NCBI GenBank assembly: GCA_965112155.1 | Contig: OZ218112.1 | Strand: one strand, 5' to 3' | Length of the DNA: 64,000 nt | From: Podarcis liolepis | Taxonomy: Eukaryota | Shown: in pieces, positions 1 through 64,000 of the stretch | Layout of the letters: every line of letters starts with the position of its first letter | How positions within the stretch are numbered: the first letter of the stretch is position 1 | The notes under the pieces: generated by a model | What the model was told of the DNA's origin: nothing | The model's input: the letters and a program-made list of their open reading frames with translations, nothing else | Databases searched by the model: none | Program-made: the position numbers and the translations under genes

Positions 1-2088
1 AATTTGGTTACATCAAGGAGCAGCTTTCATCTATGTTTGGATACAATTAGACAACAGTGTGAATCAAGATGAACCTTTCAAAACTTCCCTGATTTTAACC
101 AAATTCTGAATGATGGTTCATGAGATCAAGGAGCACATTTTTGCTTATGTTTGGACATAATTTTGAATCAAGAAGGCTGACTAAACCTGTCAAAACTGCA
201 CTGATTTTTTTGTTTCTTGAAATTTCCAAACAATGCCATATATGAAGCTGCTAGTAATAAAACAAATAAATAATTAGCAGTGCAAATCTGTACATAAATA
301 CCCAGAACACTACTGTATTTCAATGGTACTTACTGTTGTGCCACCTTATATTTACTTCAGCTCCTCTGTACCACTTTCTCTATCTTAAGAAGATATACAG
401 TCCTGACCTGGGTTTCTAAGAGCTATCTTTATAACTCATTGTTAATGCTGCCACCAGAAATACCAAATATCTGACTATTTCCCACCTCTAACATAGCCAG
501 TCAAGAGGCATGTGTGTATAATACAACAATTTATTAAAACAGAAATGGCAAAAAATGGGTTTTGATAACTCAGTGTACAAAAGCATATGGTGACTGTGAT
601 TCATATAAAACAAAATCTAGTAACAATGCTGACCCTACCTTATCAAACTAATCCTGCCACCACCCAAACATTCTCGACTGCCCTCCCATCAGTATTCAAA
701 CTCCCTTTCAAATCTTCTGTCCAATCATTGCTCACTTCCAACACTCAAAGCACTCTCTCTCAACCTTCCAACCTCACACCTACCTCAGTTCATCTTGTAT
801 ATTCACCTACACATTTATCACATTTTAGTTTTCCTTAATTGGTGATAGTAAAGCACCATTGACCACACCTCAGAGCTTCATAGCACATAAAACCTCTGTT
901 CTCCAGCATATCAGCACTGCCATCCACACCCTATACACATCACTGCCTGTGGTAGGGCTGGTCCTGGTGTGTATAGCGGGAATGAGTAATCTCAGGTTTG
1001 GGGGCCAAATTTGGCCCTCCATACCTCTTTATCTGACCCTCAGGACTCTCCCCAGGCCACACACCTAGTGGCAGCCCTTCTGCCAAGGTAACACTCCTCT
1101 TTCTGACTGGCTGGAATGTGTCTTTGAACTCTAATAATGCCTCTTTCTACCCTGGACAATAGAGCTGGGTATGGCAGTGTGTGTAGACAATAGCCTACAG
1201 TAAAGTAAAATTCACATTTGTGTCTCTGCCCACTCCTATCTCTGGCCTTGCCCATTAGCATGTGGCTCCTGGAAGGTTGCTTGGAAGGAAATATGGCCCT
1301 TGGGCTGGAGTAAGTTTCCCATCCTTGGTGCATAAGGTTTCAGCCTCAGTTGACTAAATAACTGCACTCCTAAAGTTTATTTCATATATTTATGAGGATC
1401 ATTCCATGTCATCGAAAGCCAACACCTAGTTAAGCCCTGAGAAAAATACAGCTTTGCATCTACCCACAAACTTGGAAAAAGCAGCTCTGAATGTCTTCTC
1501 TTCTCTTCTCCATGGCTTGCTGAGGCTGGCTGGGAATCAGTATGTCGCCCTTGTTAGCGATATCTCTCTTCTTATCAAAAACATTTATTCTGGACCTATT
1601 ACAAACAGTCCTGCTTTACTTCTACAAGCCCTACGGAAGGCTTAGTGTGTTTTCCAAACCAGGGTGGCTCTTGAGGCTCCCGTCCTCTTTCCACCCCCCG
1701 CCAAATCTAGCTGTTTATTTGACTTGCATTTGCTGAGTTGAAAGGGTGGAGGAGGCGGTGGAATTGGCAATGCTTAAGTGAAGAATTTGGAGAGTTTAGG
1801 GAAGACAAATACAAAACTCTGGGACTGGGAATCCTGTTGGACAAACAATGGCTGTATGCTGTGTCAGGTGTTAAGAAAAGAGAAACAACATCCAAAGAGA
1901 CAGGCTGAATATGAGTTGGGTGTGAGTCCTGTATCCTCCCTCCAGAGATATATCAAATGAATGGAAGGAAGATCTGAATCCTTTTCCCCTGAAAAGTGAG
2001 CTGTTTTCAGCAAGGGGCGTAGCATGGGGAAGGCCAGGGGACCCATGGCCCTGGGTGCAGATTTTTGAAAGGGCGTAAGGGGGCACAA

Positions 2089-2440
2089 GGGACACGGGTG
2101 GCGCTGTGGGTTAAACCACAGAGCCTAGGACATGCCGATCAGAAGGTCGGCGGTTCGAAACCCCGCAACAGGGTGAGGTCCCGTTGCTCGGTCCCTGCTC
2201 CTGCCAACCTAGCAGTTCGAAAGCATGTCAAAGTGCAAATAGATAAATAGGTACCGCTCCGGTGGGAAGGTAGATGGTGTTTCCATGCACTGCTCTGGTT
2301 CGCCAGAAGCGGCTTAGTCATGCTGGCCACATGACCCGGAAGCTGTACGCCGGCTCCCTCGGCCAATAAAGCGAGATGAGCGCCGCAACCCCAGAGTCGG
2401 TCACGACTGGACCTAACGCCCAGGGGTCCCTTTACCTTTA
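2089..2440 (+). mobile_element. Full-length Sauria SINE, nested in a hAT-like MITE
   Basis: GGGACACGGGTGGCGCTGTGGGTTAAACC head and ACCTTTA tail. Imperfect TSD aagggggcacaa / aagggggtgcaa. The host element begins with a GGGGCGTAGC end at ~2011. Confidence 0.9.
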
Positions 2441-4187
2441 AGGGGGTGCAACCAGGCCCCCTCACTTGCTAAGCTGCACCCAGGCTGAGCCTTCAGGGCT
2501 GGGCAGCAGCAGTGCCTCCTTTCCCTTGTGGCCGGTGAAGGGGCGCTGCTGGCGCCGCCCACAGAGGCAAGAGGCACGAGCAGCCACTTCTGCGAATGGG
2601 GCACCACGGCCCTCAGTTCTGTCCTCATCACAGGGCAGCTTCGAGCCTTTTTCTCCTTCCCTCGCCTCACTCACCTGTGGCTCAGACCATTTAGTCAGCA
2701 GTGAGGGCTTCAGCTGGCACAACCACCTCTGCACCCTGGTGTACTCGTACTCCCCAGGCACTGAGAACCCACACTATGTGGCTGTTTTCAGTCTTTCCAG
2801 TGAATGGGTGGCAGGCAGTGGAAGGGAGTGGGTTCAGTCCTGGCCCCTCCCACCAAACATTCACTATATGTATCACCAAAAATGATTGACTGCAGCCCTG
2901 AGAAACTGTTGGAGAATTTCTTCTATATCCCTAGATAAATTTTCCAAGGCTGAAGCAGGCTGACACGTAACACACAGAGAGAGGAAAGGGCTATTGATGG
3001 CTGCTTCCAGAGTGCTCTTGCGCTCTGATCCTGCACGCAGGTTTCCCACAGGCACCTGGTTGGCCACTGTGATAACAGGATGCTGGACTAGATGGGCCTG
3101 ATCCAGCAAGCTCTTCTTATGTTCTTAGAGAAAATTTATATGCTGCCCTTCCTCCCCTTCCCATGGATACATTCTCTTTTCCCCTCCTGGGGGAATTTTG
3201 TGAAATAGCCCCCAACATTTCTGTGTCCTCAAGCGGTATGGAGGATTTTCATTTGGCAATTTGTGCACCACTCTCATCTGAACAGGCCTGTAGCAGTGAG
3301 GTAAACCTCAAGTTTACATCTGCAGCAGGGCAGAACCACCTTGGTCGTCATACTCCTCTGAATTCATTCAGCAAACCATTATTTGATATACATTGAAGTC
3401 TTGGCTCTGCCTTGTTTTTGTCATACCCAATTAAGCTCAGAAATAATTAGACCTAACGATTTAGCTGAGAACCAAGATATTCCCCAAGTAGGGCATAGCT
3501 GAGGTGCTTCAGGCATCAGAATGCCAAAGCATTCCAGGAAGGATACTGCTTTTGCCTTAGACGCATTTCTCCTGGCAAAATCAAATCGAACAACCCTCCT
3601 CAACTGTGGCAGGCCTTCCTGTTCCAATCTAAAGTGTTAGGGGGCAAATCATAATCATTAACAGCTTCTGATGGGGCTCCAACTGGTTGTCCGAATCCTA
3701 CATTGAAGCCAAGAAACTTGCCTCAGGGACCGTAGCTCACTGCTACAGCACACACACTCTGTGCCAAGTAGATTCCAGGTTCACTCCCCAGCATCTGCAG
3801 GTAGGGTTGGGAAAGACCGCTAACTGAAACCTTGCATAGCCATGGCCCATCAGTGTAACCCAGAAGTGGAAAGAGCTCAGGCTTGTGGAATGTACTTTGC
3901 TTTTTACTAGAACCCCTCCATTCACCAACTGCAATTAACTGAAATTCTGAGCTCATGCTCAGATCAAGGATTTGTTTTCAGTTTCAGAACTGAACTCTCA
4001 GCAACTTTATGCAAAAATCTGCTCCTGGTTTTCCTCCCAGGCTTTTTTGCATTTGGGAGGAAATATGGCTTATTTAGTTGTCATCCATAAACAACTGGGA
4101 GTTAGAAACCCTTACTGCTGTACTGTAGATCACCCAGAGACCTATCAGTAGTTCTTGATCTACATTTTGCCTATCATTAACACTTGA

Positions 4188-4252
4188 TTGGAAGCCGCCC
4201 AGAGTGGCAGAGTGGCTGGGGAAACTCGGCCAGATGGGCGGGGTATAAATAA

Positions 4253-4323
<71 letters not shown>
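4188..4323 (+). repeat. L2-type 3' end with (TTA)n microsatellite tail
   Basis: ggaagccgcccagagtggc...gggcggggtataaat followed by (TTA)n; a similar end at ~19050-19105. Confidence 0.8.
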
Positions 4324-4324
<1 letters not shown>

Positions 4325-6808
4325 CATAAACTAAACTAGATGGACCAATAGTCTGACCTGTTACAAGGTCCTTTGCTGATGTTTATTAAAATAGCAAAGT
4401 TTCTCTGGTAATCTAGGTGCTCACTGAATGCCGAATTAGTATCCCCCAAAATTAATCTGACTAAAATCAGGGGAGACAACCTGAGCATCCAACTGGCATC
4501 ACTAGAATTTTCAGTGTTTGTACCACCTGTTTCTAGCATGTTAATACAGACTGAGAGCATGTTCCAGGCCTTAAACCTTTACATCCCATTAATTGTCCCA
4601 TGAAGCAGATTGTGGGGGAAATTTCCATTGTTTCAACAACCACATTCACTACTGCAAATTCTAATTCAACTTACAACCATTATTAAATCCATTAAGGGCC
4701 TTAAACATGCTTGCCCTGCAAAAAAATAAAAATAAAGCCTCATTAAACACCTATAAAAAGCCATAAAGCCCATTATAAGCCCCTGCAGCTCAATTACCGC
4801 AATTGTTACAGGACTCAGATGCAAGGTATAACTTGCTGCAAACAGCAAATTGATTGGGATGTCTTTCTTTGAGGGCTGCTGCTCCTTGTGTACAGAATTT
4901 TTAATGAATGGGAAAATCTATTAAGCCTGCAATCCTAGGCAATCTTATTTGGGAGTAAGCTCAATTGAGCATAGTGGACCTTGCTCCTAAGAAAGTATGC
5001 ATGAGCTCAATCATTCTCATTCATAGGGTTTTGGAGCCACTATTCCAGACCTATGAGGCCACCATAAGGTCTCTGCCTTATTTACATATAAATCAGGGTT
5101 TTGCTTTAAAAATAAAAGAAGTGCTAAGTGCTTCCCCCTCCCACACCTTAACCTCCTCACAATCTTGCACTAGCCACTTTTCTCCATTTCCAGCTACAAA
5201 AACAACATTAGCCAAGAATAGGGAAAAATGGCTGGAACAATTGACTGTGGAGAAAAAATAACCTCACCTTTGCTTTATAGATGAGGAACACTTGAAAAGA
5301 ATAGACCATTGGTCCATCTAGCTCAGTATTGTCCACACTGAATGACTGTAGCTTCCCTGGGTTTCAGACAGGGGGTGTTCCCATCCCTTCATGCAGAGCA
5401 GGTGTTCTACCACATGGCTTTGGTCTTCATAGTAGGAAAGGAGATGAAAAGGGGATTCCAGAACTTCAATGGGAAAACAAAATGTGCATCTAAATTCATG
5501 TAAACAACACTGGCAGCATCTCAAGATTGGGTCAGTTGCTGAGCAGGGGAAGAACAAAGTGAAATCTCAGTAAAGTTGAGAGAAAGTTGTTAAGGGTTAG
5601 GAAACAAAGGCTGAAGAGTTGTCTTAATTTCAGGGTATGCAGCTTGGGTGAAATGAGTATTTTCTAGGATGGTAATTGCATTTCAAATCTGCCAGAGATA
5701 GTTAACCACACTCCTTGCCTCTGACCAAACTTGTCATCCCTCTGACTTGGGAGCAAATATTAAATGTCATTGTTTGAGAGGCTCGCTTTAAACATTAGCT
5801 GACAGACAGTGTCATTCCCAGATTTGACATGGTGGCTGGGATGAACCAGAAATGCAAGCTCCCTTCTTCCTACATACTGGGAGCTGACAGAGCTCAGAGA
5901 GTCTCATTGTGTGGCCAGGCTAAGCCTTAATAACACTTCTTTTATTGGGCACAGCAAGACTCGCCCAGGCCAAGGGCCAAGTTACACCGATATTTTTGTG
6001 TTTTTCTCCATCCCCATTGACCAGTTTAATACCTGGTAAATTATAAAAGCTGCTGGAGCTATGGAGTCAGCTAAGAAGAAACATCAGGGGTTACCAATGG
6101 CAGGGCGTGTCGGTGAGAAATAGATGATTAGTAACGTTTTCACATGAAGAGTTTAACAGAGAGGGGAGCAGCCAACTGCATTCAAGGATACAAACATGCC
6201 TATGATTATCATAAGAACATAAGAGATCAAACCAAAGGCTTACCTAGTCTGACATCCTTTTCTTACAATGGCCAACCAGATGCTTCAATGGGCAGCCTGT
6301 AAGCAGAACCTGAGTGCAAAAGCAGCTAGAGGAGGAGGAGAGAACAGAGGGTGAAGAACAGAGGGTCCTCTTCCCATCCTCTAAGCCCCCTGGGAAACTC
6401 AGGAAACCTGCTGCACCTGGTACTGGGTGTGGAGAGTGCAGCTGAATAGGACTCAGCTATGGGCAACCTAAGGAAGTGCCATTCACCTTGGGCCTGCCCA
6501 TAAAAAACAAGTCTAGAGTGGGAGACTAGGGTAATGTCTGCTCTTTACAGAAACTCTTCTCGTCGTGAGACTTTTGTGGGTGAGCTGAGAGTTTGTTCGG
6601 ACCTTGGGTGAGAACCTGGAAGCTGAGAGGGAGGGTGCATGCCAGAAGGAAAATGAATTTATATTGATTAACATATATTAGAAACTTCATGTTAATGAAA
6701 CATTTTTATGTTTAACTGTGTATTTTTGTAATATTTTAAGTTGCCTGTTGTTGCTTAGGTTTTTTGTACACTGCTTAGAGATGTTTTTAATATATTAAAC
6801 AATATAGA

Positions 6809-6839
<31 letters not shown>

Positions 6840-8056
6840 CAATAAATCAATCACCCTACCTGCAATTTCCAGCAATTGGTATTCAGAGGAACCCTGCCTC
6901 TACCGATAGAGGTGCCATCATGCTAGCAGCCATTGATGGCCTTTTCCTTCATGAATTTGTCCAATACTCTTTTAAAGCCTTTCACAGTTAACAGTCTTTG
7001 CCTCAAATGTCTCCGTTCCCAGGAGCAAGGATCTTACAGACCTTATTTAGCTAAATGGTAGAGCATAGCACTGCAGGTTCAATCCCAGGCATCTCCAGGT
7101 GCAGCTAGGACACACTCCTGCCTAAAACCCTGGATAGCCACTACCAGTCAGTATAGGCAGTTCTGAGCCCATGTAGAACTCTGACTGAATATGAGGCAGC
7201 TTCTTATGTTCCTAATGTTCCACTCAGAGTGGTTTTCCACCTGTGTTCTAGGCAGACACCACAAAATAATAGTACTATACAGATAATTCCTTTGCCTTCG
7301 GACAGGGCTTCCCAGGATGTTAGAGCAGTCAAAACAACAGGTGCTCACAGGAGAAATCTAGGATGCTACAGTACTGTACCTGTGATTTGGTAGCAGCGTA
7401 TCCCAACCACCAACTGCCACCACCTCTTCTGTGCTGCAAACTATGGTTTGAATTCACATGAGACAACACTCAAACCCACAGGCTGAGCCAGTGTCCTTGG
7501 TAAACCAAGTGTGGCACATCCCAGAATCCTCTGCAGCACACAATGGTTTGAGCTGATGTGGGGCCAGGAAGCAGAAAGATATGAGATGAATTTATTCATT
7601 CATTACATTATATATCATTATATATCAGTAGCTCATGGCAATGTGTAAGGGTCTCACCATCCACATTTTATCCTCAAAGCCTCAACCCTGGGAAGTAGGT
7701 TATGCTGAAAACCCAGGCAACTTCATAGCCAAGTACGTTTGAACCTGGGACTCCTTGGTCTTAGTGTGACACTTGAACCCACTATACCATTATTCAGAAC
7801 ACAAATATTTTATGTCTTAAGGGTAGCGATGGAGGAGAGACTTGGTTTGGTTTGCATTTTAATGTGAACCTTCCTAATTCCCACTTCCATAAATAATCCA
7901 CAAACCAAAGCACAGCTATCCTTCTTAATCCACGCCTCACTGGATTTTGCAATGTAGTAGTCCAACAAAAAATGTTATGAAAAATGTGTATGAAAGTGCT
8001 GGTTCGTTTTTGTGAGGACATTTTTGCTGAATTTTCAAACATTTTTCCTCCCACAG

Positions 8057-8255
8057 GAGAAAAGCCATCAACAAGAGCAAAGAGTCTGTATTCTCGGAGA
8101 ACGAGCGTGAGGCTGTGAAGTACCTGTCGGCAACACAGGTGAACGATGCCGTCCAGGAACAGTATGTTCTCCTGCCAGTCGATCCCACCCTGGAGTGCCA
8201 CAGCCCACCTCCTGACTACAACTCAGTCATTCAGTACTCTGCTCCTCCAGTGTAA
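8057..8255 (+). CDS. kdrl: Terminal coding exon of a VEGF receptor tyrosine kinase, most likely kdr-like (VEGFR4); upstream exons not seen in window
   Basis: Acceptor tttttcctcccacAG ends at 8056, then a phase-2 G. Frame 8058-8255 reads [65 protein letters not shown]. The [11 protein letters not shown].PP end resembles FLT1-type C-termini, and KSKESV plus LLP.[14 protein letters not shown] match fish Kdrl as I recall it. Adjacency of kdrl and cdx4 is known synteny. Confidence 0.88.
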
Positions 8256-8846
8256 TTGGCTCAGGGCTGATCTTCATTTTACACATCTTTGACTATACAG
8301 TATATTCATCAGGCTTCCTATTTGTGCTGCCTGCTTAATGGAACCAGTGGGGTGGTTTTTTCGCACAAAAAAGGGGATAAGAGATCACAATCTTATCCAG
8401 GTCCATCTGTCCAAGGTATTAAACCCCCAAAGCAGATAGAAGTCCTTTGAAGAGCAGCTGTCTTAAAGGGTATATTTCTGCTGATCTAGCTCTTATTTTC
8501 TAACCTTCTGCACCGCAAATTTGTTTAAAGGGGAAAAAATGCAGTTGTACCCATTGCATTGTCATTCTGTGGGGGCTTCTTTCTCAAAGCTTTGGGATAT
8601 ACACTGAAAATTCTGGTTCTGTTAACAGGGGCATATTCTTCAGGGATCACTTCTCTCACAGTTTCAGGTAGAAATAAGAATTTCTCTTTTCCTCATTTTT
8701 GGTTCCTTATTATCATTACCATATATTTTCATCTGCCAGAATCCCACCCTTTCCCCAGTCCACATCAGATTACAATCAGCTTGCACTGCAAAACAGGGCT
8801 GGGGTGGAATTCATATTTATATTGACAGCCAATGTCCTTTGTTCCT

Positions 8847-8856
8847 AATAAATAAA
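8847..8856 (+). terminator. Candidate polyadenylation signal for kdrl (overlapping AATAAA x2)
   Basis: AATAAATAAA about 590 nt after the stop codon; the first AATAAA I noticed downstream of the exon. Confidence 0.35.
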
Positions 8857-9761
8857 AGCTAATAAGGGAATAATTAGATGAGCTCATTCTTTTCCAGAGC
8901 AAACTTCCCTTCCCTCTTTCTCCCAATGAAAAGTCTGACAATTATAACTGTGTATAACTGTCATGACTTCCCCCAAAGAACCCTGGAAATTATAGTTTAG
9001 GAAGGGTGTGTGATAATTCTCCATTGCAGATCCCAGGCCCCATCCCAGGCCCTTCCTCATAGAAATCTCCCTTGGAGGAGAAAATGACAATTACATAACA
9101 TCCTTTTCCCTGGCCTGTAGATTTGCCATTAGCTCCACTTTCCTCAAAATCTATTACAGAAAGAAATGGGTGTGAAAACTTTCATGGCAATGAATGTTAG
9201 TCATTCAGCAGGGACCAAAAAGACCTTTAGCCATCTAGGGTAGTGGGGTTCAATAGATCCAACAATATTGGAAAAACATAAAGAGAAAATATGCCTCAGG
9301 TGTTTTTGAGCCAGGCTAGGTCAAGCTGGAAGGCAAGCCTGCGACCCTGTGAAACTGTGACTTTAAAAGCATCCTCTTAAAAGGTGTTTGGAAAGAATAT
9401 CTATTCGATTCTGGTAGGGATTTTTCAGACAGTGGCTCCAAAAAAGAAAATTGTATGCCTTGATGAGCAGCAAAAACATTTCGTTGAGAGGAAGAGAGGA
9501 GAGATGGCTATTTAAGGTGATGGGGGGGGTTGTATTCCAGTCACTATCTTGCATATTCTGATCAATAACATGTTTTCTTTGGCTGTGTAATATGAATGCT
9601 GTGGAGATTGTGGCTACTTCCACTTTGTTCCTGCTCCCCACAAAGAGGTGTGTTGGCTGCACAACCACCCCAGGGCATCTACACCATACTGTGATCCTGA
9701 AAATCATTGTATGGCTCCCAGAAAGGTGTAGTTGCCGTTTCTCTGTGATATCCTTCCCCTA

Positions 9762-9795
<34 letters not shown>

Positions 9796-9796
9796 C
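9762..9796. repeat. (AC)n microsatellite
   Basis: Directly visible. Confidence 0.95.
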
Positions 9797-12700
9797 ATTC
9801 CAGTTAATGTTAACATGCAGCTCTCTTTTGGGAGATACCCATGCTGGTGTTGTACCTCCTTGGAAGTCAAATTATCTGCTCATTCCACACTAGTATTGAA
9901 GGAATATGGGAAGCTGCAGCCAGCCACTCTTATAAACCCAGAGAATGACACAGAATGGCACTGTACTGTGGATTCTTGCTTTGCTTGACCCAAGGAACCT
10001 TGTGGCCCTTTCCTCAGAGGCAGAGCAGTGGAAGAAGTGCCCTAACCCTTTTGCCCAAGCCCCCAATCCTGAAACTCTGACAACCTTCATAACCTTCTAA
10101 GAGGGTCTCTGAAAACTGGTTTCAGGACCAGCAGAAGAACATTCAGCTTTCTCAAGGCCTGCTGCATTCAGCATCTCAGGTGTACAAAAAGGCAGCACTG
10201 AGCAGAGACGTAGCAAGAGAGGTGCATGTTTGTGTTCTCCCTAAATTCAGCTAATTGGAAACTGAGAAAGGGAGATGCAAAAAGTGCCTTATGGCATGAG
10301 AGTAGGTGTGACCCTTATCTTCTTGCAGGCAGGTTGCCTAATTCACCTCTTGTTCTGGATCTGAAACCCAAAGAGGCCTTCATTGAACTAATATGGAATT
10401 GAAGAATTTGTGTAGTATGGCTCTTCCCAAAGCAAGAAGCACCCCATCTGGACTCAGTGCCTAGCTTCTTGGCAGGAATGGTTCTGACTTTGGGTTCATA
10501 GACTTCCTCACTGTTTTTGTTTTAACCAGCCTGTGTAACTACCTAAAAATGAACCTATATTACTTGTATTTTATTTACTAATATTTTTCCTGCCCTTATC
10601 TTCCCATTCCCTTAATTTAATTACTATGTGTGTGTGTTTCCAATTAAGCTGCTATATGAGATAGATATAATCCTGCAGAAGCAAAGCACCTGATCTCACT
10701 GGTAGAGGTGAGCCTTTCCTTTGCATAACCTCTTTTCTCCCCAAAGGTGTTACTAATATGTTTGACTTCTGCAGGATCTTGCTCATTGTGTTTAATCTGT
10801 AAACGCAGTTCTATATAGACTTTCATTTATGTAGCAACGTGTATAATTCTTATGTAGTACCAAAGAGCAGGAAATCCCCTGGAATAAGAGCTTTCCATGG
10901 GTTTACTGAAAATGTCACTAACGCTTGCAGGACAGGCCCCAGTTTATGAGAATCTCCCCAGTTCCACAATTACTGCCAATTTGGCCGAACACCACCCACT
11001 TCCCCACCTTCCTTATCATTTTGGGGACATCTTTGTTTTATTTTTAATGCTACCTGGCTTCTTTCAGAAAACAGGGAGCTATGTGAATCTTGTGGTGTTT
11101 GGATCAAAGAGCAAGAAAGACATAACTGACCTTGTTCCCACGTGAGGCTGATCTCAATTGCAGGACAAAAAGAGGAGCCAGTTGCCCAATAGAAGTGTAT
11201 ATTTTGGTATCTTAAGACTACTCAGGGAATATTTTGTGACTTCAGAAGATACTCAGCCACCTGCCTTTGTGACCTGACAAACCTCAGATATGTTCAGTGT
11301 TGATGAGTACAAACCTGTCTCTCTTTGTTTCAAGCCAGACCTTATGTTTTTTCACTCCTGTAGCAATCCTACATTACCAGAGAAGATAGTATTATTAACC
11401 TGTTTTGTATCCAGGGCCGGCTCCACCATTAGGTAGAATGACACTGAGGGGCACACAAAACTGTGTACCATGTGGCTGACCTGCACCACCTGCCTACTGC
11501 CTATGGAGTTTGTCCCGGCACTAGTGTTGAAGTTAAGAATTCAGCTGGCAGGCTAGACAGCTTTTGTTCCTGGAAATGGGCGAGACACTGACACATGCTT
11601 CCCTTCAGGCAGCAAAATGTCTTCAGTCAGCCCTGGTTTTCTCCCCCTTTATACCATAATCAGCAGCTTCAGAAAAGACATTTGTTCATAGCCACAACCT
11701 ATTCTTACAGTGAGATGATTCTTTCAGAAATATATTACTCGTCCTGCTCTAATTATATGTCGTTATCTGCTGCACTGACAAAAGCAATAATCACCATATT
11801 TCCTGCCCTATATTTCTTTGGCCTTCTGCCTCTCGGTTGAGAAAGACACAGAGACAGAGAGAGAAATTTGCTGGGAATCACAAGCAGGGAGAGTGCTGTT
11901 GGAACCATCTCCTGCTTGCGAGCTTCCCATTGGCCACTGTGAGAACAGAATGCTGATCCAAAAGGGCTCTTCATACGTCCTTAAATCTCCGGGCCTAGGT
12001 TGTGGGAAGACTTTTTATCAGGAACCGCACTGAGCAGAAACTCCCATAGTCTTGGGTTTCTTTTTTCTACTGTCCCATTTTCCCATTGTTCCTGAGTTGT
12101 CAGTACCATTAACAAATGCCTGTGACCCAAATAATGAGCTGGCAGAGCAAGCAAATAAGCAAATGTCCCATTCTGCTCCAAACACTACAGAATGTACAGT
12201 GAGACCAGACCCTGTCTGTCTGAAGAATGCACTGGGGGGAAACCAAAATACCTGCTCTCATTATATATTCAAAAATGTATTGTAATTATTAACCAAAAAT
12301 AAATAAATAAAAATAATTTGATTTTATACAGCCTTAAGCCTCCTTTGTGTCATATGTTCTGAATTCATGCTCTATCCCAAGCATCGGATAGGAATTCCCA
12401 TGTTAACTGAGGCATCAAAACAAACCCAATCATGATGCCTTCTTTTTTTTCTTCAAAGCCCCAGTTAAAAGCACTTTACACTATAGTGCAGGCCTGGTGC
12501 CTCTGGTTTGTTGGTAGATCTTTGGGTTCCACTAAAATACACAGATAGACAGAATTGCAACAGTAGCTCAGCTGCTTTGCATGCAGAAAACCTACATTCA
12601 ATCCAATCATGCCCTGTTAAAAAGCTCAGCTGACAGGTAATGGGGACGGTCCCTAGCCAAGAACCTGAGGAGCTGCTGCTAATCAGAGTTAGAAACAGGC

Positions 12701-15467
12701 TTTGTGGGTAAATAATCTCACCTAGAATAAGGCATCTTTCCTAGGAAGGAAGGTACCGTACATACTCAATGCATGGGGCCACAATGCAGCATTGGACTGC
12801 TATAGTTTTCAATTTAGTGCTATAGTTTTCATCCAAAGGATGTTAGAAGTGGGAGGGAGAAGCACACAAGGACATTGGAAACAGAATCAAAAGAGCCTGT
12901 TATGGGACCAGCAGAACAGGAAGAATCCACTTGACGGCAGAAGCCTGAAAGCACTCAATGATTGGGAAGCCACAGTGACAAGAAGCATAGCAGGGTCCTC
13001 AAGCAAGAAATCAGGTCTTTTCACAGTTGTGGGTGTCCCACCACTTGGTGGGCAGCATATGACCCTTGTCAAGATCACATGGCTAAATCCAGACCAATGC
13101 CTTTACAAAATGAAGGCTGTTAAAACAAGGAGGGTACATTCATGGGTACAAAAATGGTGGCAGCACATCAGTATGCTGTAAGCAGGGCTATTAAAGATTT
13201 AATATTGCATTTCCCCGTTGTAGCTCACATGAAAACCATCTTTTTATAAAAGAGTAAAGACTGATTTTCAATATGGTATGCCAATGTAACCAAGAATTAC
13301 AAAAAACATCCCAGCTTCTGATTGGATGTCCTGTTTTTGGTGCCACGCTCTTGCACGAGTCTGCAGGCTCCTGCAAGACCTCAACTCCAAAAGATGTACA
13401 TCTTTCATGTGAAAGAAGGACTCGTGAGTTGGAGCCCATGGAGGGGGAGGAGGGCTGGTGGTGGTGCAGGCCAGGCTTCCCCCACTGGGCCCAAAGGTTG
13501 TGCTACCTCCACCCAATGACATCCCCACCAGAGGAGAAGAAACCAAGGAAGTCAAGGATGACAACAGAAGAGAAGGAGGAGCTGGAGGTGCCGGTATGGT
13601 GCTTGCTCTAAGAGTAGCAGCTGGTAACTGAGACAGGGGATGGGGCCCAGCTGGCTTGACACCGAAAGATGCACTTCCTGATTTTAATTGGTGGAATGCT
13701 GGAGAGTAGGATATGGCAATGGCATGACAGAATCAGGCAAACACCTCTTGCAGAAATCCTAACACAATGATGCAAGTTGGCCAGGGGTGAAATTAAACAA
13801 GGCCCTTTTAAGGTATGTAGTTTGGACGACTTTCATTTGTCAGCTCTGAGCCGGGTGAGTCACATCCACTGACCTCACAGGAATCCTTTTGAAGAACTCA
13901 GTATCTAGATTTATCCTGTACTGTATATTATTTCCATGTCAGTGAATGTCTGGCAAAATGCTGTGACCAAAGATTCACAGACTCTGTCACTTATATTTTG
14001 AGTTCAGCTTTTTATCTCAATTGTTATTTCTAACCTCTCTTCTTCTTACAATAAAACTATAAATTGGGGGTGGGGACAGTAACAACATGGAAATGTTTCA
14101 GTGCCAGCTGAATAGTTTTAAATACAACACAGCCACCAATGTTCACATACACACATAACACAGAAAAAGCCACGCACACGCACACACCCCACCTGTGTAT
14201 AGTATGCTAGTTCCTACACACCTCTCTCTAGCCTCCATCCAGGCAAGCAAGAGGCAGCACCAGAGCTCAAGGACACATTTCAGCCAGGTAGAAACACTTA
14301 AGGAGCGTGTGAAGCAGAGCTGGTGAGAGGTGCAGCCTGGGGGAAAGTCTAAGACTTGGAGGCTTGGGGGTCCACATTTGGTCCCATGCTTGTTCTTCCC
14401 CACCACTGCACCTAGCCAAACTCTGGCTTTTCAGGAACATGTGAACATGCAGGCTACCACCAAGGAACTCACAGCAGTTTTGCTTCCCCACTTTGCTGCA
14501 TTGCAGATTGGACTAGAATACCCTTTGGGTCCCTTCCAGTTCTGCAGTCCCATGAGTCAGTGCTTCTGTGCTGTGTTTACTAAGCCAATGTGTAGCTTAG
14601 TGTGTTGTCTGAATGAACCTGGGCTCATGGTTATGCTCTGCTCTCTCTCCTCACTAACCATAAGCTGTAGCTAAGGTTTATACCATGTCATCCAAACCAG
14701 AAGCTACATCTTGCCTTAAAATGGAAAGCAATACGGGCTATCAAGAACTGCAGGTGGGGAGAGTGCTGTAGCACTCAGGTCCTGCTTACGTGCGTCCCAT
14801 TAGGGCATCTGGTTGGCCACTGTGAAAATAAGATGCTGGACTAAATGGGCATTTGGTCTGATCCAACAGCCGCGCTCCTCTTATTTTCTTAAGACATTTG
14901 AACCTAGCAGCCCTCACTCATAACTCTCTGACATCTGGTCCTCTAATCTCACCCAATAAACAGTCACTTGAGTAAGCCAGAACTATAGACTCTGATTTGC
15001 AAGGGATATTGATTTGTTGATGTGCTTACGGTTTTGTTTTGTTTTTATATTGGAGATATAAAAAGAGATGGCCAGGAGAAGCTTCTTTGGATTTGCTGGT
15101 GGTGAAGTAGCTGCCTCTTAATTTTGAAGTTGAACCTTTGTCAGAACAAATTCTTCAAGTTCTAAAAGGTTAATTTGCTTTTCATAAACTACACATTTTT
15201 TTAAAAAAATGATAACTTTATTCCTTCCTGGAAGAGTTTTGACCTTTTATTCATGTATATTTTTCAACTCCACTATTTGCTGTTTACGCCACGAGCAAGG
15301 ATGTCACAAACTGTCTTAGCAAATCGAGCAGCAAACAATGAAACATGGGGGTAAGATGAGGAGAGCAGGTTGTGAGGGGTGGAAAACAAGCTGTCTGAAG
15401 GTAACAACTCCCTTTTCCCCCTTATAAACAGGTCTCTGATTCATTACTGGGTGCCAATAATGGGGAA

Positions 15468-15643
15468 GGGCTATAGGTCCATGGCAGAGCATGTAGCTTT
15501 GTGTGCAGAAGGTCCCAGATTCAATCCCCAGTGGCATCTCCAGGTAGGGCCAGGATTCTCCCCATTCTGCAACCATTCTGCAACCATTCTGCAACCAGTC
15601 TGTATAAGCAATACTGAGCTACATGGACCAGTAGCCAGACTCG
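15468..15643 (+). mobile_element. tRNA-head SINE (representative copy)
   Basis: tRNA-like A/B boxes followed by ggcatctccaggtagggc. Related copies at ~3727-3840, 5305-5420(-), 7048-7215, 12560-12745, 25048-25150, 41735-41830(-) and 50600-50660(-). Confidence 0.7.
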
Positions 15644-15933
15644 GGGCTTATCCAGACTTAACTTTTTCCTCACTCTTTCCAGACAGAGGTTTGCGCTTTA
15701 ACGCTCTGTGTCATAGTTGTTGTTGTTTTCCCCTCCACTCTCCCCACCAAAACACACTCTTTAAAACTGAATCAGAGCAAACATTGATTTGAGTTTTCTG
15801 CAGATTGACATTTGCTCCAACTGAGCTTTAAAGAGTGGGTTTTCACAAGGAAAGCTCGGGACATGACACATGGAGGTTTAAATCACAGACTTGGCCTAGA
15901 AAGAGCAGAATAAAGGTAAGTGTGGATAAGCCC
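15644..15933. mobile_element. PIF/Harbinger-like MITE inserted in a tRNA-SINE tail
   Basis: TIR GGGCTTATCCAGACTTA / TAAGTGTGGATAAGCCC; 3-bp TSD TCG. Confidence 0.75.
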
Positions 15934-16148
15934 TCGATATAAGGCACTGATGTTCCAGTTTTGCTCGATGGAGAGACAAAACATGCCAACAGCACGCTAG
16001 AACTGAATTGCCCTGTAGAACCTTTTCAAGATCCCCTTTTCTTGCATTCTGAAGGCTGTTTCATTAGAACAGTTAATAAATTCTTTCCTCCAATTTGCAA
16101 ACTGAAGGAGAACATTTTACCAATTCTGGGGAGCAGGAAATCCACGCA

Positions 16149-16408
16149 CCGTATTTTTCTCTCTATAAGACGCACCAGACCACAAGACGCACCTAGTTTT
16201 TGGAGGAGGAAAACAAGAAAAAAAAATATTCTGAATCTCAGAAGCCAGAACAGCAAGAGGGATCGCTGCGCAGTGAAAGCAGCAATCCCTCTTGCTGTTC
16301 TGGCTTCTGTGATAGCTGCACAGCCTACATTTGCTCCATAAGACGCACACATATTTCCCTTTACTTTTTAGGAGGGAAAAAGTGAGTCTTATAGAGCAAA
16401 AAATACAG
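16149..16408. mobile_element. Tc1/mariner (pogo/Tigger-like) MITE with internal hairpin
   Basis: TIR CCGTATTTTTCTCTCTATAAGAC / GTCTTATAGAGCAAAAAATACAG; CA/TA flanks. Confidence 0.8.
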
Positions 16409-18427
16409 TATTTGCCTTAGCATCAATGTGTTTTGGTGTAGTTATGTTTGGCAGCTTATGTGACTCTCTCTATAGATCTGCCATATTAACTTGGTGCCCT
16501 CTGGACTACTACTCCCAGCAGCCCCAGATTGTTCTCTCCCATAATGGCCATATGCAGAAAAGAGCAACTGAAATGAAAGGACATGACTAATTTAGGGCTA
16601 TTCGTTTCAATGGGCCTACTCTGAGTACACAACCCTCCAGGGTGCATGGAGTGTTAGGGGAGGGGGTAGTACCTCTGGTGGGGGGCATGTCATGCTCCTT
16701 CTGGGGCAGTTTGTCCACATTTGGCCCCCACTCTGCAATCAGCTCTCACCAGTGACTCCTAAATGGGCTACCTTCCCAAGTTGATGAGCCCAACGTGCCC
16801 CATACAGCACAGGCCAAAACTGCCTTCTTGACTGTTAGAAACCCTGTTGGTCTTGTCTACTCAATCTGCCGGAGCCTGTCTTTGCATAAAGCGGAAGTCC
16901 CTAACTCACCAAGTGTTTGCGATCCATTGGCTACCCTCACCTGGTTTAGCCAGCCAGTTGAAGCCTTTATATGATCCACAGAATGGAGCAACTCTATGCT
17001 GAAAGGTTGCAGCATTTGGGTCTTATTAGTTCCAAGAAAAGCCAAGTAGGTTCCTAAAAGTATGCATGGTGTGGCATATCATGGAGACAGTGGATAGAGA
17101 GGTGTTTTCTTCATGGAATCATAGAATTATAGAGTTGGACAGGACCCCAAGGATCATCTAGTTCAACCCCCTGAAGGAGTGCCATTGGCAGGATCCCTAG
17201 AAGGGTAACCTGCAGAAGGCCACAAAATGGAGCATTCCAGGGTGGATGGAACCTGAATCAGTCTCACTGCCATCTTGCAGTGGCATCAAACCCAGTCCAG
17301 GCCCACTCACTGTTCCACTTACAGACTTAGTGTGGCAATTGCCCTGTCCCATCCCCATCTTCCATCTATTGTGAGTATCAAGGTTGCAAGTGCAGCAGTT
17401 GCCCTGCTCCATAAAGCCCTAGCAGATTTGGATTGTGCTCTGAGTGTGCCGCTCAAGCCCATGATAAAACATTCCAAAGTCCATATTGGGGCAATGCCTT
17501 TATTAGGGCAACCAAAATTTCATGAAACAGTGTGCAAGTTTTCAGGTTCATCAGAACTCTTCATCAGGCCTCCATCAGGTTCTAGAGAACTTGAACACTT
17601 GCACACTATTTGGCATTTTGGTTGCCCTGAGAAAGCAAAAATAATAATAACAAATGTCATTCCATTACCCACTTAGAAAACGAAACAAAAACAATACATT
17701 GGTCCTTAGCAGGTTGGTTGCCCCAATTTAAACTGGGTTACACCAGAGACAGTGATATTATTTCCTTTTCTATCTCTGTTTTTAAAGGAAAGCGGGGGGG
17801 GGGGGTCCCTCATCTAAAAAGCTGGAAGTTGATTCTGCTACTTTTTCAACAGGCTCTGCTATCCTGGTTCTCATGCTGACATGAAGGTAGCAGGAAGCCT
17901 TAGAGTAAGCCATTGTAGCAAGTGTCATTTCAATATCAGCTTCTAAACTTGAAACTGATTAACTTCAGCCCTGCTTTTGAATGAGAAATGAAATTTATTC
18001 TGCCACAAACAGCTCCAGCTGAGGCAGCTAAGCTGAATGTGAAGAAATAAAAGTCCTCTTTAAACATATTGAATCAAACATCTCAACAGAGGTAGAATTT
18101 CATGAAATTTCATTAGCTGGTGAGTTCCTAAATCACAGAAAATGTAGGGAAGAAAAGTCAAATTTAGGCTAAGCAAATCCAGGGTGGTAAAAAAGTATCT
18201 ATAATATGTTGTGTCAGTAAATGATCTATTTTAACAGTAGCAATGAATGAAGCCTATAGAAGTGGAAGTTATTTGCTATTAAAACACCAAAGAAAATAAG
18301 TTTGCTATACCAGATAAACTTCAATTTAAAGACAAAAAAGCATTTGGTCCTATCAAAACTCATAATGCATCCGTGCAATAGCTAAGAATATCAGCTGTGA
18401 GCTGGGAAATACTGCATCTCACTACAG

Positions 18428-18563
18428 CAGTGGTGACAAAACTTAGCCCTCCAGCTGTTTTGGGACTACAATCCCCATCATCCCTGACCACTGGTCCTGT
18501 TAGCTAGGGATGATGGGAGTTGTAGTCCAGCAACAGCTGGAGGGCCAAGTTTGGCCACCACTG
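18428..18563. mobile_element. Palindromic hAT MITE (GGACTACAA..CCCATCA family)
   Basis: Long inverted arms and perfect TSD CACTACAG. Related copies or fragments at ~24139-24273, 53979-54114, 29790-29850, 31475-31560, 34455-34530, 45310-45430 and 57250-57300. Confidence 0.85.
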
Positions 18564-21500
18564 CACTACAGAATATGTATAAAAATATGTATACAAGTAG
18601 GGAACTGCAAGGAAATTTTGCAGTTGAGGCTTAAGAGTAGTGCTCCCATTCAAGACTTCATTTCTACCAACAAGGGAACATGCTTCCCCATGAAGCAATG
18701 ATGACCACAATCATAGAACTGTAGAGATGGAAGAAGACTCTGAGGGTCATCTAGTCCAACCCCCTCCACTCCAAAGACAATTAGACAAATTCATGGAGGA
18801 GAGGGCTACTAGCCCTGACAGCTATGCTGTACCTCCACAGTTGGAAGCAGCAATGCTTCTGAACACTAGTTGCTGGAAACTGTGCTCAACTCAACTTGTG
18901 CTCAACTCTTGCGTGTTTCTCAGTTGTGGCGCCCGCCCTGTGGAACGCCCTCCCATCAGACGTCAAGGAAATAAAAAACTATCTGACTTTTAGAAGGCAG
19001 CCCTGTTGGTTTTTAATGTCTGGTATTTTATTGTATTTTCAATATTTTGTTGGAAGCTGCCCAGAGTGGCTGGGGAAACCCAGGCAGATGAGTGGGGTAT
19101 AAATAATGTTGTTGTTGGCATCTGGTTGGCCACTGTGAGAACAGAATGCTGGACTAAATGATCAATTGGCTTGATACAGCAGGTTTTTCTTAGGTTCCTA
19201 AAGATGATTCCACTGAGGCATGATGTCAGTGAAATGAATAATTCATCAACACAGGAAATAAGACCTCTTGCAACTGGCATCCCATGATGGAAACTTCCCC
19301 AACATACCGGATGTTAATCTAGGACTATAGCAGAACATTGACACTCATTTATCCTATACCTTATCTGAGCATGCAGGCCTAAACATTGTATAATATGCTA
19401 AATATATTAATATCAGAGATCTTGGGTGGCTGTCTGTCATGGGTGTTTTAGTTGTGATTCTTGCATTGCAGGCTGGGTTGGAAACAAGTCTCCATCCATG
19501 GGCAGAAATGAATATGTAAGGGGTTCTAAATGACTTGAAAAGAAAATGACTTGATTTCCTTACAAAAAAGATTATGCAATCTTGGGTTAGCAAAGATTCA
19601 GGCTGTAAAATCACATTTTAGAGATATTCAGTTCACTTGCAGGGAGCCATGGCCGCATGGCTTCTTGCTTGTTCCAGGTAGGGAAAAAAGGGGTGGGGCA
19701 GAGCCTGCTAAGATAAACACATTGGCAACTTGAGCTCAGGGCTCAGGCTAACCCTGTTATGCATGCAAATGTGAGCCAATAACTGCATACAACAACAACA
19801 ACAAACTGGGCCTTGGGCATGGACTTTTAATTCTCTTGCCCTCATTTCACTACTTACATGGGTGGACCTACTTAAGACATAATCTATCCAAGAGGGGAGT
19901 AGTGTAGCTGGGACTCTTGCTTCATCAGCAATTCCCCACACAGGGTTGGCCAAAGTTCACTATGTTTTTGGTTTTGTACTGGGTCTACAACTGTTTCCTG
20001 CCTTCTAATCTTGTCATCCCTCAGGATATAGAGATCTCACACAGAAGGAAGTGAAGTCTAGCATAAAGTTCCAAGCAACTTGCACAGAAACAACATGAAG
20101 TTGTACATTTCATCCATTCTGATCCATCATTTACCTATGCTCTACTGTGTACTTCAAGTTTCCTCTAGTTTACTGATTCTGCAGACCTAGCGAACCTAGC
20201 AAGGCTCAGCAAGCTTTGGGCTGAACTGGGCTTTGGGTGAATTACATAACTCCTGGGTGGAGGGACCAAATAGAGGTTGAGGATAAATTGATCCAGTTCG
20301 CATTTAAAGGCAAGCATTCCTAGTTACCATTTCCAAAACAACATGCAAACCTAAACACAACGATTCTTCAAAATTTGCCCTTCTCTGAATTTTGCAATAC
20401 AGTTCTACAGCCAAATAATGTGTACTAAAATGTATATACTAAGATAAAATGTCCATTAAAATACATATATTAGTGAAAATATCATAAAAATGCATTGTAT
20501 TAGGGGAAATGGTTAGCAAACAAAAATTTGCATATTTGGAGAAATTTGCAGTAAATGCTGATGGATTCTCATGAGAATCAGAAACTGAAATTAACAGATT
20601 CACCCATCCCAACTCCCATGGATCATGAAATAGACTGTATCTAGCTCTACAAAGTTGGAGATAGTGCTCTGAGGTCAAAGATGGAGATCCAATGTTAAAG
20701 TCTCCCTCCCAGCAGTCTACAATTGTTTTAATATCTATATGGCACCAGAGCTCTGACTTTTAATTTTATATACATATATTATTGAAAAATTTCAGTAGAG
20801 AAATAATGTGGAAAAGGTGGAGAGAACTCATAAGAAAAGAAAAAGGAAAGTGCTTGAAACTGTGGTGCAATACAATATTGACTTAAGATGGGCCAAAGTG
20901 TTCTGGGAAGGGCCCTAAGCTATCTTGGTCACCTGACACATCCCCAAACCAGGAAGATATTTAGTTACACTCTGTGGAGTTATTCATCCAGACAAGGTGA
21001 CATTTGCTTCACTGGTGAGTTGCTTCTTACTCTGCAAACAGGTCACCTTCAGAGGCACTCAATACTCTGATGTAGTGATATGGCTCAGGGAGGCCAACAG
21101 AAGCTTTGCTCCACACACCAGAGCCAAATGTCACAGCTTGCCTCTTCTGAGATCAAGATGCTGGAAAGGGAAAGGAGTTTTTGCCACAGGTACTTCTTCC
21201 TGCTGTGTGCCTAACACAAGAAAGGGACAGTCCCAACCACCACCTACCCCCAGGCAAGGCTTTTTGAAAGGAAGGGAGGTGAATATTTTCAACTGCCAGG
21301 GATTTATGATATAAATTAATTTCCTTTACTTGCTTTGCAGAATCCTGTTGTTCAGCAAGCCATGAAACAACAGGCAAGACTTATCTATGTTGTCTATGTC
21401 ACATTAGAAGCCATGGAAGCTTCTCTCCCAATCAGAGGCAACACCTTCTGCCAATGACTGAGTGGGCCCGACGTTGCACACGCATGACATTGCATGGTTG

Positions 21501-21759
21501 GGAGGAAGCTGCCTGCACCAAGCACCCCGTGCCAGTGTCGCTGTGCCAAGCGGCGCTGAGCATGCTAAGCTGAGCACTCAGCCACCTCAATGGACAATGG
21601 CTCCTCTCTTGCACTTGGCCTCCTCTGCACTTTGCTTCCTCTGCACTTGGCCTCATCCAATATTGAGGGGGCTCCAAACAGTTCGGCCCCCATGAGCTGG
21701 TGCCGCTGCTCCCAACACAAACAACAACCTCAGAGGTGGGAATTGCCACCAACTTGGTG

Positions 21760-22025
21760 ATATGGGATATCGCCAAGTTGGTCAGCTTCAAAAGACCATT
21801 TTTATGGAGTATCAATGGTTCTTCAGCCATGATGGCTAGGTTGTACATCCACTGTTGGAGGCATACTGCCTCCGAATCCTAGTTACTTGGAATCGCAAGT
21901 GGGGAGAGTTGCTGCTGCACCTGAGTCCTGCTTGAGGGCTTCCCACAAGCATCTGGATGGCCACTATGAAAACAGGATGCTGTAGTAGGTGGGCTTTTGG
22001 TCGGCTCAAGCAGGCTCTTCTCATC
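21760..22025 (+). mobile_element. CR1-type LINE 3' end family (ggccactgtga..aggatgctggactaga), representative
   Basis: Same motif recurs at ~3030-3128, 6210-6330(-), 11870-11980, 14755-14892, 19117-19200, 26335-26480(-), 28728-28790(-), 30180-30363, 39075-39200, 40610-40725 and 54335-54470(-). Confidence 0.65.
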
Positions 22026-22104
22026 TTTTTAGTATTTTTTGCCAGGATTGTGGCAGGGAAAGGAAGTCCCTGCAGCCCTGTTGCTGCTTCTCCACTGCCC
22101 TGCA

Positions 22105-22342
22105 GTAAAGGTAAAGGTAAAGGGACCCCTGACCATTAGGTCCAGTCGTGACCGACTCTGGGGTTGTGGCGCTCATCTTGCTGTATTGGCCGAGGGAGCT
22201 GGCGTACAGCTTCTGGGTCATGTGGCCAGCAGGACTAAGCTGCTTCTGGTGAACCAGAGCAGCGCACGGAAACGCCATTTACCTTCCTGCCGGAGTGGTA
22301 CCTATTTATCTACTTGCACTTTGACGTGCTTTCGTACCTGCT
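22105..22342 (-). mobile_element. 5'-truncated Sauria SINE
   Basis: (GTAAAG)n tail and reverse-complement match to the 2089-2440 copy. Confidence 0.9.
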
Positions 22343-22564
22343 GATTATTATTTTTACTTTTCCAAAATGTGCATTAGGCAGGCACCTTCATTATACTGTT
22401 TTATTTACATATGAATTTTCAACCATTTATATGCTGCTTTCCACCATAGTCACTAAGGGGTGTAAGGTTACAAAATAAAAGGTGAAGATAAAACCAGCTA
22501 AGACTAGCCATAAAATAAGAAAACATACTTAAAAAGTCAGCTGAAATATAAGAATCTTTACCAG

Positions 22565-22566
<2 letters not shown>

Positions 22567-22647
<81 letters not shown>

Positions 22648-24045
22648 ATTTTATTTATATCCCGCCCTTCCCAGCCGAAGCCGGGCTCAGGGCGGCTAAC
22701 AACAATCAAATAATCCAACATTCTAAAAACATTTCATTATAAAAATTAATTAAAATCAAATTGATGGCAACCGTTAAGCAGAATTCTGTGCAGATTGCCA
22801 GAGGAGGGAGTCAGGCTGCGCCCTGACCAAAGGCCAGATGGAACAGCTCTGTCTTGCAGGCCCTGTGGAAAGTTGTCAGGTCCCGCAGGGCCCTAGTCTC
22901 TTGTGACAGAGCGTTCCATCAGATTGGAGCTGCATCCGAGAAAGCCCTGGCTCTAGTTGAGGCCAGCCTAACCTCTCTGTGGCCTGGGACCTTCAGGGTG
23001 TTTTTATTTGCAGACCGTAAGTTCCTCTGTGGGACATACCAGGAGAGGCGGTCCTGTAGGTACAAGGGTCCTTGGCCGTATAGGGCTTTAAAGGTTAAAA
23101 CCAGCACCTTAAACCTGATCCTGTACTCCACCGGGAGCCAGTGCAGCTGGTATAGTACCGGGTGAATGTGATCTCGCAGCAAAGACCCCATAAAGAGTCT
23201 CACCGCGGCATTCTGCACCCGCTGGAGTTTCTGGGTCAGTCTCAAGGGCAGCCCCACGTAGAGCGAGTTACAATAATCCAGTCTGGAGGTGACCGTCGCG
23301 TGGATCACAGTGGCTAGGTCAGGGCGAGAGAGATAAGGAGCCAACTGCTTAGCTTGGCGGAGATGAAAAAATGCCGCCTTTGTTATAGCTGTAATCTACG
23401 CCTCCATAGAGAGGGAGGTATTGAAGATTACACCCAAACTCTTAACGGACGGTGCTGGCACTAATTGCACCCCCGCAAGAGATGGGAGTTGCCCCCTCAA
23501 TCCCATATCGTCCCGTCCCAGCCAGAGGACCTCTGTCTTCGAAGGATTTAACTTCAACTGGCTCCCACGTAACCATCCAGCCACAGCTTCCAGACATCTG
23601 GTCAGTGTGTCTGGGGCCGAGTCAGGATGGCCATCCATCAACAGTTAGAGTTGGGTGTCATCGGCATACTGATGGCAACCCAGCCCAAAATTTCGGACAA
23701 GCTGGGCGAGGGGGTGCATAAAGATGTTAAAAAGCATCGGGGAGAGTATAGCACCCTGAAGCACTCCACACACCAAGGAGTGGCACGATGACAATTCCCC
23801 CCCAAGCGCCACCCTCTGTCCCCGACCAGAGAGAAACGAGCGCAGCCATTGAAGGACTGTGCCCTGGATCCCCACGTCAGCAAGGCGGTGGTCCAGGAGT
23901 TCGTGATCGACCATGTCGAAGGCTGCTGACAGGTCTAGAAGAATCAGCAGCCCCGACCCGCCTCGATCCAGCTGCCTGCAGGGTGACCAGAGCCGTCACG
24001 GTCCCATGACCAGCGCGGAAGCCGGACTGGAATGGATCCAAAGCC
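22567..24045 (-). mobile_element. L2/CR1-clade LINE 3' fragment with degraded reverse transcriptase and (TAA)n/(TAAA)n tail
   Basis: Minus-strand ORFs with DPFQSGFR, GVLQGAILSPMLFNIFM, YADDTQL, LKLNPSKTE and SRLDYCNSLY motifs; frameshifts between them. Confidence 0.93.
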
Positions 24046-24138
24046 AGGAAAGGGGGTTTGTCTGATTTGAGCCAGGATGAACTCAAACCAGGACAAACGG
24101 TTATGTGCTAGTGGTAATCTGGTCCCAACAGTTGAGAC

Positions 24139-24273
24139 CAGGGTTTCCTAAACTTGGGTCTCCAGCTGGTTTGGACTACAATTCCCATCATCCCTGACCA
24201 CTGGTCCTTCTAGCTAGGGATGATGGGAGTCATAGTCTAAAAACAGCTGGAGATTCAAGTTTGGGAAACCCTA
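24139..24273. mobile_element. Palindromic hAT MITE
   Basis: CAGGGTTTCC...GGAAACCCTA; core shared with 18428-18563. Confidence 0.8.
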
Positions 24274-24659
24274 GTCTAGGCACAGCATTATGCCACAGCT
24301 GGAGTTTCTGGACCAGCCCAACGGCGACAAAACACAACCTCACTGCAATGATTGAGTCTTGAGGTTAGTAATAAGGCAGCTAGTATGTTCCTAATTCTGG
24401 TATACTAAGCTCTTGCCACATAGTTGAGTCTTCAAAATAGAGAGTGGAAGTGCTACCTATGTATGCCCAGCAAGGCCTAATGTGGCTTAAGGATGTCTTT
24501 AGGTCAGACCATGCTGCAAATGTGGAGAGGTCAAGTGGTCATTGATGCCTGACACCTTGACAGGCTATAAGCCTCTGTGTTTATTTCACGCACACACCCC
24601 TGCATTATTACATTCATATCCCATATTTTCTCCAAGTGATTTCCAGGAAGCATGCAAGG

Positions 24660-24830
24660 GTTCTCCCCCTCTCCATTATACCTTCACAACAACCCTGTGA
24701 GGTAAGTTAGGTTGAGAGTGAGTGACAGAGCTCAAAGTCTCCCAGTAAGTTTCATGTATGAGTGGGGTATTGAACCCTGGTCTCCTAGGTACTCATCCAG
24801 CACTCTAACTGTCACAAAACACTGTCTCTT
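24660..24830 (-). mobile_element. MIR/CORE-like SINE (representative)
   Basis: cacaacaaccctgtgaggta...gaaccctggtctcc. Related copies at ~7663-7790, 38400-38555 and 43328-43525(+). Confidence 0.65.
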
Positions 24831-26504
24831 GCATGGTGGTGTGTAGCAGCTTAACAGAATGCTGTGGAATATCTTCAGTCTCTGGCAATTAAAAGTTCCA
24901 TTTCTAATGGTCCTTTACAAGATCCACAATCTGTTTCACATGCTGTGAAATTCATCAGGATTCGTGGCTGGTGTGTTTGCACAACTTGTACCCTTAGGTC
25001 TCAAACCTGTATTTTAATCAGGTATCTTAATCCAAGGGGGAAAGCCAAAGCTCAGTGGTAGGACCTCTTCTCTGTATGCAGAAGGTCCCAGGTTCAGTCC
25101 CCAAAATTTTCAGGTAGAGCTGGAAAAAGTTCCTACCTGAAAGCCTGGATGGTCACACACCTCTGACCTTTGGCTTTTTCACTACCAGCCAGGTCAGGGA
25201 GAGACCTACCATTTGCTCTTTTTTCACAAAGCCACTTCCTTTGCTACTCTAACAACTCATACTTAGGGACCCTATCTCTACTCCCCACCTACCCCCACCC
25301 CCCAAAACCCCCTCACGATACATTTTCTGAATCTTTTGCTATTTTTACCCGGTTGTGAATGACATATTGTGGCAATGTCTTTCTTGAGATAACCTCCTAA
25401 TAATGCCTTTGAGAAGCTATCATACTGCAAATTGTGCTTTATTGAAATCAGAGACGTGTGTCGAAATCTTCAGCTGACAGATAGAACTCATTTAAGGTTT
25501 CAGAAATGTTTGCTGCCTTCTTGGGAAGAGTTTTCTTCACTGCCCACACATTTCTATTTTTAAACCCGTCTTACTCTATTCTGCAGAGCAATTTGCTTTA
25601 AACTGCAGCTGTACATTGACAAACCACCTACAAAGAATACTTCAAAGCTTCTCCCTTGCTGACACTGGAAGGTCCTTTGACACCACTGTTACACTTCTCA
25701 CTCATGCATTTATTTCTAGACTGAATGGAATGGCAGGAGGCTGTTTCACATGCTACACAGCAACAAGCACCAAACTGCTGCCCCTGCTGCAATGCAGCAG
25801 CCAGTCCTGCCACACATAACTATTATCCCTGCTCTTCCATCCCCGCCACCCACCTGCTTCCTCACCCAGCCCCCTGCTTCCTGCCATACACACTTGGAAC
25901 TAGGGAGGAGGAATAAATTTAATTCTGTTTGCATTTTAATGAGAAATTACCCAATTTGCACTTCTCCAAGCAATACATGAACCAAAACACAGCTATCCTT
26001 CAAAATTTGCAGTTACCTGAACTATGCAATGCAATCCTTCAAACAATGTGCACAAAAATGCATACATTCAAGAAAACAGTATACCCAAATGCATTATATC
26101 AAGGTGTGTGTACAAAAAAATGTCTATACATTCATCTTTAGTAAAGATAACTGTCTGGAGCATGATGTTCTGCACTTACGTTCTGCAAACATTTTACAAC
26201 AATGATTTTCCAAGCTTCTAAAATGCATAAGGAACCACCACAAGATCACGGGGAGCCTTCTCCCTGAAGAGGGCTATGCTACAGATACTGTTCCCACCCC
26301 CCACAGCTTTGTTGTTTTATCAATAGCTATTTGTAAGAGCATAAAAACACAGAGAGCTTCTGGATCAGGCCAAAGGTCCATCTCTTCCAACACCCAGCTC
26401 CAACAGTGGTCATCCAGATGCTTCTTCTGTGAAGCCTGCAAGCAGGACTTGTGTGCAACAGCAACTCTCCCCACTGTTGCATCAACAGAAGAATCAAGGG
26501 AAGT

Positions 26505-27023
26505 AATAGCACTGCTCTATTTTGCCTTGGTCAGACCACACCTAGAGTAGTGTTTCCAGTTCTGGGCACCACAATTTAATAAGGATATTGACAAGCAGAA
26601 ATGTGTGCACCAAGATGATCAAGGGTCTGGAAACCAAGCTTTATGAGGAACAGTTGAGGGACTTGGGTGTGTTTAAAAGGAGACTGAGAGGGAGATATGA
26701 ATAGCCATCTTCAAATATCTAAATGCCTGTGACATAGGGGGTGCAGCATGCTTATTTTCTCCTGCTCCAGAGGCCAGGACCCAAACCAATGGATTCATGT
26801 TACAGAAAAGGAGATTCCAACGAAACATCAGGAAGAACTTTCTGACAGTGAGAGTGGTTTGACAGTGGACCACACTCCCTAGGAGGGTGGCAGACTCTCC
26901 TTCCTTGGAGGTTTTTAAGCAGAGGTTGGATGGCCATTTGTCATGGATGCTTTAGTTGAGATTCCTGCACTGCAGGGGGTTGGACTAGATGATCCTCAGG
27001 GTCCCTTCCAACTCTACAATTCT
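26505..27023 (+). mobile_element. CR1 LINE 3' fragment
   Basis: Typical CR1 ORF2 end (ttggtcagaccacacctagag...cagttctgggcacc) and 3' UTR gggggttggactagatga...cccttccaactct. Confidence 0.88.
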
Positions 27024-29036
27024 GGTACACAGAGACATGCTGCCTCTGACACTGGAGAGGGAACATAACTGTCATGGCTAGTAGCCAATTAATAGCCCTA
27101 TCCATATTTTTGAGTTTTTAAACATAGGGTATGAGAAGCAACTGTAACATTAGTCTTTCAGAATGAAGCTTTCTTTCTGAAAGAGGAAGGAGGATCACTC
27201 TCTTTAAATGCACTTTCTTTCTTTTTTGTCTATTTGCATTTCTGTAAAGCAACAAACACCAGTTAATCAGTAAGCCATGTTAAAGTTGAGAGGAATTGAG
27301 AAAGCCAGTGGAGGTCAATAAACTGAATTATGTTGTGATCACTTACCGAATATCATCAACTCAATTCTAAAATGGGTAATTTGTGGCTGTAATAGTAGGA
27401 AACAGAAACATTTCCTATGATGTATTAAAAGTGCCATCTAGTGGAGAAAAGTCATTTTCAAGCATCCATTTGTCAGTCTGAATTGTACTGCTGCTAAATT
27501 TTCTATATCTTCCAAGTCCAATACTGTTTGGCATGCAAGTGTACAGAATCCCAACCCTCAACTGCATGTTCAGCCTCCCACTGCAGTTTGCATAAAGATC
27601 TGAGGACTTGGCAGTTAATAATGAATGCTGCAGGAGCATTAGAAGATATTGAAGGTAGTTGTTGAACCGAGTACCTCAGAATCCCCCCTAAAACCCAGCC
27701 AGTCATGGAATGAGGCCCAAAGTGGGGAGTTGTTGTGGCATAATTCTTCCCCCCCCCCCTTATTTGCAACCTTCATGCTTAGCAGAGCAGTTTTGAAAGC
27801 TGCAATGTGACCCCTCCCCTTTGCTGAGAGAAAAGTGTTGTAGGACTGGATATCATCTCTTTCTGAGATTTTCACAAACAGCTGACACATAGGCAAGGGG
27901 GCCCAGGACCATCTCTGGGAAGCCAGGTTCTCAGAATCATGATCCAGGTACAGTGACCAGCTGTCCATATGTGGCCAGGCCATGAGCCCATTGAGGCTGT
28001 GAGGAAGACCTCATGGAATGTGGTCTGAAGGCACATGAAGCTACCACCTTGGTGAAACTAAGTAGATCTGGGTCTGGTCAGTTTCTAAATGGTGACTGCT
28101 TGGGAACCACCCACCCAACACCACCGCTTTAGGTTCCATGGCAGAAGGAAGGCAGGTAAATAAAAGTAAGAAAATAATAAATCTCTTTCAGCTCCTTGGA
28201 ACTCTTGATATGGATGCTGCCAGCTGTCAGAACCTCAGCTGCCCCCAAAATGGAAAACCTTGCAGGATTTTCTACTTTTGCTTTGGTATCAAAATGTGTA
28301 GAGTTTGGCATTAGCTGAGAAAATAACCCATAAATGCTGTATGGTAGCATATTATCTTATATGCAAAAAACACAGTGCTCCCTCAGTACAATGTGAAATT
28401 TTATTTTCCTAATGGTTTTAAGTACCTTAACAACCTAATGTTAAGTCTCTCTAAGATATACTGGGCTGCTGTTTTGTACTTCTGTTACTTTTATCACATT
28501 ATTTTCTTTGATTTACTTCAATGACATCTTTTAATAAGTAAGTAAGTCTCGACGGTAACAAAAGGCAGTTTTAGGGAGTGGTGTGGGGGCAGGATCACAT
28601 ATTGCAGGGCCAATGAAAAGCTGACCTTGTATTGTCAGGACAGTCTCAGAAGCAAAAGCCCAGGGCCCCGTGAGGCAGAGTGAGCAGGGCAGACCTCAAA
28701 CACAGTAGGGCCAGCTTGGCAGTAAGTAAGAAAGAAGAGCCCTTCTGGATCAGACCAGAGGCCTGTGGAGTCCAGCATCCTGATCTCACAAGATAAAAGC
28801 ACAAATAAATAGTTGAAACCACTAGGTGTCTCCCTTGCTGTGTTTGGTTTGTGGTTTTTTTTTGGTTTTTTTAAGCATTTAAGCAAACCTGTATGTTTTA
28901 TGCAAGAACCTTCTGCCTTTGGTCACAGGACAGTGCTTGGGTTGTGTGTATGGTGAAATGGACAATAATAATAAAAAGTTGGAGGTGATGCAAAATACCT
29001 TTCTCTGCTGGTGAGCTGATGTCAGTCAGAGTAGAT

Positions 29037-29604
29037 CAGGGGTCGGCAAACTAAGGCCTGTCAGCCGGATCAGGCCCAATTGCCTTCAGGATCTGGCCCA
29101 CGGAGTGTCCATGGATCGGCGTGGGGATTATGTTCATTTGGGCTATGCCTCTTTTTCCTATGCCATTCCATTTTCCCTCTCTCTCACACACACAACGTGC
29201 GGCGCCTCCTCCCTCCCTCCTCCTGGCTTTTCCCTGCCCTGCCTAGAGGAGGAAGGGGGCTGGACTGAGTGCCATTTTAAGTAGCCCCTCTCTGGAGCCA
29301 GCCCTTTCACGCCGCTCATCTTCCCTCTGCAGCAGCCACCACCCTGGTGCTCCTGTAGGCCAGTGAGTGGAGTGGATGAGCTCGCTCTGTCTACCCACGA
29401 GAAGCAGCAGCGGCAGTGGTGGTGGTAGCCCCAGGGAAGGTAAGTGCAGCGGCTGGGTCTGGGGGTGGGGAGGAGGACTACTTGCCCCCCCTCGCCTCTT
29501 CTTACAGCTCCCCGCCCACCCACCCCGGTGCCGTTTCTCTGGCCCGCAACAAAGTCTGAGGGACAGTGGACCAGCCCGCAGCTAAAAAAAATTGCCAACC
29601 ACTA
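29037..29604. mobile_element. hAT (Charlie-like) non-autonomous element
   Basis: CAGGGGTCGGCAA / TTGCCAACCACTA ends; perfect TSD GAGTAGAT. Confidence 0.87.
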
Positions 29605-29948
29605 GAGTAGATGATACCGGGCTATATTTTGATGGCATATGTAAGTCGGCCTTAAGTGGTGCTGCCAACGTTTCTGCCCATTAAGTTTGTCCTGATTATT
29701 AGGGAAGAAACTAGTGTGCAAAAGGGGAGGCAGGGGCAGGTGTCATGCAGACTAGTGTGCATATTTAGAGCACCCTTTCCCAACACAGTGCTCTCCAGAT
29801 GTTTTGGAATGCAGTTCCCATCAGCCCCAGCAGATGTTTTGGACTAAAACATAAATACAGTATACTTAAAGCATGGAATTCACCTCCACAACTTAGATGG
29901 CTTTAAAAGAAGGTTTGACAAATCCATGAAGGATATAAATTACTACTA

Positions 29949-30170
29949 CAGTGGTACCTCAGGTTACATACGCTTCAGGTTACATAAGCTCCAGGTTACA
30001 GACTCCGCTAACCCAGAAATAGTGCTTCAAGTTAAGAACTTTGCTTCAGGATGAGAACAGAAATCGTGCTCTGGCAGTTAAGAACAGTTTCAGTTCTTCA
30101 GGTTAAGAACAGTTTCAGGTTAAATACAGACCTCCGGAACGAATTAAGTACTTAACCCAAGGTACCACTG
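29949..30170. mobile_element. Tc1/mariner (Tigger-like) MITE
   Basis: TIR CAGTGGTACCT...GGTACCACTG with TA TSD; interrupts a CR1-type fragment. Confidence 0.9.
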
Positions 30171-30677
30171 TAGTCACAATGGCTATGCTGGATGCCATGT
30201 GGCCCTGCATACCAGTTACTGGGAATCACAAACGGCAAGAGTGCTGTAACATTCAGGTCCTGCTTGGATGCTTCCCATAAGTATCTGGTTGGCCACTGTG
30301 AGAGCAAGATGTTGAAGTAGGTGGGGTTTCAGCCTGATCCAATAGGCTCTTCTTATGCTCTTATATTAATTCCCATGTGGTTGATGGGAGTTGTGGTCCA
30401 AATGTTGTAGTGGCACTAGACTGAAGGCTGATTTAAGCCATCTAAAAGGACCACAGCTAGGTGTTACAAGAGGAATGGAAACAGCAGAATATCAGAAAGG
30501 GAGAGAAGATTAAAGGTGGCTCCAAATTCTGAAAAAGCCAGAGACTTCTTTTCTAATGCAGATGCTCCAACATAAAACAGATTTGAAATTGCAGGTGCTA
30601 CAGCAGTATCTGTGCGGACCTACTGGGGACAAAGGACAAACAAAAGAAAAAAGGAGAATGAAACTAATTGATATGAC

Positions 30678-31075
30678 CAGTGCTGGATTTACGTATAAGC
30701 TAAACAAGCTATAGCTTAGGGCCCCACTCTCTTGGAGGCCCCTAAAAAATTAAAGGGGGGAGACCGGATGTACATTTCCAAAATATAAGATAAAAATGAA
30801 TAAAATAAAACCTACACACAGTTAGAGCTTAATAATTATTTCACTATTAATATACTTCTTAATTGTATTTCGGTTCAACAATTACTTTGATTGAAATAAA
30901 TATTTTGTTATGTTCAAATGGCTTTAGGTACCTATTAGGTCCATAAATTACCATATAGCATATATTCAACACAAAAAGCAGTGACAATTTGTTGTTGACA
31001 AAGGACAGCTGCACATATAAAGCGCCCCATTACCTTCAGTAGCTTAGGGCCTCATCAAACCTAAATCCGGCCCTG
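30678..31075. mobile_element. hAT non-autonomous element
   Basis: TIR CAGTGCTGGATTTA / TAAATCCGGCCCTG; perfect TSD GATATGAC. Confidence 0.9.
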
Positions 31076-32124
31076 GATATGACCACTTGAACTGGGGTGT
31101 TACCAGATGGGCTCAGAACAATGTAATGGTCTTGTCTGCTAGTCTCTCTCCAGCAGTGGCTTCCACCAGCTAGTACAAGGGGAGAGTAAAACCTGTATAG
31201 GCTCAGTAAACATCTCCAGGGGTTGATCCTTCTTCTCATCCGCAGGCAATTAAAACTATTTAGAGCCGCTCAGTGGGGAAATGCACTGTGAGAGGGCAAT
31301 TGCTTTAACCAGAGAGGAAATTGGGGGTGGGGGGTGAGAAAAGTCTAGATGTCTTAATTGATTTTACACACCACAAAATTTAAAGCTGTTCCAATCCGGT
31401 ATCTCTTTGAAGAGATGATTTCTGCTTTTCTGAACCGAATTACGATCACTGTATTCAGTCTTTTCCTATCGGGGCACTCCAGCTGTTTTTGGACTACAGC
31501 TCCCATCAGCCCCAGCCAGCATTGTGGTCCAAAAGCAGCTGGAAGACACCAAATTGGAGACGGCTTCTCTATTTGATGTATAGTAATTGCTTAAAGATTC
31601 TGCCTCTATGGAGCCATCTGTAGGGCTGCTCTGCTCTAAGCTTCCGAAAGGAAAGAGCAGGATATAAATGTAATAAAATTAATCCTGTGCCCCATGCTAA
31701 GCATTTAATTATTTAAAATAGTTCTCATCTCTCACCATATAAAGGCAGCTAGATTCTGGAAAATGTTTGAGTTAGTTAGTTTGGACTCTTGGTACTCAAG
31801 GGTCTGGCAGACAGCTTTCTTAGGAAAAAATTCTCATAAACTGGAAGTCTCTAAGAGGTCTAGTAAAAAACAAAAACAAAACAGCCCCCTCCCTTTTGCA
31901 TTATGGTTTAATTTATGTCATTTACAAATAAGGAGGCATATGGACGGATTATCCCTCCAGCTAATGCTGTAGTATGGGTTACATGAAAATACTATCAATA
32001 AGATTCAACACACCCATGCTATTTTCTTTTGTTTTATGATATTTTATTTTTAATCATATCTCTGTTCTTATGGTGTATACATATGAAAGCAAGGGAAATA
32101 AGAATAACACATTATTATTTTTAC

Positions 32125-32495
32125 CTTGAGGATCATCTAGTCCATCCCCCTGTAATTCAGGAATCTCAACCAGATCATACATGACAGAAGGCCACCCAAC
32201 CTCTGCTTAAAAACCTCCAAGGTAAAAGAGTCCACCAACTCTTGTGGGATCTGTTCCACTGTCAAACAACTCTTACAGTCAGAATATTCTTCCTGAAGTT
32301 TAGTCAGAATCTTCTTTCTTGTAACTTGAAGCTGTTGGTTCTAATCCTACTCTCCAGAGCAGAAGAAAACAAATTGCTCCATCCTCCATGTGACAGCCCT
32401 ATAGATATTTGAAAGCATCTGTTGATGCTTGCTTTGCTGCTGCATCACACTGTTCACTCATGTCAAGCTTGTGATCAACTAAGACCCTTAGATCT
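32125..32495 (-). mobile_element. CR1 LINE 3' fragment
   Basis: Reverse-complement similarity to 26505-27023; ORF remnant VLVDHKLDMSEQCDAAAK. Confidence 0.8.
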
Positions 32496-32745
32496 GCCAT
32501 CTCTCCCAGAGTGTTGCTTGAGGTGACTATTTCAGAAAGGCTCGTGGTAGTGCTGGCCCTGGAAACTCCTATGGGTTTCAGGATCATCTGAATGAAGACT
32601 TAGCTATTTGTCCAGGTAAACAAAATGTAAGAAGAGCTCAACTAGGCCAAGTCAAAGGAGCATCTAGTCCAACATCCTGTTCTCAAAGTAGCCAGTCAGA
32701 TACCTTTTCTGGAAATCCTACAAGCAGGACTTGAGCACAATAGTA

Positions 32746-32987
32746 CAGTGGTACCTCAGGTTAAGTACTTAATTCATTCCAGAGGTCTGTTCTTAACCTG
32801 AAACTGTTCTTAACCTGAAGCACCACTTTAGCTAATGGGGCCTCCTGCTGCTGCCACGCTGCCGGAGCACGATTTCTGTACTCATCCTGAAGCAAAGTTC
32901 TTAACTTGAAGCACTATTTCTGGGTTAGCGGAGTCTGTAACCTGAAGCGTATGTAACCTAAAGTAAATGTAACCTGATGTACCACTG
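32746..32987. mobile_element. Tc1/mariner (Tigger-like) MITE, same family
   Basis: CAGTGGTAC TIRs with TA TSD; nested in a CR1-type 3' fragment (~32625-33180). Confidence 0.9.
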
Positions 32988-33334
32988 TACACTCCCCACT
33001 TGTGACTCCCAGCAACAGATTGCCTCGGACAGTAGAAGTAGAATATAACCATAATGGCTAGTAGTCATTAACAGCCTCTCTCCATGAACTTGCCAGATTG
33101 TCTTTTTGACTTGTTCAAATTAGTGGTCATCATTACATCTTGTGGTAGCAAATTCCATAGTTTAACTATGCACTGTGTGAAGAATATATACATAACAATT
33201 TCCTCACACCATGCCAATGTCTTCCACTGGTAGGGACAGGAAAGCGTTCAGCATAATATTATAAGGACACCAGTCTGAAAGAGCACAGGATGTTTTTACA
33301 ACCTTTGCAGATGTATCATGAAGATTCTCCCGAC

Positions 33335-33760
33335 CAGTGGCGTAGCGTGGGGGGTGCAGGGGGGCCGGCCGCACCGGGCGCAACATCTGGGGGGGGGGCG
33401 CTCGCACTCGCAGCTCTCTGCCCCTACCTGGCTCACTCACTCTCTCTCACTGCAGTGCTGGCTGTGCGAATCCGATCTGAGCCGCTGGGTCGCCGCCCCC
33501 TGTGGAGGGGGTGGGTGCCAGGCGTGCGGTGCGGAGAGAGAGCGAGGGAATATCTGGGGGAGGGACAGTGCAGTGGCTGCCCAGCGCAGCGCTGAGCGCG
33601 GGAGAGAACCACACCAGACCAGACCAGGCAGCAGCAAGAAGAAGCTGGCAGCGGCAGCAGGTTTGGGGTTAGGGGGCGCAAATTACTTGCCTTGCCCCGG
33701 GTTAGGGGGCGCAAATTACTTGCCTTGCCCCGGGTGCTGACAACCCACGCTACGCCGCTG
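33335..33760. mobile_element. Young GC-rich hAT MITE
   Basis: TIR CAGTGGCGTAGCGTGGG / CCCACGCTACGCCGCTG; perfect 8-bp TSD CTCCCGAC; internal ~33-bp tandem duplication. Confidence 0.93.
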
Positions 33761-34862
33761 CTCCCGACAAGACTCCAGAATCAATGAATTAAACACTACA
33801 GAAGCAAATTTGGCAGCTGTGTAAATCTGTTCGAAAGTCATTCTAGAATGCACCTTGAGGAAACAATCACAAGTCATTCATCCTGTGCTGGAATCCTGTT
33901 TGGAAAAGAACATCCTTCTCTAAACATAGTTACATTCCCAAAAGATCCTGCTTACTTCACATTTTCTAATTGTGGGAATAGGTGTTAAATTGGAAGTGTC
34001 TAAGGGCACACACACATTGAGTCAATGGAACAATTCACTACACGTTGAATGTGTTCAACAGAGATTTGCTCTAATGTGTCAGCTCATTCATAAAGGTGCA
34101 ATTAAATATCACATCATTAAGGGACTGTATTTCCCCTCTAATTATCCTGATTATATTTTGCTGGCTCATAAAAAAACAGCACCAATACAATTCACACTTA
34201 AAAATCAACATATTTCTTTCTTGGTTGGTAGAAATCATCCTCCTGATTATTTTCAGCTATAACTTTTAACACGTTTAAACATGGAACTTTCTTGCATTTT
34301 TTTAAAAAATGGCATTTTTATGAGATATTCTCATAATATCTAAGAAAAGCACTTTATAGAAAGCAACTCATTCTAAGTTGCTTCAATCTGTTAAAAGAGA
34401 GTTTGAAAGAGATGCCTCAAGAGTATTTCAGCTAGAATGTTTCTAAGCTAAGTTCAGCCTTCCAGATGCTTTGGACTACAACTCCCATCAGCCCCAGTCT
34501 CCACGCCAAAACATCTGGAGGGAACCAGCCAATTATAAATACACTGAAGCCCAGTTAACTACGTCATGTGATGCAAAAGTGTTTAACTTTAATTGGAACA
34601 GGGAAAAGTAAATTGCCACTGACAATTTGGCATTTCCACCATGTTTCAACTCATTTGCACCAAGCTGACCTCACCACTACCTCACCCCTCTGCCTCACAG
34701 TAGGTCACACTGATGCCATTGATAGGGGGTTAAGTAAGTGCCACCACCCCACAAACCGCCACCATTCCAGTGGTAAATTTGGGTGGAGTACCGGGTGATA
34801 ATAATCATTTTGAGTCATTGATTAGGTAATGTATCACCTAGTGGTTAGAGGGAATGACACAC

Positions 34863-35010
34863 CAGTGGCGTAGCGTGGGTTGTCAGCACCCGGGGCAAGG
34901 CAAGTAATTTGCGCCCCCTAACCCGTGGATTTGTGCCCCCCTAACCCTAACCCCCAGGTGTTGCGCCCGGTGCGGCCGGGGCCCCCTGCACCCCCCACGC
35001 TACGCCGCTG
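34863..35010. mobile_element. Short hAT MITE of the same family, opposite orientation
   Basis: Same TIRs; perfect 8-bp TSD TGACACAC. Confidence 0.93.
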
Positions 35011-35077
35011 TGACACACTCCTCTGACATAGCAAAGAAGATTACCATTTTCAGAAGAAAATGATATATACATACATA

Positions 35078-35336
35078 CAGTGCTTTTTTCTATTTAAAAT
35101 GTTTAGGGGTACTCTCATTTTCCTACTCATATTGAAATACTGCCCCTCAATGAGGCAAAACGTAGATTCACAAAATGTTTAGGGGCAGTGATTTTTTTCT
35201 TTAAGAAATGTTTAGGGGTACTCTCATTTTGACTCAAGAAAATCCCCATTTTATAGTTCAAATCTAGAAAAATAAATACAGTAAATGGACAAAAGTTCAA
35301 AGATTCACAAAATGTGTACTCCCAGAAAAAGCACTA
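35078..35336. mobile_element. hAT MITE (CAGTGCTTTTT family)
   Basis: TIR CAGTGCTTTTT / AAAAAGCACTA; 8-bp TSD CATACATA; internal duplication. Confidence 0.85.
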
Positions 35337-36074
35337 CATACATAAATACCTACATACATCATTTTATTTGTATGCCGCCTTTCCACAATATAAACAATGT
35401 TCAAGGTGGCTTTCAAAGTGAAAAAAGTTATACAATTCAAAACACAGCAAAAGTTGTCATAAACAGTAAATAAAACATCAAAAAGTGCACAATCAAATGG
35501 AACAATTTTCCACATACATCATAATAAAGATTCAAAATAAAGATACAAAAATTTAATATCAATAACAGCAACAACCCTCAGCTCAACAAAAGCCCCTAAG
35601 CAATATCCCAGCCCAAGAGTTGTCCAAAAAAATGAACTTGCTTATCAGATGGCCTTATTCAAATCTCCAGTATATTTCAGTGGAAGCTTTCCTACCGTGT
35701 AGTCTAAGCATTGTATTGTGGCATACATAACCTTTCACAGAAAAGAATCCACTTTGTCTGATGCCAGAGGTTGTACAGTCGACAACAGGTTGTGCCAAAA
35801 TAAAGCAGTTGATTTTAAGATGCTACAAGACTCTCCTTGACTCTTTTTGCTGCAACTGACAAAACAAATTCTAGAGGGACAGATGTGTTAGTCTGACACA
35901 GCAAGTGCATACATAACTCATTTGTGATGGAATAAGATACTTGTTGTTCTTATTTATTTTATTTTTGCATAAATAAATAAGTGTGTGGAATCTGTGCCCT
36001 CTCTGTCTGGGGATTTGGGAAACCAGTAGGTCAGGACATGGAGCATCTGTGAGAAAGGAAGCACCCAAATTGGC

Positions 36075-36359
36075 AGCAAGGTGGGGTTGTTGGGATGGCT
36101 AACCCTTCATTTGAATGCAAATGTTGCTTGAGAGCAGCCAGTTATGTGTGACATCAGATAGAACCTTAGTAAACTGTTGGCCCAGCACCTGGTAATACTA
36201 TTGTTAATCATGTGTAGTAAAGAGACCTCAGGGCTAGCATGAGTCATTCATAGAGCCAGTTGGGGCTAGAAAAAGAGAGTGAGAGAAAGAGGAGGGGGTG
36301 TGACATCAAAGGAGTAGAAGCAGGATGCCTTGGCAGGACAAAGCTAGGGTATGAGCATC
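36075..36359 (+). promoter_or_regulatory. cdx4 proximal promoter / 5' UTR with octamer and TCF/LEF sites
   Basis: ATGCAAAT octamer at 36115-36122, ACATCAAAGG TCF/LEF consensus at 36303-36312, adjacent T-box-like GGGTGTGA at 36296-36303. Blocks of this region are also retained in the downstream duplicate. Confidence 0.6.
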
Positions 36360-36816
36360 ATGTATGTGAGTTATCTTTTGGAAAAAGAAGGCAGCATGTA
36401 TCCAGGATCCGTAAGGTGCAACAGCAGCAGCAGCAGCAACAACAACAACAACAACCTGCCGGCACAAAACTTTGCCTCCACAACACCCTACGCAGATTAC
36501 ATGGGATACCATCCAATGCAAAATATAGACCACCGTGGACAACCTTCAGGGGCTTGGGGAGCACATTATGGCCTGCAAAGGGAAGACTGGAATGCTTATG
36601 GCCCAGCACCTTCCAACACTGTGACCGCTACGCAAATGAATGGATCATCTCCCGGGCAGGTTTCCTATAGTTCTGCTGATTACAACTCCTTGAATCCCGC
36701 TGGATCGGGGGCTTTACCTTCTGTAAATACAATCAATACAGAGCAAATCTCTCCCCACAGTCAAAGACACAGCTCTTACGAATGGATGAGGAAAACAGTC
36801 CAATCCACTTCAACAG
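36360..36816 (+). CDS. cdx4: cdx4 exon 1 (N-terminal activation domain and hexapeptide)
   Basis: Starts MYVSYLLEKE, the Cdx family N-terminus; an in-frame upstream ATG lies at 36351. Contains REDWNAY and SYEWMRK. Ends at ACA G|gtatgt, a phase-1 donor at 36817. Confidence 0.96.
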
Positions 36817-39800
36817 GTATGTTGGCGAGGACTAACCTATACACGGAAATCTCTAGCATTATTCTGTGCCATCTCACCCACACACCTCTGCAAGGGAATA
36901 CAAAACTCTTGCTCAAGATGAAAAAGATTGCTTCCCTAGACGTTGTCTATGCTTTTGTACAAATTTGATTTATTGTCCTTCTGACATCCATGAAAGATCA
37001 AATATAATGAAATAATCACCACATGCAATGTGCAGAAACGGGTTTTAGGGAGCGGGATAAGAGAATTTTTAATTGAAAGTGAACTGGGGTAATATCCATC
37101 TAAGTCATACTTAAAGAGATTCACTGAAATAAATGGACTTAAAGTGAATGATTTCAATGGGGGCACTCTGAGCATGACTTACGTTAATTGATTTCAATGG
37201 GTCTACTTTGAGTATGGTTTAGTTTGTTATTACCCAAAGCCTTTTAAATGAGATAATCCGGCAAATATTTTTTAAAAAATATTCAACATAACCTTATGCC
37301 TGTTTATAGGAATTAAGTCTTACTCCCATATAGGACAACAGACTGAAACACGCTGTTTTGGTAGCACTGTAATTGAATATATGGCTCATTTAAAAGTAAG
37401 CTTCTCACATTTTCTACACACTTGTATGACTGAAAAACTAAAATGGTCTTGAAGAGGAAAGGTATATTCACATAAAGCTTCACATCTTCTGAGTTCTACA
37501 TGAGAGGGAGGTCTGCAGCATCACACCATGGTTATATGTTCAATTTATAGGGTTTCATGCATTAACACTTCAAATGGAAACAGTAGATGAAAGGTCATCC
37601 TTCACTTTAAAATGCTAGGCATGCTCAGAGGCTGCAGGGATCTAACACACACAACCAGCTTGATCTTTTCATAGGAGTTTCAATAGTAAGCTGGTGAAAT
37701 AAAAATTGTATAAAATATATCTCGGAGCTCCAGGAAAATATTTGTTAGATAATGGACTAGAATAAAGGTGTTGGCGGGGTGTGTGTGTGAGGAGGCAACT
37801 GCCAGATTACTAAACACTCAGTAATTATACTACTATGGACAATGAAGAACAAAATTCTGGTTTTAAAGTGCTGCATTAAAAAGAGAATCCACACAGCTAC
37901 TGTGTGGTTTGACCGCGGCTATTAAGAGACCGTGGAAGTTAATTGCTGCAATACCTGGTGCTCCATAACATAATGCATAATGCCAGGATCCCAAAATGAT
38001 CCAGGCACACTTTTGCAGGCAATCCTTCAAAGAACAATAGTGCTATTAAGGGGGGGGGGTGTTAAGTACTGCAAAACTTAAATGTATTTAGCTTTCAATT
38101 GAATCCTTTGGTTATGAAAACAGTAGCATAAACATATTACTCCTTGCTGATTATGTAAAGTACAGGAAACTCTGATCAGTGATTTGAACATCTAAGAGCT
38201 CAACTGTGATATTATGGCTTTCTGTTAATCAAGCCTCATGGAATGCTGGGGCACGTAAATCTCAAGGGGTTAATCAATGGTTTAAATTATTTCTTCCAAG
38301 TGAAGGATTGTGGTAAAGTATCTCTCTAAAAACAGGCTACTGGAAAGGTCTCTATTGAAATAACTTTCAAATAACTTTCTACATTGCTTTTGAGGCCTCT
38401 TCTTATTATATCCCACCTTCCGTCAAAGGAACTCATGGGTTCCCTTCTCATTCTATCCTCACAAAAACCTTGTGAAGGAGGCCAGGCTGAGAGGCAATAA
38501 CCAGCTGAGTGAGGATTTGAACCCTTATCTCCCCGAACACTCTAACCGCCACACCGACTTTTAAAAATGCTGCTATGTAAGTACCTAGAGTTGCTGTTCT
38601 TAGGTTTCAGCACAGTCCCCCTCTCTGGAAGTTCAGTCTCTGAGACTCAAATCCTACACATGCTGAAGGTTGCAATCTTAACTCCATTTACCTAGGAAGA
38701 CCTCTGAATTAATATGATTTGCTTATGAGTAGACATGATTAGGATTGCACTGTTAGCCACATTTGAAACAGGGTGGAATTTTACTTACAAGCAAACATGC
38801 ACAGAATATTGCTGCATGGCTCCTTGTCAGTGCCCAGCCTACACATACAATAGAACAATTAGATCTGTCTGATATATCTAACCAGACACAACAAAGAAAG
38901 TTACAGATAGGTAGCCGTGTTGGTCTGCAAAGAAAGAAAGAAACAACAAAGAAAGTAAGTCTTCATACAGCACACGGCTAAACTGTGGAATTTGCTCCAA
39001 TAATGTGATGGCCACCAGATCAATAACTATGTTCTACTTCCAGTGTCAGAGACAGTATGTCCCAATACCAGGTGCTGGGATTCACATGTGGTGAGAGTTG
39101 CTGTTGCTTGCTGGCTTCCCATAGGCATCTGATTGGCCACTGTGAGAACAGGATGCTGAATGAGGCAGGCCTTTGGCCTAATGCAGTTTTCTTCTTATAT
39201 TTTGATGTTAACAAAAATAACAAATTCCAGAGGGGTAGCTGTTTTAGTCTGTGGCAACAAAAATAACAAGGAGTCTCGTGGCGCCTTCAAGATAAATAAA
39301 CACTTCCTGTCTCACAATGCAAAACCAGATTGGTAGACAATTCTAACTAAAATTAAACACACCATGCTAGAGCCCTTTAGAACCTAACAAATTAATAATA
39401 TAAGAACTGTCCTGTAAACAGGAACCGATTGAGCTGCCTGGTCCAACATTCTGTCTTCTGCAGTAGCCAACAAGATGTCATGAACATTTCATGAACAGTG
39501 CACAACAAAGCAGTGCTTGTTTGCTTCCAGAAATTGGGACAGCTGATAGAACCTGCCCTAAGGTTATTTGGCAGCAAAGTCCTTATTCAAATGCCCTTTT
39601 TGGATGCTATACTCTCTACCATCAGGAGTATCAGCAGCTCTTCTTTGTACAGAATCCAAGTGGCCAACAATTAAGGCAAGAACACTCAGTTAAAGCATAT
39701 TTTAAAAATTGTTACTATTGAGCATTTTTCCTCCACTGTGCTATACGGAATTAGGTGATAACTAACTCTGGAAAGCAGCTTGTCAATTTTTTTAGATTAT

Positions 39801-42248
39801 TATTATTTTCCAGAGCTGAGCTCTGCTTTGACCTTGAGAAAGAGATTGGATCTTCTGGAAAGAATCCAAATGGAACCTACAACCAATTAGAAACACAATT
39901 CCCCCCCCCCCTTGGTATATACTCTTGAGAACAGAACCTTTTAGAGCTAGTTATCTGACCCAATTCTCACCAGTTTCCTTATAAAATGTCTTTACTGAGC
40001 TAAGTTTCTAAGTGCTGCCCGCTGCAGTCTTAGATAGCCACTACAACAAGGTAGACACATGCAGACAGACTTTGTGTTTGTGGTCAACATCAAGTCATCT
40101 GTTAGCCTGTTAGCAGTCAGAGCTTTCAGATTTATTTGTCAAATATGACAAAACCAATATGATGCATGCCTTGTAAATTTTTGACTTTCTGTCAAGCATA
40201 TACTGCTACAAAGACTTGGTAGTTAACATAGCAGATGGCCAAACTTCTCCTATTTGGTTCAATTGCTTTATATAGTGTATTTAGCACCAACAGTGGCAGA
40301 TGCTCCCCTGTGAAAAGAGAAGTATTGGGTCAGAGGTTGTCAAACTGCTTTCAAGGGTATTGTGGGCTTTCAAGAAGTTTATCAGGGGTTCCTTGATGAG
40401 TGTTAACACTGGCTAGCTTTCTCTGCAAGACAGTTTGACCAGAAGCTGAGCACTTCTTTTGGAGTATGTTTGCCCAGAGAGAACAGACCTGCCTTTAAAT
40501 AATAAATATCCCCTTCAAATGCAGAGAGCCTATTGTTTTGGTTTGTACCAGTTGGACCTCCACCCTTTTGCCATCACATTTCATTACTGGTGCCACCTTC
40601 TCATGCCACAATGGAGAAGGCACTGTGGAGTTCAGGTCCTGCTTGCAGGCTTCCCATGGGTATCTAGTTGGCCACTGTAAGAACAGGATGCTGGACTAGA
40701 TGGGCCATTGGCCTGATCCAGCAGGACACTTCCTACACTCTCGTGCTCACTTCACTCCAGATCTTCCTCTGCTGCTGCTGTATGAGGTTTATGGGTTTTT
40801 TCAAGGTACGTACAGCCTCATGGTGAGGAGAAACTTGGTCCGTGCCATGTGCTGTGTCTGTGTCTTTTCCCTGGGATCTGCTTTGTTTTCTACCAGAATC
40901 TTAAAGTTCACCAAACAGAGTCAGGTGCAAAATAGTGCATAAAGAGGCCCAGTTTAGGTGTAACAATCACAGTCCAAAAAACCAGGGTTCCATGGATATT
41001 AGGTCAAGAGCTAGCATTGTGTATATATGTGTGTGTGCTTCCTATTGCCCTTCCCTCCCTCCTTTGTTTTCTTGCAGGCCTTACTGCAATATTTCCAGGG
41101 ATTGTTAATCCATTATCGGTTTCAGGAAATCCAATTTTTAAGAGAAGGGACTTCTCTTGTTACTACTGCTAAACAATAAACAATAAAGGGATTTTGTTTG
41201 TTTGTTTACAATCAAGTAGTACTGTGTATAAATTGTGTTAAATAATTTAAAAAAGACTGTAAATCACTGAAAGGTCTGTTAGTAGATACCAAACCTCCTC
41301 TCTGCATACAAACACAACCCCACTCAAGAATTTTCTGCAATAGGCGGAAAGGTAAATGTAGAGTGAGTTTCCTGAAAGTGGAAAGTTTAAAAGCACATTT
41401 ATACCACTTTAGCACTCATTGCTTTCCCCAAAGAATCCTGGGAGCTGCAGTTTACCACTCATAGAGCTATAATTCCCAAAACGCTCTTAGCAAATTATAG
41501 GGGGTGATGTGATTGGTGTAAATAGATGACTACTGACTTTTTATAATAAATTTCTATTAGTTTTCAATTACAGTACAGTCCAATAATAGCCTCATTATAA
41601 CAATACCAATTTATAATACAATTATTAATAACAATCATTCAAATACCGAATTATACAATTTAAAGTGGGGCCCCTCATAACAATCTACCCCCAAACGTTT
41701 TTCAGATTGGCCCATCTAGATTAGTATTTCCTCTACAGTGACTGATAGCAACCCTCAAGGGTTTCAGAGAGGAGTATTTCCCAGTCCTACCTGGAATTGA
41801 ACCTGGAACACTTGGCATGCAAAGCAGATGCTCTGAGACTTGGCTGTAAGTCTCTGTTTATTTTTGTTGTGCAGTCACTATTAATATTGTGAACTGATAG
41901 GTCCTTGTTTCAAATCTTGCCTCCTCAGCCGTGAATTCACTAGGGAAACCACCATCTCTCTTCTTGAAAATGAGGATGCTTTTAATACTGACCTACCTTG
42001 TGTGGTTGTTGTACATATTAAAGAGACAATGTACAATATGTGAGGCAACATGAACACTCTAAAATGCTACATAAATGCTAAGTATAGATACAATAGATGC
42101 CTATTGTATATATTCTCCTACCATTCTTTTTCAGAACAATTCAAATCCAGAGCTGCAACATGGAAACAGGAGAGTCAAGGCAAGATACATAAAAGACAAA
42201 TATTGGTCAGCCTACCCCCCACGCCCTGTCAATATATATAAATATATA

Positions 42249-42607
42249 GTAAAGGTACCCCTGCCCGTACGGGCCAGTCGTGTCCAACTCAGGGGTTGCG
42301 CGCCCATCTCGCTTAAGAGGCCGGGGGCCAGCGCTGTCTGCAGACACTTCCGGATCACGTGGCCAGCATGACAAATCTGCTCTGGCGAACCAGCACCAGC
42401 GCAGCACACGGAAACGCCATTTACCTTCCCGCTATAAAGCGGTACCTATTTATCTACTTGCACTTAAGAGTGCTTTCGAACTGCTAGGTGGGCAGGAGCA
42501 AGGGGCGAGCAACAGGAGCTCACCCTGTCGCGGGGATTTGCACTGCCAACCATACGATCTGCAAGTCCTAGGCGCTGAGGTTTTACCCACAGCGCCACCC
42601 GCGTCCC
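42249..42607 (-). mobile_element. Full-length Sauria SINE (distinct subfamily) in cdx4 intron 1
   Basis: GTAAAGGTACCC tail through CAGCGCCACCCGCGTCCC head, inserted in a TA-rich tract. Confidence 0.9.
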
Positions 42608-43952
42608 ATGTATATATATATATATTTGCCTTAAAGACCTACATGAGACTGAGTGATAAAAAAAAGTAATATTAATTTAAGACACAGCCTGAGAAAATGT
42701 GGGAGAGGAATCTGCAAAATAAATTTACGATTTTATAATATGTTTTAAGATAAATTTTCCAGTGCTGCATACCAATTGTAGAACAAATTTTAAGAACCAC
42801 AGTTATAAAAAAAATCAGTCAAGAAGCAGAACAACTTAAGAATCACTATATGCAATCAGGTCTACGGACAGATTAAAAGGTAGATTAGGGATGTAATCCT
42901 AAAGCGGGCCTGAGAACATGTAATTTAAGGAAAATGATACTTTGCTTTGGTTTGCATCCTTCCCATAACTCTCCGGGTTGATGATTTGATTTTGGTGGTT
43001 GTGTATTATTAGCTGTAAGAAAAATAAAAGGAAACTGTCAGTCGTAATATGTGAAACTCAATTTTTAAAAAACAAAACGCTTTTGTGCTCAGAGTAGACC
43101 CACTGAAATTAATAAAACCAAGTTATTCATCGTCACTTATTTCAATGGATCTACACTGTAAAAGTAAGTTGAATACAACCCTTATAGTACAGAAGGGGTG
43201 GTGCAAAGGTGGAGGAGAGAACTACTGAAGATTATTCATCCACCTTATCCAATGCCCTCCTGCACACCACCTGGTACGATGGGCCACAGCTGCGCTCTTG
43301 TCCTTTAATTTTTTTAAATAGCCAATATAGAGCCAGTGTGGTTAAAGACGAGGAGCTGGAAGACCTGAGTTTAAACCCCAACTCAGCCATGAAACTCACT
43401 GGGTGACCTTGGGGCAATCAGTCTCTACTGCACTACCCCACAGGAGTGTTGTGAGGCTAAAATGGGGAAGGTACAGCAGCTTGAGATCATTGGAGGAAAA
43501 GTAGAATATAAATGTAAGAATAAATGTAGAATAAATACATCTTTTGTCCTGCTGGAAACAGTGGGAAGGAAATAAAATCTAGGGCTAACGTAGTTACCTA
43601 GAGGCATTAACTGGAGTGGGAAGCTGTTGGATCTGAGCTTTTGCTTGGTCCATCCCAGCACTCCTCTAATATTGGGAGGGCAAGTTTGGGTTCATGTTTG
43701 GGTTCCCTTACACCAGCTCTCCCTGTCTGGGGCGGAATCTCTTTCTCCGTTGGGAGAGAGAACTGGTGCTTCCTATAGCCTTTGGGGCACCCTCCCAGGA
43801 GCTACATAATTGTAAACCTGAGACCATTGAAAATGTCTGGGTAAATAAAAGTCTTTGCCTGATAAGGAAAAGGCAGTGTTTTGGTGAGAAAACTGCAGAG
43901 AGAGTGTGCTAACACCAAAATGTCACTCTACCTGGTCTCTATCTGCTTCATC

Positions 43953-44314
43953 CAGGGCCGGATTTAGGTTTGATGAGGCCCTAAGCTACTGAAGGTAATG
44001 GGGCCCTTTATATGTCCAGCTGTCCTTTGTCAACAACAAATTGTCACTGCTTTTTGTGTTGAATATATGCTATATGGTAATTTAGGGACCTAATAGGTAT
44101 CTAACCAGTGATATTTTAGGGAGCAGTCTAGCAGGCGGGGCCCATTACTTACATCATAGGAGCCTGCACAACACAAAACACTTGTTGCTGTATGTAGGTT
44201 TTATTTTAATTGTTTTTTATCTTATATTTTGGAAATGTAAAATTTGGGGGGGGGTCCCATGAGAATGGGGCCCTAAGCTTTAGCTTGTTTAGCTTATACG
44301 TAAATCGGGCACTG
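43953..44314. mobile_element. hAT non-autonomous element, same family as 30678-31075, inverted
   Basis: TIRs; TSD GCTTCATC / GCCTCATC. Confidence 0.9.
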
Positions 44315-44590
44315 GCCTCATCTCTTAAGATTTATCTTAACCTGTCAGCAGACACATGTGGATGTAGGCAGCCTCAGAGATATTCTATTGTTTTATTACC
44401 AATTTAATTTATTAATAGCTTCTTATGCAATACATAAAAGCAATTTCACAATACAATGAAAACAAATTTCAGCTAAAACAACTGCACATATAAAAATTGT
44501 TAAAACAATAGTGCTTTAAAGATTAAAACCAACAGCACAATGAATTGTGCTCAGAAACAGACAATAAGTTAAGCTCCAAAATTGGCAATA

Positions 44591-44822
44591 CAGTGGTACC
44601 TCGGGTTACAAACACCTTGGGTTACAAACAGTTCAGGTTACAGTCTCTGCTAACCCAGAAGTTAGCATCGGGTTAAGAACTTTACCTCAGAATGAGAACA
44701 GAAATTGCGTGGTGGCAGCAGCAGGAGGCCCCGTTAGCTAAAGTGGTACCTCAGGTTAAGAATGGTTCAGGTTAAGAATGGACCTCTGGAATGAATTAAG
44801 TTTGTAACCAGAGGTACCACTG
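44591..44822. mobile_element. Tc1/mariner (Tigger-like) MITE, same family
   Basis: CAGTGGTACCTC TIRs with TA TSD. Confidence 0.9.
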
Positions 44823-47800
44823 TATATATTGCTGCCCAGCAATATAGTACTCTATTTTTTGGGGGGAACAGCTACATTTCCCAAGTAGTCTTCAGTGCCA
44901 GCCTCATGCACAGCCCATTGCAGTAGTCTAATTTGGAGAAAAGGGCATGAAAGCAGAAAGTATAAGGAGATGGTGCCCACCTCCATACACTTCCATTTAT
45001 CAACAAGCTAAGAGTGCAATTCTCCATGAAGACCTCATATTATGTTAGCTCTTCTTCCACAGCTGCTGTTCATTTTAAGGGAGCTTGCTCAGAAGAATCT
45101 GCCACAGGATTGTGTCCTATATCAGTTATTTAATACCATGAAGGTACATGGCACCTCACAGAATAGCATAAGCAAATGACAGTAAAACCCTTTAAAACTT
45201 TGACTGTGGAGGGATAAATAAGGGATGGGTAAGAGAGACTCATATACCAAGCAGTGAATGAGAGTCAAACATTATAAAGCTTTGTTTCAAGGAAATGAGG
45301 ACTAAGATAGGCCTTTGGCCCTCCAGACAGTGCTGGAATTCCAACCCCCATCAACCCCAGCCAGCATGGCCAATGGTGATGGGAGTGATGAGATGGTGAT
45401 GGGAGCTGGAGGCCCACAATTTCCCTATCCTTGAATTAAGTGGTTAAAACAATGGACTGTATTCAAATATGTTTTATTCAAAGTATAACCATTAAAATTA
45501 ATGGATGTACCTAGTTTAAGCCCATTAATTTCAGTGGGTCTGCTCTAAGTAGGACTTACTTGAATACAACCCAAAATAAGGCTAGATTTGCGTATCCCCC
45601 ACTTCTATAATAAGTTTAACAATTACATCAGTCACTATGCTAACAGTTGAGCTTCAGATCTCGTTCACATTTTTGCCCAGGACCATTTCTTTGTTGCTTT
45701 GAAGTAGATTTAATGTGTATAATTAGAACTGTGTCCCCATCACACAAACGAGAATATCAACATGGCCTCTTTTTTATCACCCTGCAGAAGTCACAGACAT
45801 AGACTAATTCATGTGACAAAGAGGATGTTAATGATGTAAAACAGGAGCAACTCTCAAGCAAGGAGGACAGGGTGAGCCAGAGGCAGTTTTCATGCTAATT
45901 TATTTTGCTTTGTAAACTAGCTGTGAGGTCTGAGCATCCCCCACCCCGCCATGTCTTGCCCCTTCCATCCATTGTCTTCAGTTCAGAGGCCTCTCTGCCA
46001 TGTCAAGCAACAGACCCTCTTTTGACACCTCTTCCAGCTTTGATGTGCATCCCTGTCTCTTCCTTCTCTTCCTTTTATTTAGCAGTTATACTGCCGGAAA
46101 GAGTGACAATTTTCACAGCAAATAAAGAGGCCCGATCTTTGCTTTTATTGTGTTCAAAAGAAACACTCTGTGAATTTTATGGCCAATAGGAAAACTTCCC
46201 CCACCCCCTTCCCATCCCACACAATACTCAGGCTGAGTCACAGACTGGTAGAATAACAGGAGTATCCTAATACAGGTCAAACATCAGGTGAGTAGTTTCG
46301 TGGCATTTAGAACAGCCTGATTTCCACAAAAGATTACAAATGAACACTTAAATGGCTCTGCCCTCACATTTGCACATTGTAATAATTAATTTTGAAACAA
46401 GATACAACAAAAACTTTTCTCACCTGTTTTTTTAAAAAGGGGCTAGAGCCCAAGAAACCACTGGGAATCACTATATTCCCCCGCCACGTGCCCCAAACAC
46501 ACACATACAGCAATGAATGGGACAATGTTCCAATTGTTTTCTTTAAAAACGCAAAATACAATTCAGCCCAAATAAAGCACATTTAAGTCCTGTTTATTTC
46601 AATGGAATACATATTGACTTTTCTGGGGCCGGTTGTACAAACTGTACAAGCAAAACAAAGTCTGAAAATTAGGTAACTGTGGCAAATTGCAACAAGTTGT
46701 TTTGTACATACAATTCCTTGCTTATTTAAAAGCAGGTAGAGTTTGAATGTTTCCCTCAAGAAGAATAACTTTACGCATGATCTGAGACAATACCAAGATC
46801 CACAGGCAGAATCCACACAGAGCTTGAGGACATGTTTAACTTTCTCATAGCAAACAGATCAAATGTGCTTCATTTTGGCTAGATAGTACCCTATTTGCCT
46901 TATGATATTGAGTAAGTAAAGCAGTGGTACTAATTGTAAAGAACTAGGGAAAGCATGAATGGTGAACCTTTTACAGAGTCACATTCTCTTCTTGCAGGGC
47001 TGGTTTTGTTGTGACAGTGGTGAGTGGGGCCTCAGATAAAAGTAGACAGAGGAACAAATGTAAATTGTGCCTTTGAACCATAGGCTTGTTTCTACATACA
47101 CCCACACACCCCTCTCTATTTTTCAGTTTGGCAGTCAAGAGGCATTATCAGAGATCAAGGACACCTTCCAGACAGGGTATGGAGCAGGGCTGCTGAGGGT
47201 TGTGGCTTAGGAAGTCCTGAGGGCAGCCTGAGGAGAGTCTTGAGGGCCAGTATTAAAAGGGTTTGTAGAATGATTAAACAATTTAGGACTAGTTCAAATA
47301 GTGCATCCCACTCAAGCCTTTATAGACACCTATAAAAATGTAATGGAGACATTGCTATTCTCATTGGAGCACTGAGTACATCTATAATTACCAGGTTTAA
47401 CTGCTAATTTTTCCACACTGTGTTAGAGGGCCTTTTCAACAGAAGCACCAAAGTGGGGATCACCCTCTGAGGTATAACTTGTACCGACTTTGTACAGCTT
47501 TTGTCAACAGGTCAAGATGCACTTCCTTGCCTAGGCTTTTGGAGAGGTGAGGTGGGGTGACAATCCGCTCTTTCTGCTGCTTCAATGTGCTGTTGCTTTT
47601 ACGTATCCCATCATGGGGGCCCTTGGATGAAGAGTGGGCAATAAAAGTGATACAGTCACCTGCTCTGCTCCTGGATCTGATTGGTTCAGTGGAGGGGCAG
47701 GAAGTGCTTCTTGCACCCCCACCCTCCACCCAAACCAATCAGATCCAGGAGCAGAGGAGTAACTACTCTTTTTCAAAAGGCAAGACAGAAATAACCTATA

Positions 47801-48021
47801 TAACAGTTTGCTAAGAACTATAACATGAAGAGCCCATGCTTGAGCTTGTTTTTCCCTTTCCCTGCCCGTTCATTTTCCCTAGTGTGTCAATGTCTTGAGC
47901 CTAAGGACAGGAACTGTATTAGTACTGAGCTTGGTAAGTTGCCCTGGGAGATTCCCCCACCCCCCAAAAGGGCAGGGTATAAATGCAACAAACAAACAAA
48001 CAAAGTTGAGAAAGAAATATT

Positions 48022-48160
48022 TAGTCAGAGAATTGTAGAGATGGAAGGGACCCTGAGGATCATCTAGTCCAATCCCCTACAATGTAGGAATATGCAGCTG
48101 TCCCATATGGGGATCGAACCTTCAACCTTGGCATTATCAGCTATAACCCACTAAGCTATC
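48022..48160 (-). mobile_element. SINE with tRNA head and CR1-derived tail
   Basis: gggatcgaacc B-box complement joined to the CR1 3' end (ggaagggacc...catctagtcca). Confidence 0.65.
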
Positions 48161-48227
48161 CATGAAATTGTTTATTTTCAGTTAATAAAAATTAAATCCT
48201 CTTGATAGTAAGAAAACCGATTTACAA

Positions 48228-48229
48228 AA

Positions 48230-48286
<57 letters not shown>
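48228..48286. repeat. (TACA)n/(TA)n microsatellite
   Basis: Directly visible. Confidence 0.95.
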
Positions 48287-48288
<2 letters not shown>

Positions 48289-48329
48289 TTTAAAGCAGGT
48301 GTTGGAAAACATTCAAATGTTTATTAAAA

Positions 48330-49095
48330 TCAACAAAAGCTAAAAATAAATGAAACACATGTAACTTCTACATTTCTAGATAGGCTTTCCCAAACAAAAA
48401 TGTATTTGACTGACACCAAAAAGAGAACAGTGAACTGGTCCCGAGCTATTAAGCGACTACTGTAATTGTAACCCCTTGAAACTGGCCCGGTTTCAAATGG
48501 GAAACCAGTGCAGATCTGAAGAGAAGTGTATGCAGACAGGATCTAACTCCTGTAAGCAACCATGCTGGAGAATTCTTCACAAACTGTAGCTTCTGGATCA
48601 GGTTCCAGGGAAGCCCCACAAAGAGTGCACTGCAGTAATCCAACTTTGAAGTCACCAGTGCTGGAACTATTGTGGTCAAGCTCTGCAGGTTGAGGAATGG
48701 CTGTAGCTGTCACCCCATTCACAGTTGGTAAAAGGTGCTTCTAGCCACTAAGGCTATTGGAGCCTCCAGTGACTTGCACTGGATCCAGAAGCATTTGCTA
48801 CACTGTGTACCTGCTTCTTCAAGGGGAGAATAACCATGTCAAGGAACGCAACAATAGCCCATATTCTCAGCCACAGGAACCACTCACCCAGTGCCTCCAT
48901 CTTGCCAGGATTCAAGCTTAGCTTATCTCACCTCATCCCAACACCAGTCCAAAGCCTACATGACATCTCCTACTTCAGATGTTATGGAGAAATAGAGCTG
49001 AGTGTCATCAACGTACTGATGGCACCTTAACACAAAACTCCAAATGGCTGGCCACAGTAGCTTCATATAGATATTAAATCACACAGGGGATAGAA
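48330..49095 (-). mobile_element. Old L2-like LINE fragment in cdx4 intron 1
   Basis: ALVTSKLDYCSAL remnant and a QYVDDTQLY-like reverse-strand motif near 48990-49020. Confidence 0.8.
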
Positions 49096-49336
49096 TGCTA
49101 TTCTTTATGTAGAATATTGTGGAATGCTCTCCACAAGAAGGATTGCCTGCCACATTTGTTACAAATCCTTAGGCGCCAGGGAAAACATTCCTCTTCTCCC
49201 CAACCTTTGGCTAGTTAAACAATCTATGGCCTTTTCAACTGTGTGTTGGTGGTGGTGGGATCATTGTTTTTGTTTGTTACTATCTTATGTATTTGTTGTG
49301 TTTTTATATTGTTAACCGCCTTGTGATCCTCAGGTG

Positions 49337-49478
49337 NNNNNNNNNNNNNNNNNNNNNNNNNNNNNNNNNNNNNNNNNNNNNNNNNNNNNNNNNNNNNNNN
49401 NNNNNNNNNNNNNNNNNNNNNNNNNNNNNNNNNNNNNNNNNNNNNNNNNNNNNNNNNNNNNNNNNNNNNNNNNNNNNN
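49337..49478. other. Assembly gap (142 N) in cdx4 intron 1
   Basis: Run of N. Confidence 1.
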
Positions 49479-49964
49479 CAGTGCCCTGCAGCACCTAGCG
49501 TAACTGCCAGGAAGCCAGAAAGCACTCTACCACTACTATTTGTCCCCTTAGGTAGGATTCGAACCCCTGGGACACAGGGCCCTCAATTCCCATTCTGAGT
49601 CAGTCCAGAAGGATACCATCATCAGTGGTACTGAAAGTCACAGAGAAATCAAGAAGCACAGTCACACCCCCTTTATTTCTCTCTCTGTATAGTTCATTAT
49701 TAGGACAACATACATAGAATGGTAGAGCTGGAAGGGACCCAAAGGGTCATCTAGTCCAACCCCCTGCAATGCAGGAATGTATACACATACAAACTACTAC
49801 TGTCAAGAAAGCGAGAGTATGCAGGAGTGTGTATCCTGGCACTCTCCAGAATATATGTATACATCTGTATTTCAGTCAATCAAGACACAAACATGAGACA
49901 CGCCAAATTTTCTGGTTTAGAAATACCTATGCGTATTTTGTTTTTGTTTTTTTTTTCTGAACAG

Positions 49965-50110
49965 GTAAAACAAGAACAAGAGAGAAGTACCGTGTTGTTT
50001 ACACAGATCATCAGCGATTAGAACTAGAGAAGGAATTTCATTACAATAGATATATTACAATCAGGAGAAAGTCTGAACTTGCTGCAAACCTGAGACTTTC
50101 AGAGAGACAG
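49965..50110 (+). CDS. cdx4: cdx4 exon 2 (homeodomain, N-terminal part)
   Basis: Polypyrimidine tract and acAG acceptor at 49964. The 146 bp exon reads (G)[48 protein letters not shown], with donor gtagag at 50111. Phase matches exon 1. EKY, YNRY and KSELA..L.LSERQ are Cdx4-type residues. Confidence 0.97.
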
Positions 50111-51018
50111 GTAGAGTATGGTTTCTAATACAAAAGAGGTAAATTACTGGACCAAATTTGGGTGGTGTTAAAACAAAAACTGCAAAGCTTTCAAGGGAGG
50201 TATGTGTAAAATGGCTCAGTTCAACTCACCATGACTATTTACTTTAATAATGTTTTATAAATAAGTGGTCTAAATGTTTTATTATTTATAAATAGACAAA
50301 AATTGCCATGAACAAGGTATTAAGCACACCTTATTGAGTCTTTGCTCAGATTTTGAAACGGTGACTCTATGGTTATTTTTAAGGTTTTAAGCTTGAAATG
50401 GGAGTGAAAACTTGTGGAATGCATGAAGTATGCTTTAAGAAAAGCTAACTAGCATGCTGGCTGTGGTTGATCGGAGTTGTCATCCAACATACCTGGACAG
50501 CATCAGCAAAGGCTGCATTAAGGTTGGAAAGATAGGAATGTACCTTAGACCAGGTCACACTGTTTATCTCACCCTTTACCCTGAGAGGCAGCAGTAGGGA
50601 ACTTTCCCATTACTTGCCACCTGTGCCAGAGACTGAATCTGAGCCTTTATGCATGCAAAGTACATGCTCTGTGCTGAACTACTGGATGAGTCCCACTCTC
50701 CCCAAGTTGTTGCCAACTTATCAGAGAACAATCAGCACAGCCTGCTCCTGCCTCTTTAACAGTAGTTTGATATGCAGGAGTCATTGGATGAAGCTTTTCA
50801 TGGCAGGCATGTAAGATATCTTTCAGTATTTCAAAAATGGGAAGACTATTGTGTGTTTGATAACACTACTATTCTCACAGTAAGAATTAGTAGCACACTA
50901 CATACCTGCCCCCTCATTTCAATATCAGGCAATACTGTAATTCTCTCAACTTCTGATTCACTTGGACTTAGTTTGTCTTGCCCATATAATATCTCTCGCA
51001 GAGCCTGGGAGGCAAGAG

Positions 51019-51148
51019 CAGTGCTTTTTTCTGGGGGTACATGGGGTATGCATACCCCTAAACATTTTGTGAATCTATGTTTTGCCTCATTGAGGAGCAG
51101 TATTTCAATATGAGTAGGAAAAAACATTTTTTAAGAAAAAAAGCACTG
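51019..51148. mobile_element. hAT MITE (CAGTGCTTTTT family) in cdx4 intron 2
   Basis: TIRs; perfect 8-bp TSD GGCAAGAG. Confidence 0.9.
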
Positions 51149-51671
51149 GGCAAGAGTATCCAGTTGTTAAGACACATGAACAGAAAGCATATCTAGAAGC
51201 GGTGCCATCTTGGTGGCACAAGATGCCACCAGAATTTGAGTAAGTTCACTCAAAAGTTAATTAGTTTAGTTGATATTTTAGAATGTAAAATGCTATTTTA
51301 TTTACTGATTGGTTTTACCTGGTGGGCTTATAGCCGAATAAAGTATTATCTATCTATCTAATGAGGGTGGTACATCTGTAACGCTAGGTGAGGGTACTAA
51401 AGATGGCACTGCTTGCTTGCACAGACACATTGCACACAACTTCTTAGAAGCACAATGTATGTCCCTTTCTGTCAGATGTCACAGTCTGCCAACAAATGTA
51501 AAGGGTGGCAAATACATCCATTTTGTTGTTTTGCTGCCCCTCACATTGGACCCAAATGTGCAACACACACCTTCCCAGTGATTTAATTAGAGAAAGGCAT
51601 ACAAAGAAGGACATATGCATTTATAATTTAGTGGTAAGCAACTGAAACCATTATATTATTTGCCCTTGTAG

Positions 51672-51926
51672 GTAAAAATCTGGTTCCAGAACCGAAGAGC
51701 CAAAGAAAGAAAATTAATGAAGAAGAAAATGACAAGTTTTGATGGCAGCAGCCTCAGTTCCATCCAGAGTGACTCAGGTTCAATGAGTCCCATCCCAATG
51801 CCTGACCCACAGACTCATTCAGAAATGGCTGGTACTTTATTCCCACCACCTCCACCACCTGCTCCTCTTCCAATGAATGGCTTACAGCACAATGGAAATC
51901 TCCAGCAAGTTGTGGCATCTCAGTAA
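51672..51926 (+). CDS. cdx4: cdx4 exon 3 (homeodomain helix 3 and C-terminus)
   Basis: Acceptor ttgcccttgtAG, then VKIWFQNRRAKERKLMKKKMTSFDGSSLSSIQSDSGSMSP...LFPPPPPPAPLPMNG...QQVVASQ*. Spliced CDS is 858 nt, 285 aa. Confidence 0.97.
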   Translation, partial: VKIWFQNRRAKERKLMKKKMTSFDGSSLSSIQSDSGSMSPIPMPDPQTHSEMAGTLFPPPPPPAPLPMNGLQHNGNLQQVVASQ

Positions 51927-53461
51927 GGTCATTGCGTTAAAGGAAGAACATGATAAAGCATGGGTACATGGAGCACTACAGTTCACAACGGGAATGTCAA
52001 AGCTGTTTGCAAGAGACCCAACTCTGCAGCCCCAGCATCACAACAGCCATTTGTAAAATACTGAGAACTTCACATCACATCAAGGCCTGGGAGAAAACAG
52101 CAAAACATCCTTTGGCAAGGTCACTTGTGATATGGCAAAATCTCTTTGGGAACCTTGTGTTCTTGACTGCAAAGGTGGTCTGGAAATAGGGGCAGAGAGA
52201 AAGGGGGTTATGGCCGGAAAAACTTTTTTGGAATAAATGCCCCAAATCTGCAGCCCCATACTTTGCTTGATTTGAGACTGAATAATTTTTACACAGAGCA
52301 ATTCCAGTAATTTGTTCTTTCTATAATGTTTTTATTCTGTTCTCTTAACAGGGTGGAGCTAATGACAATTACAAGGAAATGAAGGGTTACACTGAGTCAG
52401 TGTAGCTTGTTGTCAGGACTGGGCATATGCTGTGTTTCTGCAGAAGTACAGGAAAAGTAGACAGTGCAGTATTAGGCACAAAATTCAGCTTCCTAAGAAC
52501 AACTTTCATTTTAAACAGAAGTTTCTAGTCCTTATGGCTAAAAAGTTATGCCTGAAGGTGCACAGGCAATGCCTGATAAAATTTCAGAACCTAGACACAT
52601 AGCTAAGAAAGATTTCCAGTACTTGAGGGCAAACTCCTTGTTCCTTGCCATGACCAGCAATAAATTTTGCAAAATAAGGACACTGTGCAAATTTGCTGAG
52701 TTTGCACAATGGCTTGTCCAAATGCAGATGTTGCTTTTTAGTGTGGAGGTTACACACCAGCCAACTTTTTGCTGATTGGATGTTTCAGATGTAAAGTTTT
52801 CGGATGTTTGAATCCATGGGGAAATTGGGGGGGGGGATAGGTTTGCCATTAAATTATTGTGTTTGGTACAGTATATTAAAAGTTAATAATTTTGGGTTAA
52901 TAATTACAAATCGAATTTACTTCTTAATTATTATTTTTTAATTACAAATGGAGCTACAACTGCTGAACTGTAATCAACCTAGCATTCCCCCCCCCCCCAT
53001 TTTTCCAGTTTATAAGGAAAAGGTGGAACCTCCCCACTCCCAGGAACAGGAGAAACCACCAACATTATAGTAAACGAAAATGTTTGTGTAATCTGAAAAT
53101 TATTAAAGTCCTATTCAGAGTAGACCCACTGAAAGTAATGTAGCTAAGTTAGTATTGGGTCTACCATGAGCAGGGTTAGCACTGACTACCACCCTGTGTC
53201 TCCTACAGTCCTCCACAATGTGAAGCAGACATAAAGCATTCATATCCATAAACAGAAACTGTGACAAAGCAAGGAGGGATATTACATGAATTTTAATCAA
53301 CCTCTTTTTCTGAGCCACCACAATCAGTTTCTGTTTCTTCATATTTGTTATTATATTTATCATGGACTTCTAAAAGCTTAAGGTTTGCCCAGGTTGAAAC
53401 AAACTTATCTATCCTTTCACATGTCGTGGGGAAGGGAAAGGTTTGGAGGAAGGGTAGAAGA

Positions 53462-53467
53462 AATAAA
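53462..53467 (+). terminator. Candidate cdx4 polyadenylation signal
   Basis: AATAAA followed by a U/GU-rich tract; an alternative AATAAA lies at 52232-52237. Confidence 0.3.
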
Positions 53468-54150
53468 ACTGTTTTGTTTTATTTTTTTTCCTGGGTCTTC
53501 ACATCTCTAACCTGAAGCCATGAAATAAGTTTGATGGCACATCACCAGCTTCTGTTCCATTCCATTGTTTAATTCAAGATTCCTGTGGTTTTAATTTTGT
53601 ACTTATTTCATATCTGCACGGGAGCTTATGATTTCATGTCTTGATATTCTCAACTAAATGACATCAGGGTTGCTCTGGACACCAGAATTAATAGAGAAGG
53701 GGAGGTACTCTTCAAGTTCTGGTTTTTAAATTATTAACTAAAATCTACTTCTAAAATTCAGTTGAACAGGAGAGACTCTTGTGCAAAAAGGGGTTGCACA
53801 TACCTAGTTGTATGCACCTAGATTCAGCAGCTGCCAAAAGGAGGTAAGGATGTGTATTTCCAATGAGAAGCCACATTTCCATCCATACTTCGCAGTACTA
53901 AATGTGATACTCATCTGCACCTAATCTGCACTCACAAAAGCTGAGTTCAGATTATCAGTTTTAAACTATGGCTTAGATCAGGGATGAGGAACCTGTGGTT
54001 TTCAGATGTTGCGAGGTTTCAACCTTCATCATCCCTGACCATTGAGCATGCTGGCTGGGACTCATGGGAGCTGGATTCCAACAACACCTGGAGGGTCACA
54101 TGTTCTCTATCCTGGTTTGGAGGGAAATTAGCTGCAGTGAGATTCCAGTA

Positions 54151-54261
54151 CAGTAGTACCTCGGGTTAAGAACTTAATTCGTTCTGGAGGTCTGTTCTTA
54201 ACATGAAACTGTTCTTAACCTGAAGCACCACTTTAGCTAATGGGGCCTCCTGCTGCCGCTG
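54151..54261. mobile_element. Truncated copy of the Tigger-like MITE
   Basis: One TIR end plus internal sequence shared with 32746-32987. Confidence 0.8.
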
Positions 54262-54490
54262 TTTTAAATTAGTATTTGAAACGGGGCAGTGTGTTGGAAG
54301 CTGCATGTTCAGTTCTCAGTTTAATATTAAAAATATAAGAGCTTGACTGCTGAATCAGACCAAAAGCCTGTCTAGTCTATCACTGTGTTATCACAGCAGC
54401 CAACAAGATGCCATGGGAAAACTGCAAGCTAGAGTACAACCCCCCCCCCCTTTCCCTACCTGTGATCCACTGACCCAATTGTGGGGTGAT

Positions 54491-54730
54491 CACTGGTGGA
54501 AGAAGAGGGGGGCGAGGGAGCGCCCTGCCCCCGGCAGTGCGATCCCAGTGGGGTTCCATTCCGGCTGCTCCCCTGCCCGCGCTGGGCACCCCACCCCCAC
54601 AGGCGGTGCGCCCTGCCTCCAGAACATGCGCCATGCTCCTGTGGGAGGCGCATCCCACCCCCAGGACATGCGCCAGCCCCGCCCTGCCTGCTCTCCGCCC
54701 CCAGTGCCAGAGCACAAAGCTCCGCCACTG
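54491..54730. mobile_element. GC-rich hAT-like MITE
   Basis: CACTGGTGGA / TCCGCCACTG ends; degenerate TSD GGGGTGAT / GGGGTACT. Confidence 0.65.
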
Positions 54731-56617
54731 GGGGTACTCTGTCAGTAACCAGGACAAGGACATAGTGCCAGGCTCCTAGTAGCTGTAGAAGGCCTGGCAG
54801 TACCAAAGGCCTGCTGCCACTTAATCTCAGGGTCTGATGTTGAATGCTACTATTTCTTTCTGTATCTGAAAAGGGTTCTGTGACTTGAGTGCACCTAATC
54901 CCTGGTACCTGCCTCAGACCATGAGTTCCCACTTCAAGCCTTGACATATCCCAATATTCAAGAACCATACATCCCTCATATCACGATTCATTTGAGACAT
55001 CATGCCAAACTATGGTTTGCACTATCATTTGGAAACTTAACCAGGATTTGTGTGCTAAATGTAGACCATACAATGTTATAACCTGTTAGTGTAATCCTAT
55101 AAATAGTATCTGTCTACCGAAGAAAAATCATGGCTCAGGGCTGTAGGTGTGCTTTCACATTCTGTCTGCTCAGCTTCAAAAATTTACTCCCCACTCGTAG
55201 TGCAGCAGCTTCTGGACAAAACTGTGTCTTGCCATTTCAGACGCCACACAGAAGCAAAAGCACTGCCTACAGAGAAATGCTATACTCGTGGCCACTTTCA
55301 TGTCGCCTTGGAAGAAACACATAATCAAATAAGAGGGCACAGATTTGCATGTTCTGATTTACATGTATAGATGCAAATTAATAAATAATTATAATTTCAA
55401 ATAGAACTCTGGCGCATATTTCCATAGTAGGAAAGAGTGTAACCAGGTGATCTGTGTTCCTGCTCAGCTGTAGTCTAAGCCTTGCATTCCTTTCTAATGG
55501 TATCTTTAAACAGATACATTATTTTATCCCCTGGAGTTAATAGTTTTATGGTGTTATCTCTCTTTATATGCACTCCTTTACCTCAAAATGCGATAAGGCT
55601 CTCTTGCTGCATTTGAGGGCCCTCCTGCTCATTCTGCTGAGTGGGGTCCTGTACCTCTGCCCCAAAATCTGGCCCAGATGGCACCACTGACCAAACATGG
55701 ATTGGATAACCCCTTGAAACTGTCCTCTATAAAGTATGAAACACGAGGACCCTATAAGCACCATTACATTCAATGGAATTTACTAAATAGGTATAGGATT
55801 GCAGCCTCAAGCTTTCTTCACCATGGTTTTGACATGTTATCTTAATTGAACCTAAGTTAACTGCATGTATTTGATTTGTTAAGATGTTACAGAGGAAAAT
55901 CCTTAAATTTGATATACAAGAGCAGATGAAATCAATTGCAAATTTACCAAAGTCTGCCAAAACGTTTGACTTACAATATTTGCACAGATTTCTATGCAGG
56001 TTGTTGATGGAAGAAGCTTACCCTGTTTGCATCCAAAGCCATCTTCAAAAAGTCATAGGTTGAGGTCCAAACTAGAACGCCACATACTTACCTGTATCTT
56101 TCTGTTATGCTTCAAACAAAACAAAAAAACAAAAAAACAAAAAAAACGCACGAGAAGTTTCAAGTTTAAATGGAGGAATAATGCAGGAATGGGCTGCTTA
56201 ACCTTTTTCTCCTCTAGCTATTTTTATTGTTAGAAGCACATTGCTCTGGGACAAAGGCAGCTTGAGGAGAGCAATTATGAGGAGAAAAGTTAGCAGAGAG
56301 GAAAGAATTAAACAGCTGGGGTCCAACCCAATAGCCCAGTCCACTCCAACAAGAGATTATTCTTTTTTATTAAAACATTATTATTTTTTACAATAATGGG
56401 GGCAAACCACCAAAAACTATCACATGTCGGGCCACCCAGATTGGTGATTTTTCTGCAGGTGTATTCTGCAATATGTCATTGACACAGCAAAAGTGCATTA
56501 AGGGTAGATTTATATTGGACTGTCCACATCTCATTCTGCTTTATTAGTTGATGTTTCCCATTATTGCTATCTGGAGTGCACTCTTAAACTGTAATGCAAC
56601 TTACCGGTAGGTTTGAC

Positions 56618-56744
56618 CAGTGCTCTTTTAGGGTACTCAAGGGTACTCAGTACCAGCACCTCTTTTGTTGTTAAAAAGTGTGACACTTACTGTAACAAGT
56701 TCATGGTGAGTACTGGCACCTATTTTTCTAGGAAAAAAGCACTG
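56618..56744. mobile_element. hAT MITE (CAGTGCT family)
   Basis: TIRs; TSD GGTTTGAC / AGTTTGAC. Confidence 0.82.
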
Positions 56745-58323
56745 AGTTTGACAAAAGATTTGTGGTATAAAAAGTTACCAGATTTCAGTAGGAAGTTACA
56801 GGACACACACTGATTGGAAATGAAGCCGTATATTGGCCCCAAAACTTTTGCAGACACCAACAGTATTGAAAGCTAGTTTGAATATAACTATCCCATTACC
56901 ATCATGAGCACAAATAATCATGAATGCATAATAAAAAGGACATATGGAAGGGTTCCAAGTCTGGCCCTGTGTGTCGTTTTCAGAAATATTAACTACTGAA
57001 GGGTGAAAGGAACAGGAGACAAAGCAAATAATTCACCTCCTGAGTGGGTCAGTGGAAAGTGCTAAATATGTTCATTTTTACATTACTCTGTTATCCAGTT
57101 TTGAAAGTTGTTTTGAAGCTCAAAGACTCTTGATTGTCTTAGGCAGTAACAATGGGTTCCACCTTCTAAAAAAACTAAACAAACATTATAACAGACCTTA
57201 AAGTTGCTTTATATACACAATTTTTAACAAACCATCCTTTGTTGATGTGGTGCCCTCCAGATGTTTTGGACTCCCATCAGCTTCAGCCAGCATGGAATGG
57301 CAAAGGTTGCAATAAATGATGCAGATGTTTTCATTGTAGTGTGGTGTAAGCTACTACAGGAAATGTCAAGGCACAAATGCTTTTGCTGTTATTCCTTTTG
57401 ATCATAAGTAAAAGTACAAAAAACAAAACCCTACAATAAATACACTAACTGATCATATTAAAATGTAGGCAAGAAAATTATTCTTTTATATCTCAGTTCA
57501 AATATGAAAAGAAGTGATATTGAACAGCCCATGCAATATCAAATTGCCATCAATTTACATTGGTATCAATGAACAAAGCAAGGATTATGTTGCATTTATC
57601 CTCCTAAACATATTTGAAAAGTCCTTAGAAATTCCATGGTGGCCATTAAAGGAAGAGAAACTTACACTTCCTGGTGTGAAAATTTGGGACGTCAAAACAA
57701 AAACAGCACTTTAGTCACTTGTTCCAGGATCACTGCAGGGTTAGTTTATCTGGTAAACCTTGTTTACATACAGGAGATAATTATGAAGGAAGATAAGGAA
57801 AGGCTTTGAAGACATATTTTAATCTAATTTGCTAAAATGTTGCTTACTTTTGATTGCAATATGTTTTCATTAGATGCAGCTAGTATGTAACATAAAGCAG
57901 AGTTTTTAATAAGGCAGTACCCAAAAGCTAAAATCAGAACTGAAAAGTTTAAATCAGTAGATTTAAGAACAAAAAGACAACTTTTTTGGAGCTGTTATAC
58001 CTCAAGAGCACAGTTGTTTATATAGTTTTCAAGCCACTTGTAGCCCTAGTTTATTACTGCATTACAGAATGCGTAAGGAAATGATAAAGACGGTCCTTCT
58101 AACAATGAGCCTTTATTAATCAAGTTGCAAGTTATTTCACTCAGTAGCACAAAAAGCAGTATCTCATGGGGGAAAATGCAGTTATATTTGAACTCAATAT
58201 ATTAATTGGTTAAAAGGTAGATTAATAACTAAAATATGTCTAATCTATTGACAGCCCTAATTAAAATATATTGCTATAAAATTGAACAATGCCTTAATTA
58301 TCATTAGCCTAGTAGTTATATAG

Positions 58324-59010
58324 TGTTATGAGTTTGTGGGTGCCAGGTTCCTCTGAATCCCTGGAACCAGTAAGTGTTAGAATTTAATTAAATACTGCTA
58401 ATTTCAGAAAACTACCAGACAACTACAATCCCCGGATCCAGCAAAGTATTAGAATCTAATTAAGGTTTGGGGTGCTAAGAGGTGTACTAGCCATCTCTAA
58501 TCCTTGGATCACCAAGTGTTAAAAGATAATTAAGCTCAGCTAGTTTCCTTTTGAGGTGATAGGCAGGTTATGGGCCATTCAGAAAACATGGGCTCCAAGG
58601 GACTTAGTGAGACAGCCAAATGGTTGGGGCCCCTCCAGCAACTGATAAATCCAGAGTTTAAAATAAAGAGTTAGAAACAATGTGAGTTAGAAGTTTAGGG
58701 TAGAGGCAGTAATGTGACCTAGAAGTAAAGTAGGAACAGGAGAGTCAGAGCAATTTTCTGAGAGCGAGGTTTGAGAGCTTATTTGCATTCAAGGCTTTGG
58801 CTGTGAGAAAAGCAAGGCCTGCTTGGAGTGTTAATGCTGTGAACACCTTCACTGGAGGCTCAGGTTGTATATATGTGTAAATACACTATATATCCTACGA
58901 ATACCACAGTCTCTGATGTGCCACATTTCCAAAAGGAAATACGGACCCTGAGTGAGAGACTGAAACCCCTGGAATCTTACATAGCTCAAAGACAGGAGTA
59001 GCATACAACA
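58324..59010 (+). mobile_element. Probable solo LTR (Gypsy-like)
   Basis: TGTTATG...CATACAACA termini; 4-bp flanks ATAG/ACAG; internal short repeats and a degenerate polyA-like U5 region. Confidence 0.5.
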
Positions 59011-59553
59011 ACAGTGATTCTTTAACATCAATTTTACTCATTTGAAACCATGCAGGAAGTATGATTCAGTAAGCATTTTGTTAACTGTAACAAAGAAAAA
59101 GCTATTTTATGCAATAAATGTTTGTAAAATACATTTGTACAAGTGGAAAGCCAGAATATTTGCAGGTGTTTTTTACTTTGCAGCACTTTGTTTCCTTTCC
59201 CCCATTTGCACACATCCTTTCATAAACAAAGAGAACTGGAGCAGCAGCCAGAGTGGCCAGAGTGTTTGTACAAGAGTGGTCATTTTGTTGACTGAAATTC
59301 TTGCATTTCCTATGGAGAAAGAGATGGACCAGGGATCAGAGAAACTGTTGGTGTGTGGGGAAAGAATGTATGTCCACCAGCCTGCCTTCCAGACATCTTT
59401 GGTCCCTGAATTTGGGAAAGAAGCCAATTATTCCTTATGCCCTCAACATTTCTTTCCTGAGTGCCAAACCTTCTTTCTTCCATGGAACAGAAGGCTTGAC
59501 CAAGACATTTCGGTGGCTGAAATATCTAAACAACAATTATCCCATCTGTTAAT

Positions 59554-60015
59554 GTTGTTGTTGTTGTTTAGTCATTTAGTCATGTCCGACTCTTCATGAC
59601 TCCATGGACCAGAGCACGCCAGGCACTCCTGTCTTCCACTGCCTCCCGCAGTTTGGTCAGACTCATGTTTGTAGCTTCCAGAACACTGTCTAACCATCTC
59701 ATCCTCTGTCGTCCCCTTCTCCTTCTGCCCTCCTTCTGTGCTCCTTCTGCCCTCAGTCTTTCATCTTTTTCATCAGACCCTCATCAGGGTCTTTTCCAGG
59801 GAGTCTTCTCTTCTCATGAGGTGGCCAAAGTATTGGAGCCTCAGCTTCACGATCTGGCCTTCCAGTGAGCACTCAGGGCTGATTTCCTTAAGAATGGATA
59901 CGTTTGATCTTCTTGCAGTCCATGGGACTCTCAAGAGTCTCCTCCAGCACCATAATTCAAAAGTATCAATTCTTCGGCGATCAGCCTTCTTTATGGTCCA
60001 GCTCTCACTTCCATA
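59554..60015 (-). mobile_element. RTE-BovB LINE 3' fragment
   Basis: ORF YGSESWTIKKADRRRIDTFELWCWRRLLRVPWTARRSN; (CAA)n tail; perfect 11-bp direct repeat CATCTGTTAAT at 59543-59553 and 60016-60026. Confidence 0.93.
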
Positions 60016-60424
60016 CATCTGTTAATATAGGGCACAATACATCATGAAAAATTCCTGCACATGCTCTATTGCAATAATCAGAAACTACTGTACTCTTATG
60101 CAGTTTATTTCATTTCAATAAGGATTGTGCAGGAACTGATGGTGGATTGTGAGTGACAAGTCACTGGCCACTTCATTTTGCCTTTCCTTTCCAAACCTGG
60201 TATCCTTCTGATGTTTTGGGGAACAGCCATGCAAGCTAGGGTTGATATAAGTCATAGTTCAAAATATCTGGAAGGGCAGCTTTTCCTGCATTTAGGTGAG
60301 GTTCCTGGGTGTACCAGCGCCAGCTTCCATGCTGTTAGGTACCATCTATAGGTAAGTTTCAGAATGAGTTCTCTTTTCTGTGTTTGTTTGTTTTGTAACA
60401 CAAGAAAATCTTTAATAAAAACTA

Positions 60425-60666
60425 CAGTGGTACCTCAGGTTAAGTACTTAATTCATTCTGGAAGTCTGTTCTTAACCTGAAACTGTTCTTAACCTGAAGC
60501 ACCACTTAAGCTAATGGTGCCTCTTGCTGCTGCTGCGCCGCCACTGCACGATTTCTGTTCTCATCCTGAAGCAAAGTTCTTAACCCAAGGTAATATTTCT
60601 GGGTTAGCAGAGTCTGTAACCTGAAGTATATGTAAGCTGAAGCATATGTAACCCGAGGTACCACTG
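60425..60666. mobile_element. Tc1/mariner (Tigger-like) MITE, same family
   Basis: CAGTGGTACCTC TIRs with TA TSD; followed by (AAC)n. Confidence 0.9.
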
Positions 60667-60667
60667 T

Positions 60668-60721
<54 letters not shown>
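60668..60721. repeat. (AAC)n microsatellite
   Basis: Directly visible. Confidence 0.95.
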
Positions 60722-60722
<1 letters not shown>

Positions 60723-61549
60723 CATCTGGAGGGAAACCAGGTTGGAGAAGGTTACCTTACAGTTTGGAGCCGTCTCTGTTCCCAACTAATCCCCAGATAC
60801 TGACTGAAATGTCCATTTCTTGCTTAATGCTATCAAAATCTGAACATATGACCAAGGAAATGAAACAAGTGAAGGAGTGAGGAACCTTTTCTATCCCAAG
60901 ACTACATTGCCTGCTAGACAATCTTCTGAGGATGACATGTTGTTTGTGGGCAGGGCCAGAGGCAAAGTGGGAAGAACAACAGTTGTGAATTTTACCCTTG
61001 TACAGTAGCATCTACACCAGCTCCCACACCCCTCTCCATCTTTCATCCAGGAAACAAGAGTCATGGTCAGAGTTCAAGGGCACATTCCAGACAGGCAAAA
61101 ACACTCATAGAGGGTACATGGCAGGGCTAGTGAGGATGTGTGGCCTGTGGAGACTTCTCAGGGCTAGATATGGGTCCTGGAGAGTCACATTTTGTCATTG
61201 TGCCTAAATTTCCCCACTTCTGAAAATGAGAGTTAAACTTTCCGCTACTAGATACTGAACTTTCCTTCACCTTCACTTGTTAGAGAAACTCTCTTGCTTG
61301 CCTTTTACCCATCTCTCTGATGGTCACAGCTTCCCTCTTTCCTGGAATTAGTATGGATGTACTAGTCTGAATGGTGTCAAGGTGTAAAGAGCTCTGAAAG
61401 AATCCACCTATCTGAGAAGCTAAAGGTCTCATAATACGTCACATCTCTTTTGCAAGGACATCCTTTGACAAATACCTTAGTGTTTAGTTATATATCATGT
61501 AGGATTTTATTTTTATTTTTTAAATGTAAACAAAGAGAGCAAGACAGAG

Positions 61550-61823
61550 CTAGCAGAAAGGTGGGGTTGCTTGGATGCGTCAGCTCTTCATTTGAATGGA
61601 CATGCACTTAGAGAATTGGCAGACCTTTTCCTAAACCATGACTACCAGAAGCTTGGTAACACAATGACTGGTAACACAATGACTGTTAATTCAAAATAGA
61701 GTAATAGATTCAATCAGATTGTGATGTGTTCCAAAGACCAGCAATAACTTATATTTCACCTTATATAAGAAGAGAGTAACCAACAAGCAGGATGTCAAAA
61801 AAAATCCACCAGTCAATGATGTC
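61550..61823 (+). promoter_or_regulatory. Duplicated, degenerate copy of the cdx4 proximal promoter
   Basis: Blocks shared in the same order with 36075-36330: aaggtggggttg, cttcatttgaatg, tggtaa...tgttaat, aagagagt, aagcaggatg. Confidence 0.75.
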
Positions 61824-62248
61824 ACGTATGTAAGCCATCTTTTGGAAAAAGAAACCAGGATCCCTAAGGAGCAACAATAACCATCTAACAACACAAAACT
61901 CTGCCTCCACAGCACCACATACAGATTGCATGGCTTATTGTCATCTGCCAAGTATGGAAAACCATGGACTGGTAAACCGGTCTTTGGGGAGCTGGGGTTC
62001 TCATGATGACCCAGAAAGGGAAGATTGGCATTCTTACGACCAAGGACCCTCCAGGACAGATACTTGTTTACAAATGAATTCCTTATCTCCTAAAAGGGTT
62101 TCATACAGTGCTGCTAATCACAGCTCCCAAATCTTCTGTGCCTTCACCTTCTGTTACACAATTAATATGGATCAAGTCTCTCCCCATAGTCAAAGACAAA
62201 ACTCATCTTATGAATGGATGAGAAAATGCATGTACTCTACTAATAAAG
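61824..62248 (+). pseudogene. Diverged tandem duplicate of cdx4 exon 1 (cdx4-like pseudo-exon or truncated paralog)
   Basis: ACG TAT GTA AGC CAT CTT TTG GAA AAA GAA reads (M>T)YVSHLLEKE. After a net 11-nt deletion the frame from 61855 reads PGSLRSNNN...QNSAST...MAY...GSWGSH...REDWHSY...QMN..SP..VSYS...SPHSQRQNSSYEWMRK, colinear with cdx4 exon 1. The donor position reads AAAG|ATAAGT. Confidence 0.92.
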
Positions 62249-64000
62249 ATAAGTGGACACTATTATATTTCCAACCTCGTAATCTGCCCCCCCCCCCAAT
62301 CTTTTCTTCTCTAGTAGAACTCTTGGCATGATCCAGCTGAAGTTTCAAATCCCACACATATCTATTCCTCATTCCTCTCACAGAGTGAAAGTGCACTAAG
62401 CAAGTGCTTAACTTTCCTACTGAAATCAGTGGAGCTTAAAACTTCTTAACTCTTTGCTGGAACCTTTATTTAGGAATGAAACTTCTGTGCTTATGCAAAT
62501 TAAATCTACATAATTTCAGCTTCTAAAGGCTGAAATCTTGGTAGCTTGAAATAACTTCACCTTCGCAAAGTTGCAAGTTTCAAAGTTTTATACATTTGTT
62601 TAGGTTTGAAAGATGTTGAATCTATAGCACTTTGCAGCATGAGCCAGAGTATTATGAAAAAAATCTATTTTTCTTAATAGCATCTCTTTTTTTTACATTA
62701 GAATACAGTCTTTCCAATAAAGTTATCCTATGATATTCTTAATGTATGAAAAAATATTCATTATGAGAGCTTTTTTTTTTTGCTGCCCCCAAATGTTTAG
62801 TAGACTGATACAGCTGGGCTAAGTTTCATGATGCTCTGATGTTTAAGGAGTCTCACCTCATATTAACATGTTTAAACTAAAAAGCATGCATTGGGTGCTA
62901 TCCAGCATTAGTCATACCCAATGGATCAGCTCTATGACTTATCTAGGTATCACTCAGTAAGTACAATAAATTACTGACTTAGATGCAAATGAAAAGCATG
63001 TCTGCCTTCTGTAAGAAGTGCCTTAAGATCATTTGCCATAATTTGTAATTTTCCCCATTATAGTGTCCTGTTTATTTAATAAATGACTTATTGCTTTACA
63101 GAAGACTTTTTGCCATCTGTTTTAAAAATATATTCCTGAAGGCCCATATTAAAGCAGAAAGGGTTGTTGTGGTTGTTTTAATGGAAACCTGTAAGCCAGA
63201 TTTAACCTCTTCTTTGTGTATGTTGAATTTAAGAATAATGGACCATTGGCAATTCTAGCAAGGTTAACAGCAAGGATAGAATTAAGCTGAAGTTACGCAC
63301 TTTTTCATGCTGATTAATTTCAGTGGCAGAGTTCAGCACATGCTTAAATATCTCCCATTAAAACTTTTGAGACTTAAAGGTGCTTGAGTTTGGCAAAATT
63401 GTGCCTGAAGTGTGCCACTGAGCACCAAGGAGAAGAAGGGTAATTACAGTAGACTAATCCTACAAGATGCTAAACCCATCAATTTAGCTTGTAAAACAAC
63501 TCTGCTACTAATGGCTACTATCATTCAACGCTGAGATTCATTTGGTGATTGTTCTTGTTCCAAAACATTCGTACTTCTCGTTACTACTTTTGCTTAAAAA
63601 AATTAGGAGGCAATACAGATTCAAGTGAGTCTAATTCCAGGTTCTTAAAAATGCCTGTAAATAAAAGATAAAAATAAATAGTATAAAACATAAGCCAAAT
63701 ACTATTGTGCTTGCATGGTTAAGACTGAAGATAGGATACTGAACTTGGACCTGGCAGAACTGGTTCACATCAGTTGTGGCACCCCAAGGAGACTTGTTTA
63801 ATTTAACGTATTTTTAGTCCCAGGCAAACACTGATATTTCCAAACAACTATTGAGATTTTAATATCTATGGAATTTTAAATACTTGATATTTTTGTGTAA
63901 AGCTTTTTATTATTATTTCATTTTACAATGTATATAAAAGAGAGAGCAATTATAACAGACAAAAATTAAAAGAAGAAAAACAAAACTATACAACAGGCAT

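What the first reader, a model, noticed from the sequence alone, without database searches (positions are those of the whole stretch)
61550..62254. Hidden tandem duplicate of cdx4 (promoter plus exon 1) 10 kb downstream of the intact gene
Seen: a same-strand copy colinear with 36075-36822 over promoter, 5' UTR, all of exon 1 and the donor site. This indicates a DNA-level duplication, not a retrocopy. Three lesions are visible: ATG>ACG (61824-61826), a net 11-nt deletion after LLEKE (~61854) and donor GT>AT (AAAG|ATAAGT, 62249). Established: tetrapods normally have three Cdx genes, one per ParaHox paralogon. Inference: this is the relic or 5' end of a fourth, tandem Cdx gene. Its homeobox exons could lie beyond the window, and it may be intact in related lizards.
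Basis: partly seen in the sequence, partly recalled or inferred. Interest (0 to 1): 0.9.

Follow-up and report, generated by a model that had tools for sequence, protein, structure and literature searches.

The report
Decayed second copy of Cdx4's first exon
About 10 kb downstream of an intact lizard Cdx4 gene lies an old, broken duplicate of its promoter block and first exon: a real DNA-level duplication, but by every test available here an ordinary dead pseudogene and not a hidden working fourth Cdx gene.

Summary
Window 61553-62248 is a same-strand, colinear, diverged copy (about 73% DNA identity in the exon) of a promoter block and exon 1 of the intact Cdx4 gene (exons at 36360-36816, 49965-50110 and 51672-51926). 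The copy's translated frame matches Pfam Caudal_act at 90 bits. In a tree it falls inside squamate Cdx4 with 98/98 support.

All three reported lesions are present: ATG>ACG, an 11-nt deletion and donor GT>AT. I found one more: a 20-nt patch (62135-62154) read out of frame between two compensating non-3n deletions.

Contigs from three other samples, carrying three species labels, span the segment at single-copy depth. Two of them demonstrably share the lesions.

The substitution pattern fits mostly neutral decay:
- The time-averaged omega on the copy's branch is about 0.8 (support 0.4-1.5).
- 41% of near-invariant residues have changed.
- Indel density is at a neutral level.
- Within the genus there are 5 nonsynonymous changes to 1 synonymous.

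The 131-codon stop-free frame is mildly unusual under neutrality (P about 0.04).

No second homeobox lies inside the window, and the region beyond 64000 could not be reached. No closer protein and no paper was found.

Verdict: an ancient non-processed Cdx4 pseudogene fragment, of modest interest.

The parts
36073..36123 (+). Parent Cdx4: conserved proximal promoter block
   Evidence: 81% identical over 52 nt to 61553-61604, at a matching distance upstream of the start codon
36360..36816 (+). Parent Cdx4 exon 1 coding part (152 codons plus 1 nt, phase 1; donor GT at 36817)
   Evidence: Pfam Caudal_act 166 bits. Identical over about 105 aa to a UniRef Podarcis muralis protein
49965..50110 (+). 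Parent Cdx4 exon 2 (first part of the homeobox)
   Evidence: Pfam Homeodomain 41 bits, profile positions 2-43 of 57
51672..51926 (+). Parent Cdx4 exon 3 coding part (end of the homeobox, C-terminus, stop codon)
   Evidence: Contains WFQNRR; Homeodomain profile positions 44-57. The three exon lengths sum to 858 nt, i.e. 285 codons plus the stop
61553..61604 (+). Copy: relic of the promoter block
   Evidence: blastn 81% over 52 nt, E 6e-6, colinear. The identity is no higher than neutral decay of one copy predicts
61762..61769 (+). TATATAAG, a TATA-like motif about 55 nt upstream of the former start codon; the parent has no counterpart
   Evidence: Read directly from the sequence. The other three samples have G at 61768. 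Function not tested
61824..62248 (+). Copy of Cdx4 exon 1 (pseudo-exon)
   Evidence: Global DNA alignment gives 302 of 411 aligned bases identical (73.5%), with ten gaps
61824..61826 (+). Former start codon, now ACG (ACA in a second individual of the same species label)
   Evidence: In one search, X4 shows G>A at 61826 and X15 shows no change
61852..61857 (+). Site of the 11-nt frameshifting deletion, which also removes the second conserved Met
   Evidence: It is shared by X4 and X15, because every gap letter of those contigs is accounted for elsewhere
61858..62250 (+). Stop-free frame of 131 codons that follows the ancestral codons
   Evidence: The chance of no stop after neutral decay at d = 0.28 is about 0.04
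62135..62154 (+). Patch read one base out of the ancestral frame, between compensating non-3n deletions (net -9)
   Evidence: 16/20 identity only in the out-of-frame register, against 4-7/20 in other registers.
62249..62250 (+). Former splice donor, now AT
   Evidence: No difference in X4, whose differences are all listed; none listed for X15

Best explanation
This is a non-processed (DNA-duplicated) pseudogene fragment. An old tandem duplication of the Cdx4 locus left a second promoter and exon 1 about 25.5 kb downstream of the parental one, or 9.9 kb past the parental stop codon. That copy has since evolved mostly or wholly without constraint and does nothing as a coding gene today. Shown here: the homology, its Cdx4 origin, the lesions, and the presence of the segment in other samples and species labels. 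Inferred: that the decay was largely neutral, that the age is of the order of 10^8 years, and that the copy has no function. Left open: whether the duplication was partial (dead on arrival) or covered the whole gene, with dead exons 2-3 beyond the window.
For: Homology and colinearity. Cdx4 origin within squamates at 98/98. There are at least five disabling or frame-disturbing changes: the start codon and the second Met are lost, an 11-nt frameshift, an internal pair of compensating frameshifts, and donor GT>AT.

Differences by parental codon position are 30/137, 33/138 and 46/136, and 25/63 at fourfold sites. From these, a profile likelihood puts the copy-branch omega at about 0.75-0.85. Values of omega at or below 0.3 are rejected (dlnL 4 or more) and omega = 1 is not. 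The copy's amino-acid branch of 0.63 is what full neutrality at d about 0.28 predicts. 41% of residues that are at least 90% conserved across 20 sauropsid orthologues have changed.

The copy has about ten gaps in 430 nt, most of them not multiples of three. Within the genus, five of six listed substitutions in the frame are nonsynonymous, including Gly>Asp in the conserved WG. The listed density in the frame (1.27% in X15) is no lower than across the contig as a whole (1.2%).

No closer protein exists in two very large libraries. One RNA run shows zero depth.
Against: The ancestral frame has no stop in 131 codons, where about three are expected. The chance of none is about 0.04 at d = 0.28. 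Pairwise dN/dS is 0.29-0.48 by four methods, somewhat below the roughly 0.55 expected if one branch were fully neutral. Both results would fit an early functional phase of up to roughly half, and at the outer support limit two thirds, of the copy's history.

The hexapeptide region SPHSQR..SSYEWMRK and REDW are well kept. The single RNA run is from an unknown tissue, and only about 12% of it was read, so it says nothing about embryonic expression. Differences found only in organism D were not listed, so that species' state at the lesions is unknown.
Confidence: 0.8

Rival explanations
1. This is the 5' end of a complete second Cdx4-like gene whose homeobox exons lie beyond 64000. That gene worked for a long time and died only recently in this genus, and it may still be intact in other lacertids or squamates.
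For: The frame is stop-free over 131 codons. The key motifs are kept. Pairwise dN/dS is below 0.5. The parental intron 1 is 13 kb, so exon 2 of a full copy would fall near window coordinate 75 kb, outside the data.
Against: The time-averaged omega on the copy's branch is about 0.8, and strong constraint is rejected. There are frameshifts inside the frame. 41% of near-invariant residues are lost. No copy-2-like protein was found among 5.8 billion clusters or 1.84 billion representatives, although length limits and 50% clustering weaken this blank. The lesions are shared by species labels A and E.
Confidence: 0.13
2. The copy is still functional. It would be translated from the ATG at 61930 into a 133-aa homeodomain-less Caudal_act and hexapeptide protein, or it would act as a transcribed regulatory RNA or promoter.
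For: There is an ATG-started ORF at 61930-62331. A TATA-like motif lies at 61762-61769. The YEWMRK motif is kept.
Against: Within the genus there are 5 nonsynonymous changes to 1 synonymous, and divergence equals that of the flanks. The ORF contains an out-of-frame patch. A short upstream ORF, ATGATGTCACGTATGTAA at 61816-61833, precedes it. There were no RNA reads in the one run laid. No similar ORF has been called in any library.
Confidence: 0.04
3. It is an assembly artefact, a misplaced haplotig, or a processed retrocopy.
For: None found. The linkage to the parent gene over 10 kb was not bridged by any contig.
Against: Single contigs of 2.5-3.0 kb at single-copy depth cover 61076-64000 in three other samples from other studies. 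The 27% divergence from the parent excludes a collapsed or duplicated haplotype. A retrocopy is excluded by the promoter block, by the end of similarity at the exon boundary, and by the absence of adjoining exon 2-3 sequence.
Confidence: 0.02

Closest known systems
Cdx4 (caudal-type homeobox 4), the ParaHox gene of the paralogon that lost its Gsx and Xlox genes
   Same: The N-terminal Caudal_act domain covers the full profile and includes REDW and the SSYEWMRK hexapeptide region. A promoter block is shared. The copy sits in the same locus and on the same strand, and it nests within squamate Cdx4 in the tree.
   Different: It has no start codon, a frameshifted 5' end, a broken donor and no homeobox within reach. 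About half of the residues are changed, and its branch is at least six times longer than the parental one from the squamate node.
Non-processed (duplicated) pseudogenes produced by tandem segmental duplication
   Same: It keeps the promoter and the exon boundary, lies in tandem next to its parent, carries several disabling lesions, and shows a near-neutral substitution and indel pattern.
   Different: It is unusually old yet still recognisable (about 0.28 substitutions per site on its branch), and by luck or by an early functional phase it is free of stop codons. Tandem duplicates of Hox or ParaHox genes have rarely been described in vertebrates, and none turned up for Cdx4 in the papers searched.
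Extra Cdx genes of teleosts (cdx1a and cdx1b), which come from whole-genome duplication
   Same: They are another departure from the usual vertebrate set of three Cdx genes (PMC4471637).
   Different: Those are functional ohnologues on separate chromosomes. This one is a local tandem copy and it is dead.

Membership tests
Cdx4 gene (functional member) | N-terminal caudal activation domain (Pfam PF04731) | tested here: met
   90.4 bits against a cut-off of 22.4, profile positions 4-135 of 136, on the frame 61858-62250
Cdx4 gene (functional member) | Groups with Cdx4 and not with other Cdx paralogues | tested here: met
   It falls inside the squamate Cdx4 clade at 98/98, with shark and teleost cdx1b as outgroup. 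All best hits are sauropsid Cdx4. No tetrapod Cdx1 or Cdx2 sequences were in the tree
Cdx4 gene (functional member) | Homeodomain encoded by exons 2 and 3 | tested here: inconclusive
   The window holds no second homeobox. Only 1.75 kb of sequence follows the pseudo-exon, whereas the parental intron 1 is 13 kb
Cdx4 gene (functional member) | Start codon, continuous reading frame and GT donor | tested here: not met
   ACG in place of ATG, an 11-nt deletion, an internal out-of-frame patch, and an AT donor
Cdx4 gene (functional member) | Purifying selection on the protein | tested here: not met
   Copy-branch omega is about 0.8 and omega at or below 0.3 is rejected. Within the genus there are 5 nonsynonymous changes to 1 synonymous. 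Sample sizes are small
Non-processed duplicated pseudogene | Homology extends into the promoter and stops at the exon-intron boundary | tested here: met
   Promoter block at 61553-61604. There is no similarity beyond 62254 apart from repeats
Non-processed duplicated pseudogene | Disabling lesions fixed in the population or across species | tested here: met
   The lesions are shared by a second individual (X4) and by species label E (X15). Organism D could not be read at these sites
Non-processed duplicated pseudogene | No expression | tested here: inconclusive
   One bulk RNA run of a sister species gave zero depth. Its tissue is unknown and only about 12% of its reads were sampled
Processed pseudogene (retrocopy) | Exons joined without introns, no parental promoter, poly-A tail | tested here: not met
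   No exon 2 or 3 sequence adjoins exon 1, and a promoter block is present

The most novel reading that the evidence does not exclude
Early squamates, or the lacertid stem lineage, carried a complete tandem duplicate of Cdx4, a fourth Cdx gene. It functioned for tens of millions of years and survives intact in some living lizard lineage. This window would then show only its dead 5' end.
Probability: 0.1. Interest if true: 0.6.

Novelty: new member of a known kind. Interest (0 to 1): 0.25.

Why it matters
Vertebrates are textbook cases of a fixed set of three Cdx genes inherited from whole-genome duplication, and local duplicates of Hox or ParaHox genes are rare. This relic shows that the Cdx4 locus was tandemly duplicated at least once in squamate history.

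As it stands, this is a correction to the annotation: a pseudo-exon that gene predictors and exon-1 probes could mistake for Cdx4. It is also a potential phylogenetic marker. It would matter for evo-devo questions such as axial elongation and tail development in lizards only if an intact orthologue turns up in another lineage.

Tried and rejected
**Cross-species context.** I tried look-up of encoding contigs on gecko and skink CDX4 proteins.

**Protein searches with the copy's frame.** The 131-aa and 157-aa stop-free references gave no hits. The representative search returned nothing above 49% identity. These blanks are weak for three reasons: the length window of the search, clustering at 50% identity (a full-length paralogue could hide inside a Cdx4 cluster), and the fact that even this genome's own ORF is absent from the library.

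**Divergent gecko and skink proteins.** I asked whether the unusually divergent Eublepharis and Lerista CDX4 proteins might be orthologues of the copy. They are not: they are no closer to the copy (50% and 44%) than canonical proteins are, and Eublepharis groups with the other geckos.

**Dating the duplication by topology.** It is unresolved. AU tests reject neither a lacertid-specific origin (p 0.20) nor an origin before the squamate crown (p 0.29).

**My own intermediate reading, that in-frame indels and an open frame prove long selection.** I dropped it after the DNA-register test showed compensating frameshifts and the codon-position model gave omega near 1.

**Conserved versus variable columns.** The difference goes in the direction expected under constraint but is not significant (p about 0.09-0.10).

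**Other checks.**
- Rfam scan of 34-64 kb: nothing.
- Notes from the scan on the flanking windows: none.
- RNA: zero depth in one run, which is uninformative.

Full report
**1. What is in the window**

The intact gene is a three-exon Cdx4 on the + strand.
- Exon 1 coding part is 36360-36816. It has 152 codons plus one base, and the donor GT is at 36817.
- Exon 2 is 49965-50110.
- Exon 3 coding part is 51672-51926.

The three exon lengths sum to 285 codons plus the stop. The exons match Pfam Caudal_act (166 bits) and the two halves of Homeodomain.

Over its last 105 or so residues, exon 1 is identical to a UniRef Podarcis muralis protein. The genome is therefore a wall lizard or a very close relative. 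An N run at 49337-49478 in intron 1 was left untouched.

**2. The observation**

blastn of 53001-64000 against 1-53000 gives three colinear, same-strand blocks:

| Copy | Parent | Identity |
|---|---|---|
| 61553-61604 | 36073-36123 | 81% |
| 61822-61853 | 36358-36389 | 87.5% |
| 61872-62226 | 36443-36794 | 68%, E 8e-30 |

All other matches in that search are interspersed repeats. A global alignment of the exon gives 302 of 411 identical bases (73.5%) and ten gaps.

The frame 61858-62250 is 46% identical to parental exon 1 (E 2e-31). It covers the whole Caudal_act profile at 90 bits.

- ACG stands at 61824-61826 where the parent has ATG.
- An 11-nt deletion follows LLEKE. It also removes the second conserved Met.
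- The donor reads AAAG|AT at 62249-62250.

The claim of colinearity across the whole promoter and 5' UTR is too generous. Only the 52-nt block and a 10-mer are alike.

**3. An additional lesion**

The 20 nt at 62135-62154 align to 36705-36724 at 16/20, but only in a register one base out of the copy's own open frame. Other registers give 4-7/20. The sequence on either side of the patch is in frame. The flanking deletions (-1, -7 and -1) sum to -9.

The "open frame" therefore contains a compensated frameshift. This is the signature of unconstrained indel accumulation, not of a preserved coding sequence.

**4. Is it real DNA, and is it shared?**

Logan contigs from three other samples were laid on 60800-64000: X4 (same species label, different study), X15 (label E) and X6 (label D). 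Single contigs of 2.5-3.0 kb cover 61076/61082 to 63602/64000 at flat single-copy depth.

- **X4.** All 12 substitutions and 9 gap letters are listed. It has ACA instead of ACG, and no change at the 11-nt deletion or at the donor.
- **X15.** All 28 gap letters are accounted for elsewhere, so it shares the deletion. No change is listed at the start or the donor.
- **X6.** Differences private to X6 were not displayed (27 substitutions and 25 gap letters are hidden). Its state at the lesions is unknown, apart from a 6-nt deletion at 62191.

No contig bridges the 10 kb back to the parent gene. The tandem linkage therefore rests on the assembly.

One bulk RNA run of label D gave zero depth over 61121-64000. 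Its tissue is unknown and only about 12% of its reads were sampled, so this is uninformative.

**5. Which Cdx, and how old?**

A search of 1.84 billion representatives with the copy's frame returned only sauropsid Cdx4 at the top, at 42-49% identity. Nothing closer was found.

I built an ML tree of 24 N-terminal domains under LG+C20+F+G4. It places the copy inside the squamate Cdx4 clade at 98/98, on a long branch of 0.63, with its position inside squamates unresolved. AU tests reject neither a lacertid-specific origin (p 0.20) nor an origin before the squamate crown (p 0.29).

Fourfold sites differ at 25 of 63, a JC distance of 0.565, or about 0.28 per lineage. Labels A and E differ by about 1.2% over this contig. 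If these labels are Podarcis species, the genus crown is dated at about 18.6 Mya (PMC8114931). The duplication is then at least an order of magnitude older than the genus, of the order of 10^8 years. This dating is an inference.

**6. Was it ever under selection?**

Pairwise dN/dS is 0.29-0.48 by four methods. That average includes the strongly constrained parental branch.

I used the DNA alignment and the parental codon positions: differences of 30/137, 33/138 and 46/136, and 25/63 at fourfold sites. I allowed 0.03-0.06 for parental change at positions 1 and 2, taken from the tree. The profile likelihood for the copy's own branch then peaks at omega 0.75-0.85.
- Omega at or below 0.3 is rejected (dlnL 4 or more).
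- Omega = 1 is not rejected.
- The support interval is roughly 0.4-1.5.

Other results agree with largely neutral decay:
- The amino-acid branch of 0.63 equals the neutral expectation for d about 0.28.
- 41% of residues that are at least 90% conserved in 20 sauropsid orthologues have changed.
- Conserved and variable columns differ only weakly (p about 0.09).
- Indel density is in the neutral range, at about ten gaps per 430 nt, mostly not multiples of three.
- Within the genus, five of six substitutions listed in the frame are nonsynonymous, one of them in the invariant WG. The frame is no less diverged than its flanks.

The one observation pointing the other way is the absence of stops in 131 codons. 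Simulated neutral decay from the parental sequence gives about 3 stops, and a chance of no stop of about 0.04 at d = 0.28. An early functional phase would ease this. Its length would be up to roughly half of the copy's history, or two thirds at the outer support limit. The data do not require such a phase.

**7. Conclusion**

This is an ancient, non-processed pseudogene fragment of Cdx4, present in several closely related species.
- It is not a retrocopy. It keeps a promoter block, its similarity ends at the exon boundary, and no exon 2-3 sequence adjoins it.
- It is not an assembly artefact.

The data cannot say whether it is the head of a complete dead duplicate or a partial duplication. The expected position of exon 2 is about 75 kb, outside the window.

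No paper in the searchable library reports a tandem Cdx4 duplicate or pseudogene in reptiles. The standard count of three Cdx genes is restated in PMC4471637.

**8. Other first-stage notes on the same stretch**

Two other notes bear on this stretch.
- One reads the divergence as "synonymous-biased, once functional". This is weakened. The bias is about what one constrained branch plus one neutral branch would give.
- The other reads the stop-free ORF as a "homeodomain-less peptide". This is made unlikely by the internal out-of-frame patch and by the unconstrained pattern within the genus.

**9. Scores**

Interest is low to moderate at 0.25. This is a solid annotation and a possible phylogenetic marker. 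There is a roughly 10% chance that it points to a real fourth Cdx gene in some other squamate lineage.

Noticed in passing
window 8031-8252 (+): A stop-free stretch ends in ...HSPPPDYNSVIQYSAPPV, which from memory resembles the C-terminal tail of a VEGF-receptor (FLT1-like). Pfam gave no match, as expected for a tail.
   Followed up: partly
window 60423-60668, 32744-32989, 30174-29947, 44824-44589, 54147-54259: Copies of one SINE-like repeat family at 80-93% identity, far younger than the Cdx4 duplication. They are not part of the duplicated unit.
   Followed up: partly
window 59773-60018 (-) and 22922-24000 (-): ORF fragments that look like LINE reverse-transcriptase C-termini (for example ...GSESWTIKKADRRRIDTFELWCWRRLLRVPWT...). 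This is ordinary repeat content between the parent gene and the copy.
   Followed up: no
window 61640-61669: A 15-nt tandem duplication (ggtaacacaatgact, twice) in the relic promoter is present in this genome and in X4 but absent from species labels D and E.
   Followed up: partly
window 62191-62196: Species label D (X6) lacks 6 nt inside the stop-free frame. Other differences private to X6 were not displayed, so its state at the lesions is unknown.
   Followed up: no
window 60665-60722: A trinucleotide microsatellite weakly matches the poly-Ser/Asn coding repeat of parental exon 1 (36419-36455). This is low-complexity similarity only.
   Followed up: no
window 54380-54970: A GC-rich island (52.5% against about 39% around it) carries long overlapping ORFs on both strands. 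Its nature was not determined.
   Followed up: no
proteins P0039 (Eublepharis macularius) and P0044 (Lerista edwardsae): The annotated CDX-4 N-termini of these two lizards are unusually divergent (55-65% to other squamates, against 70-85% typically). They are not closer to the pseudo-exon than canonical proteins are.
   Followed up: partly
proteins P0075 and P0076 (Crotalus tigris): There are two separate 'CDX-4-like' RefSeq proteins of 271 aa on different contigs within one 90% cluster. They are probably haplotigs and not a paralogue pair.
   Followed up: no

Follow-up and report, generated by a model that had tools for sequence, protein, structure and literature searches.

The exon-1-like sequence at 61824..62248 (+) of a 64,000 nt stretch of Podarcis liolepis DNA (GenBank contig OZ218112.1; hereafter the window) is very probably a unitary pseudogene of the type-B, mammal-type Cdx4, a gene putatively orthologous to mammalian CDX4. 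A unitary pseudogene is an inherited gene that has been disabled in one lineage at its ancestral place and is intact in outgroups; for this remnant, an intact orthologue is present in outgroups and no intact copy in this genome. Cdx genes act in posterior axis growth and Hox activation. The two Cdx4 types, A and B, are likely to have arisen as a pair before the amphibian-amniote split, and lizards and mammals have likely retained opposite copies. The relevant features of the window are as follows.

36052..36310, +, promoter and 5′UTR of the intact gene, homologous to 61530-61804
36360..36816, +, exon 1 of the intact type-A Cdx4, 99% identity to the Podarcis muralis protein
49965..50110, +, exon 2 of the intact type-A Cdx4 (homeobox, first part)
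51672..51926, +, exon 3 of the intact type-A Cdx4, coding part, with the long type-A tail
61530..61804, +, promoter and 5′UTR of the remnant, homologous to 36052-36310 (blastn and local alignment)
61824..62248, +, probable decayed type-B Cdx4 exon 1, Caudal activation region only (alignment, Pfam and trees)
61824..61826, +, lost start codon, ACG compared with ATG in the intact gene
61850..61880, +, 11-nt deletion near 61853, shifting the frame to TAA at 61878-61880
61834..62331, +, residual stop-to-stop frame of 165 codons, first ATG at 61930
62249..62254, +, dead splice donor ATAAGT, compared with GTATGT at 36817 in the intact gene

The intact Cdx4 has three exons (36360-51926, +) and predicts a 285-aa product. 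The gene order, with all genes on the + strand, is a VEGFR-like kinase, type A, the remnant and chic1, where the names of the two flanking genes are presumptive assignments from sequence motifs. The chic1-like exons begin 7.6 kb beyond the window end, with the remnant immediately upstream on the same strand. A Pfam Erf4 search left these exons unmatched and matched two other loci instead, and an ESM Atlas query with a chic1 exon gave no usable match. Exon 1 of the intact gene includes a run of Ser/Asn codons (36419-36454; AGC, then AAC repeats) whose length is not constant across lacertids and which type B lacks. A Pfam search over 22 long frames of the window (of 37 listed) found a single match above cut-off, a reverse-transcriptase fragment at 23648-23995 (-) (PF00078, 66 bits) that is likely a LINE relic.

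A second copy of the promoter, 5′UTR and exon 1 spans 61530-62250 (+). Local alignment of the two promoters scored 101.5, compared with a maximum of 78.5 across 300 shuffles, and includes a core block at 61553-61604 with 81% identity to the intact gene; a TATA-like TATATA is at 61762. The coding part of the remnant matches Caudal_act (PF04731) with 91 bits against a cut-off of 22.4, and the hexapeptide region is represented by YEWMRK at 62209. The five codon comparisons and the motifs LLEKE, WGxH, REDW, QMN and YEWMRK listed in an earlier sequence-only reading of this DNA are all present in the alignment, as are the three lesions (two single transitions and one deletion) recognized there. These are the ACG start, the 11-nt deletion, which also takes out the second in-frame ATG, and the replacement of the GT donor by AT at 62249-62250. 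Three runs from related lizards, X4, X6 and X17, cover the start, the deletion and the donor with no difference listed at any of them, and the lesions are therefore not assembly errors; coverage in a fourth related run, X20, reaches the promoter only. The residual frame is broken in relative X6 by TGG>TAG at 61994. A 15-bp tandem duplication 5′ of the remnant (61654-61683) is found in the window and in X4 and is missing from X6 and X17.

Inactivation had been ascribed to the two transitions and the deletion, an account that overlooked the absence of exons 2 and 3 and hence of the whole homeobox, which have been deleted as well. Neither the 9.3 kb up to chic1 nor 150 kb downstream yielded a second exon 2 or 3 in searches with tblastn, blastn, nhmmer and a profile, and a search of the whole genome recovered only three Cdx homeoboxes, with a homeodomain belonging to the remnant not among them. 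The best profile score for traces of exons 2-3 was -2.2 bits, and for exons planted as controls (20 runs each) the lowest score was 26 bits at 15% decay, 8.8 bits at 25% and 2.0 bits at 35%.

When the remnant frame was used as the query, the sole match (1 of 18 word-seeded candidates) was a CDX-4-like protein of the worm lizard Rhineura floridana [XP_061454459.1], which is annotated as intact, is 250 aa in length and bears a homeodomain. Its accession is the next after that of the Rhineura type-A protein [XP_061454458], and the contigs of the two are of equal size. Trees of exon 1 recover the remnant as the sister of Rhineura B, with support of 100/98 (48 rows) and 100/96 (25 rows), and this pair is nested in a squamate B clade that includes the second genes of a skink and geckos (98/96 and 94/97, respectively). 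The remnant and Rhineura B are 62% identical over 126 columns; the remnant matches Rhineura B and not the neighbouring type A at 26 of these columns and the neighbour and not Rhineura B at 11 (p=0.02), and 13 of the 26 residues shared with Rhineura B are found in none of 14 squamate type-A rows. Both also have a common extra residue before SSYEW. The raw score counts against this relationship, as Rhineura B scores 163 bits with the intact exon 1 and 151 bits with the remnant, but a closer match to the intact exon would be expected if the remnant has decayed. XP_061454459.1 is the closest sequence to the remnant, from which it differs in being intact and in having a branch one third as long (0.12 compared with 0.38; relative-rate p=0.03).

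An origin of the remnant from an intact lacertid or lacertoid gene was rejected (AU p=0.0005 and 0.0006), and the remnant fails to group with a same-lineage parent, as would be required of a lineage-specific duplicated pseudogene (AU p=0.0005). The view that this copy is old and was once functional is upheld by the intact Rhineura orthologue and by the occurrence of type B in geckos, a skink, a boa, turtles, birds and mammals. The view that it is a duplicate of the cdx4 gene next to it is not, and the remnant belongs instead to an ancient paralogue.

Two Cdx4-type proteins were found in caecilians, frogs, turtles, birds, geckos, a skink and Rhineura, using a search with the Rhineura B protein (best 120 of 380 matches listed) and cluster look-ups. 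Type B is intact among database proteins from Rhineura, geckos, a skink, a boa, turtles, birds, amphibians and mammals. The A/B pair has consecutive accessions or locus tags in Rhineura, Pangshura, Cyrtonyx and Ascaphus, and tandem order outside the window species is deduced from consecutive accessions together with equal contig sizes of the proteins. The first exon 2-3 tree left out 5 of 71 rows (one identical copy and four partial or odd models), and the later trees were built from 48, 25 and 41 of the rows. Exon 2-3 trees recover a type-A clade of caecilians, frogs and sauropsids (98/96; 98/97) that holds the intact gene of the window, and an amniote type-B clade supported at 97/91 with platypus and echidna and at 92/82 when bilby and tiger are added. 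A 9-residue deletion in exon 3 is present in 14/14 type-B rows, including those from amphibians and mammals, and in 0/13 of the type-A, lungfish, coelacanth and fish rows. Rhineura B carries this deletion and a short tail, while exon 3 of the remnant itself is gone. The trees do not bring amphibian B and amniote B together, nor is their grouping rejected (AU p=0.29); the two are united by the deletion only. Placement of mammals within sauropsid type A was rejected (AU p=0.0006), as was a duplication confined to amphibians (p=0.019), amniotes (p=0.016) or sauropsids (p=0.002); a looser arrangement, with mammals next to the entire A clade, could not be rejected (AU p=0.21).

All four of the mammalian CDX4 proteins examined (platypus XP_028923047, echidna, bilby and tiger) are type B. 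Mammalian CDX4 and chicken CHOX-CAD2/CDX4B [NP_989945] belong to the type-B lineage like the remnant, to which they are linked via Rhineura B, and the remnant shares the position of mammalian CDX4 just upstream of chic1. Unlike mammalian CDX4, it consists of a promoter and exon 1 only, with the start, frame and donor broken and the homeobox gone. The type-A genes, with an exon 1 that is homologous to the remnant, represent a distinct paralogue in which the exon-3 tail is longer, and none was among the mammalian proteins seen. Names given to type A are inconsistent (CDX-1, CDX-1-like, CHOX-CAD-like and CDX-4), and chicken XP_040526489 is labelled CDX-1 yet is a type-A Cdx4 in sequence. A Melospiza gene model (P0034) joins type-A exons 2-3 to an entire type-B gene, in agreement with a tandem in which B follows A in birds.

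The lacertids Lacerta, Zootoca and Podarcis are represented by type A only among the best 120 of 380 matches listed, which extend down to 264 bits, with squamate B proteins scoring 316-355 bits. Type B is also absent among the matches listed for python, colubrids, elapids, vipers, Sceloporus and Salvator, and further losses of type B within squamates are possible. The boa Candoia aspera (P0095) has a fast-evolving type B, and its exon 1 groups with snake type A.

Exon 1 has a different history, as exon-1 trees group the paralogues by lineage, with birds at 100/99, turtles at 96/85 and squamate A and B together at 99/93. The chicken A and B proteins (P0336 and P0340) have the same sequence between residue 6 and a point shortly after the hexapeptide, so that exon-1 probes are unable to separate them. 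Exon 1 is near-identical between paralogues within birds and within turtles (P0027/P0086, P0041/P0089 and P0009/P0077), and exons 2-3 are distinct. This pattern suggests that gene conversion has homogenized exon 1 repeatedly and that, in the lineage of the window, it did so for the last time near the base of the squamates. Such homogenization would explain why the remnant resembles a much younger duplicate, and the divergence measured in the sequence-only reading would therefore date the conversion event and not the duplication. Conversion with its neighbour would give the remnant the look of a young duplicated pseudogene, unlike typical unitary pseudogenes.

Differences between the remnant and the intact exon had been described as falling mostly at third positions. 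There is a real excess at third positions (p=0.027 compared with first and second positions), but "mostly" is an overstatement, as the counts at positions 1, 2 and 3 are 32/138, 35/139 and 48/138. The residue is kept in 74 of 135 codons and changed in 61, and in blocks chosen for a conserved residue all differences are synonymous by construction. The pairwise maximum-likelihood omega is 0.56, which differs from 1 (p=0.028) and also from 0.2 (p=0.0001). When the line of the intact gene is fixed at an omega of 0.1-0.3, that of the remnant takes a value of 0.84-1.02, never distinguishable from 1, or 0.71-0.87 with gap flanks trimmed; these values assume equal synonymous rates, halve the pairwise path equally and use the site patterns of living sequences. 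The bias had been taken as a sign of past purifying selection on the copy, with an omega close to 1 on the copy's own branch named as the contrary outcome, and the fit of about 0.7-1.0 comes near to that outcome. Constraint on the intact neighbour suffices to account for the mild synonymous excess, most of which is what was conceded there as a caveat, namely the effect of selection on the intact type A.

Where the residue is common to Rhineura B and the intact gene, the remnant departs from it at 9 of 34 highly conserved columns and 16 of 43 variable ones (p=0.34). In each of four intact type-B controls the conserved sites are spared (p from 0.006 to <0.0001), with one of the four falling to p=0.09 at the loosest threshold. 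Among close relatives, exon 1 has accumulated 8 nonsynonymous changes, one of them a stop, and 1 synonymous change, a small sample that rejects an omega of 0.3 (p=0.013) and is compatible with neutrality (p=0.30). The remnant now drifts neutrally. The 275 bp at 62013-62286 show no substitutions among three relatives compared with nine in 61862-62012 (chance about 0.07).

These findings can be accommodated in a scheme in which a tandem duplication of Cdx4 after the lungfish and coelacanth split would have produced A upstream, with a long tail, and B beside chic1, with the 9-residue exon-3 deletion. Exon 1 of the two genes would then have been homogenized repeatedly, near the squamate base for the last time in this lineage. 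After the split between lacertids and worm lizards, type B would have been lost via deletion of exons 2-3 and point lesions, in whichever order, and the remnant may have been drifting for a large part of the lacertid branch since that split. The share of the remnant branch spent dead, by two-rate arithmetic, ranges from 0.28 to above 1 depending on the assumptions. Type A alone likely carries Cdx4 function in these lizards and the reverse likely holds in mammals, where the loss of type A is based on four mammalian proteins and the gene count of one paper.

A coding phase on the remnant's own branch is possible because substitutions have introduced no stop into about 130 codons of the remnant (neutral chance 0.07-0.17) and two of its three indels are in frame (chance 0.10-0.25). 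The same two features, together with the departure of the pairwise omega from 1 and a slightly lower rate of change at conserved sites (odds ratio ~0.6, not significant), would also suit a cdx4 duplicate that purifying selection maintained over most of its own branch until the three lesions recently killed it. We consider this unlikely, since the remnant line fits an omega of 0.7-1.0 on a branch three times that of Rhineura B, exons 2-3 are gone, the lesions are common to three relatives, and a duplicate arising in the lacertid lineage is rejected by the AU test. Had the promoter and exon 1 been duplicated in tandem within lacertids, dead on arrival and never with a homeobox, then only these two parts would be present, as is observed, and the pairwise omega would be that expected from one neutral and one constrained branch. 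This proposal is largely refuted by the AU test (p=0.0005), by the sister relationship to intact Rhineura B (100/98), by the 13 exclusive shared residues and by the extra residue before SSYEW, and is hardly credible.

A unitary pseudogene might also have been put to a new use, in the form of a short protein with only the activation domain, starting from the ATG at 61930, a non-coding RNA, or an enhancer of type-A cdx4 or chic1. The frame from 61930 is open for 133 codons, the promoter block can still be recognized and the segment at 62013-62286 is unchanged between species. As a protein this is opposed by the stop at 61994 in one relative and the 8:1 excess of nonsynonymous changes, and conserved residues change freely; we regard repurposing as very unlikely. 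Loss of an inherited type-B gene is the reading preferred here.

The Cdx complement of tetrapods has been described differently. According to PMC4522105, one and the same set of three Cdx genes is shared by human, mouse, chicken and Xenopus tropicalis, with no loss in any group but teleosts, and three Cdx are likewise recorded for coelacanths in PMC4471637. The linkage of Cdx4, Chic1 and Lnx3 is described in PMC2430539, chicken CDX4 is treated as a single gene in bioRxiv 10.1101/177469, and "CDX1/CDX4B" are named together on chromosome 4 in PMC13064311. Both Cdx4 genes are already in the databases, where the chicken entry "CHOX-CAD2 / caudal type homeobox 4B" is B and "CDX-1" [XP_040526489] is A. 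No description of the Cdx4 pair or of its loss in lacertids was found in full-text searches of literature that lies mostly outside subscription journals. A parallel is Pdx2 of coelacanths and sharks, which, according to PMC4471637, is an extra ParaHox gene that was overlooked and independently lost in several lineages, as may hold for the second Cdx4 gene. Pdx2 differs in dating to the vertebrate genome duplications, the Cdx4 pair being attributed to a tetrapod tandem duplication with exon-1 conversion.

It is an evenly balanced proposition that a fourth Cdx gene is ancestral to tetrapods, as a tandem twin of Cdx4 that has escaped description, hidden by mis-naming and exon-1 conversion, and that mammals kept one twin and lacertids the other. 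The proteins compared here show four Cdx genes in many tetrapods, against the three reported in PMC4522105. If the proposition is correct, the gene called "Cdx4" may not be the same one in experiments on mouse, frog, chick and lizard, which would affect orthology in comparative Cdx4 work. Exon-1 probes used in chick would detect both twins. If the Xenopus Cdx4 that has been studied is type A, the dominant effect of its knock-down and the role of the mouse gene would concern different paralogues. Wall lizards would offer a dated and still readable loss of the mammal-type copy, and thus a testable reciprocal loss of a developmental regulator in a group relevant to trunk and tail evolution. The synonymous bias alone is of little interest.

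Over 49900-62500, runs X19, X21, X23 and X24 gave depth on repeats and some flank only, with zero on the remnant and likewise on exons 2-3 of the intact gene. Shallow contigs with a depth of about 2 lie upstream of the remnant in X20 (61537-61777) and X19 (61482-61666), and these runs, guessed to be RNA, may be DNA. Other shallow contigs (depth 4-8), from a run guessed to be RNA, cover 52968-55676 in the 3′ flank of the intact gene and not its exons, and possibly represent DNA carry-over or a non-coding transcript.
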